Source: Marsupella aquatica
Lineage: Eukaryota > Plantae > Marchantiophyta
DNA: 64,000 nucleotides
Assembly (NCBI GenBank): GCA_973895155.1
Contig: OZ316894.1
Span: 13,573,580 to 13,637,579 of the forward strand
Direction: 5' to 3'
Shown: positions 1 through 64,000 of the stretch, one piece after another
Position numbering within the stretch: the stretch's first letter is position 1
Layout of the letters: every line of letters begins with the position of its first letter
Notes under the pieces: model-generated
Told to the model about the DNA's origin: nothing
The model's input: only the letters and a program-made list of their open reading frames with translations
Databases searched by the model: none
Made by a program: the position numbers and the translations under genes

Positions 1-1689
1 GAGATTGAACGTGACTTGGCTGCTGTTCGGCAGGATTTGGCAAGCGGGCGAGTTAACACCCACAAACCCCAAGACCCCAAGGTAACCCTAGACCCAGCTG
101 AGCTCAACAGGGCGTAGCCCTCCTCAGGAGGTTTCCAACGCACCCAGGAAGTCCTCCAACGGACTTCCCGTTGGGAAGATATCGCCATTTCTATTTGACG
201 GTTTCCCTTAGTGTCGCGACCACCGCGGCTCACGACTTCGGCTCGCCCTTAGCCCCCATGGAGACACCACTCCCCTCATATATGCTTCTGCAGACCTGCC
301 ACCCCTGGACCAGCTTTGGTCCCTAAACATTTGGCCCCCAACCCAGATCCTATCACGCATAATGGGCGCGCCACCAACTGGCAACGCCCATAACTTTCTC
401 GTTAGGCATCCGCAAGCGGAGTGCCTTAGCCCGTTGTGATCGGGCTGACCCAGTGCTCATGCCTAGGCCCTCAGGTTTGATTGCCGCTCGGGGCCCCCGC
501 CCAGCCCAACCCGGATCGGGCCATAACTTGCGTCCCAAGTGTCCGTTGCCCATGGCGTCAACTCCATTGGCCTTGGGCCCAAGAGGAGCTCACACTCAAG
601 CCCTCAAAACTCACAGCCCATCCGGAGGTCTGGACAACCATCCTTGAGCCCGGCTCATTTCCCCTTGACCCGACCAGCTCTCAACTAGTCCAAGTCCTTA
701 GTGTGTGTCACCAGCTTGGCTCCTTGCCTCGCTAGCGCTACGTCTCGTTGCCCACAAGTCTCCCCATGCTAAGTGCTCCCCGGATGGCCTCCGGGCCTAG
801 ACCATAAAGGAGCTCGGCATTGGAGTCAGCGACGCCGGAGCTAAGTGTTAAGGTAGTCGAGTTCCGCGACTGATTTGATGTTTTGGAGCTTTAGTAGTGA
901 CTTTGAAATAAGGAAGTTATATTCTTTTGATGAGTGGAACCCGGTGATTGGATCAATTTTTAGATTAGGAACTATCCGTGCCATGGGGTTTGAAGATTCT
1001 GGCCGTAGGTTTTTCTTGTTGTGGGATTGGAAAGTTGAGAGAAAGAGGAAAGGAGGGCTTGAAGAAGAGGCCCGGGAAGTGAAGAAGAGAAATGAAGACA
1101 AAAAAGAGGCTCATCGGCGAATGAGGCTCTATAGCAAATGTCTGGGCAAAACAATTGACGACTGACCTGATGAACTGAGACTGACCTGAGCTGAAATGAC
1201 ATTGGAAATCTAGAGTTTGAGACAGCCAAAAAGCCATGTAACTTCAATCCTAAGAAATAAATGGGTGGGTTACCCATTAAGATTGATTGCAACTCTTGAA
1301 TTTAAAAATTGGAATGGATGTTAGAACAAAGTAAATGGATGGAAAGAATTTATTTTAAAAGGTTTTCATTTGAACTAAGCTTAAGGGAGGATTATGTATT
1401 AAATTTAAAAACAAAGTATGAACTTAGAGAAACTTTAGAAACTAGTGGTTAAAAAATAGGGTAAAAATAAAATACAATAGAATAAACCAAAAAGTGCATG
1501 TAAAATTCTTAAAAGAACTTATGTTTAGACTTTTGAAATGCCTTTGTTAGAAACTTAGATGAAACTAGTGAATGAGATTTGATAAAAGATAAAGTATTTA
1601 GAAAGTGATTTAGACTTATCTTCAAATCAAACCCTGAGAAACTATAGAAACTAGTTTTCAGACCGCTTCAAACGGTTCCCCGGACAGCG

Positions 1690-2400
1690 TGAGCTTTGGG
1701 GAGCAAATTGTGCCCTCAAACAAGAAAAAGATTACTTGATAGGAGCGTATGTAGTTCTTCAGACCGATTGTCTTCCTTTGCTTGGAATGATTGTCGATTG
1801 TGATACCCCTGATATTGCCATGCTTAGATGGATAGCCTTCATTTGAATTTTCAATCCTCAATTAGAGCATATCATGGGAAAGGACAATCTGGTGGTAGAC
1901 ATGCTTTCAAGAGCTAGGTTTGAAGATTGTGAGTCATATGTGAATATAGATAGGTGTGTGTGTGTGTGTTGCAAGTCAACAAAAAATGAGTGTTTGAGAG
2001 AGTTTGAAGTGTTGGAATTTAAGTCAGATCTATATCCAGCTGAGTTTGTAGTGATAGGGGAGTACTTGAGTACCTTGAAAAAGAAAATGAGTGGAGTCGA
2101 GAGGATTTTGAGAGAGTTAGAAAGAAGGCCTATGGTTTTTTTTTTAGAGATGGATACTTGTGGAAGCGACCAAAGAAGCAAGGGCATTTACCTTTGAGAG
2201 TTGTTGGTGATGATGCTACACGGCGAAAGGTTCTGAAGGAGTGCCATGATTTTGAGGCTTCATGTCACAAGGGAGTTCAAGCTACCTATGAAAGACTTCA
2301 ACAATTCTATTGGTGGCCTTGAATCTACTTAGATGTTAGAGCTTATGTTGAGACTTGTGAGGTTTGTCAATTTTACTCAAAGATCAAACATCGGGATGGT
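1690..2400 (+). pseudogene. Ty3/gypsy pol remnant (RNase H end plus integrase HHCC zinc-binding region)
   Basis: Translates with stops/frameshifts to RELWGANCALKQEKDYLIG..VLQTDCLPLLGM..MLRWIAFI..HIMGKDNLVVDMLSR (RNase H end) and VLKECHD..CHKGVQATYERLQQFYWWP*IYLDVRAYVETCEVCQ (integrase HHCC). Cut off at the T-tract at 2401. Confidence 0.8.
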
Positions 2401-2867
2401 CTTTTTTTTCTTTTTTTTCTTTTTTTCTTTTTTTAATTTTGATTTTATTCCGCGTGAACCCCACGGATGGGGGGAACCAGCAGGCCAAACGGCAGCAGAA
2501 GCCGCAAAGGGCAAAAGAGTAACACGACAAATAAGAGTCCAAAAAAGTCAAGGACATCAGATCCCACAGATGTTGAAAACTAGTAAGAATCAAGTGTTCA
2601 CTGGCACTCAGACAGTTGCATCTAATCAACTCAAGGGCAAAGCAGCATCAAAATAGTGCCAGTGCAAGGGGACAGATGTCTTGTCAGAAGTATGGTCCTA
2701 AGGCTTCTCAGTCAACCAAGCCTGCAAGGGTAAAAAAAGGGGGGGTAGACAAGCAGCTCGGAATGCCGTAATAAGATCTAGGGCAGGCATAAGAGCAAAA
2801 ATTCCTGATCCTAAAGATATAAAGTAGGCCTATGATTAAGGACACAAGGGCAGCTAAGTAAACTATT

Positions 2868-3317
2868 TTTTTAATTTTTAATTTGTTAATTTTTTGTTGA
2901 AATTTATTCCGCGTGAACCCCACGGATGGGGGAAGCAGCAGGCCAGAAGGCAAAAGAAGGGGGGCAACAAGGAAAGTGACACCACAGCCGGTCAAAGTCG
3001 AACCATGCGCAGTGGCACAAAGCAAGACAGAGTTAAGACCGGGATTCTAAGTAAGCCACAACAGGTCAATAGAGCACTAAACCCATCGAGTGATTGGGGC
3101 CCTAACGAGTACAGTATTCCACTAGGCAAAACTAACAAGTAATCAACCAGAGCTACATCTGCAATTACTGTGGGCAGGCAGAACCGGACTCAGATTTATG
3201 GGTCCGGTAGTATTACAGGTTTTCCAGTGCCAACCCGATTTAACCTACACAGCACAATCAGACAGAGAATAGACGTCTCACTTTGCTCCTGATAATCCTA
3301 ATTTGTTCCTGCACTAA
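2868..3317 (-). mobile_element. Short retroposed insert (SINE-like or 5'-truncated LINE 3' end) in the LINE-A 3' UTR
   Basis: Flanked by the 17-bp direct repeat CAGCTAAGTAAACTATT (2851-2867 and 3318-3334). A-rich tail at the left end, and the same 3' terminal motif as LINE-A (TTATTCCGCGTGAACCCCACGGATGGGGG). Confidence 0.75.
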
Positions 3318-3363
3318 CAGCTAAGTAAACTATTAACTAAGAGCTTTTGTGGCCTAAAAAGGA

Positions 3364-5254
3364 TCAAAGCGTCGGGTGTCCTCCTGCAGCACCGCCATCC
3401 AGGATGGATTCAATCCTCCTAACCTCAATCCTGAGAATGCTGATGCGTTTTGTCTCTATCAGTCCCGTAGCACCTGAGAGGCGTCGATGTTTGCGGCTTA
3501 AAAGAGAGGTAGACAGCACCGAAGTGGACGTGATAACCGCATTCAAGTGGTCCAGAATCTCATAGATCACCAACAATTGATCAAAGATTTTTTGTCGACT
3601 TCTGTCAAAAGTTTGAGCATTACGGGCTAGCCAAATGCACCATAGAATCTGGTAAACCGTGTAAATCCGAAGAGAGTGAATAGGCAATTTCCCTGCAGTG
3701 GAAAAAATCAGAGTGAATAAACTTGGTGCTCCATCGCAGAGTGCACCCTCCATCCATCCGTGGACCTCCAGCCAACAGCAACAAGCATGACGACATGAAA
3801 AGAAAATGTGCGGAATAGTTTCAATCGTCCCAGCACATAAGCCACAACAGTCATCCGACTTGCCAATCCGTAGAGCACGGGAGCCAGAGAACAAGCCTTG
3901 CGCAATAATCCGCCACAGAAAGACCTTAGCACGGGTAGAGAGGTCAGAAGTCCACACACTGTTCCACACTCTATTCCAATCCTCATCCGGTAAATTTTCC
4001 CCCCAGATCGGGTTCAGCCGGGCGGAGTCAGTGCCTTTTGGGCGAAGCAACTCATAAGCACGTGCATTCATTAAGTCAAAACGATTCATTCTCTCCTCCC
4101 GATCCAACCAGCGCCACATGCAGGTACGAGAAGCAGTAGCATCTCCCTCACAGGGAGAACCATGGATCACACCGGCAAGAGAGAGGCATAAAGTCCTGTA
4201 GGGAAGTGTAAGGCCTCTCAGACAAGGTAGACGTAGTTCAACATTTTTCCAAGTGCCATCAATTGTAGACCAGAAGTCCCGAATTCTCCTGATACCCAGA
4301 GAACCAAACGTTCTTGTTAGCAGCACAATATCGATCTCAGGTAAATTGTAGAACCCTTGTAGACAGTGGATAGTATCTTCAAAACCCCAGTGGCCAGGGA
4401 TGTGATCGGCCACAGTAGGACAAAAAATCAAATTTGATCTCATTCTCTCCCAGGCACTCCACAACTGATTCGTATACGTAAGTCTCCCAAAGCTACGAGG
4501 GGTACAGAGTAGCAACTTATCAGCCATAGAGTAAGAGCTTCGACATATAGCCTTGTAGTTCCGCCATTTGGTAAGTTGAAGGTTTTCCGCGAACATGCAA
4601 GCCCATTCAGATTCAGGATGGTCCAAAGCGCCAGTAAACCACTTACACAGAAGGGCATCAGAGTGACTCTAATCTTGAAGTCCTTCAGGCCAAGTCCACC
4701 GTCAGATTTGGGTCGAGTCATCTTATCCCAAGCCACAAGTGGGATGCGTCTTCCACCCAGCGGGTTCAAACCCCACAGAAAAATTATGTTTAAAGCAATC
4801 AGCTTTTTAGTCAAAGCAGCGGGAGAGAGTAGGAACATCATGTGATAGATCGGGATGGCCTGAAGCACATGCTTGATTAATAGCAGACGACCTGTGAAGG
4901 AGAGAAAGCGAGTGGACCAGGATGCAAGACGTGCACTAATCCGGTCTAAGCAAAAGCAATGTAGTTGCTTCTCAGTAAGATTGGATCCAAAAGGTCCACC
5001 CAAATATCTCTACATAGTGCCAGCAGGGCTGATTGTACAGCCAGTGTCCTGTAGCCAGCCAGGGTTCTCTTCAAGTGCCAGGGGAATAATGGTTGATTTA
5101 GCCAGGTTGAGTTTAGCACCAGTAGCACACTCATGGCAGGTAATAGGCAAATAGAAGTGGGGAGAGGGGGCACCCCTGCCGGACTCCTCTACACATGTGA
5201 ATATCAGCAGACCAAAGATCGTTGACTAGAACTTTGGAGCAAGAGTTGCTTAAT
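3364..5254 (-). pseudogene. LINE-A ORF2, C-terminal part (RT end, zf-RVT)
   Basis: KYLGGPFG, LSFTGRLLLIKHVLQAIPIY, VAWDKMTRPKSDGGLG, KVFLWR, CGLCAGTIETIPHIFFSC, WCIWLARN motifs. Frameshifted, with an internal deletion after CPLSPLLF. Confidence 0.9.
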
Positions 5255-5279
5255 CACTACTACACTATTGGCCCCTTTT

Positions 5280-5850
5280 GCAAACCCATACACATCGCAA
5301 TCAACAAAGGCTCGATAAACAGAATTCCGGCACTTGCGAACTAACACGCATCGCTACACCATCCCAAATTGTGAAGTTAAAACCTTTGCACGTGGACCAT
5401 CGCAACGCCATCGCAACACCATCACAATTTCCTAACCAAATTCCCTCGCAACTTGTCGAACACTTCCGAGTTCAAAATCGTTGCAAACGCTTCGCATTAT
5501 GCCGCACAGTCCTTTGTTACCGACGTTGGTTTTTGTGAAGCTGGAAGGTTCGCTACGTGTTTTTGATGGGAATGAGTTTGATATTTGCCATGTCGTGGGG
5601 TTGGCAACTAGCGAGCCTTATAAGATCACTCTTATGCGAAATAAATTTGATGGGGACTTCCGATCTAAATTGGATCGGAACTTGTGAGTTGGTTTAGGCC
5701 AGAAGTTGGGAACCATTTGACTTCGCAACTTGTGATGTTACTTGGTTCTATAATAGCGATCCGAGTCATTTTAGTATTTCCTAGTTATCCAAGTTCGCAA
5801 TGGGTTCGCACTTTCATGGGAACACGACTTTCAATCAATGTTTTGCGAGG
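5280..5850. repeat. Left subterminal repeat region of CACTA-1 (dispersed TCGCA(A)/TTGCGA motifs)
   Basis: Many TCGCAA/CATCGC/TTGCGA motifs in both orientations, mirrored at 14860-15225. Confidence 0.65.
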
Positions 5851-6092
5851 GATTTCTCTTGGCAGTGGACCCAATGTGGAAGGCAAATGTTTTTTATAAG
5901 ATCCATGCAAGTATATAGGTGGATATACCAAAATGTTAGGGCTTGAATTAAGGAACCCAATACACAAGAGGGGTGGCATATCTGATGCCGGCCAAGTCAC
6001 CCTACTCAACATATGCTATCCTAGCTAAGCTCCAACACGGCTAGTCAGTGACATGTATCTCATGAGCCCGGTCATGAGATTCTACAAGCTAA

Positions 6093-8125
6093 CTAAAATG
6101 GACTCTTCCGACCCCGCTTTGTCGGCTTCTTTACCAGCTTCTTGCCCTTATCCTTCTGTGGATGTACAGCCTGGTGCTGACGGGTGCGCGGTGCCTTTCG
6201 GCGCTGCTGCTCCTCCTGCTCCTCCTCCTCCTGCCCATCCTCCTCCTCGTCACCTCCCTCCTGCTCCCCCTCATCATCAACCTGTCTTGATGATGCACGA
6301 CTACTACCACTACCGCGATGGGATGAACCTACCTCCCGGCTACTGCCCCTCTCCCTAGAACCGCTGGTAAGAGGAGTAGCCCCCTCATCCTCATCATCAC
6401 TACTACTTGCGTCAGCACCCGACCCCTCAGGCTCATCCAAATCCTGCATCCGTACACTTAATCAGTTTCTACAAATTAAAAAGGGTCATCCACAATGTTG
6501 GCATCACAATTAATTAAACCTTGAACACCTAGATACTTACAGTAGCCAACTCGGCATCCACCATCTGAAAGAGGTACTTTCTCCCATGCTCCATCCCTAT
6601 CTCAATATGTTTCTTGGATATCTTCCTCTTATATTTCCGGTACTGCCATGCACCATAAAACCAAAAAGTAAACCCATAGGCTAAACCAAAATTCACAATG
6701 CGAGAGGCCTTAGGCCTAGAAAAGTTAAACTACTTTGAAAACAACTCAAATTCACATTTGCAAAGCTAATGCGTTCACAAAATGCGAAGCCCTAATTTTT
6801 GCGAAGGCATTGCGATGGCTTTTGCGATGCACGTACCTTCGCAACAGCATCAGAAAATCCAAAAAGAAAAAAGTGCATAATAGAGTTTGCGAGGCTCTTG
6901 CGAACGAATACGCATCGCAATGGGATTGCAAACTGTGATCCCAAGAGGTTTTTAAAAATGCGCAAATTTCTAAGTGTCAGTCGTGACCTAAAACAATGCA
7001 CAAGCAAGCACATGAGAGCATGGACATTCATGACATTCCATTCACTTTGCATTACCTCAACTGAGAAAGTAAGGAGGAAAGAGCTTAGGGAGGAGAGGAG
7101 ACACTTACAAAGTGGGCCTTGAGACCGGGGAGCCCGCCTTGACCCAGCTTGTGGACTGGATTGGGGGTGGCTTTCACTCGCTTGGCTGCATCCATGAAAC
7201 GTTTGGGTGGTCTTCCTTCTTCGTCGACCACCTTTTGCACATCAGCTACCTTCTGCTCGAGTCCCTTCAGGTCATGGTCAAGGGGGAGCTTCCCGGTCTC
7301 CTTTGCTTTCAGGGATCGAGCTAGTGTATCCTTCCATTGTTCCAACTCGCGAGCTGCTTTGATTTGCACCTCAATCTTGTAAAATGCATTCCAGATGTCC
7401 TCAGTGAATTGGAGGGGCCTGCGCAAATTCCTGTACGATCTCAAGTCTCTCAGGTGGGCTCTAATCTTCATCCTATCATGGTATCTCATTTGAGACATGG
7501 AATTAGAAATCTTGTCTGCCAGCCATTGCTCATCTATGTCAGCTCCATTACGAAATGCATCCTTGATCTGATTCATCACTCTCTTTCGCTCTGCCTTCTC
7601 AAACTTTCCCCATTGCATGCCTCGTGAGAAATTGCTTGTGATGATCTGTTTGATGGTGCTCTTAGCCCCTGCATAGGCTAGCTCAGTTGGAGTCCCAGTT
7701 GTCTCCAAGGCAATGAATGGAAGCTTTTTCCTTGCATCCTCTTTCTGACGTTGCTCATCTCGTTGTTTTCGAATTGCATCCCTCTCCTCTCTTCTCTTCT
7801 ATTTTTCTATGGCTTGAGGAGAGGCAACTCCCGACTTAGCCCTCTCCTCCCTCTTCCTTCTTTTCTCTCTAGCCTTCTCCTCAGCTGCGACCCTCTCTTC
7901 CTCGTCTCTAGTAGCTTGCCCTGCCACAATTCCTGTTTGCAAAACCTGGCCTAAAATGGCACTCAAGGAGGCAAGCCCTGCTGGAGTATTCAAATTTACT
8001 TCACCCAACTGTGCAGCACTGAGATGTTGGGCTACTAAGTCGCTCCATGCATTCTGTTGCTTCTCCTGATTTGCCCCATTGCCACTACCACCAGCACCAT
8101 GTCCTCCACTCCCACCGGTAGCCAT
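6093..8125 (-). pseudogene. CACTA-1 second gene (TnpA/ORF2-like), multi-exon, divergent from the transposase
   Basis: Exon ~8125-7109 (one in-frame TAG at 7799) ends ...NPVHKLGQGGLPGLKAHF|GTAAGT, comparable to NPMLTGRGG in CACTA-2 ORF2. Exon 6642-6541 has AG/GT ends, followed by an acidic final exon ~6468-6093. Confidence 0.65.
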
Positions 8126-8589
8126 AGCTCAATCCCTCTCAGGTCTCTCTCGATCTTCTCCCCATGGCCCCTTCTCCTATCGCTCTCCCGATCAAACAAG
8201 GAATGAGCTTGATGCGAGCTCCCGCCGACACTTACGCATTTAAAAAAAACCTCTTTGCAATCACATTCGCATCACAAACTGCCACCCTATTACCTTCGCA
8301 AACGGTCTCGCAACTTGCGATACTTTTGTGAAGAACATACCCTCGCTAATCCATCGCAACCCGCAGAAATGCCCAAAAATTGTTCTCGGCCTCTGTATTT
8401 GCGAAGATGTTGCGAACCCGGGAGGTTCGCAAAATGCATCTCTAATTTGTGAAGCAATTTGCGAGGCAGGTGATCTCGGTTTAGGGTGGGAAACTATCCC
8501 AGGTGTTTAAACGGCTTTACAAGGGTATGGCCTATTTAAACCCTTTTAACTCAACATGGATTTGTGAATGGCCAATTAGTTTGAAGAAG

Positions 8590-9410
8590 AGGATTTTGGG
8601 TTGTAGTTGGGCTTTGTGTTTTTGTTTTTGAATCTTAATTGGGTTCTAATTTAACAAAGGGTTTGAGTTTTGATTTGGGGTTTGGATTTAGAAAGGGTTT
8701 AGTTTAGGGAGGGTTGTGTTTCAATTGAAGGGGTTAATTTGGGTTTAGGTTTTAATGTAAGGGTTGGGTTTGACTTTTCACTGATTTCATATTTTTTTCT
8801 CTATACATATTTCAGTTTAGGGACATCGTTTTAATAGAGGGCTTTAAGTTAGGGTCTAAGGTAGGGGTTTGGGTAAGGTTGTAATTGAGAAGTTTGGGTT
8901 AGGGTTTAGGGTAGGGGCTTGATTTTGGTTTAAGTTTAGGGGTTTGGGTTAGGTTTTAAGTATAGGGGTTGGGTTCCATTTTAATTCTAAGTTGTGTTTC
9001 ATTTTAATTGTGGGGTTTGGGTTAGGATTTTTGGGTAAGGGTTTGATACGTAATGAGGGAATATGGATAGGTAACTTAGGATGGAGTTTGAGTTAGGGTT
9101 TAAGGTAGGGGTTTGAGTAAGGTTTTAGCTTAGGGGTTTGGGTTAGGTATTGAATATAGGGGATCGATGGGTTCAATTATAATTCAGGCTTGTGTTTAAT
9201 TTTTAATTTAGGGATTTGGGTTAGGGTTTAGGGTAAAGGCTTCATAGGTAATGAGGGAGTTTGGGTTATGGTTTCAGATGGGGTTTGAGTTAGGTTTTAG
9301 CTGAGGGATTTGGGTTAGGGTTTGAATGTAGCAGTTGGGTTTTTAGCGTAGGGGTTTTGGTTAGCTAGGGCTTTGGGTAAGGGTTTTATATGTTCATGTT
9401 TAGGGTAGGT
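8590..9410 (+). repeat. Degenerate telomere-like G/T-rich array (GGGTTAGGGTTTAGGG; ~23-bp and ~195-bp periodicity)
   Basis: Repeated GGGGTTTGGGTTAGG(G)TTT units including exact TTAGGG and TTTAGGG. 8961-9150 is similar to 9155-9340. Confidence 0.85.
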
Positions 9411-9849
9411 TTTTTTTCTAATTGAGGGTATGCTTTCTTTATTTCATTAACATGAAGGGGTGGAACACTCTAGGAGTTACAGGGCACTTCCCCATCGTTT
9501 TGAGAGTTTTGGCTAATGCATATGCATTGCGAGAGCTCGGGCATCTGAAAGGTAAAGCTTGTTTTCCTGGCATTTTTTATTTGTACTGTAACTTCAGGGT
9601 CTATCATCCCTTTCTATAGTTTACCATAAGTCATTGCTTAATTCATTGTATATTTGCAGATTTCTCCCTCCTACTTCCAGATTGGGTTCATCAAGTTTGG
9701 ACCAAAAGACCTATAGGCATTGCTGAGCCCGGGTCTCATAAAGGTATTTTTTCCTTTCATTTCAGTTTAATATGTCTACTTAGGGATTACAAATGATCGT
9801 TTTAGCTATTTGTTTACTAACTCGTTATTCCAAATCTTCCACTTGCCAG

Positions 9850-10083
9850 ATGTCTTCATCCTCTACAACTTCCACCACATCAGACTCCTCCTCTGATGAG
9901 GACATAGATCCTCCTCCTCAGCCTGAAACAGCCGCTCGTCGACCTAGTGGTCCACCACGCCAACTTTGCAGTTGTAAAAAATGTGTGGGGATGGTTGTCC
10001 AGAAGTCATATGTATGTGCAAACCATATTTCTTGATATGGACAACATCGAGGTCTTACACCCGGAGCCTCTTCATCCCATACG
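9850..10083 (+). CDS. Coding exon with Cys/His module (transposase-associated-domain-like), one premature TGA
   Basis: CCAG|ATG at 9850 and phase-0 donor ACG|GTGAGT at 10084. Encodes LCSCKKCVG..VCANHIS*YGQH, which parallels RCPCMQCQG..VHSHLQRHGRH at the N-terminus of the CACTA-2 transposase. Confidence 0.65.
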
Positions 10084-10186
10084 GTGAGTTGTAAACTTAC
10101 TATGGTTTATTTTTTATTCAATAAATATTGCTAGCATGATAAGTTGGGGAAGTTTACAATCACTTTGTTGGATTTGTTCCCTATAG

Positions 10187-11002
10187 GTATATAATAGGCC
10201 TACACCCACGGCACCAGCACCCTATGTTCCCTCACAAGGAGTTCTAGATGCTATAGGCTCGGCCCTTTCACAAGCTTTCCGTTTAGTTGCAGCAGAGCGA
10301 AGTGGTGTTGGGACAGTTCAGGGTGATGGTATTGTTGCACGAGGGAAAAAACGGTCTAAAAGGCAACCTAGAGGGGAAGTTGATCAGTACACCTGTAGGG
10401 TTGATGGTAGGTGGGGACCTTGTACATTCACAGGGAAATGTGTTCCTATCATAAAGGATTGGAATCCTGATTGCCTTGGTTTGCCATGTGATATAACCTA
10501 TGGTGAGGAAATAGAGGTTTGGGGAAGACATTGGATTGTCAAAAGTTCTACACTAGGGGAGAGACATGGGTATGGAATTTTTTCTTGCCAGGACATCATT
10601 GTGGATGATATGGGTGGAAAAGGGCGCTCTCAAGATGGACCAACGTTGTTCCCATATGGTGGACCCATTTACAAGCGAAGACATTGGAACATGCTCTTTG
10701 TACAACACCCTGAGTGGAAGACTTATGCATTGGACATGGATACTTTTGAAGGTTGCACTAGGAAGTATAGTGAACAACGTATAATTGATGGTGATCCCAT
10801 CCGTAGTGGAAATATAGCCGGTTTCATTAACAGTATTGTGGGGACCCGGCCTAAGCGTAGGAAAAACTGTGAATGGGTTTTTGTTGATGGTCCCCCTCCA
10901 ACACCATATGGGCAGAGATATCATCATGACCATTGTCTAGTTGTAGCTACTAGGACCATCAAGGCCGGAGAGGAGTTGTTTACACATTATGAGTGGGATT
11001 AG
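10187..11002 (+). CDS. SET-domain protein exon inside CACTA-1
   Basis: Open frame from acceptor TATAG|GTA (10187) to TAG 11002. SET motifs in order: WIVKSSTL..HGYGIF, PYGG, YALD, IIDG, GNIAGFINS, NCEWV, LVVATRTIKAGEELFTHY. Confidence 0.85.
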   Translation, partial: VYNRPTPTAPAPYVPSQGVLDAIGSALSQAFRLVAAERSGVGTVQGDGIVARGKKRSKRQPRGEVDQYTCRVDGRWGPCTFTGKCVPIIKDWNPDCLGLPCDITYGEEIEVWGRHWIVKSSTLGERHGYGIFSCQDIIVDDMGGKGRSQDGPTLFPYGGPIYKRRHWNMLFVQHPEWKTYALDMDTFEGCTRKYSEQRIIDGDPIRSGNIAGFINSIVGTRPKRRKNCEWVFVDGPPPTPYGQRYHHDHCLVVATRTIKAGEELFTHYEWD

Positions 11003-11198
11003 GCTTATTTTAGGGATATGTATTATTTATATGTTCCTTCATGCTTTGTGAACATATATTTTGTAAGTTAGGGTTTACACCCTAAACCTATGATGTTCTT
11101 TCACATTGTATGTTAATAATATGTGTCGATATTGTTTTTGTCTTATGAGGGATTTAATTTGGAGTTTGATTGTGAATGCTTTATTGTATTGTCCATAG

Positions 11199-14100
11199 AA
11201 TGTGCGACCTAGCCAAGATATGTTGCCAAGGAGGTTGAGAGCTACATATGAAGAAATGGGCATGCCACAAGACGGAGTCACATCATCAACAGATTCTTCA
11301 TCCAATGACAGTGACAATGAGGGTTTGGACGAAGGGGCACCTAGGACAGATTTTGAGGTCATGCAGGACCAGGAGACAGCCATGGATGACTTCATGACAG
11401 ATTGGTTTGGTGTGGACGCCCGTGTGGACGTTGATGGTGAAGGACGTGGACCACCCAATGAAGGAGCTCCTCCACCAAATGCTGCACATGACCCCCGACC
11501 TCAACATACACCAGAAGGTCAACAACAATGGGAAGAAGCGGAGGCACATGCTAGAACACCTATTTATGGGGGTGCTCGTTTGAATAGACTCTCTACCATC
11601 TTGGCATTGATGAATCTTCAGGCAAAACACAAGGCAAGCAATGCCCTTCTATCGGATTTGTTTGCAATTTGCCATGACCTCATGTTACCTAGTGACAATG
11701 TATTGCCAGGAACTTGGAAGGAGGCAAAGAGAGTTCTATCATCCATTGGTATGGAATATCATATCATTCATGCTTGTGTGAATGACTGCATCCTATATCA
11801 TGAGACCAATGCCAACATAACTGAGTGTCCAATTTGTCATGAGCCTCGATATGACAACAACATGTTGACGGAAAAGGTGCCCAGGAAAGCTGTCCGTTGG
11901 TTTCCCATTATTCCTCGATTGTTGCATATGTATCGATGTTCTGACTTGGCAGAATTGATGGTATGGCATAAGACACATCGATCAGAGGCCGTTGTCATGC
12001 GGTTGCCAGTTGACTCCCCTGCTCACAAGCATGTGGAGGCACAATGGCCAGAGTTTGCACATGACCCTCGTCATGTGAGGTTGGGGTTGGCATCGGATGG
12101 GGTCAGCCCACACTCCCTTGGTGGGAAAGGACCGCCCAACATCAGTTTGGCCGGTGGTTGTTATGAATTACAATCTTCCACCATGGTTGTCCATGAAAAA
12201 GGGCTTCTTATTGCTATCATTGATTATCCCAGGTCCATCTAAGGTAAAAAACATGGACACCTATTTGGCACTATTGGTTGGGGAACTCCAAAAATTATGG
12301 GACGGTGTGTGGGCCTATGATGGTCGAAAAACTACAGGGGGATTACCACGTGTCTTCAAATTGAAGGGAATCAATATGTGGACCATGCATGACTATCCTG
12401 GTAAGGGGTATGGATTGGTGTTTTGTTTATGTAATAGAGAGTTTGTTTTAAAAGAAGTCCCTCATATTTATGTATGTACATGAACTTTTTAAATCCTTTG
12501 ACTCTAATTGAGAAAGTTATTTTGGTTTGGGTTTGTTGCAGGGTTTGGGTTTGTTTCAGGGTTACAAACTCAAGGGTATAAGGCATGCTCCACTTGTGGT
12601 CCAAGCCTTGAAGATATGGCCAAGTACTCAAGATGGCTTTGCAAGATAATCTACCTTGGGCATACCAAGTTTCGTCCACTTGGACATGAGATGAGGTCTG
12701 ACCCCCTTCTATTTTCAGACTTTGACATGATCAATGGTGATGAGCGTGACATACCTGAGCGTACATCCTTTGCACATTGGAAATCCATAGCTGATAGGGT
12801 GGCAGACCCTAACGACCCCATGATATTTGATGGAAGTGGGTTGACGAGGTGGAGTATACTAGCCACATTGCCGTATTGGCCAGAGTTGAAGATTCATCAT
12901 TTGTTAGACCCCATGCATATAGAGGGAAATGTTGGGAAGGCTTTGATCAAGCATTTTTATGGAGAAAATGACCATAATTTTAGGGAGGCATGCCAGGATC
13001 TAGAACGACATCCAGATGTATGGATAACAGTTGATGCATCAATAGGGATGGAACACCGTCCTTCAGCTCCTTGGGTTTTGAGTGTTGGTGAAAGAAGAGA
13101 GTTTCGACAATGCATAGGTCAGATGCGGTTTCCTACAGGCTATGGTGCCAATCTCCGGAAAGCTTTTGGGATGGAGGACAGTCATAAGTGGCCAATGTAT
13201 TTGAAGACACATGACTATCACCGTTTACTACAACATATACTTCCCGTGGCAATCATAGGCTTGGGTAGTGAAGAAATGCAAGACGCCCTATGGTCATTGG
13301 GCACTTTGTTGAGATGGATATGCTCAAAGGAAATATATGAAGAAGAGATCCCACGGATGGAGGTATTGGCAGCAGAGGTAGTGTGCAAGTTAGAGAAGGC
13401 CCTCCCTCCTTTCTTCTTTGATTGTCAAGTACATTTACTTGTTCATCTTGTGAGGGAGGTTGCCATTGCTGGTCCAGTGCATTGTCGTTGGATGTATTGG
13501 TTGGAAAGGTATATGGCTGTGTTAAAGGCTTATGTACGGAATCGTGCACGAGTGGAGGGGAGCATGGCAACAGGATACTTGGCAGCTGAGAGTATGTTCT
13601 ATTGCAGCAACATCTTAGCTACCATTGATCCTAGTTGTCCACGCAGTTGGATGGAAGAGAGAGAAATGGAGGAGGATCGTTTAACAGAGCCAAAAAAACA
13701 TGCTTATTGACCGGAGTGGAGTTGACACAGATGACTACTTTCATGTTGAGTAATAGTACTGTGATGGAAGAAGGGAGAGAGTTTTATGAGGATGCAAAGA
13801 GGGAGAGTCGTCGTCCAAGGATTTTTCCAAAGTTCCTTGAGTATATGAGGGAGAAAGTACTTCAGTTGGATGCTATGGTGGCCCAAGGTGAGAGTGTATC
13901 ACATTTTCCAGATATGACTCCTGAGGTTCGAACAATTGTTCATGGCCCTTTGAGACTTGTTCAGACCAGAACAGCAATGTGGACACAAGGGAGACATTTC
14001 AGGATTTCTGACCTTGATGAGAAGAGGGGTAGAACTTTTGACTGTGGAGTTCAAGGGCAGTTCATGCAGGATTCACAAAGTAGCCGCCATGACACCAATG

Positions 14101-14489
14101 TCATCCGAGATGTGGTGCCTCACTATGGGAAGATAGAGGAGATCTTGATTGTATCCTATGATAGGGATACAAAATTTGAAGAGTATGTCTTCAAGTGTAA
14201 GTGGTTCAAAATTCACTTGGTTGGTGAGAATCGCACAGTACTTCTTGATGATTGTGGGTTTACTCGACTGAAGACATCAGCAACTAGCTTTCAACCATCT
14301 CATTGGCAAACATCTGAACCGTTTACATTCCCAAGTCACCTTGAGCAGTGTTTCTATATTCCGTACCCACCAGACCCAGAGGAGTGGTCAGTTGTTATAC
14401 CGTATGTGCCACGATCTCGTTCCATTATTTCAGAAAAACCTGAAGTTATTATTGTGTCAAACGGAGGAGAGGATGAGGACCAAGTTTGA
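11199..14489 (+). pseudogene. CACTA-1 TnpD-type transposase (Transposase_21, DUF4218, DUF4216-like)
   Basis: IHACVNDCILY..CPICHEPRY, HVRLGLASDGVSP, YNLPPWL, HDYPG, LDPMHIEGNV, KTHDYH, WMYWLERYM, FKCKWF, EPF..EQCFY. Intron 12401-12541; frameshifts near 12135 and 13690. Confidence 0.95.
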
Positions 14490-14859
14490 TGCATCACTAG
14501 TAGTAAAACTTGTTGTGAGCGTATAATTGTGATTATATTAACTATCATGGTTTTATTTATATTTACCTATTTATTTTCTTCTTTTGTCTTACAAACACTT
14601 GGACTTTGAAATTTCATTTTACTGCTATACATGCAACCCTAGCCACTAGAAAAGTTCTCCTCATGCATGCCACCTTTTTTAAATCCCTAGCTTATAACCT
14701 AAACACATGCATTCTCCATCTTCTAAAGTTTTCTCTCAAAAATTTCCATTCTGAAAACTTTGCAAACAACTCTCTTTGTGAAACATTTTTTGAACCAGAC
14801 AGGAAGGAATTTCTGAACCTCTTGTGAATCCAATTCCATCGGTACTTGTGATACAAATA

Positions 14860-15225
14860 CGTTCTCAAACTTGCGACCAAATTGGCTTCGGTACTTTGCA
14901 ACCCACCGTTCTTCACAACACTTTCCGAACATAATAGGTTCACAAACCATTTGTGATAGTATTAGTCTCGCTAAATTATGAACCAAAATGTATCCGAATA
15001 CGGTCGCGATGGTCGCGGACTCACAAAGTCATTGCGAGACAACTAGTATCTAAACGTGTTGCGAAGTCAATAACATCAAAACTTAATTGCGATGTATGTA
15101 GCTTCACAATGTGAATGTGCGATGGTAAGAGCATGGGATATTGTGATGCGTGTTGCATCACAAAATATCTGAAGGTTCTAACATCGCAAGGCCTTTTCGA
15201 CTTCAAAAAACACCTTCGCAAAAGG
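14860..15225. repeat. Right subterminal repeat region of CACTA-1
   Basis: Clustered TTGCGA/TCGCA motifs immediately inside the right TIR. Confidence 0.6.
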
Positions 15226-15243
15226 GGCCAATATGTAGTAGTG

Positions 15244-17171
15244 AATAGGGACCGTACCAAAAGGATGAAATGTGAACTAAGACCTAGAAGGTTCAAAGTC
15301 TCCCAGATGTAAAGATGGCTGACCCTATCAAAAGCTTTCTCAAAGTCAAGTTGCAAAAAGAGAGATGGGGTCTACATATATTCAATCCAGTCGCTTGCCA
15401 ACCAAGTAAGCAAGATATTCTCCAAAATATGTCGACCGGGAATGAAACCGGTCTGCTGTGGACTAATCATACGGGGCAGTAGCACCATCAGTCATCGAGC
15501 AAGCAGCTTAGCCAAAATCTTGTAAGTAATGGTAAGCATTGTCAGCGGCCTCCAGCCACTTAGATGCCGCTTGTCAGTCTTTTTGGGGATAAAGCGGATC
15601 ACTCCATCCTTGATGCCATAAGAAATATGACCAGTCCTCCAAAAGGCACAGATCATATCATAGAAATCAGCTTTCACAAAATCCCAAGAGGCCCTCAAGA
15701 CCTCGGCGATCATACCATCCACTCCAGGCGCCTTCTCATTGGGTAGCATGAGCAGAGTATCATGTACCTCCTGTAAGGTAGGTAACATATCTAGATTTCT
15801 GTTCTCAGTGGCAGACAGGGAGAAATGAGTGTGTTCGCAAAGCCTCCAACGAGCAGATCTCATCTCCAGAAGCTCCACAACACTTTGTTCAAGTGGAGAG
15901 TACAGTGATTCACAGAATGTCTGAACCTCCTTGATAATCATATTTTCATCTCTAATTTCTTTGCCATCCTTGCCAATTAGGCATTCCATCATTTCTCTCA
16001 CTCGCTTCGCCTTGACCAATGAGAAATAGAACTTAAAAGGTTTTTCCCCCTGGCCAAGCCAGTTGATTCGGGAAAGACGTTGGTAGTAGTGTGCATCTTC
16101 AAGCTCCAGCTTGCGAACGCAATTATCTGTGAAGGAAAAATCCTGGACAGCTCCCAGAGAGTACTCATCCATGATAGCAATTTTAAGGAGGCGAAGTTTG
16201 TTCTTCAGGAGTGCCAATTCTTCTTTACGAGGCACAGCCAAAGATTGAAGCTCCATGTAGCATTTCCGAAATCTCTGAAAAGCCCCAACAAATCGTAGAT
16301 GCGGGTCCGCCAAAGCAGCTCCTTCCCCCTTCCACGCAGCTGCCAATAATTTCGAATTTCCAGACTTCTGAAGTATCAAGGGGTTTGCCTTAAAGTAGGT
16401 CGCTCTTCTCCTGTTGGAGTCAATCATAGGTGAGGGATTAAGACGAAAGGTAATCAGTACAGGATCGTGATCAGAAAGCGCCAATGTTCCATCATGTTTA
16501 AGCTTGAAAATCTCAGAGGTCCAGCGGCCAGCCTCGCTGAAGTAGAAGCGGTCAAGTCTTGATTGGGACAGTCTACCATTGCGGACTCTACGCCAAGTAA
16601 ATGAAGCACCAATAGCCTGGCCCAGGATAGAGATAGCGTCTAGCAGGTCAAACTTAGTTTTGAGAAAGCGCCAAAATTCCAACTCACGGCCGCAGATGAG
16701 AGGGGATACTCCACTAGAATGTTCACTTCTCTCAGTCATATTGAAATCACCACAAATTATCCAACGGTCCTGAGGCAGGACATTCAACAAGTCGTTCCAT
16801 AACAACAATCTTTCTCCAGCCAAATTGGGTGCATAAAGGCTAACCAGCCCAAAATTCCCCTCAACATGTTCTATCTGAATCCATACCGCTCTTCCTCCGT
16901 CAAGAACGCCAGATGTTGTAACCTTGAAAGAGGGGTGAATGAGAATAGTTGTCCCGCCACGGCCATCATCAGGGGGAGAACAAAAGTGTTGGAAGGAGGG
17001 CAGAATAGTACATAGAGCATTATCCAATTTGAATCCATCAACCTTGATCTCCTGTAAAGCCAGAGCATCAAGAGGTGGGCGCAAAGAGGAAGCCCACTTA
17101 AGAACAACGTGCTTACGATCTGGATTACATAGTCTGCAAACATTCCATGAGGCAAAATGGAAAATTCACAT
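15244..17171 (-). pseudogene. LINE-A ORF2, N-terminal part (APE endonuclease and RT start)
   Basis: FASWNV, LQEIK, YAPN, CGDFN, SRLDRFY, SDHDP (APE endonuclease); KAPGVDG, WRPLTML, LDFEKAFDRV (RT). Confidence 0.93.
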
Positions 17172-17213
17172 GCTCCGTGATATCACTTCTCAGAGGGAGC
17201 AAAACCAGATCAG

Positions 17214-19470
17214 CTACACAGGGGTAAGCGGTGACTTAGCAGGTTCCAGCATCGGCAGGGCTGGACTTAGAAGAGGGTTACTTGTTATCCCAGCATGAGG
17301 GTCGGCCAAAATTGCCAAAGTATCGTTGATTTCATTGAGAGTCACAGTCGAAGGCATCCTAAGTTCACGTGACAAACGCCTCTCCGGTGTCACCCATCCA
17401 GCCGCATCCTGCAATTTAGAATCCAAAGCAAATTGTAAGGATCTTTGCTTCCTGGCCTTTTTCTTACCCTTGTCCTTCTTTTTTAATCTTCGGGAGGGGA
17501 GCGCCTTGCCAACTTCCGAGCTCGTTCTTTCTTGATGGCAGAGCGAGAGATGATGCCCTCATATTCCGATAGGTCCATGTTGGAATGTCAGAGGCCAAAA
17601 TGTCATCCTCAACAATAGTAAGTTCCTCAGATTCAACTTCGACAATCATCAGCGGCAACTGAGGGACAGGAATTGTTGCCGCATAATTCGCATTCAAGGC
17701 AGGGAGAGAGTCCAAGAATTGGGGTCCCGGTTGAATTATAGAGTCAGATTGGACCTCTTGAAGATCCTGTATTATCTTGGGGAAGTCGGCGTTGTAAGAA
17801 AGTAATAGCAAAGAAGGGTCGCACCGGGCAGCACCAGTGGAGGCCTCCTCAATTTCGTGACTTGTAACAACCGGATAAGGGTCAACAACAGGATTAATTC
17901 TTGGAGCTTCCAAAAAGTAGACTTTCAGTGATTGCAGGTTTGTCAGGCAGGGCATCATTGGTAGCCCCATGTAACACAGTGGTGATCAATAGTGGGTTCT
18001 CATCAGGAGGTATCAAAGCTGGGTCCAACGAGGGAATCAGGTTCATCGGCGAGGGGACATTCAAAGGGGGGCAGTCTCCATAGCAGGAGCAGGATTGGCA
18101 GCACCGTGACTTTTGGTAAGTTCAGGTTCTTCCTCCTCGTGTGTGCAGTAGTCTCTCACTAAGTGGCCTTTCTTGCTACAACGAAAGCAATGGAAAGGAA
18201 TATTTTTAAAGATCACCGGTTGCCAGATAGAAAGTCCGGTCTTAATCAGCACTTCAACACTCAATGGCAATTCCTATTGGGTGTCCCACAAAATGCAAGC
18301 ACGATCGTGGGGATAGGAGCTTAATTCATCACCTTGAATGTAATGCAAAATGTCGCCCAGGGAGGCCGCAAGTTTCCTGCGGCACGGCTCCAAAATGAGA
18401 GCACGGAAGGGGATTTTGATCCAAACAGGGAGAAGGGTGTATGATTCACTTTTGATATCAAAGGAAGGGTCCCAGGGAAAGGTAAATACGAATTTATGAT
18501 CCAGAAACCAGGGAGCCTCAGCCAACGCTAAGTCGCGGTGGGCAGGATCCTTGAACACAACCATGTAAAAGTTCTTTCCCACAAACTTCACCTGGGATAT
18601 CGGCCATTTAAGTCAACCACAAAAGTCTTGTTCACCCAAAATTTGAACGTCGGGAGCAAAGGGGGTCAATCAGTGAAGTAACACATCATTGTGCAGTTGA
18701 AAAGTTCCTTCACAGTCTCAGCGGCCTCCTCCAAGGACCATTCAATTGTGGTATGCAGCTTAGAAGGCCAGTCCTGAACAGACAGATCAGCAATGCGTCT
18801 CAAAATGGGAATGCAGGCTTCCGCCTCATCAACACGATGATCAACAAAAGGGCGATCAATCAGGGGTGGAGCACCACGAGCACCAGACCCCGGGCCAGAC
18901 CTAGGCACCGCTCGAGGAAGACAAGAAGGTCTCCCAACCGCAATTGAGTCGTTGTTAGTTGCATCAGCATCCATTCTGTCCCCAATGTCCTCCCAAAAGT
19001 GATTCTCGTATGGTTCCTTCAATCTGTCCTCCAGCACATCCATTGGTAAAGGCTCAAGTCAAGGGGGGTCCCAGCACGAGAACCCATCCGTCTCAAGACC
19101 AGAAGCCCATAATCCAAACCAACTTTGTTTATTGCTGACCGGATTCCCGTTCCCAAGATGGATGTAAGGTCCAGCATTCGAGGTGCCGCCAGAGCCAGAA
19201 CGGACATCCTAATTCAAAAAATTCTTGCTTGGATTGTCTCCACAAGCAAGCCGCCTTCCCGTAGCCAATGGTGCAAGCGACGGTGGAGCGGGAGAAGCAA
19301 CCCAATGGCCTGCCCCTCCCTCAGCATCTTTCGTTCTTGATCTCCATGCAGAGTCGCTGCCTCACAAAAAGCTTGGCCTTCCCTCAAGAATGCAGGACCA
19401 AAAAGGAGTGCACCTTGACCAGAAAAGGGGGCGCCAAAGCCCGAAGATCCCCGATGATTAGAATTCATCC
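17214..19470 (-). pseudogene. LINE-A ORF1 (DUF4283-like plus CCHC knuckle), fragmented
   Basis: FYMVVF..RDLALAEAPWFLD..W..LPVWIKIP..LGDIL..RACI (plant L1 ORF1 pattern) and FKNIPFHCFRCSKKGHLVRDY. Confidence 0.75.
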
Positions 19471-19974
19471 CAGTTGTACACAGGGGAGAGATAAAGTCCT
19501 CCAGAAAGGGTTTGCGAAGCATAAGTAAAGACGAAAAGGAAAAGAGTATCAAATTCAGCGACCCACAAAAGGGCGGAGAGTCACTCACCGCGTAAGGGGA
19601 CACAACTGGAAAGGTGGTCACAACCGACACCCGATCCAGAAGAAACACAACGTGGAGTAACAATCGTCTCAGGGTAGCAGGAACGATCCCGGGAATAGAC
19701 TAGCAACCGGTAACAGCGTGGGGGTCCCGAATCCAAAGCGTAGTTCCCAGATCTCCAAAGCAAGATAAAGCATGCAAATTGCCGGTATTTCATATTCGAG
19801 ACTGAGTCATTCATGCCACAAAAGCACCAATCCAACTAACAATGGCATGATAACAATACTCAAAATATGAGCAATCCATCAAAAAATAGAGTATTACCCA
19901 ACATCATGTACTCCAAATTGTGGCCATATATTGAAACAATCCTTCACATTTGAGTCTCAAATTGTACTTGGTAC

Positions 19975-22880
19975 CTAACAGTCTACAAATTTCTCAGGCC
20001 ACATCACAAATGATTCCATAGCATCCACAAGATGGATGTGTGGCGGATCATCTCCCTTGTTTGGAAAGGGTAGAAGATATTTGGGCTTACTAATAGCAAT
20101 CAACAACAGCACAACATGATCAGCAAGTACCTTCTTTCCATGGAAAGTACTTGCTTCAATTTGAAGTATGCCTTGCCCAACACAAACACCAGAGTTATCA
20201 GTTGCCATTAGCCTAGAAGATTGTGCTACAATGCTCACTGCTGTCCCTTTTGGAGAATTAATACTCCTCTTCTTCTTTGGTGCCTTGTAAGGCAAAGTCT
20301 CCTTCCCACTATTTCTGGTCCTCATCTTTCCCATGTTCATCAGTGGTGGGGATTGAGAAAACTCATCTCCAATACCTGGGGGAGGCTGAGAGTCTATGAA
20401 AACCACATCATTGTCATCACTCTGCTTCTCCTGTGAATCTGAAAATTTGGTAGCCTCTAAGTTTTGTCTCCTCTTCCTGCCTGTTGGATTTGGTATGCGC
20501 ACCTCCTCCTGTGTTGGTTCTGTACCTCAATAGCAGCCACAAATTCCTTCATTTACAACTAAGCATATAGGCACTAAAGCTGTCAACAAACCATCAAGTT
20601 TGCACTAATTGAACGTACATGGCATAGAACTCAACCACATTAACAGGCCAGACAGAGTCTTCAAACCAACATTTACTTACTCTCAATGACAGTTGTACCA
20701 GGTTCGATGATCTTTGGATCTGCTGCAGCCACTGCAATCTGATCACCTGATGCACAATGTAACAAACCTTGAGGGTCTAGAACCTGAACCTGAACCATCC
20801 TGCACCCATGAACCTCAAATTCCCAGGTAAAGTCACACTACACTAAACATGATTTCAGATGACACGTACCACTCTTCTTTGTAGGCACAACTTCCACAAT
20901 ATTTGCAGGCTCTTCATAAGGATGTGCAATTGGGTGCTCAACCTTGCCAGCAATGTGCATCGCCCGCAACTCATGTAGTTCAGCTTGTACTTCCCTTAAG
21001 GTTGATCCTTGGCTTTGAAGAAGACTAGCTATGTCCTTGAAATGACTCTTGATCTCAGTCTCTACTGATGGCCAAGCATTATCCACAGTCTTCAACCGGT
21101 CTGATATCTCTATAAGGGTAGACATTGCTCCCTGCTATATATCACATACACCAACCAAACGGCTCTTCTCAGCAATTTTACAATTGCATAAGGGCTGACA
21201 GTACTGTACATATGAAGAAGGACTGTTATCACACTTTACCCTTTTGATTTCTGCCACAACCTCCTCTTTTGTGGGTTTCTCTCCAGTAAGCTTTTTCTAG
21301 AGCACATAAACATTGCAAGACATGTTTCTCAATGTCAATCTTGCCTAAATGTAGCATGCTACTACAACTACATATAGTTGACTCAAATATTGAAATGTAA
21401 ATACATATACGTATGGCATGGGAACCCAACCAATTTGGCTACTACTAGTGCATGTCCTCCCCTCCCTGTAAGCATAGGATTCTTCACTGCATTTCTAGCA
21501 GCAATCATTTGTGCAGACTTCTCCTGTCCTGCCCTAGACAGGAATGTCCCTCTCAGTCGAGCCCATTGTTCTACATGAACACTTGGGGGTGCTTCAGCAT
21601 GTGGTTTACTGCCATCAACAATCCATGCTTTGTGCAATCGATGCTTCTCTGTTTTCATGATAGTTCATCCATACTCTGCAAGACAATCAACACTGACCCC
21701 TTTCCTAGAATTCCCCAAATATTCCCACTTGTCTCGCATATATTTGCAAACCAGTTCCCAATCAGATGGATGTTGACAATTAAAGTTAGTACAGCTAATG
21801 TCCAACCACCATAGACACTCCATTCGCAGATCATTGTGCCATCTATTCTTTCCAGCACTCATCGTTGTGATCCGGCCTTCATCATCAACTTCAACAGTAC
21901 CCAGCTTCACATTCTCACCTCTCCCAGTGCTCCTTGATGCACTACTTGGTGTTGCAAATCTAGGAGTTTCTCCCCCATGGCCTGCGCGGGGTGTGATAGG
22001 GTTATCTGAAAAGAGAAACGCAATTAACACCATTAATATCATATGGTCTCTGTGAACTACCTGATTTCAATACTTTACTTAGAACTGTTGTAGAAAATAC
22101 CTCCTCCCCTCCGTAGACTCTCTGTCGGTTGGACTGAAGGTGCTGGTGCTGGTACTGGGTTCCCACCATAACCTTGCCATCCTGTCACCATTGGGAGAGG
22201 ACCTCCCATGAATTGCCCCAATGGCCCCATTGACCCTCCTTCATACATATTTGTGGGCTGCATACGGTCCCACATTGGGTCTGCCATTCACATCAGACCA
22301 GGCAAATTGTCATACTCAGACCCACATCTATTGAGGAACACAATCAGCCAATTTGAGCTCAAAATACACTTGTCCACATGAAACAAGTTAAAATGTTCAC
22401 ACTTACTTGACCAACTCGGACCCATATAGCTGGCAGAAGGGCCTACACCCATAGACCCGCCATAGTTATTGCCCCTTGTCGTGCTTGCGGCTAGTTATAG
22501 TTGGGGGCATTAAATTGCGGGTTATTGCAATTGCTGTTGCTTGGGGCTTGGGCTGAGTATACAGAGGGCGTCGGTCGAGATCTCATAGAAGTTCCCCTAG
22601 TTGCCTTATTGCAAGCAGGCTTTGGTGGTGGGGTAGGATTTGGCATGTCATCATCCTCCGACATGCTAGCACTTGGATTTGGATCTTGGTCAGGATCATA
22701 TTCTGTATCACCAACATCAGGCATGCAATCCTCTACCTCATTCTTATCAGGAGATTCAGCCATTGAAATAGGGGTCTTTGAAGTCAACCTCTCACTGCGT
22801 CGCCTAGGTCCATCAGGATTACAGAAGGTCTTCCGTCTACAATGACTCTGCTTTGACAGTGTTGGGATACTTTTGTTACT
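19975..22880 (-). pseudogene. CACTA ORF2 / TnpA-like multi-exon gene
   Basis: Exons aligning with CACTA-3 ORF2: GKNRWHNDLRMECLWWLD, QWARL..NPMLTGRGG, and C-terminal VCVGQGIL..FHGKKV..HVVLL..LPFPN..WP. Several GT(A/G)AG donors on minus. Confidence 0.75.
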
Positions 22881-22941
22881 GCAACACCCACATGAAATTC
22901 GACACAGTAGGCTTAGTCCTAAAAGGTTCAGTCTAAACTGG

Positions 22942-22958
22942 CCCGGTTTCTACTAGTG
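22942..22958 (-). repeat. Orphan CACTA TIR (CACTAGTAGAAACCGGG)
   Basis: Exact 17/17 reverse complement of the CACTA-3 terminus at 52100-52116. Confidence 0.8.
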
Positions 22959-23271
22959 TATGTAGTAGTCCATTACAAAAGCTACACAATGAATAGACGC
23001 ACACAACAAGATACACATACAGCTCATACTATGCACAGTCCCTTACATATCCAAAATGGCCTCTTCCACATCACCCAACAGGGCTGCGGCACATTGGCGA
23101 ACCCATGCTCGGTGTTTCACAACCTGCTTCTCATACTCACACATGCCATTTTTGTCTGGCATCCTACTCACCAAGTTACTGCGGTTGCACAAACAAGTCA
23201 TCCATTTATTGCTCATACTTGCTACTCATTGCACTTCAAAGAGTCACCTACTCACAACAAAACAAATCCAA

Positions 23272-26200
23272 CTACTCATCATCTTCGTCCATGTTAGCTT
23301 CAACCTCTCCCTCATAAGTTTGTCTCACTGTCAAAGGGATGTACTCCCTGGTCCCCTGGCCCCGATGTACAATGTCTACCGCCGGCTGTTCAAAGGCCCC
23401 ATGTGCATCCAAACTGAACTCTATTTTAGTACCCTCCATCCTTTGAACTCTAGGTGAGCTATGGCAAACTACACGCCAATCACGAGACTCCTCCACATCT
23501 AAAAAAAATACTTGCTCAACTTGACTTGGGAACACAAAAGGCTCCATCCATTCTGCCAGTCTTTGGTTAAAATTGACCATTAGAAAGCCATTCATATCCC
23601 GTTTCATGGTCGCTCTTGGCCCATGCCAATCTGGCTTCACCCATGAACCTTTCATTAGGATGATTTGTTGTGACGTGTTCCCATAATTCAGTGCCCAGAT
23701 GTCTGCCAACTCCCCAACATATCCCATCTCCATCCAGCCCCTGTTGTTCTGAGCATCTATATGCTCAAACACATATATTACCCCCAAATTATATGTCACT
23801 AAATGCTTGTCCTCATCATCATGCACACGGTACTGATTCCCATATGCTTTCATCCGTTTATACCGTTGTACAATACGTCTGGGAGGCACAGACAAGAGGA
23901 GAACATCTCTATCCATGTTTGGGTTCTGCCTGCTATGCTCTCAAATTGTTGTCCTGATCCACTCAGGAAAAGTAGGGAATGCCTGGTGATTTAACCCTAA
24001 TTGGGCAGCCTTCTGCACATTGTATTCCCTACATGATGACAATGAGAACAATTTCTCAATACAATGTACATGTCCTACCAAAATGGATATGAATAAAGAA
24101 GGAATGCAGGGAGGGTGTGGAAACATGAGTACTCACTGCCACCAAGGTTGCATCATGACTGTATTGTGTAAGACATAAGTGTGCTGCATCACAAACTTCT
24201 GCAGACAATTGCAAGGAAGTAAAAGTGCCTTGAAGAACCTCTCCAGCCACCTCTTCTTCCTCAGCATCCCACACCCTGCTCCTAACACTGTCTACACCAG
24301 CCATGTATTCTGTAAGGAACCCCAAGGTCTCTTCTTGAATGTAACCGAGAGCCATGCTTGCTTCAGGCCTGTAATAAGTACGTACATGGCCTTTTAGCAA
24401 CTTCATGTACCGTTCCATCGGATACATCCACCTTGTACTCACTGGGCCGTAGTGGCCCAGATCTTCAACCGCATGGATGATCAAATGAGTCATGACATCA
24501 AAAAATGTTGGCGGGAAATAAATCTCCAAGTCACAAAGCACACGCACAATATCTGCCTTTAACTGAGGAAATGTTGTAGGGTCCCACACCTTCACACAAA
24601 TACAGCGAAAGATCTGACACAGTCTCAAAATGACATTGCAAACTGGTTTTTGCATCAATCCCTCAGACATACTGGTAGAATGCCTTGCATCATAACATGG
24701 AAGTCATGAGTTTTCATGCTTCCCAACTTCTTCTTCCTTATATGCTTTGCAAAGGCTCCAGCGTACCCAGAGGGTACTCTGAACGAACTCAGCCTAGACA
24801 AAACTGTGTTCCACTCATTCTGGGTGCAAACATATGGAGCTTGGTACTTGAAAACCACACCCAACCTATTCTGTGATTCTTGCAGCCAAAGTTGAGGACG
24901 AATGCCCTTCTCCTGAAGGTCCTTTCGTACTGCTGCAGTATCGTTGTCCCCCGACAGAAACTTCAAAAGACTTTTGCATACATTCTTCTCAATGTGCATT
25001 ACATCAATGTGATGTTTGCTTGGCTCAAAATCCTGCACCCATGAAGTACGCATGATTGCCACAATTAGGTTCAAACACAAGAACTAAAAACTGTTGTGCA
25101 TAGGATCTAAAGAGGTTCACTGAGTACAAGTGAATATGCAAATGTTACCTTCCAATACTCCAATGATGTGTCCATGATTGTCTGCCTTTTGATGCCATGA
25201 GTCTTTGCTGGGTCGTCTGGCACGTCTCTACAAGCACCATATTCATCACAAGACACCTTGTTCAGTCCCCACTGTAGAAGTTGGTCTCTACTAACCAACA
25301 TAGGAGACTCTCGAAGCTCCCTCTGGTTGTTGAAGCGGGCTATGTGGGATTGACTGTGCCTAAAAGGGTGGTTGGTAGGAAGATATTGCTTGTGGCCATA
25401 GAATTTGATACTGCCCAAGGAAACAAACCGTTCAGATGTAACATCTGGGCCACATCGTGTGCAACCCATCCCTTCCCTACTTGCCCAGATATCATGCTAT
25501 GTCCAGGGTAGTCTGCTATTGAATTAACACACATTGCACGTAGGTTGAATGTCCTCGGTCTACCAGGTCCACAAAGTGCATCAACTATCATAATTAACTC
25601 CATGTGTCCATAGAGTAACCCATTCCTCCACCGCAGGGGCCAACAAAACATCTATGTTTGCACTTATAGCAGAGTTTGGGTCGGGAATCATAAGACACAA
25701 GATCACAAAAAAACGCTTGGTGGATATCCAAGGCGGGAGATTATAATTTATCAAAGTCACTGGCCAGCAAGAATACACGTTGTTCTTGTCTCCAAAAGGA
25801 TTAGCACCGTTGAGGCTTAGACCAAACCTCACATATCTGCTCTCTTCTGCAAAGTCCGGCCACTTCTCATCTATGTACTTCCAATGGTTGGAATCTCCAA
25901 CGTGATGTTGCAAACCATCTGTACTCTTTTGATCAGAGGTCCAAGTCATCATCTTAGAAATAAATGGACACCTATAGAGGTGCTGCAATCTTGGAATGAG
26001 AGGGAAATGCCGTAGGACCTTAGCAGGTTGAGTTGACTTCCCCACGTTCTTATATCTGTGCTTTCCGCAGATAGGGCAGGATAGGCAATCAGCATATTCT
26101 TTTCTGAAAAGTACATGGCCATTTGGGCATGCATGGATGGACACATAATTCAAACTAAGTTTGCTCATCACCTTCTTTGCCTCATACATGTTCTTAGGAG

Positions 26201-26836
26201 CAATGTTTCCAGTGGGTAGTACTGTCCTCTATAGGAACATCAACAACTCTGTTACACATATATTGAGGAACATCACTATGAACCCTAGTTTGGAGCAATT
26301 TGCACCACCATACAATGGGGACATAGCTTCCTCCAAGTAGGCCCAATTCCCAAGAATTGACCATCATCTCTAGCTCCTTCTCCAATGTCAAACTCTTCTT
26401 GGTCCGACGGATCTGCACCATGCATGTCTGGTTCTTCTTCCCCCTGTGCCTCTGCATCTTCATAAAGTGCATCCAGGTCTTGAAAAATGTCTGAAACCAT
26501 CCTAGGAACATCTGCCCCGTCCTCATTAGAAGTCTTGGGACCTCCCTGTGGAACATACTCATCTTCGGCATTGTTGCCTGCATGACCAATGATGTTATGA
26601 AAGAATGCAGAGCGTCTTGCTGTATTCACATTTTCAAAATCTGCTCTCCATTCATCATCCGATGAATCCTCTTCCTCTGGCACATTCCACACCCTGCGGA
26701 TTGGATGTCGTCCATGCCTTTGAAGATGAGAATGCACTTGGTTCAGGGTCATCGAGTGGTATCCTTGACATTGCATGCAGGGGCATCTCATCTGGGCTTG
26801 CTCTAAGCACCTCTCTATTCCACAACTTGGAGTCAT
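23272..26836 (-). pseudogene. CACTA-2 TnpD-type transposase, frameshifted, with introns
   Basis: CPCMQC..H, IHACPNGHVLF..CPICGKHRY, YNLPPW, ADYPG, DVMHIEKNV, KTHDFH, WMYPMERYM, EPFVFPSQVEQVFF. Confidence 0.93.
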
Positions 26837-27347
26837 GACGTGTAATCCTTAGTGGGTGATGCAAAGGGAGTCGCAGTTCATTGGTATGTCTTTGATTCCT
26901 TTGCCCCAACTGTCCATCCTCATTTGCCTGATCCATACCTTCAGCTGTCGTAGGCACCCCTTGGCTATGTACCCTTTGCACTGGACAGGCTTATACAATT
27001 GCATATTCTAAGTACATGGAGGGACACATGCAACTTTCATGAAGGGAATATCACAGACGCTAAACACACTCACTATCAAGTCCGCTTTGTGCTAGCGCCC
27101 GACCTGCTCATGTATCATCTGCTCACTACAGGCAGCAACATCATAACAAACTTGCTATAATCAGTGAGGTGCTTGGTCGTTGACCAGTCAATGGTACAAC
27201 GTACATCATACACTGCCATACATCTCCACATGCAAAACCAAGACATTTGGAGGATGAAAAGGAGTAATGTCTTGTAGACCAAAAATAACACACAAAAGTT
27301 TATTTCAAAAATGTAACCGTCTAGCATACAGACAGTTGAGACCTTAC

Positions 27348-27730
27348 TTATTCATAATCATTAGGGCTAACAGAATCGTACGTACTATCTAAAAACTCTT
27401 CCTCCGTGGTCTGGAACTCAGAAGTAACATATTCTGGGTCGTCATAGGGAATGAATGGCTTTGCTGGCCATACTTCATATAAATCATATTTATGCTCATC
27501 TAATCGCATATTTGTTGAAAGTGACTGCCTGACCCATTCAGGGTAGACCACACGCAGCCCATGTATGATGAGCCATCGTACTGTGGACTTTCCATACTCT
27601 CGGCATGCCTTAGAATATGAATGAGCAATGAGATGGGTGGTCTCATTAGTGAGCTTCTCAATCACTGTACCACCTCTTCTACTGATCTCCCTCTTGAAAC
27701 GACAGACCCTACATGACTTCCTTGGAAAAA
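27348..27730 (-). CDS. BRCT-domain ORF, 5'-truncated by LINE-B
   Basis: FKREISRRGGTVIEKLTNETTHLIA...LRVVYPEWVRQSL...LDEHKY matches the BRCT pattern (I..GG, THLI, V..W+..S, E..Y). The first ~22 aa of the listed ORF come from the LINE tail. Confidence 0.75.
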
Positions 27731-28065
27731 AATTCTTTCTTTTAAAGAAATAACCCGTGAAAACCCCACGGCGGGGGAAGCAAACAGCACCAGCACACAC
27801 AAAAGGACAACTCCCGTAGGAGGCCAGCAGGGCACCCCTAATTCAGGGCACGCCCAGACATCATATACGGCCCTGGCAAAGAGCCCCACCCCAGCCAACC
27901 AGTCAAAGACAGCAAGAGCCAGATCTATGAGCAACCTAAAGGCCTGCAGCCATAACACAAGGGCAAGCCCCAAAAGCAAAATACAGAGCAGCACAGGATG
28001 AGCCCAGCCCAGGCCCACCAGAGCCACAACACCCAATCAAAGAGCCTAACCTACTCCAAGCATCA

Positions 28066-30976
28066 TCAGCCCAAAGTCACATGTCCATCTCTACGCACCA
28101 ACCAGCGCCATTCTTTAGCCCTAAGAAGCCGAATGTGTTTACTGCCTGACGGGAAGCGTAGAGAGGCCCCATGCAAAAAAACCGTCTCAGAAAGAACCAA
28201 TCTTACATCAAAGGATCTACGCCCAAGTTCCTTGAACATCTGTGTGTTACGTCCCAGCCAAATCATCCACACAATTTGAAACAGTAGGAATAGACGAGCC
28301 ACCCTCAATGGACTGCGACCAAATGAGGCCACCACCCTGTCCAGAAGATCCTGCCCAGGTGCAAACATAACTCCCAGGCAGCAGTCGCAGCACAGTCTCC
28401 AGCACTCAGCAGCATGCACACAGTGTACGAACAGATGAGGAATACATTCAAGCCTCCCAGGGCATAGCTGACAAATACCATCACTTGCACCAATAGTAGG
28501 GCCCTTGCTCCCATAAACAGGCCACCGGCAATGATTCGCCATAGAAAGGTTTTTCCTCTAGTGGACAGGTCCGAACCCCACAGAGCACGCCATCTCTTAC
28601 CCCATACCTCCTCCGACCAGTTGGTGAGCCAAATTCTATTCCATCTTTGGTAGTCTGAGCCCTTAGGTCTTAGAAGTTGGTACGCGTGTTTGTTAGGAAT
28701 TGTAAACCTCTTCAGTGGAACCCCCATCTCAAGCCAACGCCAACAGCGAGCACCCACACCAGCCCACCATTGCAGCAGCGCCCCCTGCCAATCACAAGTA
28801 GAAACTGATGGCATCTGTCCCTGTGAGCCAGCGCCCACCCTTGAAGCAAACACCATCTGCCAAAAAAGTCCTTCCATTGGTGCACCTCAGCATTCCAGCA
28901 GTCGGTAATCACCCGTATCCCAAGCCTCCCAAAGATTTCCACAGTGAACTCTGTGTGTGCCGAAGGCCAAGTATTAAAGCCCTGTGTATAGCGTAATGCA
29001 TCCTGTATACTCCATCTCCCAGGAAAGCCCGCAGTCCCTGGGACAAAGGAAAGATTTGCTCTCAAAGCCTCCCAGGCCTTCCAGATTCCCAAGTGTATGT
29101 CAGACCGCAGCAAGATCTTGGAGTACATAAAAGCAACTTATCTACAAATGTGTAGTGATTTCGCCTAATCACCCTAAAATTCAGCCATCCAATAAGGCTC
29201 AGATTAGCAGCAAGCATGCCAGCCCATTCCGTGTTGGGATAGTCCAAGGCCTTTATAAACCACTGAGTTAGTAAGGCATCAGAGTGACTTCTAAAGTCAC
29301 GAAACCCCAGTCCGCCATCCACCTTAGGGCAAGCCATCTTGTCCCAGGCCACTAGCGGAATCTTCTTCCCGCCCTCAAGATTATAACCCCATAGAAAATC
29401 TCTGCACAGCGCAATCAGTTTCTTTGCCAGCCCCTCCGAGGCCTTCATATACATTACATGATATATAGGTATTGCCATGAGCACATGTTTCACCAGCAGC
29501 GTCCGACCTGTGAAGGACAGCAATTTATTTGACCAAGAGGACAAGCGGGCAGCAAACTTATCCAGGCAGAAGCGATGTAGATTACCCACTGAGAGTCCAA
29601 TACCAAATGGAGCACCCAGATACTTTTGCACTTCACCTTGCTCACTAATCTTGCAGCCTGTATCCTTGAGCCAGTCTGGAATTAGGTCCAAAGCAAGTGG
29701 GATGATAACAGATTTTTGTAAGTTCAACCAAGCACCAGATGCACTTTCATAACATGACAGAGCCGTAGTAGCATCCCTAAACGCTTCCTCTGTTGCAGGG
29801 ATGAACATCCCCACATCATCTGCAAACAATCTGTAGCACACTGTAAGCACATCTGAAACCTGGATACCAGCAAGTTGACCAGCCGCAAGCTCAGCATCCA
29901 AGAAATCCATGAGAGGTTGGGTAGAAATCACAAATAGAAGAGGGGAGAGAGGACATCCCTGCCTCACCCCCCTACACATCAAAAGTGATTTGCTAAGAAA
30001 GCCATTGACTAGTACTCAAGAGCTGGCATTAGAGAACAAGGCTTTAACTATGTTCACAATCCTACTACTAAATCCCAGCAGCAACATAGACTCCGAGAGA
30101 TACTTGTGGTTAACCTCGTCGAATGCTTTCTCAAAATCAAGTTTTAGGAATAATGCTCCCTTCCTGCAATTCTGAACCCAGTCACTTATAAGCCAAGCAA
30201 GCGAAATATTCTCTAAGATATGTCTACCCGGGATAAACCCGGTCTGCTGAGGACTGATCAGATTACATAGCAGGTGCTTGATTCGTAGAGCGATCACTTT
30301 GGCCAGGATTTTGTAGCTAGTGTTAAGCATCGTCAAAGGGCGCCAGTCCTTCAAGTATCTTTTATCAGGTTTTTTTGGGATCAGCTTTATTAGGCCATCC
30401 TTGATCTCAGCAGCCAGCTCGCCTGTGAGCCAGAAATCCTGTATCATTGCCACCATATCATCCTTCATGAACTCCCAACAGGCCCTGTATACCTCAGTCG
30501 TGAGCCCATCCGTCCCAAGGGCCTTGTCCTCCGGGAGAAGCCACAACACCTCTTTCACCTCGGAGATCGTAGGAAGTGCCTCCATCCTGTTTATCTCCAC
30601 AGCCGTGAATGCTGATTTGGTATTCCGCAATACTTATCCCTATTGCACCTGCATTCCAGTAGCTCCTCCTCAGATGGTTGCCCACGAGAGTACAGCTCCT
30701 CACATTGCTGCTCTACTTCCCCAATGATGTCCTTGAAATCTGTAAGTACCGATCCATCCTCCTTTACCAGCATCCTCATAGCTTCTCTCTCTCTCTTTTA
30801 GCCTTGACTGTGGCAAAATAAAATTTAGTTGATTCCTCCCCTTCTCCCAGCCACCGAATTCTGGCTAACAGTCTGGCCTGGTGCGCTGTCTCGACTTCAG
30901 CTACGTGAAGCATGTCCTCCCATTGCAGAAACTCTGTCAGTTCATCCAGTGAGTATTCATCTACAATAGTAGTCTT
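28066..30976 (-). pseudogene. LINE-B ORF2 RT and zf-RVT
   Basis: WRPLTML, LDFEKAFD, RGVRQGCPLSPLLF, LFADD, KYLG, DGGLG, CQLC..HLFVHC, WMIWLGRN. Confidence 0.93.
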
Positions 30977-31165
30977 TGTTAGACGATGGCTATAATTCAT
31001 ACACCAACAACACAAGGATAATCTTTTCATGAGCCAATGTGGCTTATAAGGTGTTACACATTGGATGGTTATAACTACCTTCTCCTAGTCTCATGACTCT
31101 CTATATCTAGTCCCTATATACCCCTTTGTATCACTCTATGAGTTAGGGTTAAGTGTATTCTAACA
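30977..31165 (-). repeat. Copia 3' LTR
   Basis: Direct repeat of 36283-36471; adjacent PPT at 31166-31174. Confidence 0.97.
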
Positions 31166-31444
31166 CTCCCCCTTGGTTACTTCAATAGAAAGTAACCATT
31201 CTATAGAATAGAGCTAATCCTAATTCAGGGTATATTAGAACTTATAAACGACATGATCTCATTAAAAACCCCCTGCTTTCTTCTTTGGGGTAAAAAGAGT
31301 ATCACTGTCTTACATGTAATAAGTTCGTTAAGTTGAGGGGACTGAGTATATGCTAAGTAGTAATGTGCCATTCTACCAGGTATTACGGGTTTAGGGTGAT
31401 CGTAATAATAATGCCTGAAACGAGTAGTCGAGGGCATTTAGGTA

Positions 31445-34400
31445 CTAGGGAAAATCTGAGAGTTTGCGTAGGCCGATTCCTGTCGAGTGTGCTTCGTGCA
31501 GGACACGAGGTAAGGGCTTCGTGAATAGATCGGCGCGATTGTCTTTGGAAGGTATCCATTGAACGTTAATCTGATCACCGTGCTGTTCATGTGTATGGAA
31601 GAATTTAGGTGCTATGTGCTTAATTCGATCTCCCTTGATAAATCCTTTAGCAATTTGGTCAACGCAGGGTCTGTTATCTTTGTAGATGATTGTTGGTTTG
31701 GTGAGGACTTCTTGACCGGTGGATCCGTGGATATGGTTGATAAGTTGGCGAAGCCATAAGCATTCGCGACTGGCTTCGTATAGGGCAATTATTTCTGCAT
31801 GGTTGGAGGAAGTTGTTGTTAGTGTCTGCTTAGCACTTTTCCAGGATATTGTCGTGGATCCTTGCAGGAAGACATAGCCCGTCTGGGACTTGGCATCATC
31901 AGGATCGGAAAGGTAACCTGCGTCAGCGAAACCAATCAGTTCATTAGGCATATCTTTAGGAAAGTAGAGGCCAGTGTCAATCGTACCTTGGAGGTAGCGC
32001 AAAATTCTCTTGATACCGTTCCAATGTCTTATCGTTGACTGAGAGCTGTGGCGAGCCAACAAGTTGACAGCAAAGGAGATATCCGGGGGTGTCTGGTTTG
32101 CCAGGTACATCAAGGCGCCTATAGCTGAGAGGTAAGGTTTCTCTGGGCCCAAGATCGGTTCTTGTTCAGTTTTGCGCTTGTACATATCTTTGGATGAATC
32201 TAAGGAGCGAAGTTCCATAGGTGTTGTGACAGGGTATGACTTGTCCATATTAAATTGTTTTAACATCTTCCTGGTATATGTGGATTGGTGAATCAGAACG
32301 CCATTAGGTAAGTGTTCAAATTGAATGCCAAGGCAGAAAAGGGGTGTCCCAATATCCTTCATTGCGAAGATGCCTTTGAGTGTTGTAATTGTTTGTTCCA
32401 TAAGAAGCTTAGTGCCCATAAGATTTATATCATCTACATAGATTGCTATGATAATAAATTCAGTTCCAGCTCATTTTATGAATAGGCAGGGAGCGATGTC
32501 CTCATTCACGAAACCAAGTGCTATCATCTCAGCACGGAAGCGCTTGTACCAAATACGGCCACTCTGTTTTAAGCCATAAATGGATCGAAGAACCTGTACA
32601 GCAAATGCTTTCGCTGGTTTTTGAGGTTTAGGTATCCTCTGATGAACGAGGTTTACCTCTGTGGGTAAACCCAGGGAATTCAATGAAGAATTTGTTTGAT
32701 GTTCACCATGAGCAATTTGCTTTTCATGTACGTTCTGATCCTCTGATAAGTGTTCAGTTATTTGTTCAGGTACCAGTGGGCCTGATTGAACAAGGTAATC
32801 CTTAAGTTCCTGTGTAGGAACAATCTTATCAATACCCGACTGTATGTCCGGGGATAGAGTAGTTTGATGCTCCCCCTTAATGTGGAAGGTTACTCTTTGA
32901 ATTAGCTCGGGTGGAGCTTTCACATGGATATCAGTGTCGAGTATGCCATAAAGGTAAGCGGTAACAACGTCCATAAGGTGCATTAGGAGTTTATGTGTAA
33001 GAGCGAAGGCAATCAAAAATCTGTAAGTGATAGAGTCCATAACCAGGGAATGAGTCAAGTCATAGTCTTTTCCATAGATTTGTGTATAGCCTCTAGCAAC
33101 AAGTCGGGCTTTATAGCGGACTACTTCGCCTGCTGCATTTCGTTTACGTACTAGTGTAATTCTGTATCCTGTGAGATGTTGTTTAGCAGGTACAATTCGA
33201 ATCTGTCCAAATACTTGGCGGCTTATGAGTGAGTCGAGGTCGGAGTTAATGGCAGAGTCCCATTTAGGCCAATCGGGATGTTGTTGGGCTTCTTTAATAT
33301 TCCGGGGATCTGGTAAGTCATTGGATATATCTTGGGAGATAAGAAAGGCAAAATGTTTGTCAGGTTCAGTTATATCTCTAGGCCATAAGTGCCCGGTATG
33401 CATGTAATGTATTGATATTTCTTCGTTATCGACCAGTGTAGTTCTTGGTGAACGTAAGTAGAGCTGTGTTGATACAGGTTTCTTCTGTCGTGATCTGGAG
33501 TCTTTGGATCCAGGGGGTCTGCCTCTCTTTGCCTTGGGGGCATGGTCTGTGGCTCGGGTATCGGGCATGGAAATTCTGGCAGGGACGTTAGCTGCTTCTA
33601 TATGGGATTTCGTGGTAGCAGCAGCATCATTAAAGGCGTCTGGTATTTTTTCCATGATTCAGTGAAGATTCAGGATGCGCTTTACTTCGTCGTTTGTGAG
33701 TTGTGTACGGGGGTCATTCCAGAATGGGTCCTTAGTTGTCCATTCTAACGTAGGGGTTAGAGTGTTCTATTTGTAGAGTTGTGCAGGGGTAAGGAGTGGG
33801 GGAAAAATATCCTCACAGAATTTACAATCCTGGTATCTAGCTCGGAACACATCAGCTGTAGTTGGTTCGAGGTACCTGACGATTGAAGGAGAGTCGAATC
33901 CCACATAGATGCCGCGTTGCCGCTGTGGTCCCATTTTAGTATGTTTAGGGCCCAGAATTGGGACGAGAACAAGACAGCCAAACATTTTCAGGTGTGTAAC
34001 GTCTGGTGTAGATCCATATGCTAGCTGATGTGGTGTGTAAGTGTTGAAGGCCGATGGTCTGTATCTTAATAATGCAGCACCGTAGAGTACAGCATGTCCC
34101 CAAGCTGTAAGTGGCAATTGTGTCTGTAATAATATAGGTCTTGAGATAAGTTGTATACGTTTGATCATTGCTTCTGCAGCGCCATTTTGGAAATGTACAT
34201 ATGGTACCGAGTATTGAATGGTGATACCCAGGGCTTGGCAGAAATCGTCGAAGGCAGGTGATGTGAATTCACCAGCATTGTCGATTCTTATTGTCTTGAT
34301 AGTTGAGTCAGGGAATTGAGTTCTTAGGCGTATAATCTGAGTTAGTAGGCGAGCAAATACCAGATTTCGGGTGGAGATTAGTGAGACCGAGGACCATTTC

Positions 34401-36112
34401 GTGGATGAGCATATCATCACTAGAAAGAACCGAAATGGTCCACTTGGTGGGTCTATTGGGCCGCAGACATCCACGTTTATCTGTGAGAGGAAATCAGGTA
34501 TGTGGTAGGTGTTTTTAGTGGTGGCGGGCATTGTAATCAATTTGCCTTGTGCACATGGGATGCATGTCTCATGTTTAGATGATGGATGGACTCCTTGGGG
34601 AATGCCCGTGGTGTTCTTGAGGATTTTGTGGTACATTCCTGGGCCAGGGTGGCCAAGGCGGAAGTGCCATAGTTCTGTGGGTGATAAGGGTTGGGCCTGT
34701 GAATGATAAGCTGTAATTTTGGTGGCGTATACTCCAAGGGGAAGAAGTGGTGAGGTCTCTAGTATGATTGGGCCAGTATCAGTTTCCTGAAAGATCTGCA
34801 AAGCATCTACTTGGTGGTCAGGTGCAGAGCGAATGTGGAGGTTGTTTTGGCGAATATCGTGGAAGCTGAGTAGATTTCTGGTTGCAAATGGGGCGTAGAT
34901 GGCAGATTGGATTTGAATAATTGTGCCATTCGGGAGGGTGAGTTCAGCGGGTCCGTGTCCTTCCTCTAATTGGTTTATACCTGTAATGGTGGTCACAGGT
35001 CTATTGGATGGGGATATGTACTGAAAGTATTGTTTATCTTATAATATTGTGTGAGAGGTGCCACTGTCGAGGATGCAGGTATCGATGTCGGAGGGTGAGT
35101 TGGGGTTCTTTCCCTGTAATACCATGTGTATCTCTGGTGGGGGCGTTGCAAGTGTGTATTGTGAGAGGTCTTCATCAATCTCAAGGTGGTTTGCAGCTAT
35201 GGCCGTGTTCGTGGTTTGCAGAGAGGCCTGGTATAGTTTGACCAGGTGGGATTGGGCTTTACAGTTCTTTCTGATATGACCAGGTCCGCCGCAATGGAAA
35301 CACTTAGCCTGATTCTTTGTGGGTGTGATGTGTGCAGGTATGTTTTGAGTATAATTTGGCTTGAGTTGCCAAGGATTTGTGGTTGGCTGTGTGGTGCCGT
35401 TGTCCGTGCGTGCTTGGTGTCTCCAATTAAATCTTTTGAAGTGGCCCGTATTTCTTCTAAGAGGGCCATTGTTGCCTTTGTAAGAGGGGTTACCTCTGTT
35501 GGTACTCGTGAATTGGGTTTCAGTCCTGGGTAGCGTACCTGGTGGTCTTTCTCGGGAGTTCTTAAGGAGAAGGAGATCGTTCTTCTCAGCCAGGAGCATA
35601 ACTGCAATTAGATCAGAGAATTGGGTGAAGTGGCATTGTCGGTAGATCTGTGACAATTGCATATTCGTTGCAGAGAATGTGGAGAGTGTTTTTTTGATCT
35701 TGGCTGCCTCGTTGATGGGTTCTCCACATGTTGTGAGTTGAGCAGTTATACGGAAGAGGGCACTGTTGTATTTTGCGATAGTCGGGTAATCTAGGACTCT
35801 TAGATGAATCCATTCGTTGCGAGCGGCTGGAAGGGAGATTAGGCGAAGGTGATCGAACCTCAATTTTAGAGCATCCCAGAGGGCTCTCGGGTTATACTCT
35901 GTGAGGTATTCAAGTTGTAAATCAACGTCTAGGTGATGGCGGATAATGTACAGGGCCTGGGCCTTCTCCTGTAATATTCCATAATTGTCCCCCAATAAAA
36001 TATCGCTGAGGCCTTTCATGTTGAGAACGATTTCGGCATTCTGTGCCCAAGATAAGTAACTCTCGCCGTCTATTACGAGTGACGGGAATTGGAGCTTCTC
36101 CAAAGTTGTCAT
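31445..36112 (-). pseudogene. Copia gag-pol, single frame with four in-frame stops
   Basis: CFHCGGPGHIRKNC, ILDSGTSHTIL, WHFRLGHPG..CIPC, DVCGP, DNAGEF, NGAAE, YKARLVARG, MDVVTAYL, YGLKQSG, YVDD, FADA, ADLFTK. Confidence 0.95.
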
Positions 36113-36282
36113 TGTCAGGTTAATTGAAGTCTAGTAGCCCTGGGGAATTGGCCATGGTCTATGTAAATCAGGGTGCGGGCGGTGAAGAATTGTCGATGAC
36201 AATTGGATGTTATCAAAGAGAGAAAGAGGGAAAAAAAACATAAGCTCGAGAAGATTGAAGGGCATAAATCGTGCTGATAACG

Positions 36283-36471
36283 TGTTAGACGATGGCTATA
36301 ATTCATACACCAACAACACAAGGATAATCTTTTCATGAGCCAATGTGGCTTATAAGGTGTTACACATTGGATGGTTATAACTACCTTCTCCTAGTCTCAT
36401 GACTCTCTATATCTAGTCCCTATATACCCCTTTGTATCACTCTATGAGTTAGGGTTAAGTGTATTTTAACA
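36283..36471 (-). repeat. Copia 5' LTR
   Basis: Direct repeat of 30977-31165; PBS adjacent at ~36268-36282. Confidence 0.97.
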
Positions 36472-36823
36472 GTCTTAAGTATTCTCACTTTATCTCTCAG
36501 AAAGTTCATCTCCTCCTCAGACTGTCTCGGTGCGGATTGCAGCTCCATATATTTTTTCCGCAGTCTCTTGCATGCACGAGAGAAACGCAAGTGAGGGTTC
36601 ACCTCGCCCTCCCCTCCCGCCCACCAGGCAGCCTCCAATTGCTCAATATTCTTCTGATCCCGGAGTATGTATGGGTTAGCTTTAAAAAAGTGGGACTTAC
36701 CTCTTTCAGATTCCCTCTCCTCAATCTGAAAGCGCAAAACAGCCACAATGGGATCATGGTCCGACAGTGACGAGCCCCCATCATGAGTTAGCTCCACAGT
36801 GCCAGCAATCCAACCTCCAAGAC

Positions 36824-39800
36824 TGTGGTACGTCCCATGGCTCCCTAAACCCAAGAAACCCCCCCAGCTCAAGCCGATTCCCGCAAGTTTCACGCTTGGC
36901 GAGGCCGTTTCCGCGGCTTAGCGGCATGGGACGCTGCTAACTTCCTTCTACTACTACTATTAACATTTTACACACATATACTGGACAGATCCTTCATCGG
37001 GTCATGAGATACGTAGCCAACCTAATCTAGGCCTTCCCTTGTCTTCCCCTCCATCTTGTTAGGTATGTTTGGATTCCGCCGCCGGAATGATCCCCAATAG
37101 GCTTGGTTAAGCCGCTAAGACCTCTCTCAGCTCGACACATCCAACTCTCTCACTCCCTTGCTTACTTTCCTTCCTTCTGGTTGATGTGGGCACTCTTCAC
37201 ACAAGTTAATGCGACACACAAATAGCAAAATGACTCCTTCTGACTGAGTCATACCATGCACTTGCCATACAAACAGTACATCTCATACACAAGCTCTGCG
37301 AACTAAGCCGTGAGGCCAACTCTATTCAGCTCTTAGGCATGAGGAAACATGAATATACACAAGGTCACGGTATGACTAACCGAGAGCTTCTCTTACTACT
37401 TGATCCCAGCCCGGCTGGTGCAAACTAAAAACTTGCTAAAGAAGAGGCCCTGAGCTCCCCGCTGCCCAGGTACTTATCCTGGTAGTGGATCCGCCTAATT
37501 CTTTGCAGCGTAAGCCTAATCTACCTAACAATAATCTACCTATGTACAGCAAGGCAGGAGCACAAGTGTTGCTCCTACCAGTGGAACCGCAATCCCACTA
37601 AGCTAAGTGTCAGGGCCGCTCCTGGTCCTGATCCTAATCCTAAACTTGGAGATCAGCGCCCGCCCTGCCCACTCACGCCTCCTACCTCCACGTCCGCCCT
37701 TCCTAAAAGGAACGGCGCCCTTGCACCGTCACGACACCGGTGGTAGATCCTCAATGGACGCCCCCAATGCTTCCTCCGCAACCACTGCCGTTGGTCCGTC
37801 CTCTGACAGATTACCTACCTCTGACCAAGTCAACTTTTCATCGGCCTCACTGAGCCCACCCTCGGCTTTGGCATCGGCTCGGGAATCATTCTCGGCTACG
37901 GCCTCAGCCTCGGCTTCAGCCACTGTCTCCCCGGCCTGCTCAAGAGGTGGATCTGGGATACCGGCCTCATTACTGAGTAGTTCGGCTTGGGCCGCGCCAT
38001 CCCCACCTTTGGTGATAGCGGAATCTATTGCCGTGTTCATGTCAGAGGTTGGTGCCGGTTTGAGTACGGCTTGAGGGGTCGAATAACCTCCGGACCCCGA
38101 AGGTTTCCGCTTCTTCTTCTTCACTATCTCCATAGCCTGTTCCTTCCCTTTGCCGCCAACGTTCGGCACCGGGCCGTGTGTCACGGCTGGTCCTTCGGTA
38201 ATTACCACCCCTGGTAACTGGTTTGCCCCAACGGGAGATGGACCTGATGCAGCTAAGCATTTAAATACTGCGGCTTGTTTCTTCAGCCGCTCTGTTTGGT
38301 GGTCGGCCCGCCGCTGTAGGTTCTCCATCTTCCTCGTGATTTCCTCCAACTCCTCCTGGGTCTCATCCAGGTCCTTACGTGCCTCCTCCAGCTCGTTTTT
38401 GGCTTCCTCCAATTCCTTGTGGGCTTCCTCCAATTCCTTCTTGGTGGTAGCCCTCTCCTCCTGGGTTGCTCTCAGCTCCTTGTCGAGCTCCGCTACGACC
38501 TCAGATTCCATGTTATGCATCTTGGCATAAGTCTGGTCGAGCTGGGCGTCCTTCTCCCGCAGGTCAGCCTTGAAGCTGGCCGTCAGGGACGCAAGCTCCT
38601 GCTGTAGCGCAATAATCCCTTGATAGGATTTCCCTAACTCGGCCTCCTTCTGCTCAAGGACTCCACGGATTTTCTCGAGCTCCTCCTTCAACGCCCATTC
38701 CTTTCTTTGAGTCTCCGCCGTGACCCGGTTGTTGACTGCTATATGGGCCTCCTCTGCGTTTCTCAGCTCCTTCTTCCATTTCTCCCTGTCCTTGATTGCG
38801 TCGGCCAATTCTCCTTGGGTCCGCGTTAGTAGATTCTCGATCATCCGATTATCAGATTGTGCGGTATCCAACTGGCCCTGCATGATATTTAGCTCATGCC
38901 GCTTAATCCGCAGCTCATCTTGGGCTTTCTTGGCCACCCTCAGGTCCTTGATTTTGGCTTCCCTTTCCCTAAGCCGACGGATGACCTCGTCCTTCTTGCT
39001 TCTTTCCAAGGCCACCACTTCTTCTAATTGGCGCTTCTCCAACATCTCCCTCTGGAAAAAGGGTCCCTGCTCCAACTCCTCCCCAAATATGCTGAGCGCC
39101 AGTTCTCCACACATCTCCCCGTACTCCATGGCTCTGTCTTTAGCATAGGTGGAGGAAGTAGAAGTCATCGGCATCATCCACCGCGGCCTCTGCTCCCAAG
39201 CCGTCTTGCGGATCTCTTCAATCGTGGCTAGAGGTTTGCTTCCTTTTTCGGCTAGCCGCTTGATGTCCTCCGGCCAATCTCCTCCTGGCAAATCCTTTTC
39301 TCTAGCCAGGGCTGCCTCCTCTGCCTGCCTGATTCGCTCCTGAAATTCCTGCGCCGTCTGTTTTATGCCGTCAAAGCTCGGGGGAGCAACATCTGGTGGG
39401 GGAGACTCAGGGCTACTCTGTTGGTTGGGGTCCCCTCGTACTACCCTTGGAAGTGTGGGGATAAACCGGCCACAGGTCCTTACTCCTGGAACGTGATGGT
39501 CCGACCCATAGCCGGAGTTATCATGGTTGCAGTCCTCCACTGCCTCCTCTACTTCTTGGACTTCCGGCTTCTCCCTCTCCTCTTCGTCGGTAGGAGCTTC
39601 AGGCAATTCTGCCTCAGATTCAAAGCTTGAGACTCCCACGTACATTCGAACACCCTGCTTGGATTCTGGCCTGATTCTGCTTAGGTTGACCTCTGGGGCA
39701 GTGTCCTACATTGTTGCCGTTGTCGTTGCCGATGCCGATCTCTTCTCTTTCTCCAGTAGTTTCAGCAGTTTCTGCATGCCTGGTTGCTGCATTGGCAAGT

Positions 39801-41455
39801 CTTCCTTCCTTGGCCTAAACACCTGCTCGATCATCGGGCTAACAGGTGGTTGAGGCTTCTCTGCTACCGGCCTCGGTGCTGGGGCTTCCTCGGGTGCCCT
39901 TACCTGCAGGGGAAGTACTGGGGCAAAGGTCTGACCTCTGGCATACCGGCACAACAGCGGCATGTGATAGCCAAGCCGCGACACGCTCCCCATGCCGATT
40001 ACCTGCTGCTCCTCTTTTAAGATCTTCCTCAATTGGTTGAGGAGGTACCCATTGTAGTCCCGGCTTGGGTCTGGCCTCTCTGCCAGATAGACCTGTGCCT
40101 TGCTGATCTCTGCCCTCGGCAAGTTACAATGCATGGTCACCCGCAAGAAGTCGATCATCTCTCCTATGTGCGGGTTGGTGCAGGTGTTCCGGAAGAAGCC
40201 ATTCTTCGTTGATGGCCCGGGGAACGATCGGAACTCCTTGTCAGGCAAGGTCTTCCTGGTATCAACTTTGGTCTTATTGCCTATCGGCAAGCCAAACACT
40301 TCGGCAATCACCTTGGGAGTAAGATAGAAATCCTTCCCATATATCCTCGTGCAATTGGTCTCGAGTTCCCATGACCCCACGAATTCTAATAGGTCTGAAT
40401 CCGGTACCTCCGGCTTCAGCCATGGTAATCTTACAAAGGCCTCTAAGCCGGATCCGGCCATGAAGCCTTGGTACTTCTTGGTCTGCATGGCCGTAAAGCA
40501 TGCATCCTCCTCCCGTGCAAAATGTAGTTGCACCTCCACCGGTTGGGTTGCCGCCCAGCCTTTCCAGGTGTCATCCCTGGTTGGAATGGCATTGATGGGA
40601 TCGACCTCTTCCTCTTCGGCTTCTCCCTGCCTCTTGCTCTGCTGCTCGGCTGGCTTCCTTGGTGCCGCCGACCTCGTTCTTTTTGCCGGAGTGGCTTCAT
40701 TGTTGACGGCTCCCTTCCTCTTCATCTCTGCTGCCGTGGAGGTTTCTCCTAGCACCGCTGCCGGGGTCCACCTTTCCGTGCTACCCTTCAATTCCCAGTG
40801 TATGTCGTTGCAGTTCTTGATGGCCTCTCGAATGCCGATGATTCTGTCTTTGCAAAACAGAAGATCGTCGAGCTGATTGGAAGTAGGAGTCCACAAGAAC
40901 TCGGCGTTGATGAGTTTGCCTCCTAAGAAAGCCGTCTTCTGCAGCTCCCACAATCGAGCGAGCTCCTACCGTTCTCGAGCGGCCCTTTCTGATTCCTCGT
41001 CCTCGTAAGTCTTGATGTACTCAGTTGCCCGTTCGAACAGGCATCCCCAGAAATATGCCGCTTGATTGACGTTGCTCATACCCTCCTTAGGTCGATCATC
41101 GGTATCTACTCTCTCCCCGAGTGCTTGCCTAAGCAGCTGACAGTAGTTGGCCTCCCGTAGTCGTCTGCCTAGTTCGTGCTCGCAAATGAGCCACCATCTC
41201 CTGCAAGCGCTCCTTACCCCTCTCCTCTTCCGGTCCTTTCTCCCGTTGATCCTTCCTAGCCACCGACGCTTAACGCGCCCTAACCCTAATCTTATTTTCA
41301 CCCCCAGCGTCCTTACCTCCGGCCTCGGCCCGGGTTCCATGGTCGCCCCTAATTGTTTATATTTTCCTTGTTTTGTCCCTATACTAAGGTGTTTCTAGGG
41401 TGCATTCCTGCTTTACCCACCTAACTGGCCGAGTGATTCCTGGCTAGGCATCACA
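36824..41455 (-). repeat. Gypsy 3' LTR (~4632 bp)
   Basis: Near-identical to 47446-52080. Confidence 0.96.
37729..41340 (-). pseudogene. LTR-encoded large protein, copy 1 (two CAG>TAG stops)
   Basis: ORFs 40966-41340, 39706-40953 and 37729-39645 share one frame. Contains a PMD/Transposase_32-like segment and a long coiled coil. Confidence 0.85.
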
Positions 41456-41499
41456 TAGCTCCCCACTTAATTGTGAAGCATCCTTGCGAACAACTTCAT

Positions 41500-44400
41500 C
41501 TTCGTCCATATAGTATTTCTTGAGGCGGTCATAATGGATGCGAACTGGATACACTTCTCCCGTAATATTGGCCAATTGTACGGAGCCATTGGAGAATGTA
41601 AAGCTTCCCTGGAAACCTACTATACCTACTATCATAAAGTAACACAAGATCACCGGTGTGAATACTAACTACTTTCAACTTTTTATCATACTGCTGCTTC
41701 ATGATATTCTGTCTATATTCTACTCTCACGGCTGAAATCATTCTCGCCTCCTCTAAAGCTTCTAACCTATATTCTCGCTCCTTTAGGCTCTCCTCCGCTG
41801 AGGCTCTTTCCTCAATTGTAACTTGAAATGTCGGTATCTCAAGTTGCATGGGTACCAGGGCTTCTTGTCCAAAGGTTAAGAAGAAGGGTGTATGACCGGT
41901 AGTGGTTTTATAGGCTAGATTGTAAGCAAAAACAGCAGCAAACAATTTATCATCCCAATCGAGTTTGTTCTGAGCTACTGTCTTGTCAATATCTTTCCTA
42001 TAATTCCGTTTGCTCGTTCTGTCAACCCATTTGCCTTTGGATGGTAGGGAGTAGTAGGCCTATGTCTAACTAAATACTGCTCATTTAAACGACTAATTAT
42101 ATCATTCAGAAAATGGGTTCCTCTATCACTAACTAATTCTAGGGGTGCTCCATACCTGGTGAAGATCTGCTCATACATGAATCTAGCCGTAGTAATTGCA
42201 TCATCCTTCGTTGTCGGTCTGGCCTCTACCCATTTAGTTGCATAATCCGTAGCCAGGATTATGTACTTGTTCCGTTGAGGGTGGGTCAGTGGTTTCAGAG
42301 GTCCGATGTAATCAATACCCCACTTCTCGAATGGTGCCAGAGGTAGAATAGGGTGCAATGGATGTCTGGTGGATGCCCTTGGTCCTCCCGCTCGTTGACA
42401 AGGATCGCATTGTTTGATAAATTGATAGACATCCTTGTGCAAGGTGGGCCACCAGTAACCGGCATTTAATATCTTTTTAGACGTGGTTACTGGGGCAAAA
42501 TGTCCTCCGGCCTCCTCTCCATGCATGGCCCGTAGGACTCGTTTTACCTCTCCCTTTTCCAAACACCTTTGAATCGTGCCGTTGATTCCATGCTTGTGCA
42601 GTATGCCTTTAATGCACTGATACTGTCTGACCTTCCGCAAAAAGACTGCGGCTTGTTCTCGGCTTAATCCTGGCTGTAATCTGGAAGTGCTGAGAAATTG
42701 TAAAATCTCAGGGTACCATGTATCAGCTATTTCTACAACGAATAGCTCCTCGTCGGGGAATCGATCATTGATGCAATCCGTGGCAGGTTCACCTGTGATT
42801 CTTGAAAAGAAGTCGGCATTGGTGTGTAACTTTCCTGGCTTGATCCTCAGCTCATAGTCAAACTCCTGTAATAGCAAAATCCATCTTGCTACTCTGCCTG
42901 TAAGGTCCGGCTTATTGACTAGGTACTTCAAACTTTCATGATCGGTATGAAAGATTACCTTGTACCCTAGTAAGTAATGCCTAAACTTTTTACAGGAATA
43001 AATGACTCCTAATGCTTCTCTCTCTGTGGTGGAGTAGTTCCGTTCGGCATCGGCAAGCTGACGGCTCGCGAAGTATATGGGATGGTCCCTTCCTTTCTCA
43101 TCCAACTGACTTAGTACTGAGCCGATATAGAAGCCCGAGATATCTACAAAAACATGAAAATCTTTGTTCCAGTCCGGTGCTATCATGACTGGGGCCTCTA
43201 CTAACATCTGTTTCAATTCTACCACCGCTGTGACTCGTTCGGGTGTGGGTTCGAAGTCTGCTCCTGCCTTGAGCATGTTGGTTAATGGTAAAGCTAGCTT
43301 GGAAAAATCCTTGATGAACCGGCGATAGTAACCAATGCATCCCAAGAAGGATCTTACATCCTTTATGTTCTTAGGTTGCATGATATCTAGCCATACTGCT
43401 AGCTTACCTTTGTCAATCTCAATGCCCTTCCTTGATACCTTGTGACCTAGTAGCACCCCCTCGGTTACTGCAAAGAAACATTTATCTGGGTGTAACTTGA
43501 GACCTACCTCTCTACATCTCATGAAGGTTTTCCTGAGGTATTTAGCATGTTTCGATGCCTTCCCGAATACTCCAAAGTCATCAATGAAGATTTCCATGAA
43601 CTTTCTCAAGTAATCATGAAAAATGTTCACCATTAATCGTTGGAACATAGCTGGTGCGTTGCAGAGTCCAAACGACATACGATTGAAGACATAGATCCCC
43701 CATTCCGTGATGAAGGCCGTCTTGATTTGGTCTTCCTGCCGAATCCTGATTTGGTTATAACCAGAGTACCCATCCATGAATGAATATAGTTCATGACTGG
43801 CTACCATGTCTAGTACCATATCAGTAAAGGGTAAGGGAAAATGGTCTTTTAACGTCGCTTCATTCAGTTTCCTGTAATCCTGACAAACCCGGATCTTGGG
43901 TTTACCATCGGGTCCAGCTTTCTTGGGAACTATCACAATTGGAGACACCCAGTCTGAATGCAGGACTGGAGTGATGAATCCAGCTTCCACTAGTTTGTCG
44001 ATTTCCGTTTTGACCAACAGGGAATACTTCGGGTTCATCCTTCGAATTGGTTGTCTGAATGATTTGGCTCCTAACATGAGATCAATTCGATGTTCCCCCA
44101 ATGTTGGATCTACTCCCTTTAGATCTTGGTGACTCCATGCAAACACATCCTGAAATTCAATCAGTAAGTCACTGATCTCTTTCTCAAGCTCAGGTGCTAG
44201 GTCTCTCCCTAAGTTTAGTTCCCTCCCTTCTCCTAAGTCGAGCTTCCGGTATTGCCGTGCTTGGATCATATTAATCTGCTTCTTCAAATTTGGGTCCAGC
44301 TCGGCTTCCAGTCTCTCCAGTCTCATACCTCCATAAACTGGAATCTCGGCTGTACTAGCCGAATCAGTTTCTCCCTTGGTGCCCACAGACTGTCCCCTTG

Positions 44401-47376
44401 CCGGCCTATTCGGTTTTGAATTGGTAGTAGGTTTTCCTTCCTGCCTTGGCTCTGGATTCTGTCTGTGCATCTCATCCACCTCTTCCTCCTGAGGGTCAGG
44501 CCGCTGTGCTCTCCCGGCTTCTAATAGAGCCTCAATTTGTTCTGCCCTTGTAATCGGCTTGTATGCCGATCCCTTGGTATTTAATTCCTTGCCGATGATC
44601 GATGGCGTTGTGGACCCTGTCGGCTCTGCCACAACGCCTGCAGAAAATCCACTGTCCCTGCTACTGCTCCCCACTTAGCCGTTTCATCCAATTGGTCTAC
44701 ATCCTTTACTTCCTCCGGAATTCCAGCTAAAAAGGTGGATTCTATTGTAAAGCAGTCCTTGACCTCTTCGTCTTCTTCTTCCAAGTCACCTTTCATTGGT
44801 TCTTGCCATAATCCGCTTGGGGGGTACCTCCGGTCCAAAGACACTTTCTTCGGTTTGGTCAGCGAGGCATTCTAACCAACGTACTTCATCGGCTGACTCC
44901 AGTCCACTGTCGTACCCATCTACTTCCCTTATGCTTTTCCTACGGTCATCCTTAGTGTCCCAGGATACCGTGATAGAGGGGGTCCCGAAAGTGAACTGCT
45001 TTTTACCCCAATCTTCTATTACCTCGGCTAGGTACAGCCATGGCCTGCCAATTAATAGCCAAAACGACGTAGGGTTTACCGGCTTCATTACTACATAGTT
45101 AATGCTAAAGAAGATACCTCCTATCTCTGTCTTGATGCCGGTTAACACCCCCGTGGGAATGACCTGATACCCATTGGCCATGTTTAGCACTCTTCCAGTC
45201 ATCTCGGGTGTTAGACCCCACCCTTTTGTTGTTGAATCAATCATAATACATACCCCTGATCCTCCATCGATGGGTACCCGTAGTAATATTTCTCCTTGAA
45301 TCATTAATGGTAAAGCTGGGGCTCCTTGATCTTCTTCTATCATCAGCACGTTGGATTTGGTTGCTACCTTGGGTAATCTCGGCTTGCCGAGAATAGCCTT
45401 CCTTAATTGCTTCTGGAAGTACGGGCTATTTTTCAATAGTTGACCAACTGTTGCCGAGACTCTGGATTCTAGTACATCTTTAGCCAGGTCATAGGGAACA
45501 ATCGGCTTCTCCTCTGGTGGTGTCTCCATCTTGGATTCGGTCTATTTTGCCACGCTAGTCTCCACAGCTGTTGGATCCTCCGAAGCAAACAATGCTTTTG
45601 CTCGTTTCACATCCTTGGCAATGGCTTCGGTATTCTCCAGGGTTTCTAATTCTCTCAGTTGTTCCTTAACACTAGCCGTAACAGAGGGGTAGAACAACTT
45701 AGGATGATCTCGATTGAAGTCGCTATCTTGTGAAGGATTGGGTTCACTGGTGGGCTCATGGCTTACCTGTATTGCCGGAGCCCTCCCTTCTCCTTCCGTT
45801 GATGTTGACGAAGAGTCGATCTTTTCCTCCGGGGGGTAGTACCTGGCGGTAAGACCTTAACTGGCAAGAGCTTATGATTTGCGGCCAGGCCTGCCACCCA
45901 AGTAGGACATTGCCCTAGCATATGACCTTCCTGTCGGCATCCCATACATAGTTGAGCTGGTTGTCCATCACCCTGTTTGCGTGCATTCGGGCATTCTCTA
46001 GCAAAATGGCCAGGTTGACCACAATTATAGCATGCCGCAAATCTTTGCACATTCGGCCTAGGAGGTACTGACGGGTTCTGAATAATCCGAGGATACATCT
46101 CTCCTGGATTGTTCCTTAATCCTGACCACAGGGATGCAGGTCTGTTGGATAGGTCTCGTGCTCCAGTCTCACTGATGCCGAAAACACTATCAGCGGCATC
46201 CCCTAAAAAGTACTCTACTTCTCCCTGACATGGTCTGATCTCGGCCACATGCCGAACATGATTAGTATTAAGTTTAGGACACGCATCTTTATGGTGTCCA
46301 GTTTTATAACATAAGGCACACCATACAGAGCTATCCTCCTGTACTACCTTCTTCTTCGGCTTTACCTCTGCAATTATAGCCTTAAGTTGCTCGGTAAGGG
46401 CTACGATGTTATCTGGTGGCTTAGCCTCCAGCTTGACTTTCGTCTTCCCTCTCCTTCTGCCCTTCCTTTTCCTAGTTTTTTCTTCTTCAGAACTAGAAGA
46501 TGACTCACTCTTGCTACTTCCACTATCCGAGCTTGAGTTATCACTTCTTGACTTCTTAGAATGTTTCTTCTTCTTATCCTTTTTCTTATGGGGTGATCCT
46601 TCCTCCGATGAGGAACTCTCAGACTTAAGTTGTTTCTTCCGGCTTGTGATATCTGCATTAATGTATAATTGAATATCCTTAATTGCCTCGGCCAAGGTCT
46701 CCGGGTTCTCCTTCCTAATTGCAAAACTCATCTTCTGTGGCAAAGCATTCACCAACCATTGAAGTTGCATACCTTCAGATGCATTGGTCTTTGTACGTCT
46801 TACCAGTTTCTGAAAGCGTTGCAAGAACTTCCTAAAGGATTTGTTCTCCTTGAACCGAAGTCGTCCCAACTTCAGCACTGCCAGTTCTGAAGTTCCAATG
46901 GGTCGAAACTCCTTAACAAAGAGTGTTTTGAAGATATCCTAGATGGCTTGATCTTCCACATCTAATGCTCTGTACCAAGGCCTAGCCTCACCCTTGAACA
47001 GGCCGGGAAGAATCTGCATCTTGATGGCCGATTCTCCATTTGCTGCAGCGGTTCCCTCAAAATCATCCAACCATTCGTCCGGATCCTCATCTCCTCTCCC
47101 ATGAAATGCCTTGTAATGAATGCGCGACCGTTGGCTCAGTCTGGTCCCTAGCCTCTCGTCTGGCCGTGCCTCTGGTTCCCCCATGTCGGTTGGAGACTCA
47201 CTTCTCCTTACCGACTCTTCTTCTGGTATGTTTTCTTCGACGCCACTTCCAGCTTCGGAGCTACCAGCTCTTTCTGCCCCTCTCAGTCACTGTGTATCAT
47301 GCCACCCGGCGAGCTGCTGCAGTCGAGCTCTCTCCCGTTGAATCACTCTTTCTTCCCTCGGCGTAAGGTCAGTCAT
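41500..47376 (-). pseudogene. Gypsy gag-pol with stops/frameshifts
   Basis: FHGRGDEDPDEWL (gag), three CCHC knuckles, IDGGSGV (PR), WVSPIVIVPKK, DGYSGYNQI, FIDDF (RT), DHESL..LLLQEFD (RH), GGHF..CDPC, WGIDYIGP, SDRGTHF, NGLTER (INT). Confidence 0.96.
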
Positions 47377-47445
47377 TACCTACGCTTCCTTTCTAACTTC
47401 ATATCTCACGGCTTAAGAAATGCCCCCTCCATCTAGCGCCAAAAA

Positions 47446-50400
47446 TGTGGTGCGTCCCATGGCTCCCTAAACCCAAGAAACCCCCCCAGCTCAAGCCAAT
47501 TCCCGCAGGTTTTGCGCTTGGCGAGGCCGTTTCCGCGGCTTAGCGGCATGGGACGCTGCTAACTTCCTTCTACTACTACTATTAACATTTTACACACATA
47601 TACTGGACAGATCCTTCATCGGGTCATGAGATACGTAGCCGGCCTAATCTAGGCCTTCCCTTGTCTTCCCCTCCATCTTGTTAGGTATGTTTGGATTCCG
47701 CCGCCGGAATGATCCCCAATAGGCTTGGTTAAGCCGCTAAGACCTCTCTCAGCTCGACACATCCAACTCTCTCACTCCCTTGCTTACTTTCCTTCCTTCT
47801 GGTTGATGTGGGCACTCTTCACACAAGTTAATGCGACACACAAATAGCAAAATGACTCCTTCTGACTGAGTCATACCATGCACTTGCCATACAAACAGTA
47901 CATCTCATACACAAGCTCTGCGAACTAAGCCGTGAGGCCAACTCTATTCAGCTCTTAGGCATGAGGAAACATGAATATACACAAGGTCACGGTATGACTA
48001 ACCGAGAGCTTCTCTTACTACTTGATCCCAGCCCGGCTGGTGCAAACTAAAAACTTGCTAAAGAAGAGGCCCTGAGCTCCCCGCTGCCCAGGTACTTATC
48101 CTGGTAGTGGATCCGCCTAATTCTTTGCAGCGTAAGCCTAATCTACCTAACAATAATCTACCTATGTACAGCAAGGCAGGAGCACAAGTGTTGCTCCTAC
48201 CAGTGGAACCGCAATCCCACTAAGCTAAGTGTCAGGGCCGCTCCTGGTCCTGATCCTAATCCTAAACTTGGAGATCAGCGCCCGCCCTGCCCACTCACGC
48301 CTCCTACCTCCACGTCCGCCCTTCCTAAAAGGAACGGCGCCCTTGCACCGTCACGACACCGGTGGTAGATCCTCAATGGACGCCCCCAATGCTTCCTCCG
48401 CAACCACTGCCGTTGGTCCGTCCTCTGATAGATTACCTACCTCTGACCAAGTCAACTTTTCATCGGCCTCACTGGGCCCACCCTCGGCTTTGGCATCGGC
48501 TTGGGAATCATTCTCGGCTACGGCCTCAGCCTCGGCTTCAGCCACTGTCTCCCCGGCCTGCTCAAGAGGTGGATCTGGGATACCGGCCTCATTATTGAGT
48601 AGTTCAGCTTGGGCCGCGCCATCCCCACCTTTGGTGATAGCGGAATCTATTGCCGTGTTCATGCCGGAGGTTGGTGCCGGTTTGAGTACGGCTTGAGGGG
48701 TCAAATAACCTCCGGACCCCGAAGGTTTCCGCTTCTTCTTCTTCACTATCTCCACAGCCTGTTCCTTCCCTTTGCCGCCAACGTCCGGCACCGGGCCGTG
48801 TGTCACGGCTGATCCTTCGGTAATTACCACCCCTGGTAACTGGTTTGCCCCAACGGGAGATGGACCTGATGCAGCTAAGCATTTAAATATTGCGGCTTGT
48901 TTCTTCAGCCGCTCTGTTTGGTTGTCGGCCCGCCGCTGTAGGTTCTCCATCTTCCTCGTGATTTCCTCCAACTCCTCCTGGGTCTCATCCAGGTCCTTAC
49001 GTGCCTCCTCCAGCTCGTTTTTGGCTTCCTCCAATTCCTTGTGGGCTTCCTCCAATTCCTTCTTGGTGGTAGCCCTCTCCTCCTGGGTTGCTCTCAGCTC
49101 CTTGTCGAGCTCCGCTACGACCTCAGATTCCATGTTATGCATCTTGGCATAAGTCTGGTCGAGTTGGGCGTCCTTCTCCCGCAGGTCGGCCTTGAAGCTG
49201 GCCGTCAGGGACGCAAGCTCCTGCTGTAGCGCAATAATCCCTTGATAGGATTTCCCTAACTCGGCCTCCTTCTGCTCAAGGACTCCGCGGATTTTCTCGA
49301 GCTCCTCCTTCAACGCCCATTCCTTTCTTTGAGTCTCCGCCGTGACCCGGTTGTTGACTGCTATATGGGCCTCCTCTGCGTTTCTCAGCTCCTTCTTCCA
49401 TTTCTCCCTGTCCTTGATTGCGTCGGCCAATTCTCCTTGGGTCCGCGTTAGTAGATTCTCGATCATCCGATTATCAGATTGTGCGGTATCCAACTGGCCC
49501 TGCATGATATTTAGCTCATGCCGCTTAATCCGCAGCTCATCTTGGGCTTTCTTGGCCACTCTCAGGTCCTTGATTTCGGCTTCCCTTTCCCTAAGCCAAC
49601 GGATGACCTCGTCCTTCTTGCTTCTTTCCAAGGCCACCGCTTCTTCTAATTAATTGGCGCTTCTCCAACATCTCCCTCTGGAAAAAGGGTCCCTGCTCCA
49701 ACTCCTCCCCAAATATGCTGAGCGCCAGTTCTCCACACATCTCCCCGTACTCCATGGCTCTGTCTTTAGCATAGGTGGAGGAAGTAGAAGTCATCGGCAT
49801 CATCCACCGCGGCCTCTGCTCCCAAGCCGTCTTGCGGATCTCTTCAATCGTGGCTAGAGGTTTGCTTCCTTTTTTGGCTAGCCGCTTGATGTCCTCCGGC
49901 CAATCTCCTCCTGGCAAATCTTTTTCTCTAGCCAGGGCTGCCTCCTCTGCTTGCCTGATTCGCTCCTGAAATTCCTGCGCCGTCTATTTTATGCCGTCAA
50001 AGCTCGGGGGAGCAACATCTGGTGGGGGAGACTCAGGGCTACTCTGCTGGTTGGGGTCCCCTCGTACTACCCTTGGAAGTGTGGGGATAAACCGGCCACA
50101 GGTCCTTACTCCTGGAACGTGATGGTCCGACCCATAGCCAGAGTTATCATGGCTGCAGTCCTCCACTGCCTCCTCTACTTCTTGGACTTCCGGCTTCTCC
50201 CTCTCCTCTTCGTCGGTAGGAGCTTCAGGCAATTCTGCCTCAGATTCAGAGCTTGAGACTCCCACATACATTCGAACACCCTGCTTGGATTCTAGCCTGA
50301 TTCTGCTTAGGTTGACCTCTGGGGCAGTGTCCTGCATTGTTGCCGTTGTCGTTGCCGATGCCGATCTCTTCTCTTTCTCCAGTAGTTTCAGCAGTTTCTG

Positions 50401-52080
50401 CATGCCTGGTTGCTGCATCGGCAAGTCTTCCTTCCTTGGCCTAAACACCTGCTCGATCGTCGGGCTAACAGGTGGTTGAGGCTTCTTTGCTACCGGCCTC
50501 GGTGCTGGGGCTTCCTCGGGTGCCCTTACCTGCAAGGGAAGTACTGGGGCAAAGGTCTGACCTCTGGCATACCGGCACAACAGCGGCATGTGATAGCCAA
50601 GCCGCGACACGCTCCCCATGCCGATTACCTGCTGCTCCTCTTTTAAGATCTTCCTCAATTGGTTGAGGAGGTACCCATTGTAGTCCCGGCTTGGGTCTGG
50701 CCTCTCTGCCAGATAGACCTGTGCCTTGCCGATCTCTGCCCTTGGCAAGTTACAATGCATGGTCACCCGCAAGAAGTCGATCATCTCTCCTATGTGCGAG
50801 TTGGTGCAGGTGTTCCGGAAGAAGCCATTCTTCGTTGATGGCTCGGGGAACGACCGGAACTCCTTGTCAGGCAAGGTCTTCCTGGTATCAACTTTGGTCT
50901 TATTGCCTATCGGCAAGCCAAACACTTCGGCAATCACCTTGGGAGTAAGATAGAAATCCTTCCCATATATCCTCGTGCAATTGGTCTCGGGTTCCCATGA
51001 CCCCACGAATTCTAATAGGTCTGAATCCGGTACCTCCGGCTTCAGCCATGGTAATCTTACAAAGGCCTCTAAGCCGGATCCGGCCATGAAGCCTTGGTAC
51101 TTCTTGGTCTGCATGGCCATAAAGCATGCATCCTCCTCCCGTGCAAAATGTAGTTGCACCTCCACCGGTAGGGTTGCCGCCCAGCCTTTCCAGGTGTCAT
51201 CCCTGGTTGGAATGGCATTGATGGGATCGACCTCTTCCTCTTCGGCTTCTCCCTGCCTCCTGCTCTGCTGCTCGGCTGGCTTCCTTGGTGCCGCCGACCT
51301 TGTTCTTTTTGCCGGAGTGGCTTCATCGTTGACGGCTCCCTTCCTCTTCATCTCTACTGCCGTGGAGGTTTCTCCTAGCACCGTTGCCGGGGTCCACCTT
51401 TCCGTGCTACCCTTCAATTCCCAGTGTATGTCGTTGCAATTCTTGATGGCCTCTCGAATGCCGATGATTCTGTCTTCGCAAAACAGAAGATCGTCGAGCT
51501 GATTGGAAGTAGGAGTCCACAAGAACTCGGCGTTGATGAGTTTGCCTCCTAAGAAAGCCATCTTTTGCAGCTCCCACAATCGAGCGAGCTCCTGCCGTTC
51601 TCGAGCGGCCCTTTCTGATTCCTCGTCCTCGTAAGTCTTGATGTACTCAGTTGCCCGTTCGAACAGGCATCCCCAGAAATGTGCCGCTTGATTGACGTTG
51701 CTCATACCCTCCTTAGGTTGATCGTTGGTATCTACTCTCTCCCCGAGTGCTTGCCTAAGTAGCTGACAGTAGTTGGCCTCCCGTAGTCGTCTGCCTAGTT
51801 CGTGCTCGCAAATGAGCCACCATCTCCTGCAAGCGCTCCTTACCCCTCTCCTCTTCCGGTCCTTTCTCCCATTGATCCTTCCTAGCCGCCGACGCTTAAC
51901 GCGCCCTAACCTAATCTTGCTTTCACCCCCAGCGTCCTTACCTCCGGCCTCGGCCCGGGTTCCATGGTCGCCCCTAATTGTTTATATTTTCCTTGTTTTG
52001 TCCCTATACTAAGGTGTTTCTAGGGTGCATTCCTGCTTTACCCACCTAACTGGCCGAGTGATTCCTGGCTAGGCATCACA
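47446..52080 (-). repeat. Gypsy 5' LTR (~4635 bp)
   Basis: Near-identical to 36824-41455; followed on the minus strand by the PBS. Confidence 0.96.
48351..51965 (-). pseudogene. LTR-encoded large protein, copy 2 (stop plus frameshifts)
   Basis: Same protein as copy 1. TAG at 49984, a 4-bp duplication near 49648 and an indel near 51910. Confidence 0.85.
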
Positions 52081-52304
52081 AAGACCACTAAGGTAAAACC
52101 ACTAGTAGAAACCGGGGGTATTTAGACCCCATTAAACAACTATTCAGTACCGTATAGGACTTGGAAACAACTGGGAAGGACTCCAGTCCTTTGTAGGACT
52201 ATGAGTTGTATGTTTTGTTACTATAATCAACTGAGTCCTTTATAGAACTGGTTTATAAGTCATTTTATAGACTGGATTTTCAGTCTGTTGTAGTCTTTGT
52301 GTGG

Positions 52305-55300
52305 TGTGGTGCGTCCCATGGCTCCCTAAACCCAAGAAACCCCCCAGCTCAAGCCGATTCCCGCAGGTTTCGTGCTTGGCGAGGCCGTTTCCGCGGCTTA
52401 GCGGCATGGGACGCTGCTAACCTTCTACTATTACTATTAACATTTTACACACATATACTGGACAGATCCTTCATCGGGTCATGAGATACGTAGCCGGCCT
52501 AATATAGGCCTTCCCCTGTCTTCCCCTGTCTTCCCCTCCGTCTTGTTAGGTATGTTTGGATTCCGCCCCCGGAATGATCCCCAATAGGCTTGGTTAAGCC
52601 GCTAAGACCTCTCTCAGCTCGACACATCCAACTCTCACTCCCCTGCTTACTTTCCTTCCTTCTGTTGATGTGGGCACTCTTCACACAAGTTAATGCGACA
52701 CACAAATAGCAAAATGACTCATTCTGACTGAGTCATACCATGCACTTGCCATACAAACAGTACATCTCATACACAAGTTCTGCGAACTAAGCCGTGAGGC
52801 CAACTCTATTCATCTCTTAGGCATGAGGAAACATGAATATACACAAGGGTCACTGTATGACTAACCGAGAGCTTCTCGTACTACTTGATCCCAGCCCGGC
52901 TGGTGCAAACTAAAAACTTGCTAAAGAAGAGGCCCTGAGCTCCCCGCTGCCCAGGTACTTATCCTGGTAGTGGATCCGCCATTCTTTGCATCGTAAGCCT
53001 AATCTACCTGACAGTAATCTACTTGCCCGAATCTACCTATGTACAACAAGGCAGGAGCACAAGTGTTGCTCCTACCAGTGGAACCGCAATCCCACTAAGC
53101 TAAGTGTCAGGGCCGCTCCTGGTTCTAATCCTAATCCTAAACGTGGAGATCCGCGCCCGCCCTGCCCACTCACGCCTCCTCCCTCCACGTCCGCCCTCCC
53201 TAAAAGGAACGGCGCCCTTGCACCGTCACGACACCGGTGGTGGATCCTCAATGGACGCCCCCAACACTTCCTCCTCAGCCACTGCCGTTGGCCCGCCTAC
53301 TGACAGATTACCTGCCCTTGACCGAGTCAACTCTCCATCGGCCTGACTGGGTCCACCTTCGGCTTCAGCCTCGATACCGGCCTCGGCAATACCCACGGCT
53401 TCGGCCTCAGCCACTCCCTCGGCTTCGGCCTCCCCTTCCCCTAGGGTAGTTGGATCCTTAGCCGTGACCCTGTCTGGGGTCGGTGCTGGGTCTACCTCCT
53501 TGATCACCACGGCCTGTGAAGTCGTATTACTCCTTGACCCTGAAGGTTTCCGCTTCTTCTTCGTTGGTGGCTCGGCAGCTGGTCCCTTCCCCTTCCCACT
53601 TACTTCCGGCACTGGTGCAGTTGACGCGGCTTGTCCTTCGGCAATTACCACCCCTGGTAACTGGTTTGTCCCAACGGGAGATGGACCTACTGCAGCTAAG
53701 CATTTAAATACTGCGGCTTGTTTCTTCAGCCGCTCTGTTTGGTTGTCGGCCCGCCGCTGTAGGTTCTCCATCTTCCTCGTGATTTCCTCCAACTCCTCTT
53801 GGGTTTCATCCAGGTCCTTACGTGCCCCCTCCAGCTCGTCTTTGGCCTCCTCCTGCTCCCTGTGGGCTTCCTCCAATTCCTTCTTCAAGGTAGCCCTCTC
53901 CTCCTGGGTTGCTCTTAGCTCCTTGTCGAGCTCTGCAATGATGACAGACTCCATCTGGTTCATCTTGGCGTAAGTCTGTTCGAGCATCTCGTCCTTCTCC
54001 CTTAGGTCGGCCTTGAAGCTGGCCGTCAGGGACGCAAGCTCCTGCTGCAGCGCCATAATCCCTTGATAGGATTTCCCTAACTCGACCTCCTTCTGCTCAA
54101 GGGCTCCGCGGATTTTCTCGAGCTCCCCTTTCAACGCCCATTCCTTTCTTTGGGTCTCCGCCATGGCCCGGCTGTTGGCTGTTATGTGGGCCTCCTCTGT
54201 ATTCTTCAGCTCTTGCTTCCACTTCTCCCTCTCTTTGATCGTGTCGGCCAACTCTTCCTGCGTCTGAGTCAGTTTATCCTTGATATTCTGATTATCAGCC
54301 TGCGCGGTGTCCAACTGCCCCTGCATGATGTTCAGCTCATGTCGTTTAATCCGCAGTTCATCTTGGGCTTTCTTGGCCGCCCTTAGATCTTCAATCTCGG
54401 CTTCCATCCTCCTAAGCCGCCGAATGACCTCGTCCTTCTTGCTTCTCTCTAAAGCCACCGCTTCTTCTAATTGGTGCTTCTCCAACTGCTCCCTATGGAA
54501 AAAGGGTCCTACCTCCAACTCCTCTCCAAAGATGCCGAGCGCAAGTTCCCCACACATCTCACCATACTCCATGGCTCTATTCTTAGCGTAGGTGGAGTAA
54601 GTAGAAGTGATCGGCATCGCCCATCGTGGCCTCTGCTCCCAAGCCGTCCTGCGGATCTCTTCAATCGTGGCTAGAGGTTTGCTTCCTTTTTCGGCTAGCC
54701 GCCTGATGTCCTCCGGCCAATCTCCTCCTGGCAAATCCTTTTCCTTAGCCAGGGCGGCCTCTTCCTCCTGCTTGATTCGCTCCTGAAATTCCTGCACCGT
54801 CTGTTTTATGCCGTCAAAGCTCGGGGGAGCAACATCTGGTGGGGGAGACTCAGGGCTACTCTGCTGGTTGGGGTCCCCTCGCACTACCCTTGGAAGTGTG
54901 GGGACAAACCGGCCACAGGTCCTTACTCCTGGAACGTGATGGTCCGACCCATAGCCGGAATTATCATGGCTGCAGTCCTCCACTGCCTCCTCTACCTCTT
55001 GGACGTCCGGCTTCTCCCTCTCCTCTTCGTCGGTAGGAGCTTCAGGCAATTCTGCCTCAGATTCGGAGCTTGAGGTTCCCACGTACATTCGAACACCTGG
55101 CTTGGATTCCGGCCTGATTCTCTCCTTGTCTCCAGCAAAGGGGTTTTCTCTTGTGAGCCGGTGTAGGCCTACCTCTGTAGTAGTGTCCTGCATTGTTGCC
55201 GTTGCCGTTGTTGTTGCCGATGCCGATTTCTTTTCTTTCTCCAGTAGTTTCAGCAGACTCTGCATGCCTGGTTGCTGCATCGGCAAGTCTTCCTTCCTGG

Positions 55301-56940
55301 GCCTAAACACCTGCTCGATCGTAGGACTAACAGGTGGTTGAGGCTTCTCAGCCAACGGCCTCGGCGTTGGAGCTTCCTCGGGTGCCCTTACCTGCAGGGG
55401 AAGTACCGGGGCAAAAGTCTGACCTCTGGCATACCGGCACAACAGCGGCATGTGATAGCCAAGCCGCGACACGCTCCCCATGCCGATTACCTGCTGCTCC
55501 TCCTTTAAGATCTTCTTCAATTGGTTGAGGAGGTACCCGTTGTAGTCCCGGCTTGGGTCTGGCCTTTCTGCCAGATAGACCTGTGCCTTGCCAATCTCTG
55601 CCCTCGGCAAGTTACAATGCATGGTCACCCGCAAGAAGTCGATCATCTCTCCTATGTGCGGGTTGGTGCAGGTATTCCGGAAGAAGCCATTCTTCGTTGA
55701 TGGCCCGGGGAACGACCGGAACTCCTTGTCAGGCAAGGTCTTCCTGGTATCAACTTTGGTCTTATTGCCTATCGGCAGGCCAAACACTTCGGCAATTACC
55801 TTGGGAGTAAGATAGAAATCCCTCCCATATATCCTCGTGCAATTGGTCTCGGGTTCCCATGACCCCACGAATTCTAATAGGTCTGACTCCGGTACCTCCG
55901 GCTTCAGCCATGGTAATCTTACAAAGGCCTCCAAGCCGGATCCGGCCATGAAGCCTTGGTACTTCTTGGTCTGCATGGCCGTAAAGCATGCATCCTCCTC
56001 CCGTGCAAAATGTAGTTGCACCTCCACCGGTAGGGTTGCCGCCCAGCCCTTCCAGGTGTCATCCCTGGTTGGAATGGCATTGATGGGATCGACCTCCTCC
56101 TCTTCGGCTTCTCCCTGCCTCCTGCTCTGCTGCTCGGCTGGCTTCTTTGGTGCCGCCGACCTCGTTCTTTTTGCCGGGGTGGCTTCATCGTTGACGGCTC
56201 CCTTCCTCTTCATCTCTGCTGCCGTGGAGGTTTCTCCTAGCACCGTTGCCTGGGTCCACCTTTCCGTGCTACCCTTTAATTCCCAGTGTATGTCGTTGCA
56301 GTTCTTGATGGCCTCTCGGATGCCGACGACGCTGTCTTTGCAAAACAGAAGATCGTCGAGTTGATTGGAAGTAGGTGTCCACAGGAACTCGTCCTTGATG
56401 AGTTCGCCTCCTAAGAAAGCCGTCTTCTGCAGCTCCCACAATCAAGCGAGCTCCTGCTGTTCTCGAGCTGCCCTTTCTGACTCCTCGTCTTCGTAAGTCT
56501 TGATGTACTCAGTTGCCCGTTCGAACAGGCATCCCCAGAAATGTGCCGCTTGATTGACGTTGCTCATACCCTCCTTAGGTCGATCGTCGGTATCTACTCT
56601 CTCCCCGAGTGCTTGCCTAAGCAGCTGACAGTAGTTGGCCTCCCGTAGTCGTCTGCCTAGTTCGTGCTCGCAAATGAGCCACCATCTCCTGCAAGCGCTC
56701 CTTACCCCTCTCCTCTGCCGGTCCTTCTTCCCGTTGATCCTTCCTAGCCGCCGACGCTTAACGCGCCCTAACCCTAATCGGGTTTTCACCCTTAGCCTTA
56801 CCTCCGGCCTCGGCCCGGGTTCCATGGTTGCCCCTAATTGTTTATATTTTCCTTGTTTTGTCACTATACTAAGGTGTTCCTAGGGTGCCTTCCTGCTTTA
56901 CCCACTTAACCGGCCGAGTGATTCCTGTCTAGGCATCACA
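52305..56940 (-). mobile_element. Solo LTR of the gypsy family (~4636 bp, divergent subfamily)
   Basis: TG..CA ends, TSD TGTGG (52300-52304, 56941-56945), no internal region. Collinear with the gypsy LTRs. Confidence 0.96.
53226..56864 (-). CDS. LTR-encoded large protein, copy 3 (~1,210 codons, a single CGA>TGA stop at 56442-56444)
   Basis: 1071 uninterrupted codons plus 140 in-frame upstream codons. GLEAFVRLPWL..LLEFVGSWE..IYGRDFYLTPKVIAEVFGLP followed by a heptad-rich coiled coil. Confidence 0.88.
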
Positions 56941-59510
56941 TGTGGGTAGGTTTGGTGAGTCTTTTTCAGTCTTTTATGGGCTGCGATGGTGAGTCGTTGG
57001 GAACGACTCAAAAGGTTATGGAGGGTAGTCTTTAAGTATACTTTGTGGGTTTATAAAACGACTAAAGTAGACACTTTGTGGGGTATGTATAAGTCTTTCA
57101 AGTCAACTGGAAATGAGTGATGAAGACCCCACTATACTACTTGGAATGAACTCACTCTTGTGCACAAATAACACATTCCATTCATGTTTTATTGTGTACT
57201 TGGAATGAACTCACTCTATAAGCTCACCATTCACCATGTTAACATTAGAACCTCACACAAATTTTCAGAAATCTTCTATACCATGTACACTAATATGAAT
57301 TCACAGATTCAAACATCATAGACTACAAAGAAGGTCACAAAGCATTCGTCTATACCATACACACTAATACTGAAATGATACAAAACAGATTCAAGTATCA
57401 TAGACAATCAGCATAGAGCCATAGTTTGACATCAATCACTTGTTTCATACATACAGAATTCAGAAATATGAATGTCACACACAACAGCTCCTTCATCCTC
57501 TTTACCAAATGGAAAAATTGGTACAGATATTTCTTGGATCTTTCCAAGGCAATGTCAAAATGTTACACAATTCACATGATTCTATCTACACTTGCATTCA
57601 GTCACTGTAGACTAACACACTCTGATGGCCAGAGCACAAGAGATCCTACTGCATCTGCAATTATTTCCTGAGGTGAATCATCGTCTCTATTCAGAAATGG
57701 CAAATTACAATCAGATACAATCACTGTAGTCAACAACACTACTACATGGTCATCCGGGACCACTTTGCCATGGAATTTAGCATGATCCGGTCGCAAAATG
57801 CCTGTACCCACACATACCTGCGAGTCATCCTCCCTTGATAGAAGATTATGGACTGGCTCTGCTGTGGCTATCACCTCCACCTTACCCTGGCTATTTTTCT
57901 TGGCTTTCCTGGGTGGCTTATACATGACATTATTCATACCTTGGTTGCGAGTCATGACTTTGGCACAAGTGTTTTGTGCTGGTGATCGAGAATGGGCTAC
58001 ACTCTTCTTCAAAGAATCTGCATCCATATTTGACACTTCCGATTGTGTAGCAGGATTTCCCTGCAACATCATCTCAGTATCTGCCAACATTGTACTTGCT
58101 TCAATTGAAGCATCTACAATCTTACTTGCATCCAATGTTGCTCCCAAGTTTCGACGTCACTTCACCCTGCTCCCACTTGGTTGAGAGTCTGTCAACTCTG
58201 CATCAACTACAATTCAGTGCATTGTCCAACATAAGTGAATCACTCATCACATGTGCGCCATGTACATGTCACCAACCACAAAGTTGTCACTATCTCCTTA
58301 CCATTATGAACAGCCTTCTTCCCCTTCTTTGCCATTGCCATATCCTCCATGTCTACTTCTGATGATCAATAAACACACCACAATATTCAGGTTCAATCTA
58401 TTAACCACTAAATTGTTTCTCAACAATGGTAGGAGAGGAATTTGAAGCATCAGCTTACCTGATACCTCCTTGGCTATGGTCACTGAGGCATTGGGCACAT
58501 CTTTTTCATTGCTCTTTGAATCACCTGATACATCAATCATGATGTCACTTCAGATCCCAGTTGATCCAACCAGTTCTTACAGAAAATATTACCTCCAACC
58601 GGCTTAAGCTTCACAAAACTCCATGCACTTTTCAATGTAATGTACTGGATCATAGCAGGTTACCTATCTTAGCAACCTTTTTGCCATTCTGCTTACTGAT
58701 TACAGGGTCCTTCTCTACCTCCACTCTTCCTGCATTCAAACCATTCACTCAATTCATGAAAACTTACTTCTAACATTTGAACATAGGACACAATGAACAA
58801 TGGGCCGGTGTCATTTCCATACCTGTGTCAGATTTGCCAATTCCCTTTTTTGTTAACAAGGGCACACTTTGTACAATGTTGCCCTCATTGTTTGGTTGGG
58901 AACCACCCAATTTTTCAATCACAAGCTTGAAATTAGATTCCACTGATGCAAGAAGGTTCGCTACAGATGCCTCCACAATATCCAAACGATCAGCCAATTT
59001 ACTTTCCACTCGAGGGAGTCCACACTCTAATGACTTCAACCGTTCACACATCTCTGTGAGAGTTGTAACAGTTCCCTGTCATAACACAACTTACATATCT
59101 CAGATAATTGTCCCCAAGAACTGGTTGCTTACTTCCTACTACAATTCTTTCTGATGCTCAAGGCAAAATAGTCACAGAACATACAGAATTACAACATAAT
59201 CACCTGTTTGGAAGTCACACTTGTCACCTCACTCCTTTGTTTCATGAACTCCTCTCTCACTTCTTGTGCTGATGGTTCTTCACCTGTCAATTTCTTCTAC
59301 AGTCCACATCAACATACATATGAATGAAACCAAGTGTTGATTGTCAATGAAAATGTAATAATGGTAGCAAGATGATAAGTTTGAGGCTTACTATCAGGCA
59401 TGTCACTGCCTTACCAATTGTTCTTTCACTAGAGCATAACTTCCTCTCCCAGCCTGTGATAGGTGTTTCACTTTGCCTCGAGCATTTGACATCAGTTCAC
59501 TCTTGCTCTG

Positions 59511-61978
59511 TGTCAAGCGGTTGACATTGGGTCTTGACACCAAAGCTGTCACTATTGGGTGCCAAAACTATCTCCTTGTACTTGAGGATCACAGAGGGAT
59601 GTTGTGAAGGTTGGTATACACCGGTTTATCCCCTTAACGCCAGACTATCAAAGCAAGACTCTGTCACACATCACCCAAGCTCAATCCCAAAGGACCAAGG
59701 TTGGGAATCAGCTCTTGCACTCATGATAGTTCTGGTGAGAAGGGGGTCTTCATGTCGGGCCCGTACACACAGGGCCTAGCGCTACGGTGCGCATATGTCT
59801 ATACGTATGCTTACTGCCATAGGTATGTTTCTATTCCGCCGCCGGAATGTACCCATAAACCAGTGACTCTGACTGATTCCTGGCTTAGGGACTTCTAAGC
59901 AATTGCCCCACCACTCTGCCATTCCACTCCCAGCAATCAGAGTTATGACAGCCCTCACCCAACCCACTTCAATGCACCCGGTACACCTCTCAGTGGCGCT
60001 GCTAGTCCCATCATACACTCAGATTGCCTCACACACACACACATCCATGAGAGAAATGAGGCTTGAGAGGAAAACTCAATTAGATTCAACGATGTGCACA
60101 ATAGTTCACTGAGAACACTTGATTCGAACAATAGTCCCGAAGGCTGTCTACTCCAGATTGCGACGTGCTTGCCATGCAAGCTCAATCCTGAACCTGAGCC
60201 CGGCTCACTCCAGATTGCGATGGCAGATTGGACTCGTACCAATCCCGTACTTGCCTTGCAAACTCAATCCTGAACTCAACCTCCTTCACTGCACTTCATT
60301 CTTGGGGGCACATACAGATCTCACACCTCCATTTCAGAATGTCAAGTTACGCATGCACAGTTGACTCGACTTCAAAGCTGGTACCAGGCCTAACGGCGAT
60401 CTACCCCAGACTGCAATGAGGCCCGGCCTCATGCTTGCCCTGCAAGCTCAGCTCTGGCCATAAATCCCTTAGTGCTCTCTACCAGAAAAAGGCCGGGACT
60501 CCCCATGGATCACATAGCCTTGCCAAACTGAACTGTAAATGCTCCTCTTGCTGCACCTCGATCAGTGTCTCAGCCTCCCTACTGTGCTCATTGTAAATGC
60601 AATCAAAATCCTCCCCACAGTTTACAATCACCAATACGTCACCTATCACCAAGGCTATGTATCGGGGGAAAAGAACCCAGTTGTGCTGCCCACTAGAAAG
60701 AGCCACAATCCAGCTCGCAAACCTGGCAAACCGTTGCTGTGAAGCTTGGCTGATTACTCCCTGAGTAATAGCACAACCCAACTCTCCCCAACACACGACG
60801 TCCAAGTCCAGCCTTGCTTGCACAGAGCTCCTCCCTGATGCTTAGTCTACGTGAGATCACACAACTGAAGTCCCCCCCCTTTGCCTCTACCGGGGGGCTG
60901 CCCTATATACTCTCACACTAAGCCCAAATGGGTGGATGCTACGTTGTTGGCGCCCCATCCTAGCCCTAACAGAGCCGCCACTATATCTAACTACTAAACC
61001 CTAACTCGCAACTTTATTTCTATCTCAAACTGACTATGTACTTCGGATTTGGCCCTCCTCCATGGTTTTTGCGAGCTTGCACCTCCTCTCCCAATTTCTC
61101 TATTCAACCATTTGCTGCGTGGGTAGCGGAGTTGGAAGCGGCTTGAGCTCCTCTTTCCAACGAGGTCAATTATAGCCAATTTGGGCAAATACATAGAAAG
61201 TTATGCCCCCGCAACCGAGAGGGGGTACACACGGTTGCGCTAACCCAAGTTACATAGCTAACCCGAGTTTGGCTAACCAAGCTATCTATCTAGCCCGAGT
61301 AGAGCTAACCCGTGGCCTCTGGCTAATCTGCTACCCGCTAGTCTGCTAGTTCGCTAGTCTGCTATCGCTAGTCTGCTAGTCTGCTAGCCGCTAGTCTGCT
61401 AGCCACGTACTAGTCTGCTATCCGCTAGTCTGCTAGTCTGCTATCGCTAGTCCGCTAGTATGTTATTCGCTAGTCTGCTAGTCTGCTAGCCACTAGTCTG
61501 CTAGTCTGCTAGCCGCTAGTCTGCTAGCCGCTAGTCTGAGCCCAAACCCGAGCTGACCTATGCTAACCCGGGCCCGAGGTCAGGCTAACCCAAACTTGGG
61601 CTAAGCCTAAGCTGAAGCCGGGCTGACCTAAGCTAAGCCTTGGCCAAGCTTAGGTTAACCCGAAACCGAAGCCAAACCCGCTAATTCCGGCCAGAAGTTA
61701 ACCCGACACACTAACCAGGCCGTATCTTTCTTAATACACCTCCATTTCCCGAGTGTTTTATATCGATTTTACTCGCCTTGACCAGATCTTTCCAATGCTC
61801 TTTATAGATCCGGATTTGGCGACACCTTGAAAGAGATACGGTCACCGCCACCCGCGACATATGATTGCCCTTATTCTTGCCATCTCGCTGATCGTTCTAC
61901 AGTCTCACAGTTACTTACTGTGCACAACATACCAATTCCATCGTATTATTGAATAAGGACCATGTCACCGGCGTCACA
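59511..61978 (-). mobile_element. Probable solo LTR (~2468 bp) of a second LTR family
   Basis: TG..CA ends, TSD CTCTG/CTCTA (1 mismatch), and the host ORF rejoins when the insert is removed. TATA-like TATATA on minus at ~60904-60909. Shares a 29-bp motif with the gypsy LTR. Confidence 0.75.
61317..61540. repeat. Tandem minisatellite (GCTAGTCT / GCTAGCC)n
   Basis: Many direct 7-8 bp units, flanked by a GCTAACCC-rich degenerate zone (61240-61700). Confidence 0.9.
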
Positions 61979-63364
61979 CTCTACCCAGCCTCTGACATGA
62001 ACCCTTTGATTAACCGTGTCCATTGATCCAATTCCAATGATGGGGGTGGTGGCATTCTCCTGTTAGAACCATTGTCTATCCACATCCTTTTCAACCTATG
62101 CCTCTCTTGTTTCAAAATCCTCATTGCATAATCTGATATGCAATCTTCAACTGGGCCCTTACCATCATTACCAACATAGTCCCACCGTTCAAGAATGTCC
62201 TTACAGATAGCAGCCCAATCAGCTTTGTTCTGACTCCTAAACTCTGTAATGCTCAAATCTAACCAACGCAATACTTCTCCTCTTAGGTCAGAATGCCAAC
62301 GGTTCTTACCATCACATGTGGGAGTTATCCAACCATCGGAATTCACTTCTACTTTACCAAATTTGTTACTGTCTCCTACCTTGGTACTCCCTGAAGCGCT
62401 ACTAGGTGTCCCTCCATGGCCTGGTGTCCCCCCACGGCCTGGGGTCCCTCCACGGCCTGATCTCCCCCCACGGCCTGGATTGCATTGTCCAAACCTCCCT
62501 GGAGTCCCTGCACATTTACAGGATCCATTAGGTAAGTATGAATCATAAATCCTGCTGCCAAATATACACTGGACTTCAGAGCAATTCTGCAATGACCAAG
62601 TTACCTCTCCCTTGGCGCATAGATGGTTCTAGACCACCTGTCCTATTGCTTTGTCTTGATGAATTAGGGCCGTTTCTCCCGCCTATGAATGATTGCCTCC
62701 TATCTGAACGTGGATGGCCTTTGTTGTTTTTGTGATTGTCCCAATCAGAGTCTGCATACCAACAGGTACATGCCACACTCATGGACCTGTAAGATAAACT
62801 CTTTGCCCTAGCTACACATCAGATAAGTCCAGATTGAGCTAAATCTCTACTACCATCACAAAATCACTAGCACAAGGCACTTACTTTTCCAATCATCCTC
62901 CTCACCTTTCCATTGCCCTCTGTACCCGTCTCTACCACGCTCTGGGTGTTCATATTCATCCCATCCATCTTCTGCTCCATCATAGTCATCATCATAATTA
63001 TCAGGCGTCCCTTGCCAATAACTCTGGCTCCTTCTAGGGTATGGATTATGTGATTTCTCTCTAGCTGCCCACCTACCTAGGACTTGATGAGGGCCCTGTG
63101 CATCCTGCACAGGTGCATTTTTCTGTGAGCCCCCTGCATCTGGGTCTCCATCCATATCCAATCTTTCCTCTTCACCCCACTCTCCAAGCCCCATGTCTGT
63201 CTCCATGTCATCACCCTCTTCCCCCATAGCTTCTGCACAGCACCCACAACCAAACAGGGAGAATCAGCACACTAAATTCAAAGTATCAATCAATTTCATG
63301 CATATCCAACTATCCTAAACATCATTCCAGGCAGCAATTCCCGTTCTGTGACTCTGTGCAGGTA

Positions 63365-64000
63365 GTCATCCTCATACTTGTCAATCGCCAGTTGTTGCCT
63401 ATTGCACATCATCAACCTCATCATATTCCATCTCCCCAGGTTCATCATATGTCTCTCAATGTTAAGGGGATGTAGTCAGTCCCCGCCCGAGTTGGAAGTA
63501 CAGTCTCGTGACTAGGATGCTCGAATGCAGCATGGTCATCCAAACTGAACTCTACTTTACTTCCATCCATCCGCCTGTTCCGTGCTTGGCTATGGCATAC
63601 CACCCTCCAGCCATGTGACTCCTCCACATCTGCAAAGAAAGCCTGTTCAACTTGGCTAGGGAAAACAAAAGGCTCAGACCATTCTGGTACTCTGGACCTA
63701 AAATTGGCCAACAAGAACCCATCATGATCACGCTTCATGGTGGCCCTTGGTCTCTGCCACTCTGATTTCACCCATGATCCCTTCATCAATATCACTGGGA
63801 CACTTGTGTTACCATAATTCAACACCCAAATGTCGGTCAACTCCCCCACGTAACCCATCTTCATCCACCCCCTCTGTTCTTCAGAGGTTCTCTGCTCAAA
63901 CACAAAAATCAAACCACAATCATATGATACACAATGGTCACCCTGCTCATCCCTCACTCGATAATGATTTCCATAAGCTCTCATCCGTTTGTAGGTCAGA
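63365..64000 (-). pseudogene. CACTA-3 transposase C-terminus (DUF4216-like)
   Basis: YKRMRAYGNHYRV..GYVGELTDIWVLNYG..MKGSWVK..EPFVFPSQVEQAFF, closely similar to CACTA-2 23272-23916. Confidence 0.92.

Follow-up and report, generated by a model that had tools for sequence, protein, structure and literature searches.

The locus studied here raises the question whether a transposon can make a SET-domain protein with the first coding exon of its own transposase, and what such a protein would do for the element. The initial annotation of this 64,000-nucleotide stretch of Marsupella aquatica DNA (the window) had claimed a CACTA transposon with a SET exon that can be spliced to the exon that also opens the transposase, and had proposed a possible counter-silencing system. 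We followed this proposal from the borders of the element to the predicted enzyme, and weighed it against its alternatives.

The CACTA element and its lesions

A complete CACTA element of 9,989 bp occupies positions 5255-15243 of the window (Table 1). CACTA-type terminal inverted repeats (CACTACTACA) lie at 5255 and 15243, a 3-bp target duplication (AAT/AAT) is found at 5252-5254 and 15244-15246, and the flanks rejoin across the element to give a single LINE reverse-transcriptase frame. As both flanks continue as one such frame, the borders are correct, and the element is bounded by inverted repeats and a target duplication as first described. Right ends like that of the window element also occur in two other loci (L020 and L023). 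The motif TCGCAA reaches a density of 3.0 per kb within the element vs 0.33 per kb outside, and its subterminal clusters are present at both ends, as belongs to a member of the CACTA/EnSpm group. The transposase has Transposase_21, DUF4218 and DUF4216, each above its Pfam cut-off. The element belongs to a CACTA family of bryophytes, but as a dead copy: it has one stop, the already described TGA in the shared exon (10033-10035), and two frameshifts, at ~12132 in exon B and ~13686 in exon C of the transposase, and these lesions are missing from most sister contigs. The two frameshifts had not appeared in the initial annotation.

Table 1. Features of the CACTA element, in window coordinates.
Feature	Position	Strand	Remarks
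Whole CACTA element, terminal inverted repeats CACTACTACA(C)TATTGGCCCCTTTTGC	5255..15243		inside LINE reverse-transcriptase frame
Left subterminal TCGCAA cluster (8 motifs)	5295..5843		
Other TCGCAA clusters	6799-6915 (7), 8296-8459 (8), 14871-15216 (6)		
ORF2, three probable exons (8125-7109, ~6642-6542, 6443-6093)	8125 to 6093	-	~490 codons
Degenerate TTTAGGG-rich telomere-like array	8700..9400	+	between the two genes
Probable 5' untranslated exon, CAG acceptor, AAG|GT donor	9661..9744	+	putative; further donor at 9552
Exon A, 78 codons, Ser/acidic stretch, then C-x-C-x-x-C...H module	9850..10083	+	phase-0 donor
Short GT...AG intron, exon A to SET exon	10084..10186	+	join also found in 29 gene models
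SET exon, 271 codons plus stop	10187..11002	+	linker codons 1-71, core codons 72-271
AT-rich spacer, SET stop to transposase acceptor	11003..11198	+	between families only the final CATAG aligns
Transposase exon B, Transposase_21 (PF02992)	11199..12400	+	starts N-V-R-P-S-Q-D before first Met
Transposase intron, phase 1	12401..12541	+	
Transposase exon C, end of Transposase_21, DUF4218 and DUF4216, to stop	12542..14489	+	

The SET domain

The exon at 10187-11002 is open over its 271 codons and carries SET motifs, exactly as had been claimed. Its linker is variable and includes a basic stretch, and the conserved SET-fold core corresponds to 10400-10999. The recognizable motifs are G128-x-G130 and Y157-G-G, i.e. 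the G-x-G and Y-x-G motifs of SET domains, together with D201-G, N209, N215-S216, E263 and Y268. The Pfam SET profile PF00856 matches the exon with E 1.3e-6 and 29.3 bits (cut-off 22.4), and six of the seven SET-complete relatives scanned also exceed this cut-off. NCBIfam gave no match for three SET proteins, and sequence searches of the PDB returned none with the single protein, none with the first alignment and two chance matches with the C-terminal half. An alignment of 65 sequences yielded an AlphaFold2 model with pLDDT 92.2 and pTM 0.88, which was used for the fold search; the shallower alignment of 37 close sequences had led to a pLDDT of only 37.6. Among the Foldseek matches listed from the PDB, all of which are SET proteins, SET8 (E 9e-8) and LegAS4 (E 2e-7) ranked best, and VIA found matches with Z 11.3-12.4 over 117-135 residues and rmsd 2.1-3.1. 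The VIA scores are level across EZH2, Set1/MLL, SET7/9, SET8, ASH1L and LegAS4, at 16-27% identity, and because of this tie between SET classes the fold indicates no particular lysine and no activating mark. Profile and predicted structure, the two checks that the initial annotation had proposed for this exon, thus agree: as modelled, the exon encodes a SET domain to which no subfamily can be assigned. PR-domain structures are absent from the Foldseek and VIA matches listed, which is compatible with a PR domain all the same, and one Atlas cluster contains 10% PRDM2_PR.

Is this domain an enzyme? In the family alignment, G128 is kept in 58/61 sequences, G130 in 62/62, Tyr or Phe at position 157 in 63/63 (the role of a Tyr at this type of position is covered in the available part of PMC4919437), Asn215 in 59/65, Glu263 in 54/56 and the catalytic Tyr268 in 53/55. 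The canonical R-F-I-N-H-S is replaced by G-[FY]-I-N-S-[ST], so that the Asn is kept and Arg and His are replaced family-wide; the NHS position itself reads N-S-[T/S/V] across the family. Furthermore, the window and 19/19 loci alike have their stop three codons beyond Tyr268 (the proteins end with Y-E-W-D), leaving neither post-SET cysteines nor a C-SET segment. In solved SET enzymes, the post-SET or C-SET segment helps to close the SAM and lysine pockets, and the absence of any such segment behind the catalytic Tyr is a real caveat on activity. Both peculiarities had been put forward as reasons to doubt catalysis, and while this second one stands, the missing His weighs less than was thought. 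LegAS4 has no His at its NHS motif either (it reads INFS) and methylates H3K14 according to the available part of 10.64898/2026.05.29.728679, which also describes a cSET helix in this enzyme; as LegAS4 is active, the missing His is compatible with activity. The domain is probably an active SAM-dependent methyltransferase, as its catalytic Tyr persists down to ~30% identity, together with Gly, Asn and Glu on the SAM side. At the position which we take to be that of the restricting Tyr of SET7/9, the element SET has Trp or Phe, and with this presumed alignment di- or tri-methylation would be permitted.

Relatives, linkage and selection

A word search gave 40 SET relatives at E<=1e-3 and a profile search 113 cluster representatives; relatives occur in Sphagnum, Calypogeia and Riccia. 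Exon A lies upstream of the SET exon in 20 of 35 metagenome loci, and the other 15 have <200 nt of flank. The transposase exon follows directly behind SET in 20 of the 35 as well; of the remaining 15, ten are too short, L003 stops at the acceptor, and four have a broken-off SET. L036 (38% over 40 residues), which had no match in the locus survey, is left out of every count. Among 110 distant representatives, six have transposase sequence and at least five an upstream Cys module, and Riccia models contain both SET and transposase domains. Judged from these sequence relatives, the family spans mosses and liverworts, with the SET exon conserved inside the transposase gene.

The SET core has dN/dS values of 0.165-0.206 (window vs 15 loci, dS ~1.0-1.2), which are close to the 0.12-0.17 of the transposase (8 loci); exon A has 0.17-0.27 (17 loci). 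Between sister copies the ratio rises to 0.22-0.88, and 5/15 SET cores contain stops, which indicates that many copies are dead. These comparisons support retention of the SET exon across transposon families under purifying selection, and not a one-off capture, an outcome that the survey of family copies proposed at the outset had left open. It is extremely unlikely that the exon is a passively captured, drifting host fragment in the manner of Pack-CACTA elements: CACTA elements do capture gene fragments, and there are many decayed copies, but a ratio of ~0.2 between families beside introns that cannot be aligned largely refutes this, position and frame are the same in all informative loci, and no close host parent is in view, because named chromatin enzymes are reached by the family profile with E values no better than 3e-5.

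One first exon, two acceptors

Exon A comprises 234 nt, opens at CAG|ATG and closes with a phase-0 G|GTGAGT donor. As claimed, inspection of the sequence finds that the acceptors TAG|10187 and TAG|11199 each extend it in frame. The donor is kept in 20/20 metagenome loci, the AG of the SET acceptor in 17/19, the SET stop in 19/19 and the AG of the transposase acceptor in 18/19, and as the loci scored belong mostly to one near-identical family, this conservation concerns three families, not twenty, the third being represented by L003, which has these splice signals as well. The donor, both acceptors and the stop are hence kept in up to three families, between which the introns cannot be aligned, and this supports alternative splicing of exon A. 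In exon B, the seven codons N-V-R-P-S-Q-D ahead of the first Met stand behind an in-frame stop, and their amino acids are constant despite silent changes. As these codons are constrained and follow a stop, exon B would need an upstream exon. No other good phase-0 donor was found within the SET exon or the spacer in 10/10 loci scanned; the scan relied on approximate base frequencies, covered 10 of 35 loci and scored genuine donors of the window as low as 0.8, so that it excludes strong sites only.

That exon A is the N-terminus of the transposase, as had been suggested, is supported by CACTA-2, an element on the minus strand at ~26.8 kb. There, a Cys/His module opens the transposase, in one open frame with its acidic front, and a search of CACTA-2 gave no SET match. 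The module compares with Transpos_assoc (PF13963) at E 1.2e-5 in CACTA-2 and weakly, at E 0.012, in exon A, both below the cut-off. Gene models, which are predictions only, join exon A to the SET exon in 29/29 cases and directly to the transposase in 0/29. Among predicted proteins, exon A as query gave eight matches of 188-601 aa, all joined to SET, and no match in the range of 602-2000 aa, which is a weak test. Contigs of sequencing runs, from four of five runs in each of two comparisons, span introns and ends and have no bearing on expression; they contained neither a 10083>10187 nor a 10083>11199 joint among the joints listed.

A proposed model with a shared exon

Very probably, use of the near acceptor would join exon A to SET and give a 349-aa protein of Cys/His module, basic linker and SET domain that ends at the conserved stop, whereas use of the far acceptor would skip SET and give a transposase of ~1,125 aa. 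The methyltransferase would then act on a histone tail and be brought by the shared Cys/His module to the targets of the transposase, which would be the element's own DNA; to this step we give a little less than an even chance. That the mark counteracts host silencing is a doubtful further step. Taken by its core, namely that two acceptors serve to make two proteins and that one protein, a predicted lysine methyltransferase, marks chromatin for the benefit of the element, the model is in our view evenly poised between right and wrong. In its widest form, an old land-plant CACTA lineage would write its own histone marks: a splice toggle would give now the transposase, now a minimal SET methyltransferase with the same N-terminal zinc module, the enzyme would be delivered to the element's own chromatin, H3K9 or H3K27 silencing would be overridden, and the cassette would have moved between mosses and liverworts. 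This wide form is slightly more doubtful still than the counter-silencing step.

What alternatives exist for this model? The one that survives best, and which we consider unlikely, accepts the same splicing and an active enzyme but assumes either a non-histone target (a silencing factor of the host, or one of the element's own proteins, transposase or ORF2) or an effect other than anti-silencing, such as a repressive mark that limits transposition. SET7/9 and SET8, which are among the tied fold matches, have non-histone substrates, which favours this possibility; moreover, the SET protein comes without an attached reader domain, and the SET comparisons give no subfamily signal. On the other hand, every fold match listed is a named histone lysine methyltransferase, and the linker ahead of SET is basic, as is a stretch of RomA that helps nucleosome binding (available part of 10.64898/2026.05.29.728679). 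With regard to the effect, chromatin-modifying enzymes of other transposons have been interpreted as counter-silencing factors by those who described them, as far as the accessible text of PMC12730594 goes.

Quite unlikely is a catalytically dead or crippled SET domain that binds, or serves as a decoy for, histone tails, SAM or a host complex; so is a SET isoform with the main role of titrating the transposase output via the shared module. With nothing beyond Y-E-W-D and the NHS His replaced family-wide, the domain could be dead, and a short isoform with the N-terminal module of the transposase could be a dominant inhibitor; however, down to ~30% identity, few alignment columns are better conserved than those of the catalytic and SAM-side residues, and a decoy would not have to keep these; also, LegAS4 is active without the His.

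Still less likely is that exon A is not shared, either because exon A, SET and transposase are fused via a donor inside the SET exon, or because the transposase has its own promoter and starts at Met8 of exon B. Some gene models do run from SET into the transposase (P0027, P0113 and P0117 of Sphagnum, and the six of 110 distant representatives, two of which are named Riccia), and none has the direct exon A-transposase join. Yet the fused models leave the SET exon at differing places, and none includes the whole SET domain, as would be expected from prediction artefacts, and both the SET stop in 19/19 loci and the lack of a good internal donor in 10 loci speak against a fusion. The coding constraint upstream of Met8 speaks against an own promoter, and without exon A the transposase would be missing the module seen at the front of the transposase in CACTA-2, the element without SET.

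Relation to known systems

The SET domain had been regarded as no standard component of CACTA elements, and this overstated the novelty, as SET accessory genes are already reported for HarbingerS, MuDR, Helitron and Plavaka transposons in the accessible parts of the literature. The red-algal Plavaka PAG2, as described in the available part of bioRxiv 10.1101/2025.02.11.637652, likewise belongs to the EnSpm superfamily, has a PF00856 SET domain and was proposed as a chromatin modulator; it is a separate gene in which SET is combined with an N6-adenine DNA methylase (PF01555), one of a cassette of three genes in elements that measure 17-19 kb. Compared with this description, the SET of the window is an exon inside the transposase gene, with a probably shared first exon and no DNA methylase, and the element around it, 10 kb long, is a land-plant CACTA of the canonical Tnp2 type; neither the SET exon nor any of the relatives scanned matched PF01555. 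Phytophthora HarbingerS and MuDR families and SET-carrying Helitrons, as cited in the available parts of PMC12730594 and 10.1101/2025.02.11.637652, have their own SET gene, which was read as a counter to silencing. By these descriptions, they differ in superfamily and host, and their SET genes are accessory genes. The part of the novelty that stands is the predicted shared-exon form: a SET exon in bryophyte CACTAs, or this form in any land-plant CACTA, was not found in print, and this does not extend to Repbase Reports, most subscription journals and bioRxiv supplements, which may hold such families.

Maize En/Spm and Arabidopsis EN/SPM3 and 7 resemble the window element in the CACTA ends, the 3-bp duplication and the Tnp2 transposase (accessible part of PMC13547354). 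En/Spm makes TnpA and TnpD from one unit by alternative splicing (same source), and the window element would likewise be a two-product unit; the second product of En/Spm is TnpA, whereas that of the window element would be the SET protein, and the possible TnpA counterpart, ORF2, is a separate divergent gene. VANDAL elements with VANC and the fungal transposons with TET/JBP encode a factor for epigenetic marks, as is predicted for the window element (PMC12730594 and 10.1101/2025.02.11.637652, in their available parts), and a further common point is short motifs clustered in non-coding parts, which are TCGCAA in the window element. As described there, VANC and TET/JBP act on DNA methylation and have no SET domain, and for VANC sequence-specific binding and loss of silencing are reported, whereas the SET protein of the window is known from sequence alone. 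With SET8/KMT5A, SET7/9, EZH2, Set1/MLL and LegAS4/RomA, the window SET has in common the fold, the glycine motif and the catalytic Tyr; it differs from the solved enzymes, with 16-27% identity and tied scores, by its own conserved N-terminal extension of ~40 residues and by the missing C-terminal segment.

For HarbingerS, MuDR, Helitron and Plavaka transposons, SET genes have been described from sequence, and none was shown to work as histone methyltransferase in the literature examined, as far as its accessible parts go. The family described here is well suited for testing whether a transposon writes histone marks against silencing, being compact (349 aa), multi-copy and present in assembled plant genomes. 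In tractable hosts related to those of the family, transposons are silenced by H3K27me3 or H3K9me2 (available part of 10.1101/2022.10.24.513474). A choice between SET and transposase, if true, would let the element place methyl marks on chromatin; the shared exon would then make it possible to probe the function of Transpos_assoc, an uncharacterised module, and splicing would act as a switch by which cutting and chromatin control are balanced. Activity of a SET domain that has neither the NHS His nor a post-SET segment would also be of interest for enzymologists.

Further observations

A role in Polycomb recruitment was considered for the telomere-like array that lies between the two genes, and was discarded because Sphagnum-type spacers have no such array (0-2 TTTAGGG in 8 loci). 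A search for viral relatives gave 33 pattern matches in viral contigs, none of them a relative, and the matches to viral folds (best E 8e-8, ~21% identity) concern SET proteins of a general type, which point to no origin. The second gene, ORF2, had not been part of the initial annotation. It has no Pfam or NCBIfam match and no usable Atlas match, and we infer that it holds the place of a TnpA-like accessory gene. The window copy of ORF2 contains one stop (7799-7801); the gene is transcribed divergently from the transposase gene and is kept in related elements, with dN/dS values of 0.14-0.21.

Architecture of the element and conservation of the SET exon

The CACTA element is complete, and since its left and right flanks form a single continuous LINE reverse-transcriptase frame, its borders are fixed independently of the terminal repeats.

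Features of the SET-bearing CACTA element and of its surroundings
Feature	Position	Strand	Remark
CACTA element	5255-15243		terminal inverted repeats, AAT target duplication
Exon A (first coding exon)	9850-10083	+	
Intron, exon A to SET exon	103 nt	+	
SET exon	10187-11002	+	open frame
Spacer, SET exon to transposase	196 nt	+	
Transposase exons	11199-12400, 12542-14489	+	Transposase_21, DUF4218 and DUF4216 over Pfam cut-offs
ORF2 (divergent second gene)	8125 to 6093	-	without family match
TCGCAA clusters	5295-5843, 6799-6915, 8296-8459, 14871-15216		also in first intron and upstream of ORF2, beyond subterminal regions
Degenerate telomere-like array	8700-9400		repeat spacing ~25 nt; lies between the divergently oriented genes
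LINE hosting the insertion	4440-5251 and 15247-17165	-	endonuclease and reverse transcriptase; itself decayed
CACTA-2	about 21450-27000	-	second, decayed CACTA; Transpos_assoc module
Copia-type retrotransposon	30977-36474		192-nt direct repeats, within a LINE
Long coiled-coil ORF, three copies	36800-57000	-	up to 1,071 codons, around gypsy-type gag-pol; spaced 10.6 kb and 4.9 kb, 85-100% alike

The SET exon is a real, conserved and stable part of this transposon lineage and is functional at the level of selection. It was found in 35 of 36 metagenome loci, and between the window and 15 loci the SET core has a dN/dS of 0.165-0.206 at a dS near 1.1 (transposase 0.12-0.17, exon A 0.17-0.27), which excludes a neutral capture and rules out the one-off fragment considered in the initial annotation. 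Inside the Sphagnum-type family, dN/dS is higher (0.22-0.88), and stops interrupt a third of the cores, as expected of inactive copies. Exon A is present in all 20 metagenome loci with enough upstream flank. In 25 loci the sequence runs on downstream for 200 nt or more, and 20 of them have the transposase exon ~150 nt further on.

ORF2 is likewise conserved and under purifying selection (dN/dS 0.14-0.21 in the same comparison), and searches returned neither a family nor an Atlas match for it. The TCGCAA motifs (30 in the element) form clusters at both ends and around ORF2, and might be bound by ORF2 or by the shared module. A helical stretch of ORF2 (~7400-7660) gives the impression of a possible DNA-binding domain. 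The telomere-like array is missing from Sphagnum-type spacers.

A first exon probably common to two proteins

Splice sites were compared in three families (window, metagenome locus L003 and Sphagnum-type) with mutually unalignable introns. Exon A ends with the same final codon and a phase-0 GT in 20/20 loci; 17/19 preserve the SET acceptor, 19/19 the SET stop and 18/19 the transposase acceptor, which L003 also has. At the start of the transposase exon, the seven codons ahead of the first Met keep N-[VI]-R-P-S-[QE]-D despite silent changes (the Ser codon, for instance, is AGC in the window, against TCT in 16/19 loci), with an in-frame stop immediately before them. This constraint ahead of the Met requires a phase-0 upstream exon, for which exon A is the candidate; it weakly matches Transpos_assoc, the module with which the SET-less CACTA-2 transposase starts in a single frame. 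A rough scan of SET exon and spacer in 10 loci revealed no strong donor. Against a shared exon, all 29 gene models that include exon A connect it with the SET exon and none directly with the transposase, and nine models run from SET sequence into the transposase at varying exit points, none with the whole SET domain. Judging from the conserved sites, from which we infer the junctions, exon A probably belongs to both the SET protein and the transposase. The initially proposed sharing has the splice sites and the seven-codon constraint in its favor and the gene models against it.

At 10184-10192, the SET acceptor is immediately followed by GT (TAG|GTAT), a phase-0 recursive-splice-site layout that is found in neither L003 nor the Sphagnum-type family.

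Predicted fold and active-site motifs of the SET protein

That the exon encodes a SET domain was borne out by Pfam PF00856 (29.3 bits; cut-off 22.4). Structure prediction from 37 close sequences gave no confident fold; the 200-residue core predicted with 65 diverse sequences reached a pLDDT of 92.2, and all matches listed by Foldseek against the PDB are SET methyltransferases, SET8 and LegAS4 being the best. VIA Z values of 11.3-12.4 are tied across EZH2, Set1/MLL, SET7/9, SET8, ASH1L and LegAS4 (identity 16-27%); together with the confident model they make the predicted fold certain, but no subfamily stands out.

In the 65-row alignment, Gly130 (62/62 rows), Tyr/Phe157 (63/63), Asn209 and Asn215 (59/65 each), Glu263 (54/56) and Tyr268 (53/55) are conserved. 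Tyr268 is, as read from the motif, at the position of the catalytic tyrosine, the loss of which cripples PRDM7 according to PMC4919437. The non-canonical NHS motif, raised initially as a caveat, is general in the alignment, as Ser replaces the histidine in 63/65 rows, but it loses weight because LegAS4, with Phe at this position, is described as an active H3K14 methyltransferase in 10.64898/2026.05.29.728679. The SET frame ends three codons past Tyr268 in the window and in 19/19 loci. In solved SET enzymes, a C-terminal segment helps to close the active site, and with this stop the segment is missing, which is a harder caveat than the NHS histidine. A conserved N-terminal extension of ~40 residues is included in the confident model and might, as a guess, replace the missing segment.

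Relation to known systems and possible mechanism

SET genes are reported in HarbingerS and MuDR elements of Phytophthora (PMC12730594) and in Helitrons. The novelty implied by the initial view that SET is no standard CACTA component is reduced by PAG2, a SET gene of red-algal Plavaka elements, which are part of the EnSpm/CACTA superfamily (10.1101/2025.02.11.637652). The window element likewise carries SET and would work like these elements, but it is a canonical land-plant CACTA with the SET exon inside the transposase gene and a probably shared N-terminal module, and is neither a PAG2 nor a HarbingerS element. Our literature search found no paper on a SET exon in bryophyte CACTAs; Repbase and closed supplements may contain such families.

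Two proteins would arise through the choice of splice acceptor, reminiscent of En/Spm, where alternative splicing yields TnpA and TnpD (PMC13547354). It is less probable that the SET protein would be an active methyltransferase, less again that it would act on histones and be targeted via the shared module, and opposition to silencing, as suggested initially, would be the least probable of these steps.

Relatives and state of the window copy

A word search identified 40 relatives among 635 candidates (47-77% identity, clusters of up to 360 members); those with a species name come from Sphagnum species or Calypogeia. With a profile, 113 representatives were retrieved (E<=1e-3); ten were looked up, of which four belong to Riccia sorocarpa, one to Calypogeia and five have no assignment. 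All named relatives are moss or liverwort, and among the distant forms the order of Cys module, SET and transposase sequence recurs. In the SET-core tree (62 of 65 aligned cores, three short rows excluded), the window core groups with three proteins, one of them from Calypogeia fissa (support 99/92). Its family is divergent (71% core identity to Sphagnum), which extends the splice-site and selection comparisons.

The core of the liverwort Calypogeia is 77% identical to that of the moss Sphagnum and 40% to that of the liverwort Riccia (cores P0001, P0003, P0140, P0147, P0199); a further Calypogeia form is at 28%. These similarities are at odds with host relationships and suggest horizontal transfer or old parallel lineages. 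The Sphagnum-type transposase contains two insertions, probably introns (L023 12620-12710 and 13640-13780, also L009 and L002), which the window family lacks. Locus L020 (1-2449) is an internal deletion copy, with SET and the transposase front followed by the right terminal repeat. CACTA-2 gave no SET match; between its transposase and the one encoded by the SET-bearing element, identity is 38%.

The window copy is dead, a state that does not apply uniformly to its family. In place of the exon A TGA, C at 10033 accounts for most contig depth in three sequencing runs (X1 22,956/24,885; X3 604/604; X4 1,658/1,658), unlike in the single X5 contig, and contigs of all four runs lack, in varying shares, the frameshifts at 12132 and 13686. 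Ile217, directly after the N-S motif, is peculiar to the window copy, the sister contigs having Thr (position 10836).

Follow-up and report, generated by a model that had tools for sequence, protein, structure and literature searches.

Can a protein-coding gene belong to a long terminal repeat (LTR) itself? The formation of solo LTRs is treated as the way in which plant genomes delete or disarm LTR elements; a gene carried in the LTR survives this process, and its dose is doubled with every insertion. The window, which is the whole 64-kb stretch of DNA that was analysed, raises this question since a retrotransposon and a solo LTR in it share an open reading frame (ORF) that occupies most of the LTR. 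In the following, the element, the ORF and its selection, the encoded protein and the position of the gene within the LTR are described and discussed.

The retrotransposon and the solo LTR

The full element (36824..52080) is an LTR retrotransposon of 15,257 bp and, like the solo LTR and all features described below, lies on the reverse strand. It is bounded by a 5' LTR of 4,635 bp (47446..52080) and a 3' LTR of 4,632 bp (36824..41455), both of the TG...CA form, and is flanked by the target site duplication (TSD) AAGAC (left 36819..36823, right 52081-52085). The primer-binding site (47424..47441), a putative match to tRNA-Asn, lies 4 nt past the 5' LTR, and no tRNA genes were found in the 64-kb window. 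The internal region between the paired LTRs measures 5,990 bp and is filled by gag-pol, pieces of which (41529..47184) were recognized in a Pfam scan as Retrotrans_gag, zf-CCHC, RVT_1, RT_RNaseH, Integrase_H2C2 and rve. This gag-pol is defective and contains stops and frameshifts. A polypurine tract (41456..41468) abuts the 3' LTR and is located directly behind the end of the integrase frame. The LTR ends, TSD, primer-binding site, polypurine tract and domain order (RT-RH-INT) are those of Ty3/gypsy elements.

The solo LTR (52305..56940; 4,636 bp, TG...CA) is flanked by the TSD TGTGG (52300-52304 and 56941-56945) and lies within a CACTA-like element, into which it was inserted close to the end. 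In a self-comparison of the window, it is ~91% identical to both LTRs of the full element, which are 98.3% identical to each other. Its TSD has the same letters as the five terminal bases of the LTR itself, which could raise doubt about the insertion. This doubt is answered by a contig joint in run X5 that leads from 52299 to 56941 and skips 4,641 bases (the LTR plus 5), with 5 letters fitting either side. This joint is the empty site of the solo LTR, as carried by further copies of the CACTA-like host element. The first-pass annotation had described two 4.6-kb LTRs and an independent, TSD-flanked solo LTR; these coordinates hold, and termini, TSDs and the empty site were all seen. The neighbourhood consists of nested plant transposons, including copia, CACTA and LINE elements.

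Neither a chromodomain nor an additional RNase H was matched in gag-pol by the Pfam scan, which gave a single RNase H region. The lack of both domains, the 5-bp TSD and a size within 7-23 kb are features of the Athila lineage, and by TSD length, size and domain content the element appears to fit this lineage and is referred to as Athila-like. Members of the Athila lineage (non-chromovirus, OTA) use tRNA-Asp, -Asn or -Ala as primers, of which -Asn is a minor one (PMC6317226 supplement 5). Phygy and Selgy, which have 4-bp TSDs, sizes of 7.7-10 kb and 4.4-6.7 kb, respectively, and no extra ORF (eORF) (PMC6317226 supplement 5), were rejected on account of the 5-bp TSDs, the 15.3-kb size and the long eORF; only the compact internal region is shared with them. 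Tat/Ogre/Retand was also rejected, as the additional RNase H domain is absent and the pol pieces contain one RNase H region.

Near-identical DNA (half of the words or more) is present in 6 sequencing runs from four studies, carrying four organism labels. In run X1, 34,101 contigs match one 11.4-kb stretch, and the retrotransposon family therefore looks abundant. The summed contig depth of the LTR is 3.4x (X1) and 3.6x (X2) that of the internal region, where 2 would be expected without solo LTRs; since depth is not copy number, these ratios are not counted as evidence.

A gene inside the LTR

In all three LTRs, a sense ORF starts at LTR nt 116, and it ends 921 nt before the LTR end. In the solo LTR (53226..56825) it comprises 1,199 codons, or 77.7% of the LTR, with a premature stop at codon 128 (56442-56444) that is followed by 1,071 open codons. 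The copy in the 3' LTR (37729..41340) has premature stops at codons 124 and 546, and the copy in the 5' LTR (48351..51965) has a stop at codon 675, a 1-bp deletion and a 4-bp insertion. All three copies are thus broken, and every lesion is private to one copy. Codon 128, the stop of the solo copy, is a sense codon in 95% (run X4) and 98% (run X5) of the contig depth. When the LTR was shuffled 1,000 times, stop-free runs reached at most 359 codons. In base composition, the ORF has a GC content of 0.56 vs 0.46 for gag-pol, and a GC3 of 0.63 vs 0.43-0.47.

These results bear out what had been reported from a first look at the sequence: a ~3.6-kb sense ORF covering ~78% of each of the three LTRs, a solo copy with 1,071 open codons and a single stop, and lesions that differ between copies. 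The ORF is a gene that belongs to the LTR, is copied twice per insertion and persists in solo LTRs. As in LTR-borne genes of the MMTV sag type, it lies wholly within the LTR, is selected and is kept in a solo LTR.

Selection between lineages and decay after insertion

That the LTR contains a selected gene is nearly certain. Of the changes counted over 1,173 codons between the solo and element copies, ~183 are nonsynonymous and ~151 synonymous, and the two dN/dS values of the solo LTR vs the element are 0.33 and 0.31 uncorrected, 0.46 and 0.43 at kappa 4 (bootstrap 0.37-0.57 and 0.35-0.53) and 0.51 and 0.48 at kappa 8. In shifted frames, dN/dS is 1.06-1.13 uncorrected. Third codon positions hold 164 of the 334 solo-element changes; the antisense frame that shares these third positions scores similarly but is not open. 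When the non-coding tail is treated as pseudo-codons, the uncorrected value is 0.54-0.75 (~25 changes), which calls for caution with the uncorrected figure for the ORF. Indels common to both element LTRs relative to the solo LTR are in frame in 6/6 cases in the ORF and in 1/8 in the tail (Fisher p 0.005). Among the regions of the ORF, the core has the lowest dN/dS (0.18-0.20), followed by the coiled coil (0.37) and the disordered C-terminus (0.7). The ORF is under purifying selection between element lineages. A dN/dS comparison across LTR copies had been proposed in the first-pass annotation, with values near 1 named as contrary evidence; the values came out at 0.31-0.51. The accompanying remark that solo-element differences were synonymous or conservative needs amendment, since over the whole ORF they are not mostly synonymous (183 vs 151), with dN/dS nevertheless well below 1.

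The 5' and 3' LTRs differ by a K2P distance of 0.015, with 67 transitions and 2 transversions. By codon position, the changes number 19/17/20, and most are C>T at CG (26) or CHG (24) sites out of 59, indicating that integrated copies are methylated and drifting. Decay after insertion looks neutral. Drift after insertion together with selection between lineages implies that selection acts through transposition cycles, as has been reported for sag. In addition, solo-element divergence varies along the LTR, from ~3% in the first 1.5 kb to 10-20% at 2.3-3.2 kb, 30% at 3.3-3.6 kb and <3% in the tail. This patchy pattern points to possible recombination between subfamilies in the C-terminal half.

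The encoded protein

The named homologs of the LTR protein are from the liverwort Calypogeia fissa, which makes a liverwort the likely host of the element; the Calypogeia homologs are filed as unnamed proteins. A word-index protein search at near lengths matched 2 Calypogeia proteins; no match was obtained in this search with the full ORF or in the alignment against longer proteins, and scans of metagenome loci gave no relative. The homolog set has 21 representatives, of which P0011, whose 2,214 aa include bacterial Ig repeats, and P0006 (N-terminal part only) were excluded from both core alignments and P0022 also from core alignment A2.

The conserved core domain (55392..56099) is predicted to have a VANC/plant mobile domain (PMD)/Transposase_32-like fold, and structural comparison makes a VANC/PMD-like fold of the core likely. 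Across the whole core, the top structural match is VANC21 (PDB 9lnk/9lnj), at 6-11% identity, and the look-alikes of the core in the Atlas are two families, ATHILA ORF-1 (PF03078) and Transposase_32 (PF20167). The Pfam models PF10536 (PMD), DUF1985, PF20167 and PF03078 matched 0/22 proteins and 0/25 alignment members. Foldseek with the window's own protein model gave no match in PDB or viral structures, a profile search of PDB sequences gave no match, and an Atlas search with the N-terminal domain gave no usable match. A profile of the homolog N-termini did not match the ORF, where a short motif aligns by eye only. The plant mobile domain/Transposase_32 fold guessed in the first-pass annotation is independently backed by the structural matches (VANC21 and the Atlas families) and not by a Pfam model.

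The SMC-like coiled coil of the same annotation survives as a coiled coil of a generic kind (53712..54467; about aa 659-910 of the 1,071-codon piece, ~250 aa). The Walker A and LSGG motifs of SMC ATPases are absent from the accessory protein, and an SMC protein was rejected because these ABC-type ATPase head motifs are missing. No transmembrane helix was found (highest 19-residue hydropathy 0.95), by which an env-like protein was also rejected. Target-motif arrays of the VANC type were looked for as well, and there was no tandem family in the LTR tail and no 6-8-mer above chance.

The chance that the protein is a nuclear regulator acting for the element is about even. The gene could also be real and have another role through its coiled coil, as a scaffold of the particle or integration complex, in target-site choice or in self-limiting copy control; this reading is judged less likely than not. 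It is favoured by the selection on the ~250 aa coiled coil (dN/dS 0.37), by the prediction of Athila-domain proteins as coiled-coil pentamers (PMC13547354), by the lack of target-motif arrays in the searches above and by the methylation of copies after insertion. However, constraint is strongest in the core, for which the best structural match is an anti-silencing protein bound to DNA, and without a transmembrane helix the protein is not env-like.

Promoter and position within the LTR

At LTR nt 95, a TATAAA is present that is a candidate promoter of the accessory gene (solo LTR 56841..56846; 3' LTR 41356-41361, where it had been noted before; 5' LTR 51981-51986). It is the sole TATAWA on either strand of each LTR and is unchanged in all three copies, which differ at 7 sites in the first 115 LTR nt. 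From its end to Met1 there are 15 nt, which is too near for a usual start site, since a transcript beginning ~30 nt after the TATA would start beyond Met1. If the TATAAA acts as a promoter, translation is thus likely to begin at Met87. An FW motif follows Met87 and, judged by eye only, a similar motif follows a Met at a distance of a few residues in the homolog N-termini. The start context of Met1 is strong, and an AG lies just upstream.

The non-coding tail of the LTR (52305..53225; 921 bp, 2.7-3.0% diverged) contains UG-rich stretches and a terminal hairpin, ahead of which lies an invariant block with TATATG and an A-rich element. This long hairpin is predicted in the last ~110 nt (52310..52415; z -4.9 in the solo, -4.5 in the 5' and -2.8 in the 3' LTR) and is a candidate R/U5 leader. 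It is the most stable of 38 windows, nearly equalled by LTR nt 1277-1396 in the ORF (z -4.0 vs -4.2); the invariant stretch of codons 38-111 folds no better than shuffles (z 0.1). In established LTR anatomy, an LTR end of this kind is read as a promoter, a short R and a structured U5. As the hairpin and invariant block look like this normal arrangement, the ORF is probably located in U3, and the choice between U3 and R/U5 that the first-pass annotation had left open leans to U3.

It has to be weighed whether a gene in U3 is expressed solely through the genomic RNA, from its tail or from a spliced form, as nef and spliced sag are, in which case the TATA at nt 95 would be no promoter and solo LTRs would be silent fossils. 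The strong context of Met1, just 115 nt inside the LTR and with an AG upstream, would suit this reading, as would the decay of all copies in the window. However, the sequence upstream of Met1 is an A-rich stretch, atypical of plant splice acceptors, and the TATAAA is invariant among 7 variable sites and the sole TATAWA in 4.6 kb; on balance, transcription from the tail only is unlikely. Sag itself lends it some support, as the available text of PMC4667437 places MMTV sag transcript starts at the U3/R junction and in env, and also within U3.

Improbable, too, is a single promoter at LTR nt 95, with a U3 of ~120 nt and an R that spans the ORF, so that short transcripts terminated within the 5' LTR would give the accessory protein and read-through or spliced ones gag-pol. 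The only canonical TATA is at nt 95, a donor-like AGGTAA is found at nt 138, and the TATA-like word near the LTR end is weak, with the one at nt 4435 in the solo LTR only. However, AGGTAA occurs 5 times in the LTR, the cap and gag would be 4.8 kb apart, the LTR end with its hairpin and invariant block resembles a normal leader, and an R of 4 kb would be needed, compared with the 11-150 bp quoted for retroviral R in the available part of PMC3601003.

That the ORF belongs to another element that is nested within a short LTR, or is captured DNA open by chance, is largely refuted and highly improbable: its higher G+C than gag-pol suggests a separate history, but inner termini, for which the first-pass annotation had named a check, are absent, the primer-binding site and polypurine tract adjoin the 4.6-kb repeats, the entire 4,636 bp plus the TSD are missing from the empty site, a skip of the ORF only occurs in none of the 15 joints listed of 64, nor of the 15 listed of 165, and selection acts on codons and frame.

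Proposed explanation

The best overall explanation, for which the odds are judged roughly balanced, is an Athila-like element with a selected U3 gene for a VANC/PMD-like anti-silencing protein. The accessory gene of 1,200 codons lies in the 4.6-kb LTR, with U3 as its likely position and a TATA box of its own ahead of it, and the VANC/PMD-like core of its product would likely bind the element's own DNA and counter host silencing. The gene may originate from the sense accessory ORF that Athila normally keeps between pol and the 3' LTR, and may have been taken into U3 when plus-strand priming shifted to the polypurine tract right behind integrase; as the tract lies directly behind integrase, the simplest history is that the 3' sense ORF of Athila became part of U3. 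The genomic promoter, R and U5 would be placed within the last ~150 nt of the LTR, and the TATA at nt 95 would give a separate mRNA, probably read from Met87 and terminated at the poly(A) site of the LTR. While still young, a solo LTR would then equal a self-contained gene. A further-reaching version is improbable, namely that in a high-copy liverwort family the LTR is a complete anti-silencing gene, promoter and terminator included, and that the solo LTRs left by LTR-LTR recombination, a process that normally disarms an element, would continue to supply a VANC-like product acting in trans to de-silence the family, which would make it the first retrotransposon analogue of VANC and the first plant LTR-borne gene.

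The function of the extra ORFs of Athila and Ogre is a long-standing question, and a VANC-like fold would give it a testable answer (DNA binding and de-silencing). The liverwort homologs would extend the PMD/VANC fold, which the literature consulted describes from angiosperms, to transposons of early land plants. In practice, LTR finders that limit LTRs to small sizes, as well as gene annotators, will overlook such elements or label their ORFs as host genes.

Comparison with known systems

In Athila, matches to ATHILA ORF-1 are 3' sense in 166 cases (PMC6317226 supplement 4). Like these 3' sense eORFs, the ORF described here is an accessory ORF that follows pol in the sense direction, and its element has a 5-bp TSD and no extra RNase H (PMC6317226; PMC11728184, available parts). 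In the accessible sections of PMC7264820 and PMC6317226, plant extra ORFs are reviewed as features of the internal region; here, in contrast to the plant eORFs reviewed in PMC7264820, the polypurine tract is upstream of the ORF, which hence lies inside the LTR. Unlike ATHILA ORF-1 and Transposase_32 proteins, the accessory ORF has no HMM match to PF03078 or PF20167. Retrosat2, RIRE3 and RIRE8 also have LTRs >3 kb, an extra selected ORF and many solo LTRs, but their ORF0 is located upstream of gag-pol and not within the LTR (PMC3485330, available part).

VANC21 of VANDAL21 is likewise a transposon-encoded accessory protein with a coiled coil, and is the top structural match of the core. However, as far as the available part of PMC5735166 describes it, VANC occurs in eudicot Mutator-like DNA transposons and binds arrays of short motifs, whereas no array and no DUF1985 match were found here. 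PMD-A of Ogre/Gypsy and MAIN/MAIL1 would belong to the same fold family by way of VANC, and PMD-A is Gypsy-encoded (PMC5418596, available part). In contrast, PMD proteins are from angiosperms according to the same text and mostly antisense 3' eORFs of Ogre (431/434; PMC6317226 supplement 4), and PF10536 is not matched here.

Literature searches, in which most subscription papers were outside coverage, gave no plant LTR-borne gene, and none is described in the available parts of PMC3485330, PMC12885004, PMC1560396 and bioRxiv 2026.08.24.746577; the per-element table of PMC6317226 could list cases. The closest layout is that of MMTV sag, which in the accessible text of PMC4667437 and PMC11998498 lies in U3, has promoters within U3 among others and is found mostly in solo LTRs, with 490/527 sag contigs lacking other viral genes (PMC4667437). 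The same excerpts report purifying selection before integration, with none shown after, and recombination within the gene. The ORF described here resembles the sag of MMTV and betaretroviral ERVs in being a protein gene in the LTR that is doubled per provirus, kept in solo LTRs, selected before integration and apparently subject to recombination. It differs in belonging to a plant Ty3/gypsy element, in encoding an unrelated protein without a transmembrane helix and in its size, 3.6 kb in a 4.6-kb LTR compared with a sag LTR of ~1.3 kb (available text). The principle of an LTR-borne gene that survives in solo LTRs is already known from retroviral sag, as the available part of PMC4667437 documents. 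The element described here is a larger plant counterpart of this known layout, with a cargo that links the extra ORFs of Athila to what is probably the VANC/PMD fold.

Uneven divergence along the LTR

The accessory ORF that lies within each LTR of the Athila-like Ty3/gypsy retrotransposon, and also within the neighbouring solo LTR, does not diverge evenly along its length. Over ORF codons 38-111 (window 56493-56714, minus strand), 74 codons are found without any solo difference that is common to both element LTRs, even at synonymous sites. No RNA structure exceeding that of shuffled sequences was observed over these codons, and their invariance may reflect a cis-element or else recent homogenisation. 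At the other extreme, nucleotides 3301-3600 of the solo LTR (window 53341-53640, minus strand) are approximately 30% diverged from the element LTRs, compared with 3% in neighbouring stretches. This stretch is a putative recombinant patch, with a distant subfamily as its probable source.

Purine runs are also present at 53175-53201 (minus strand), 25-50 nt past the ORF stop of the solo LTR, and the second of these is followed by CG-TG. Together, they could be the vestige of a former polypurine tract and LTR start, in which case the LTR would once have measured about 870 bp. A chance origin of the runs is also possible because the surrounding region is G-rich.

Telomere-like words and contig joints

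As a raw single-word count, the telomere-like TTAGGG occurs six times in the solo LTR (52305-56940, minus strand) versus two times in the 6-kb internal region; three of the six are located inside the first 175 nt and one inside the last 25 nt. Sequencing-run contigs join LTR-internal points to an LTR end, from 37662, 39434 and 39956 in the 3' LTR (36824-41455) to 47446, and from 54877 to 52305 within the solo LTR, as if copies had inserted in their own LTRs.

Other transposons in the window

A complete-looking Ty1/copia element (30977-36474, minus strand) has 192-bp LTRs that are 99% identical and a gag-pol with stops. Domain matches identified LINE pieces (zf-RVT, endonuclease and RVT_1) at 3364-4668, 15492-17165 and 29062-30633 (minus strand), as well as two CACTA-type elements. 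The second of these (22947-26228, minus strand) has a 12-nt terminal word at 22947 that recurs identically at 52100, 14 bp outside the TSD of the Ty3/gypsy retrotransposon, and window self-comparison showed 23384-23862 and 63515-63993 to be 73% alike. The first (10187-14489, plus strand) contains transposase pieces (Transposase_21, DUF4218 and DUF4216) with a SET-domain ORF (E 1.3e-6) upstream, which is possibly a captured histone methyltransferase domain.
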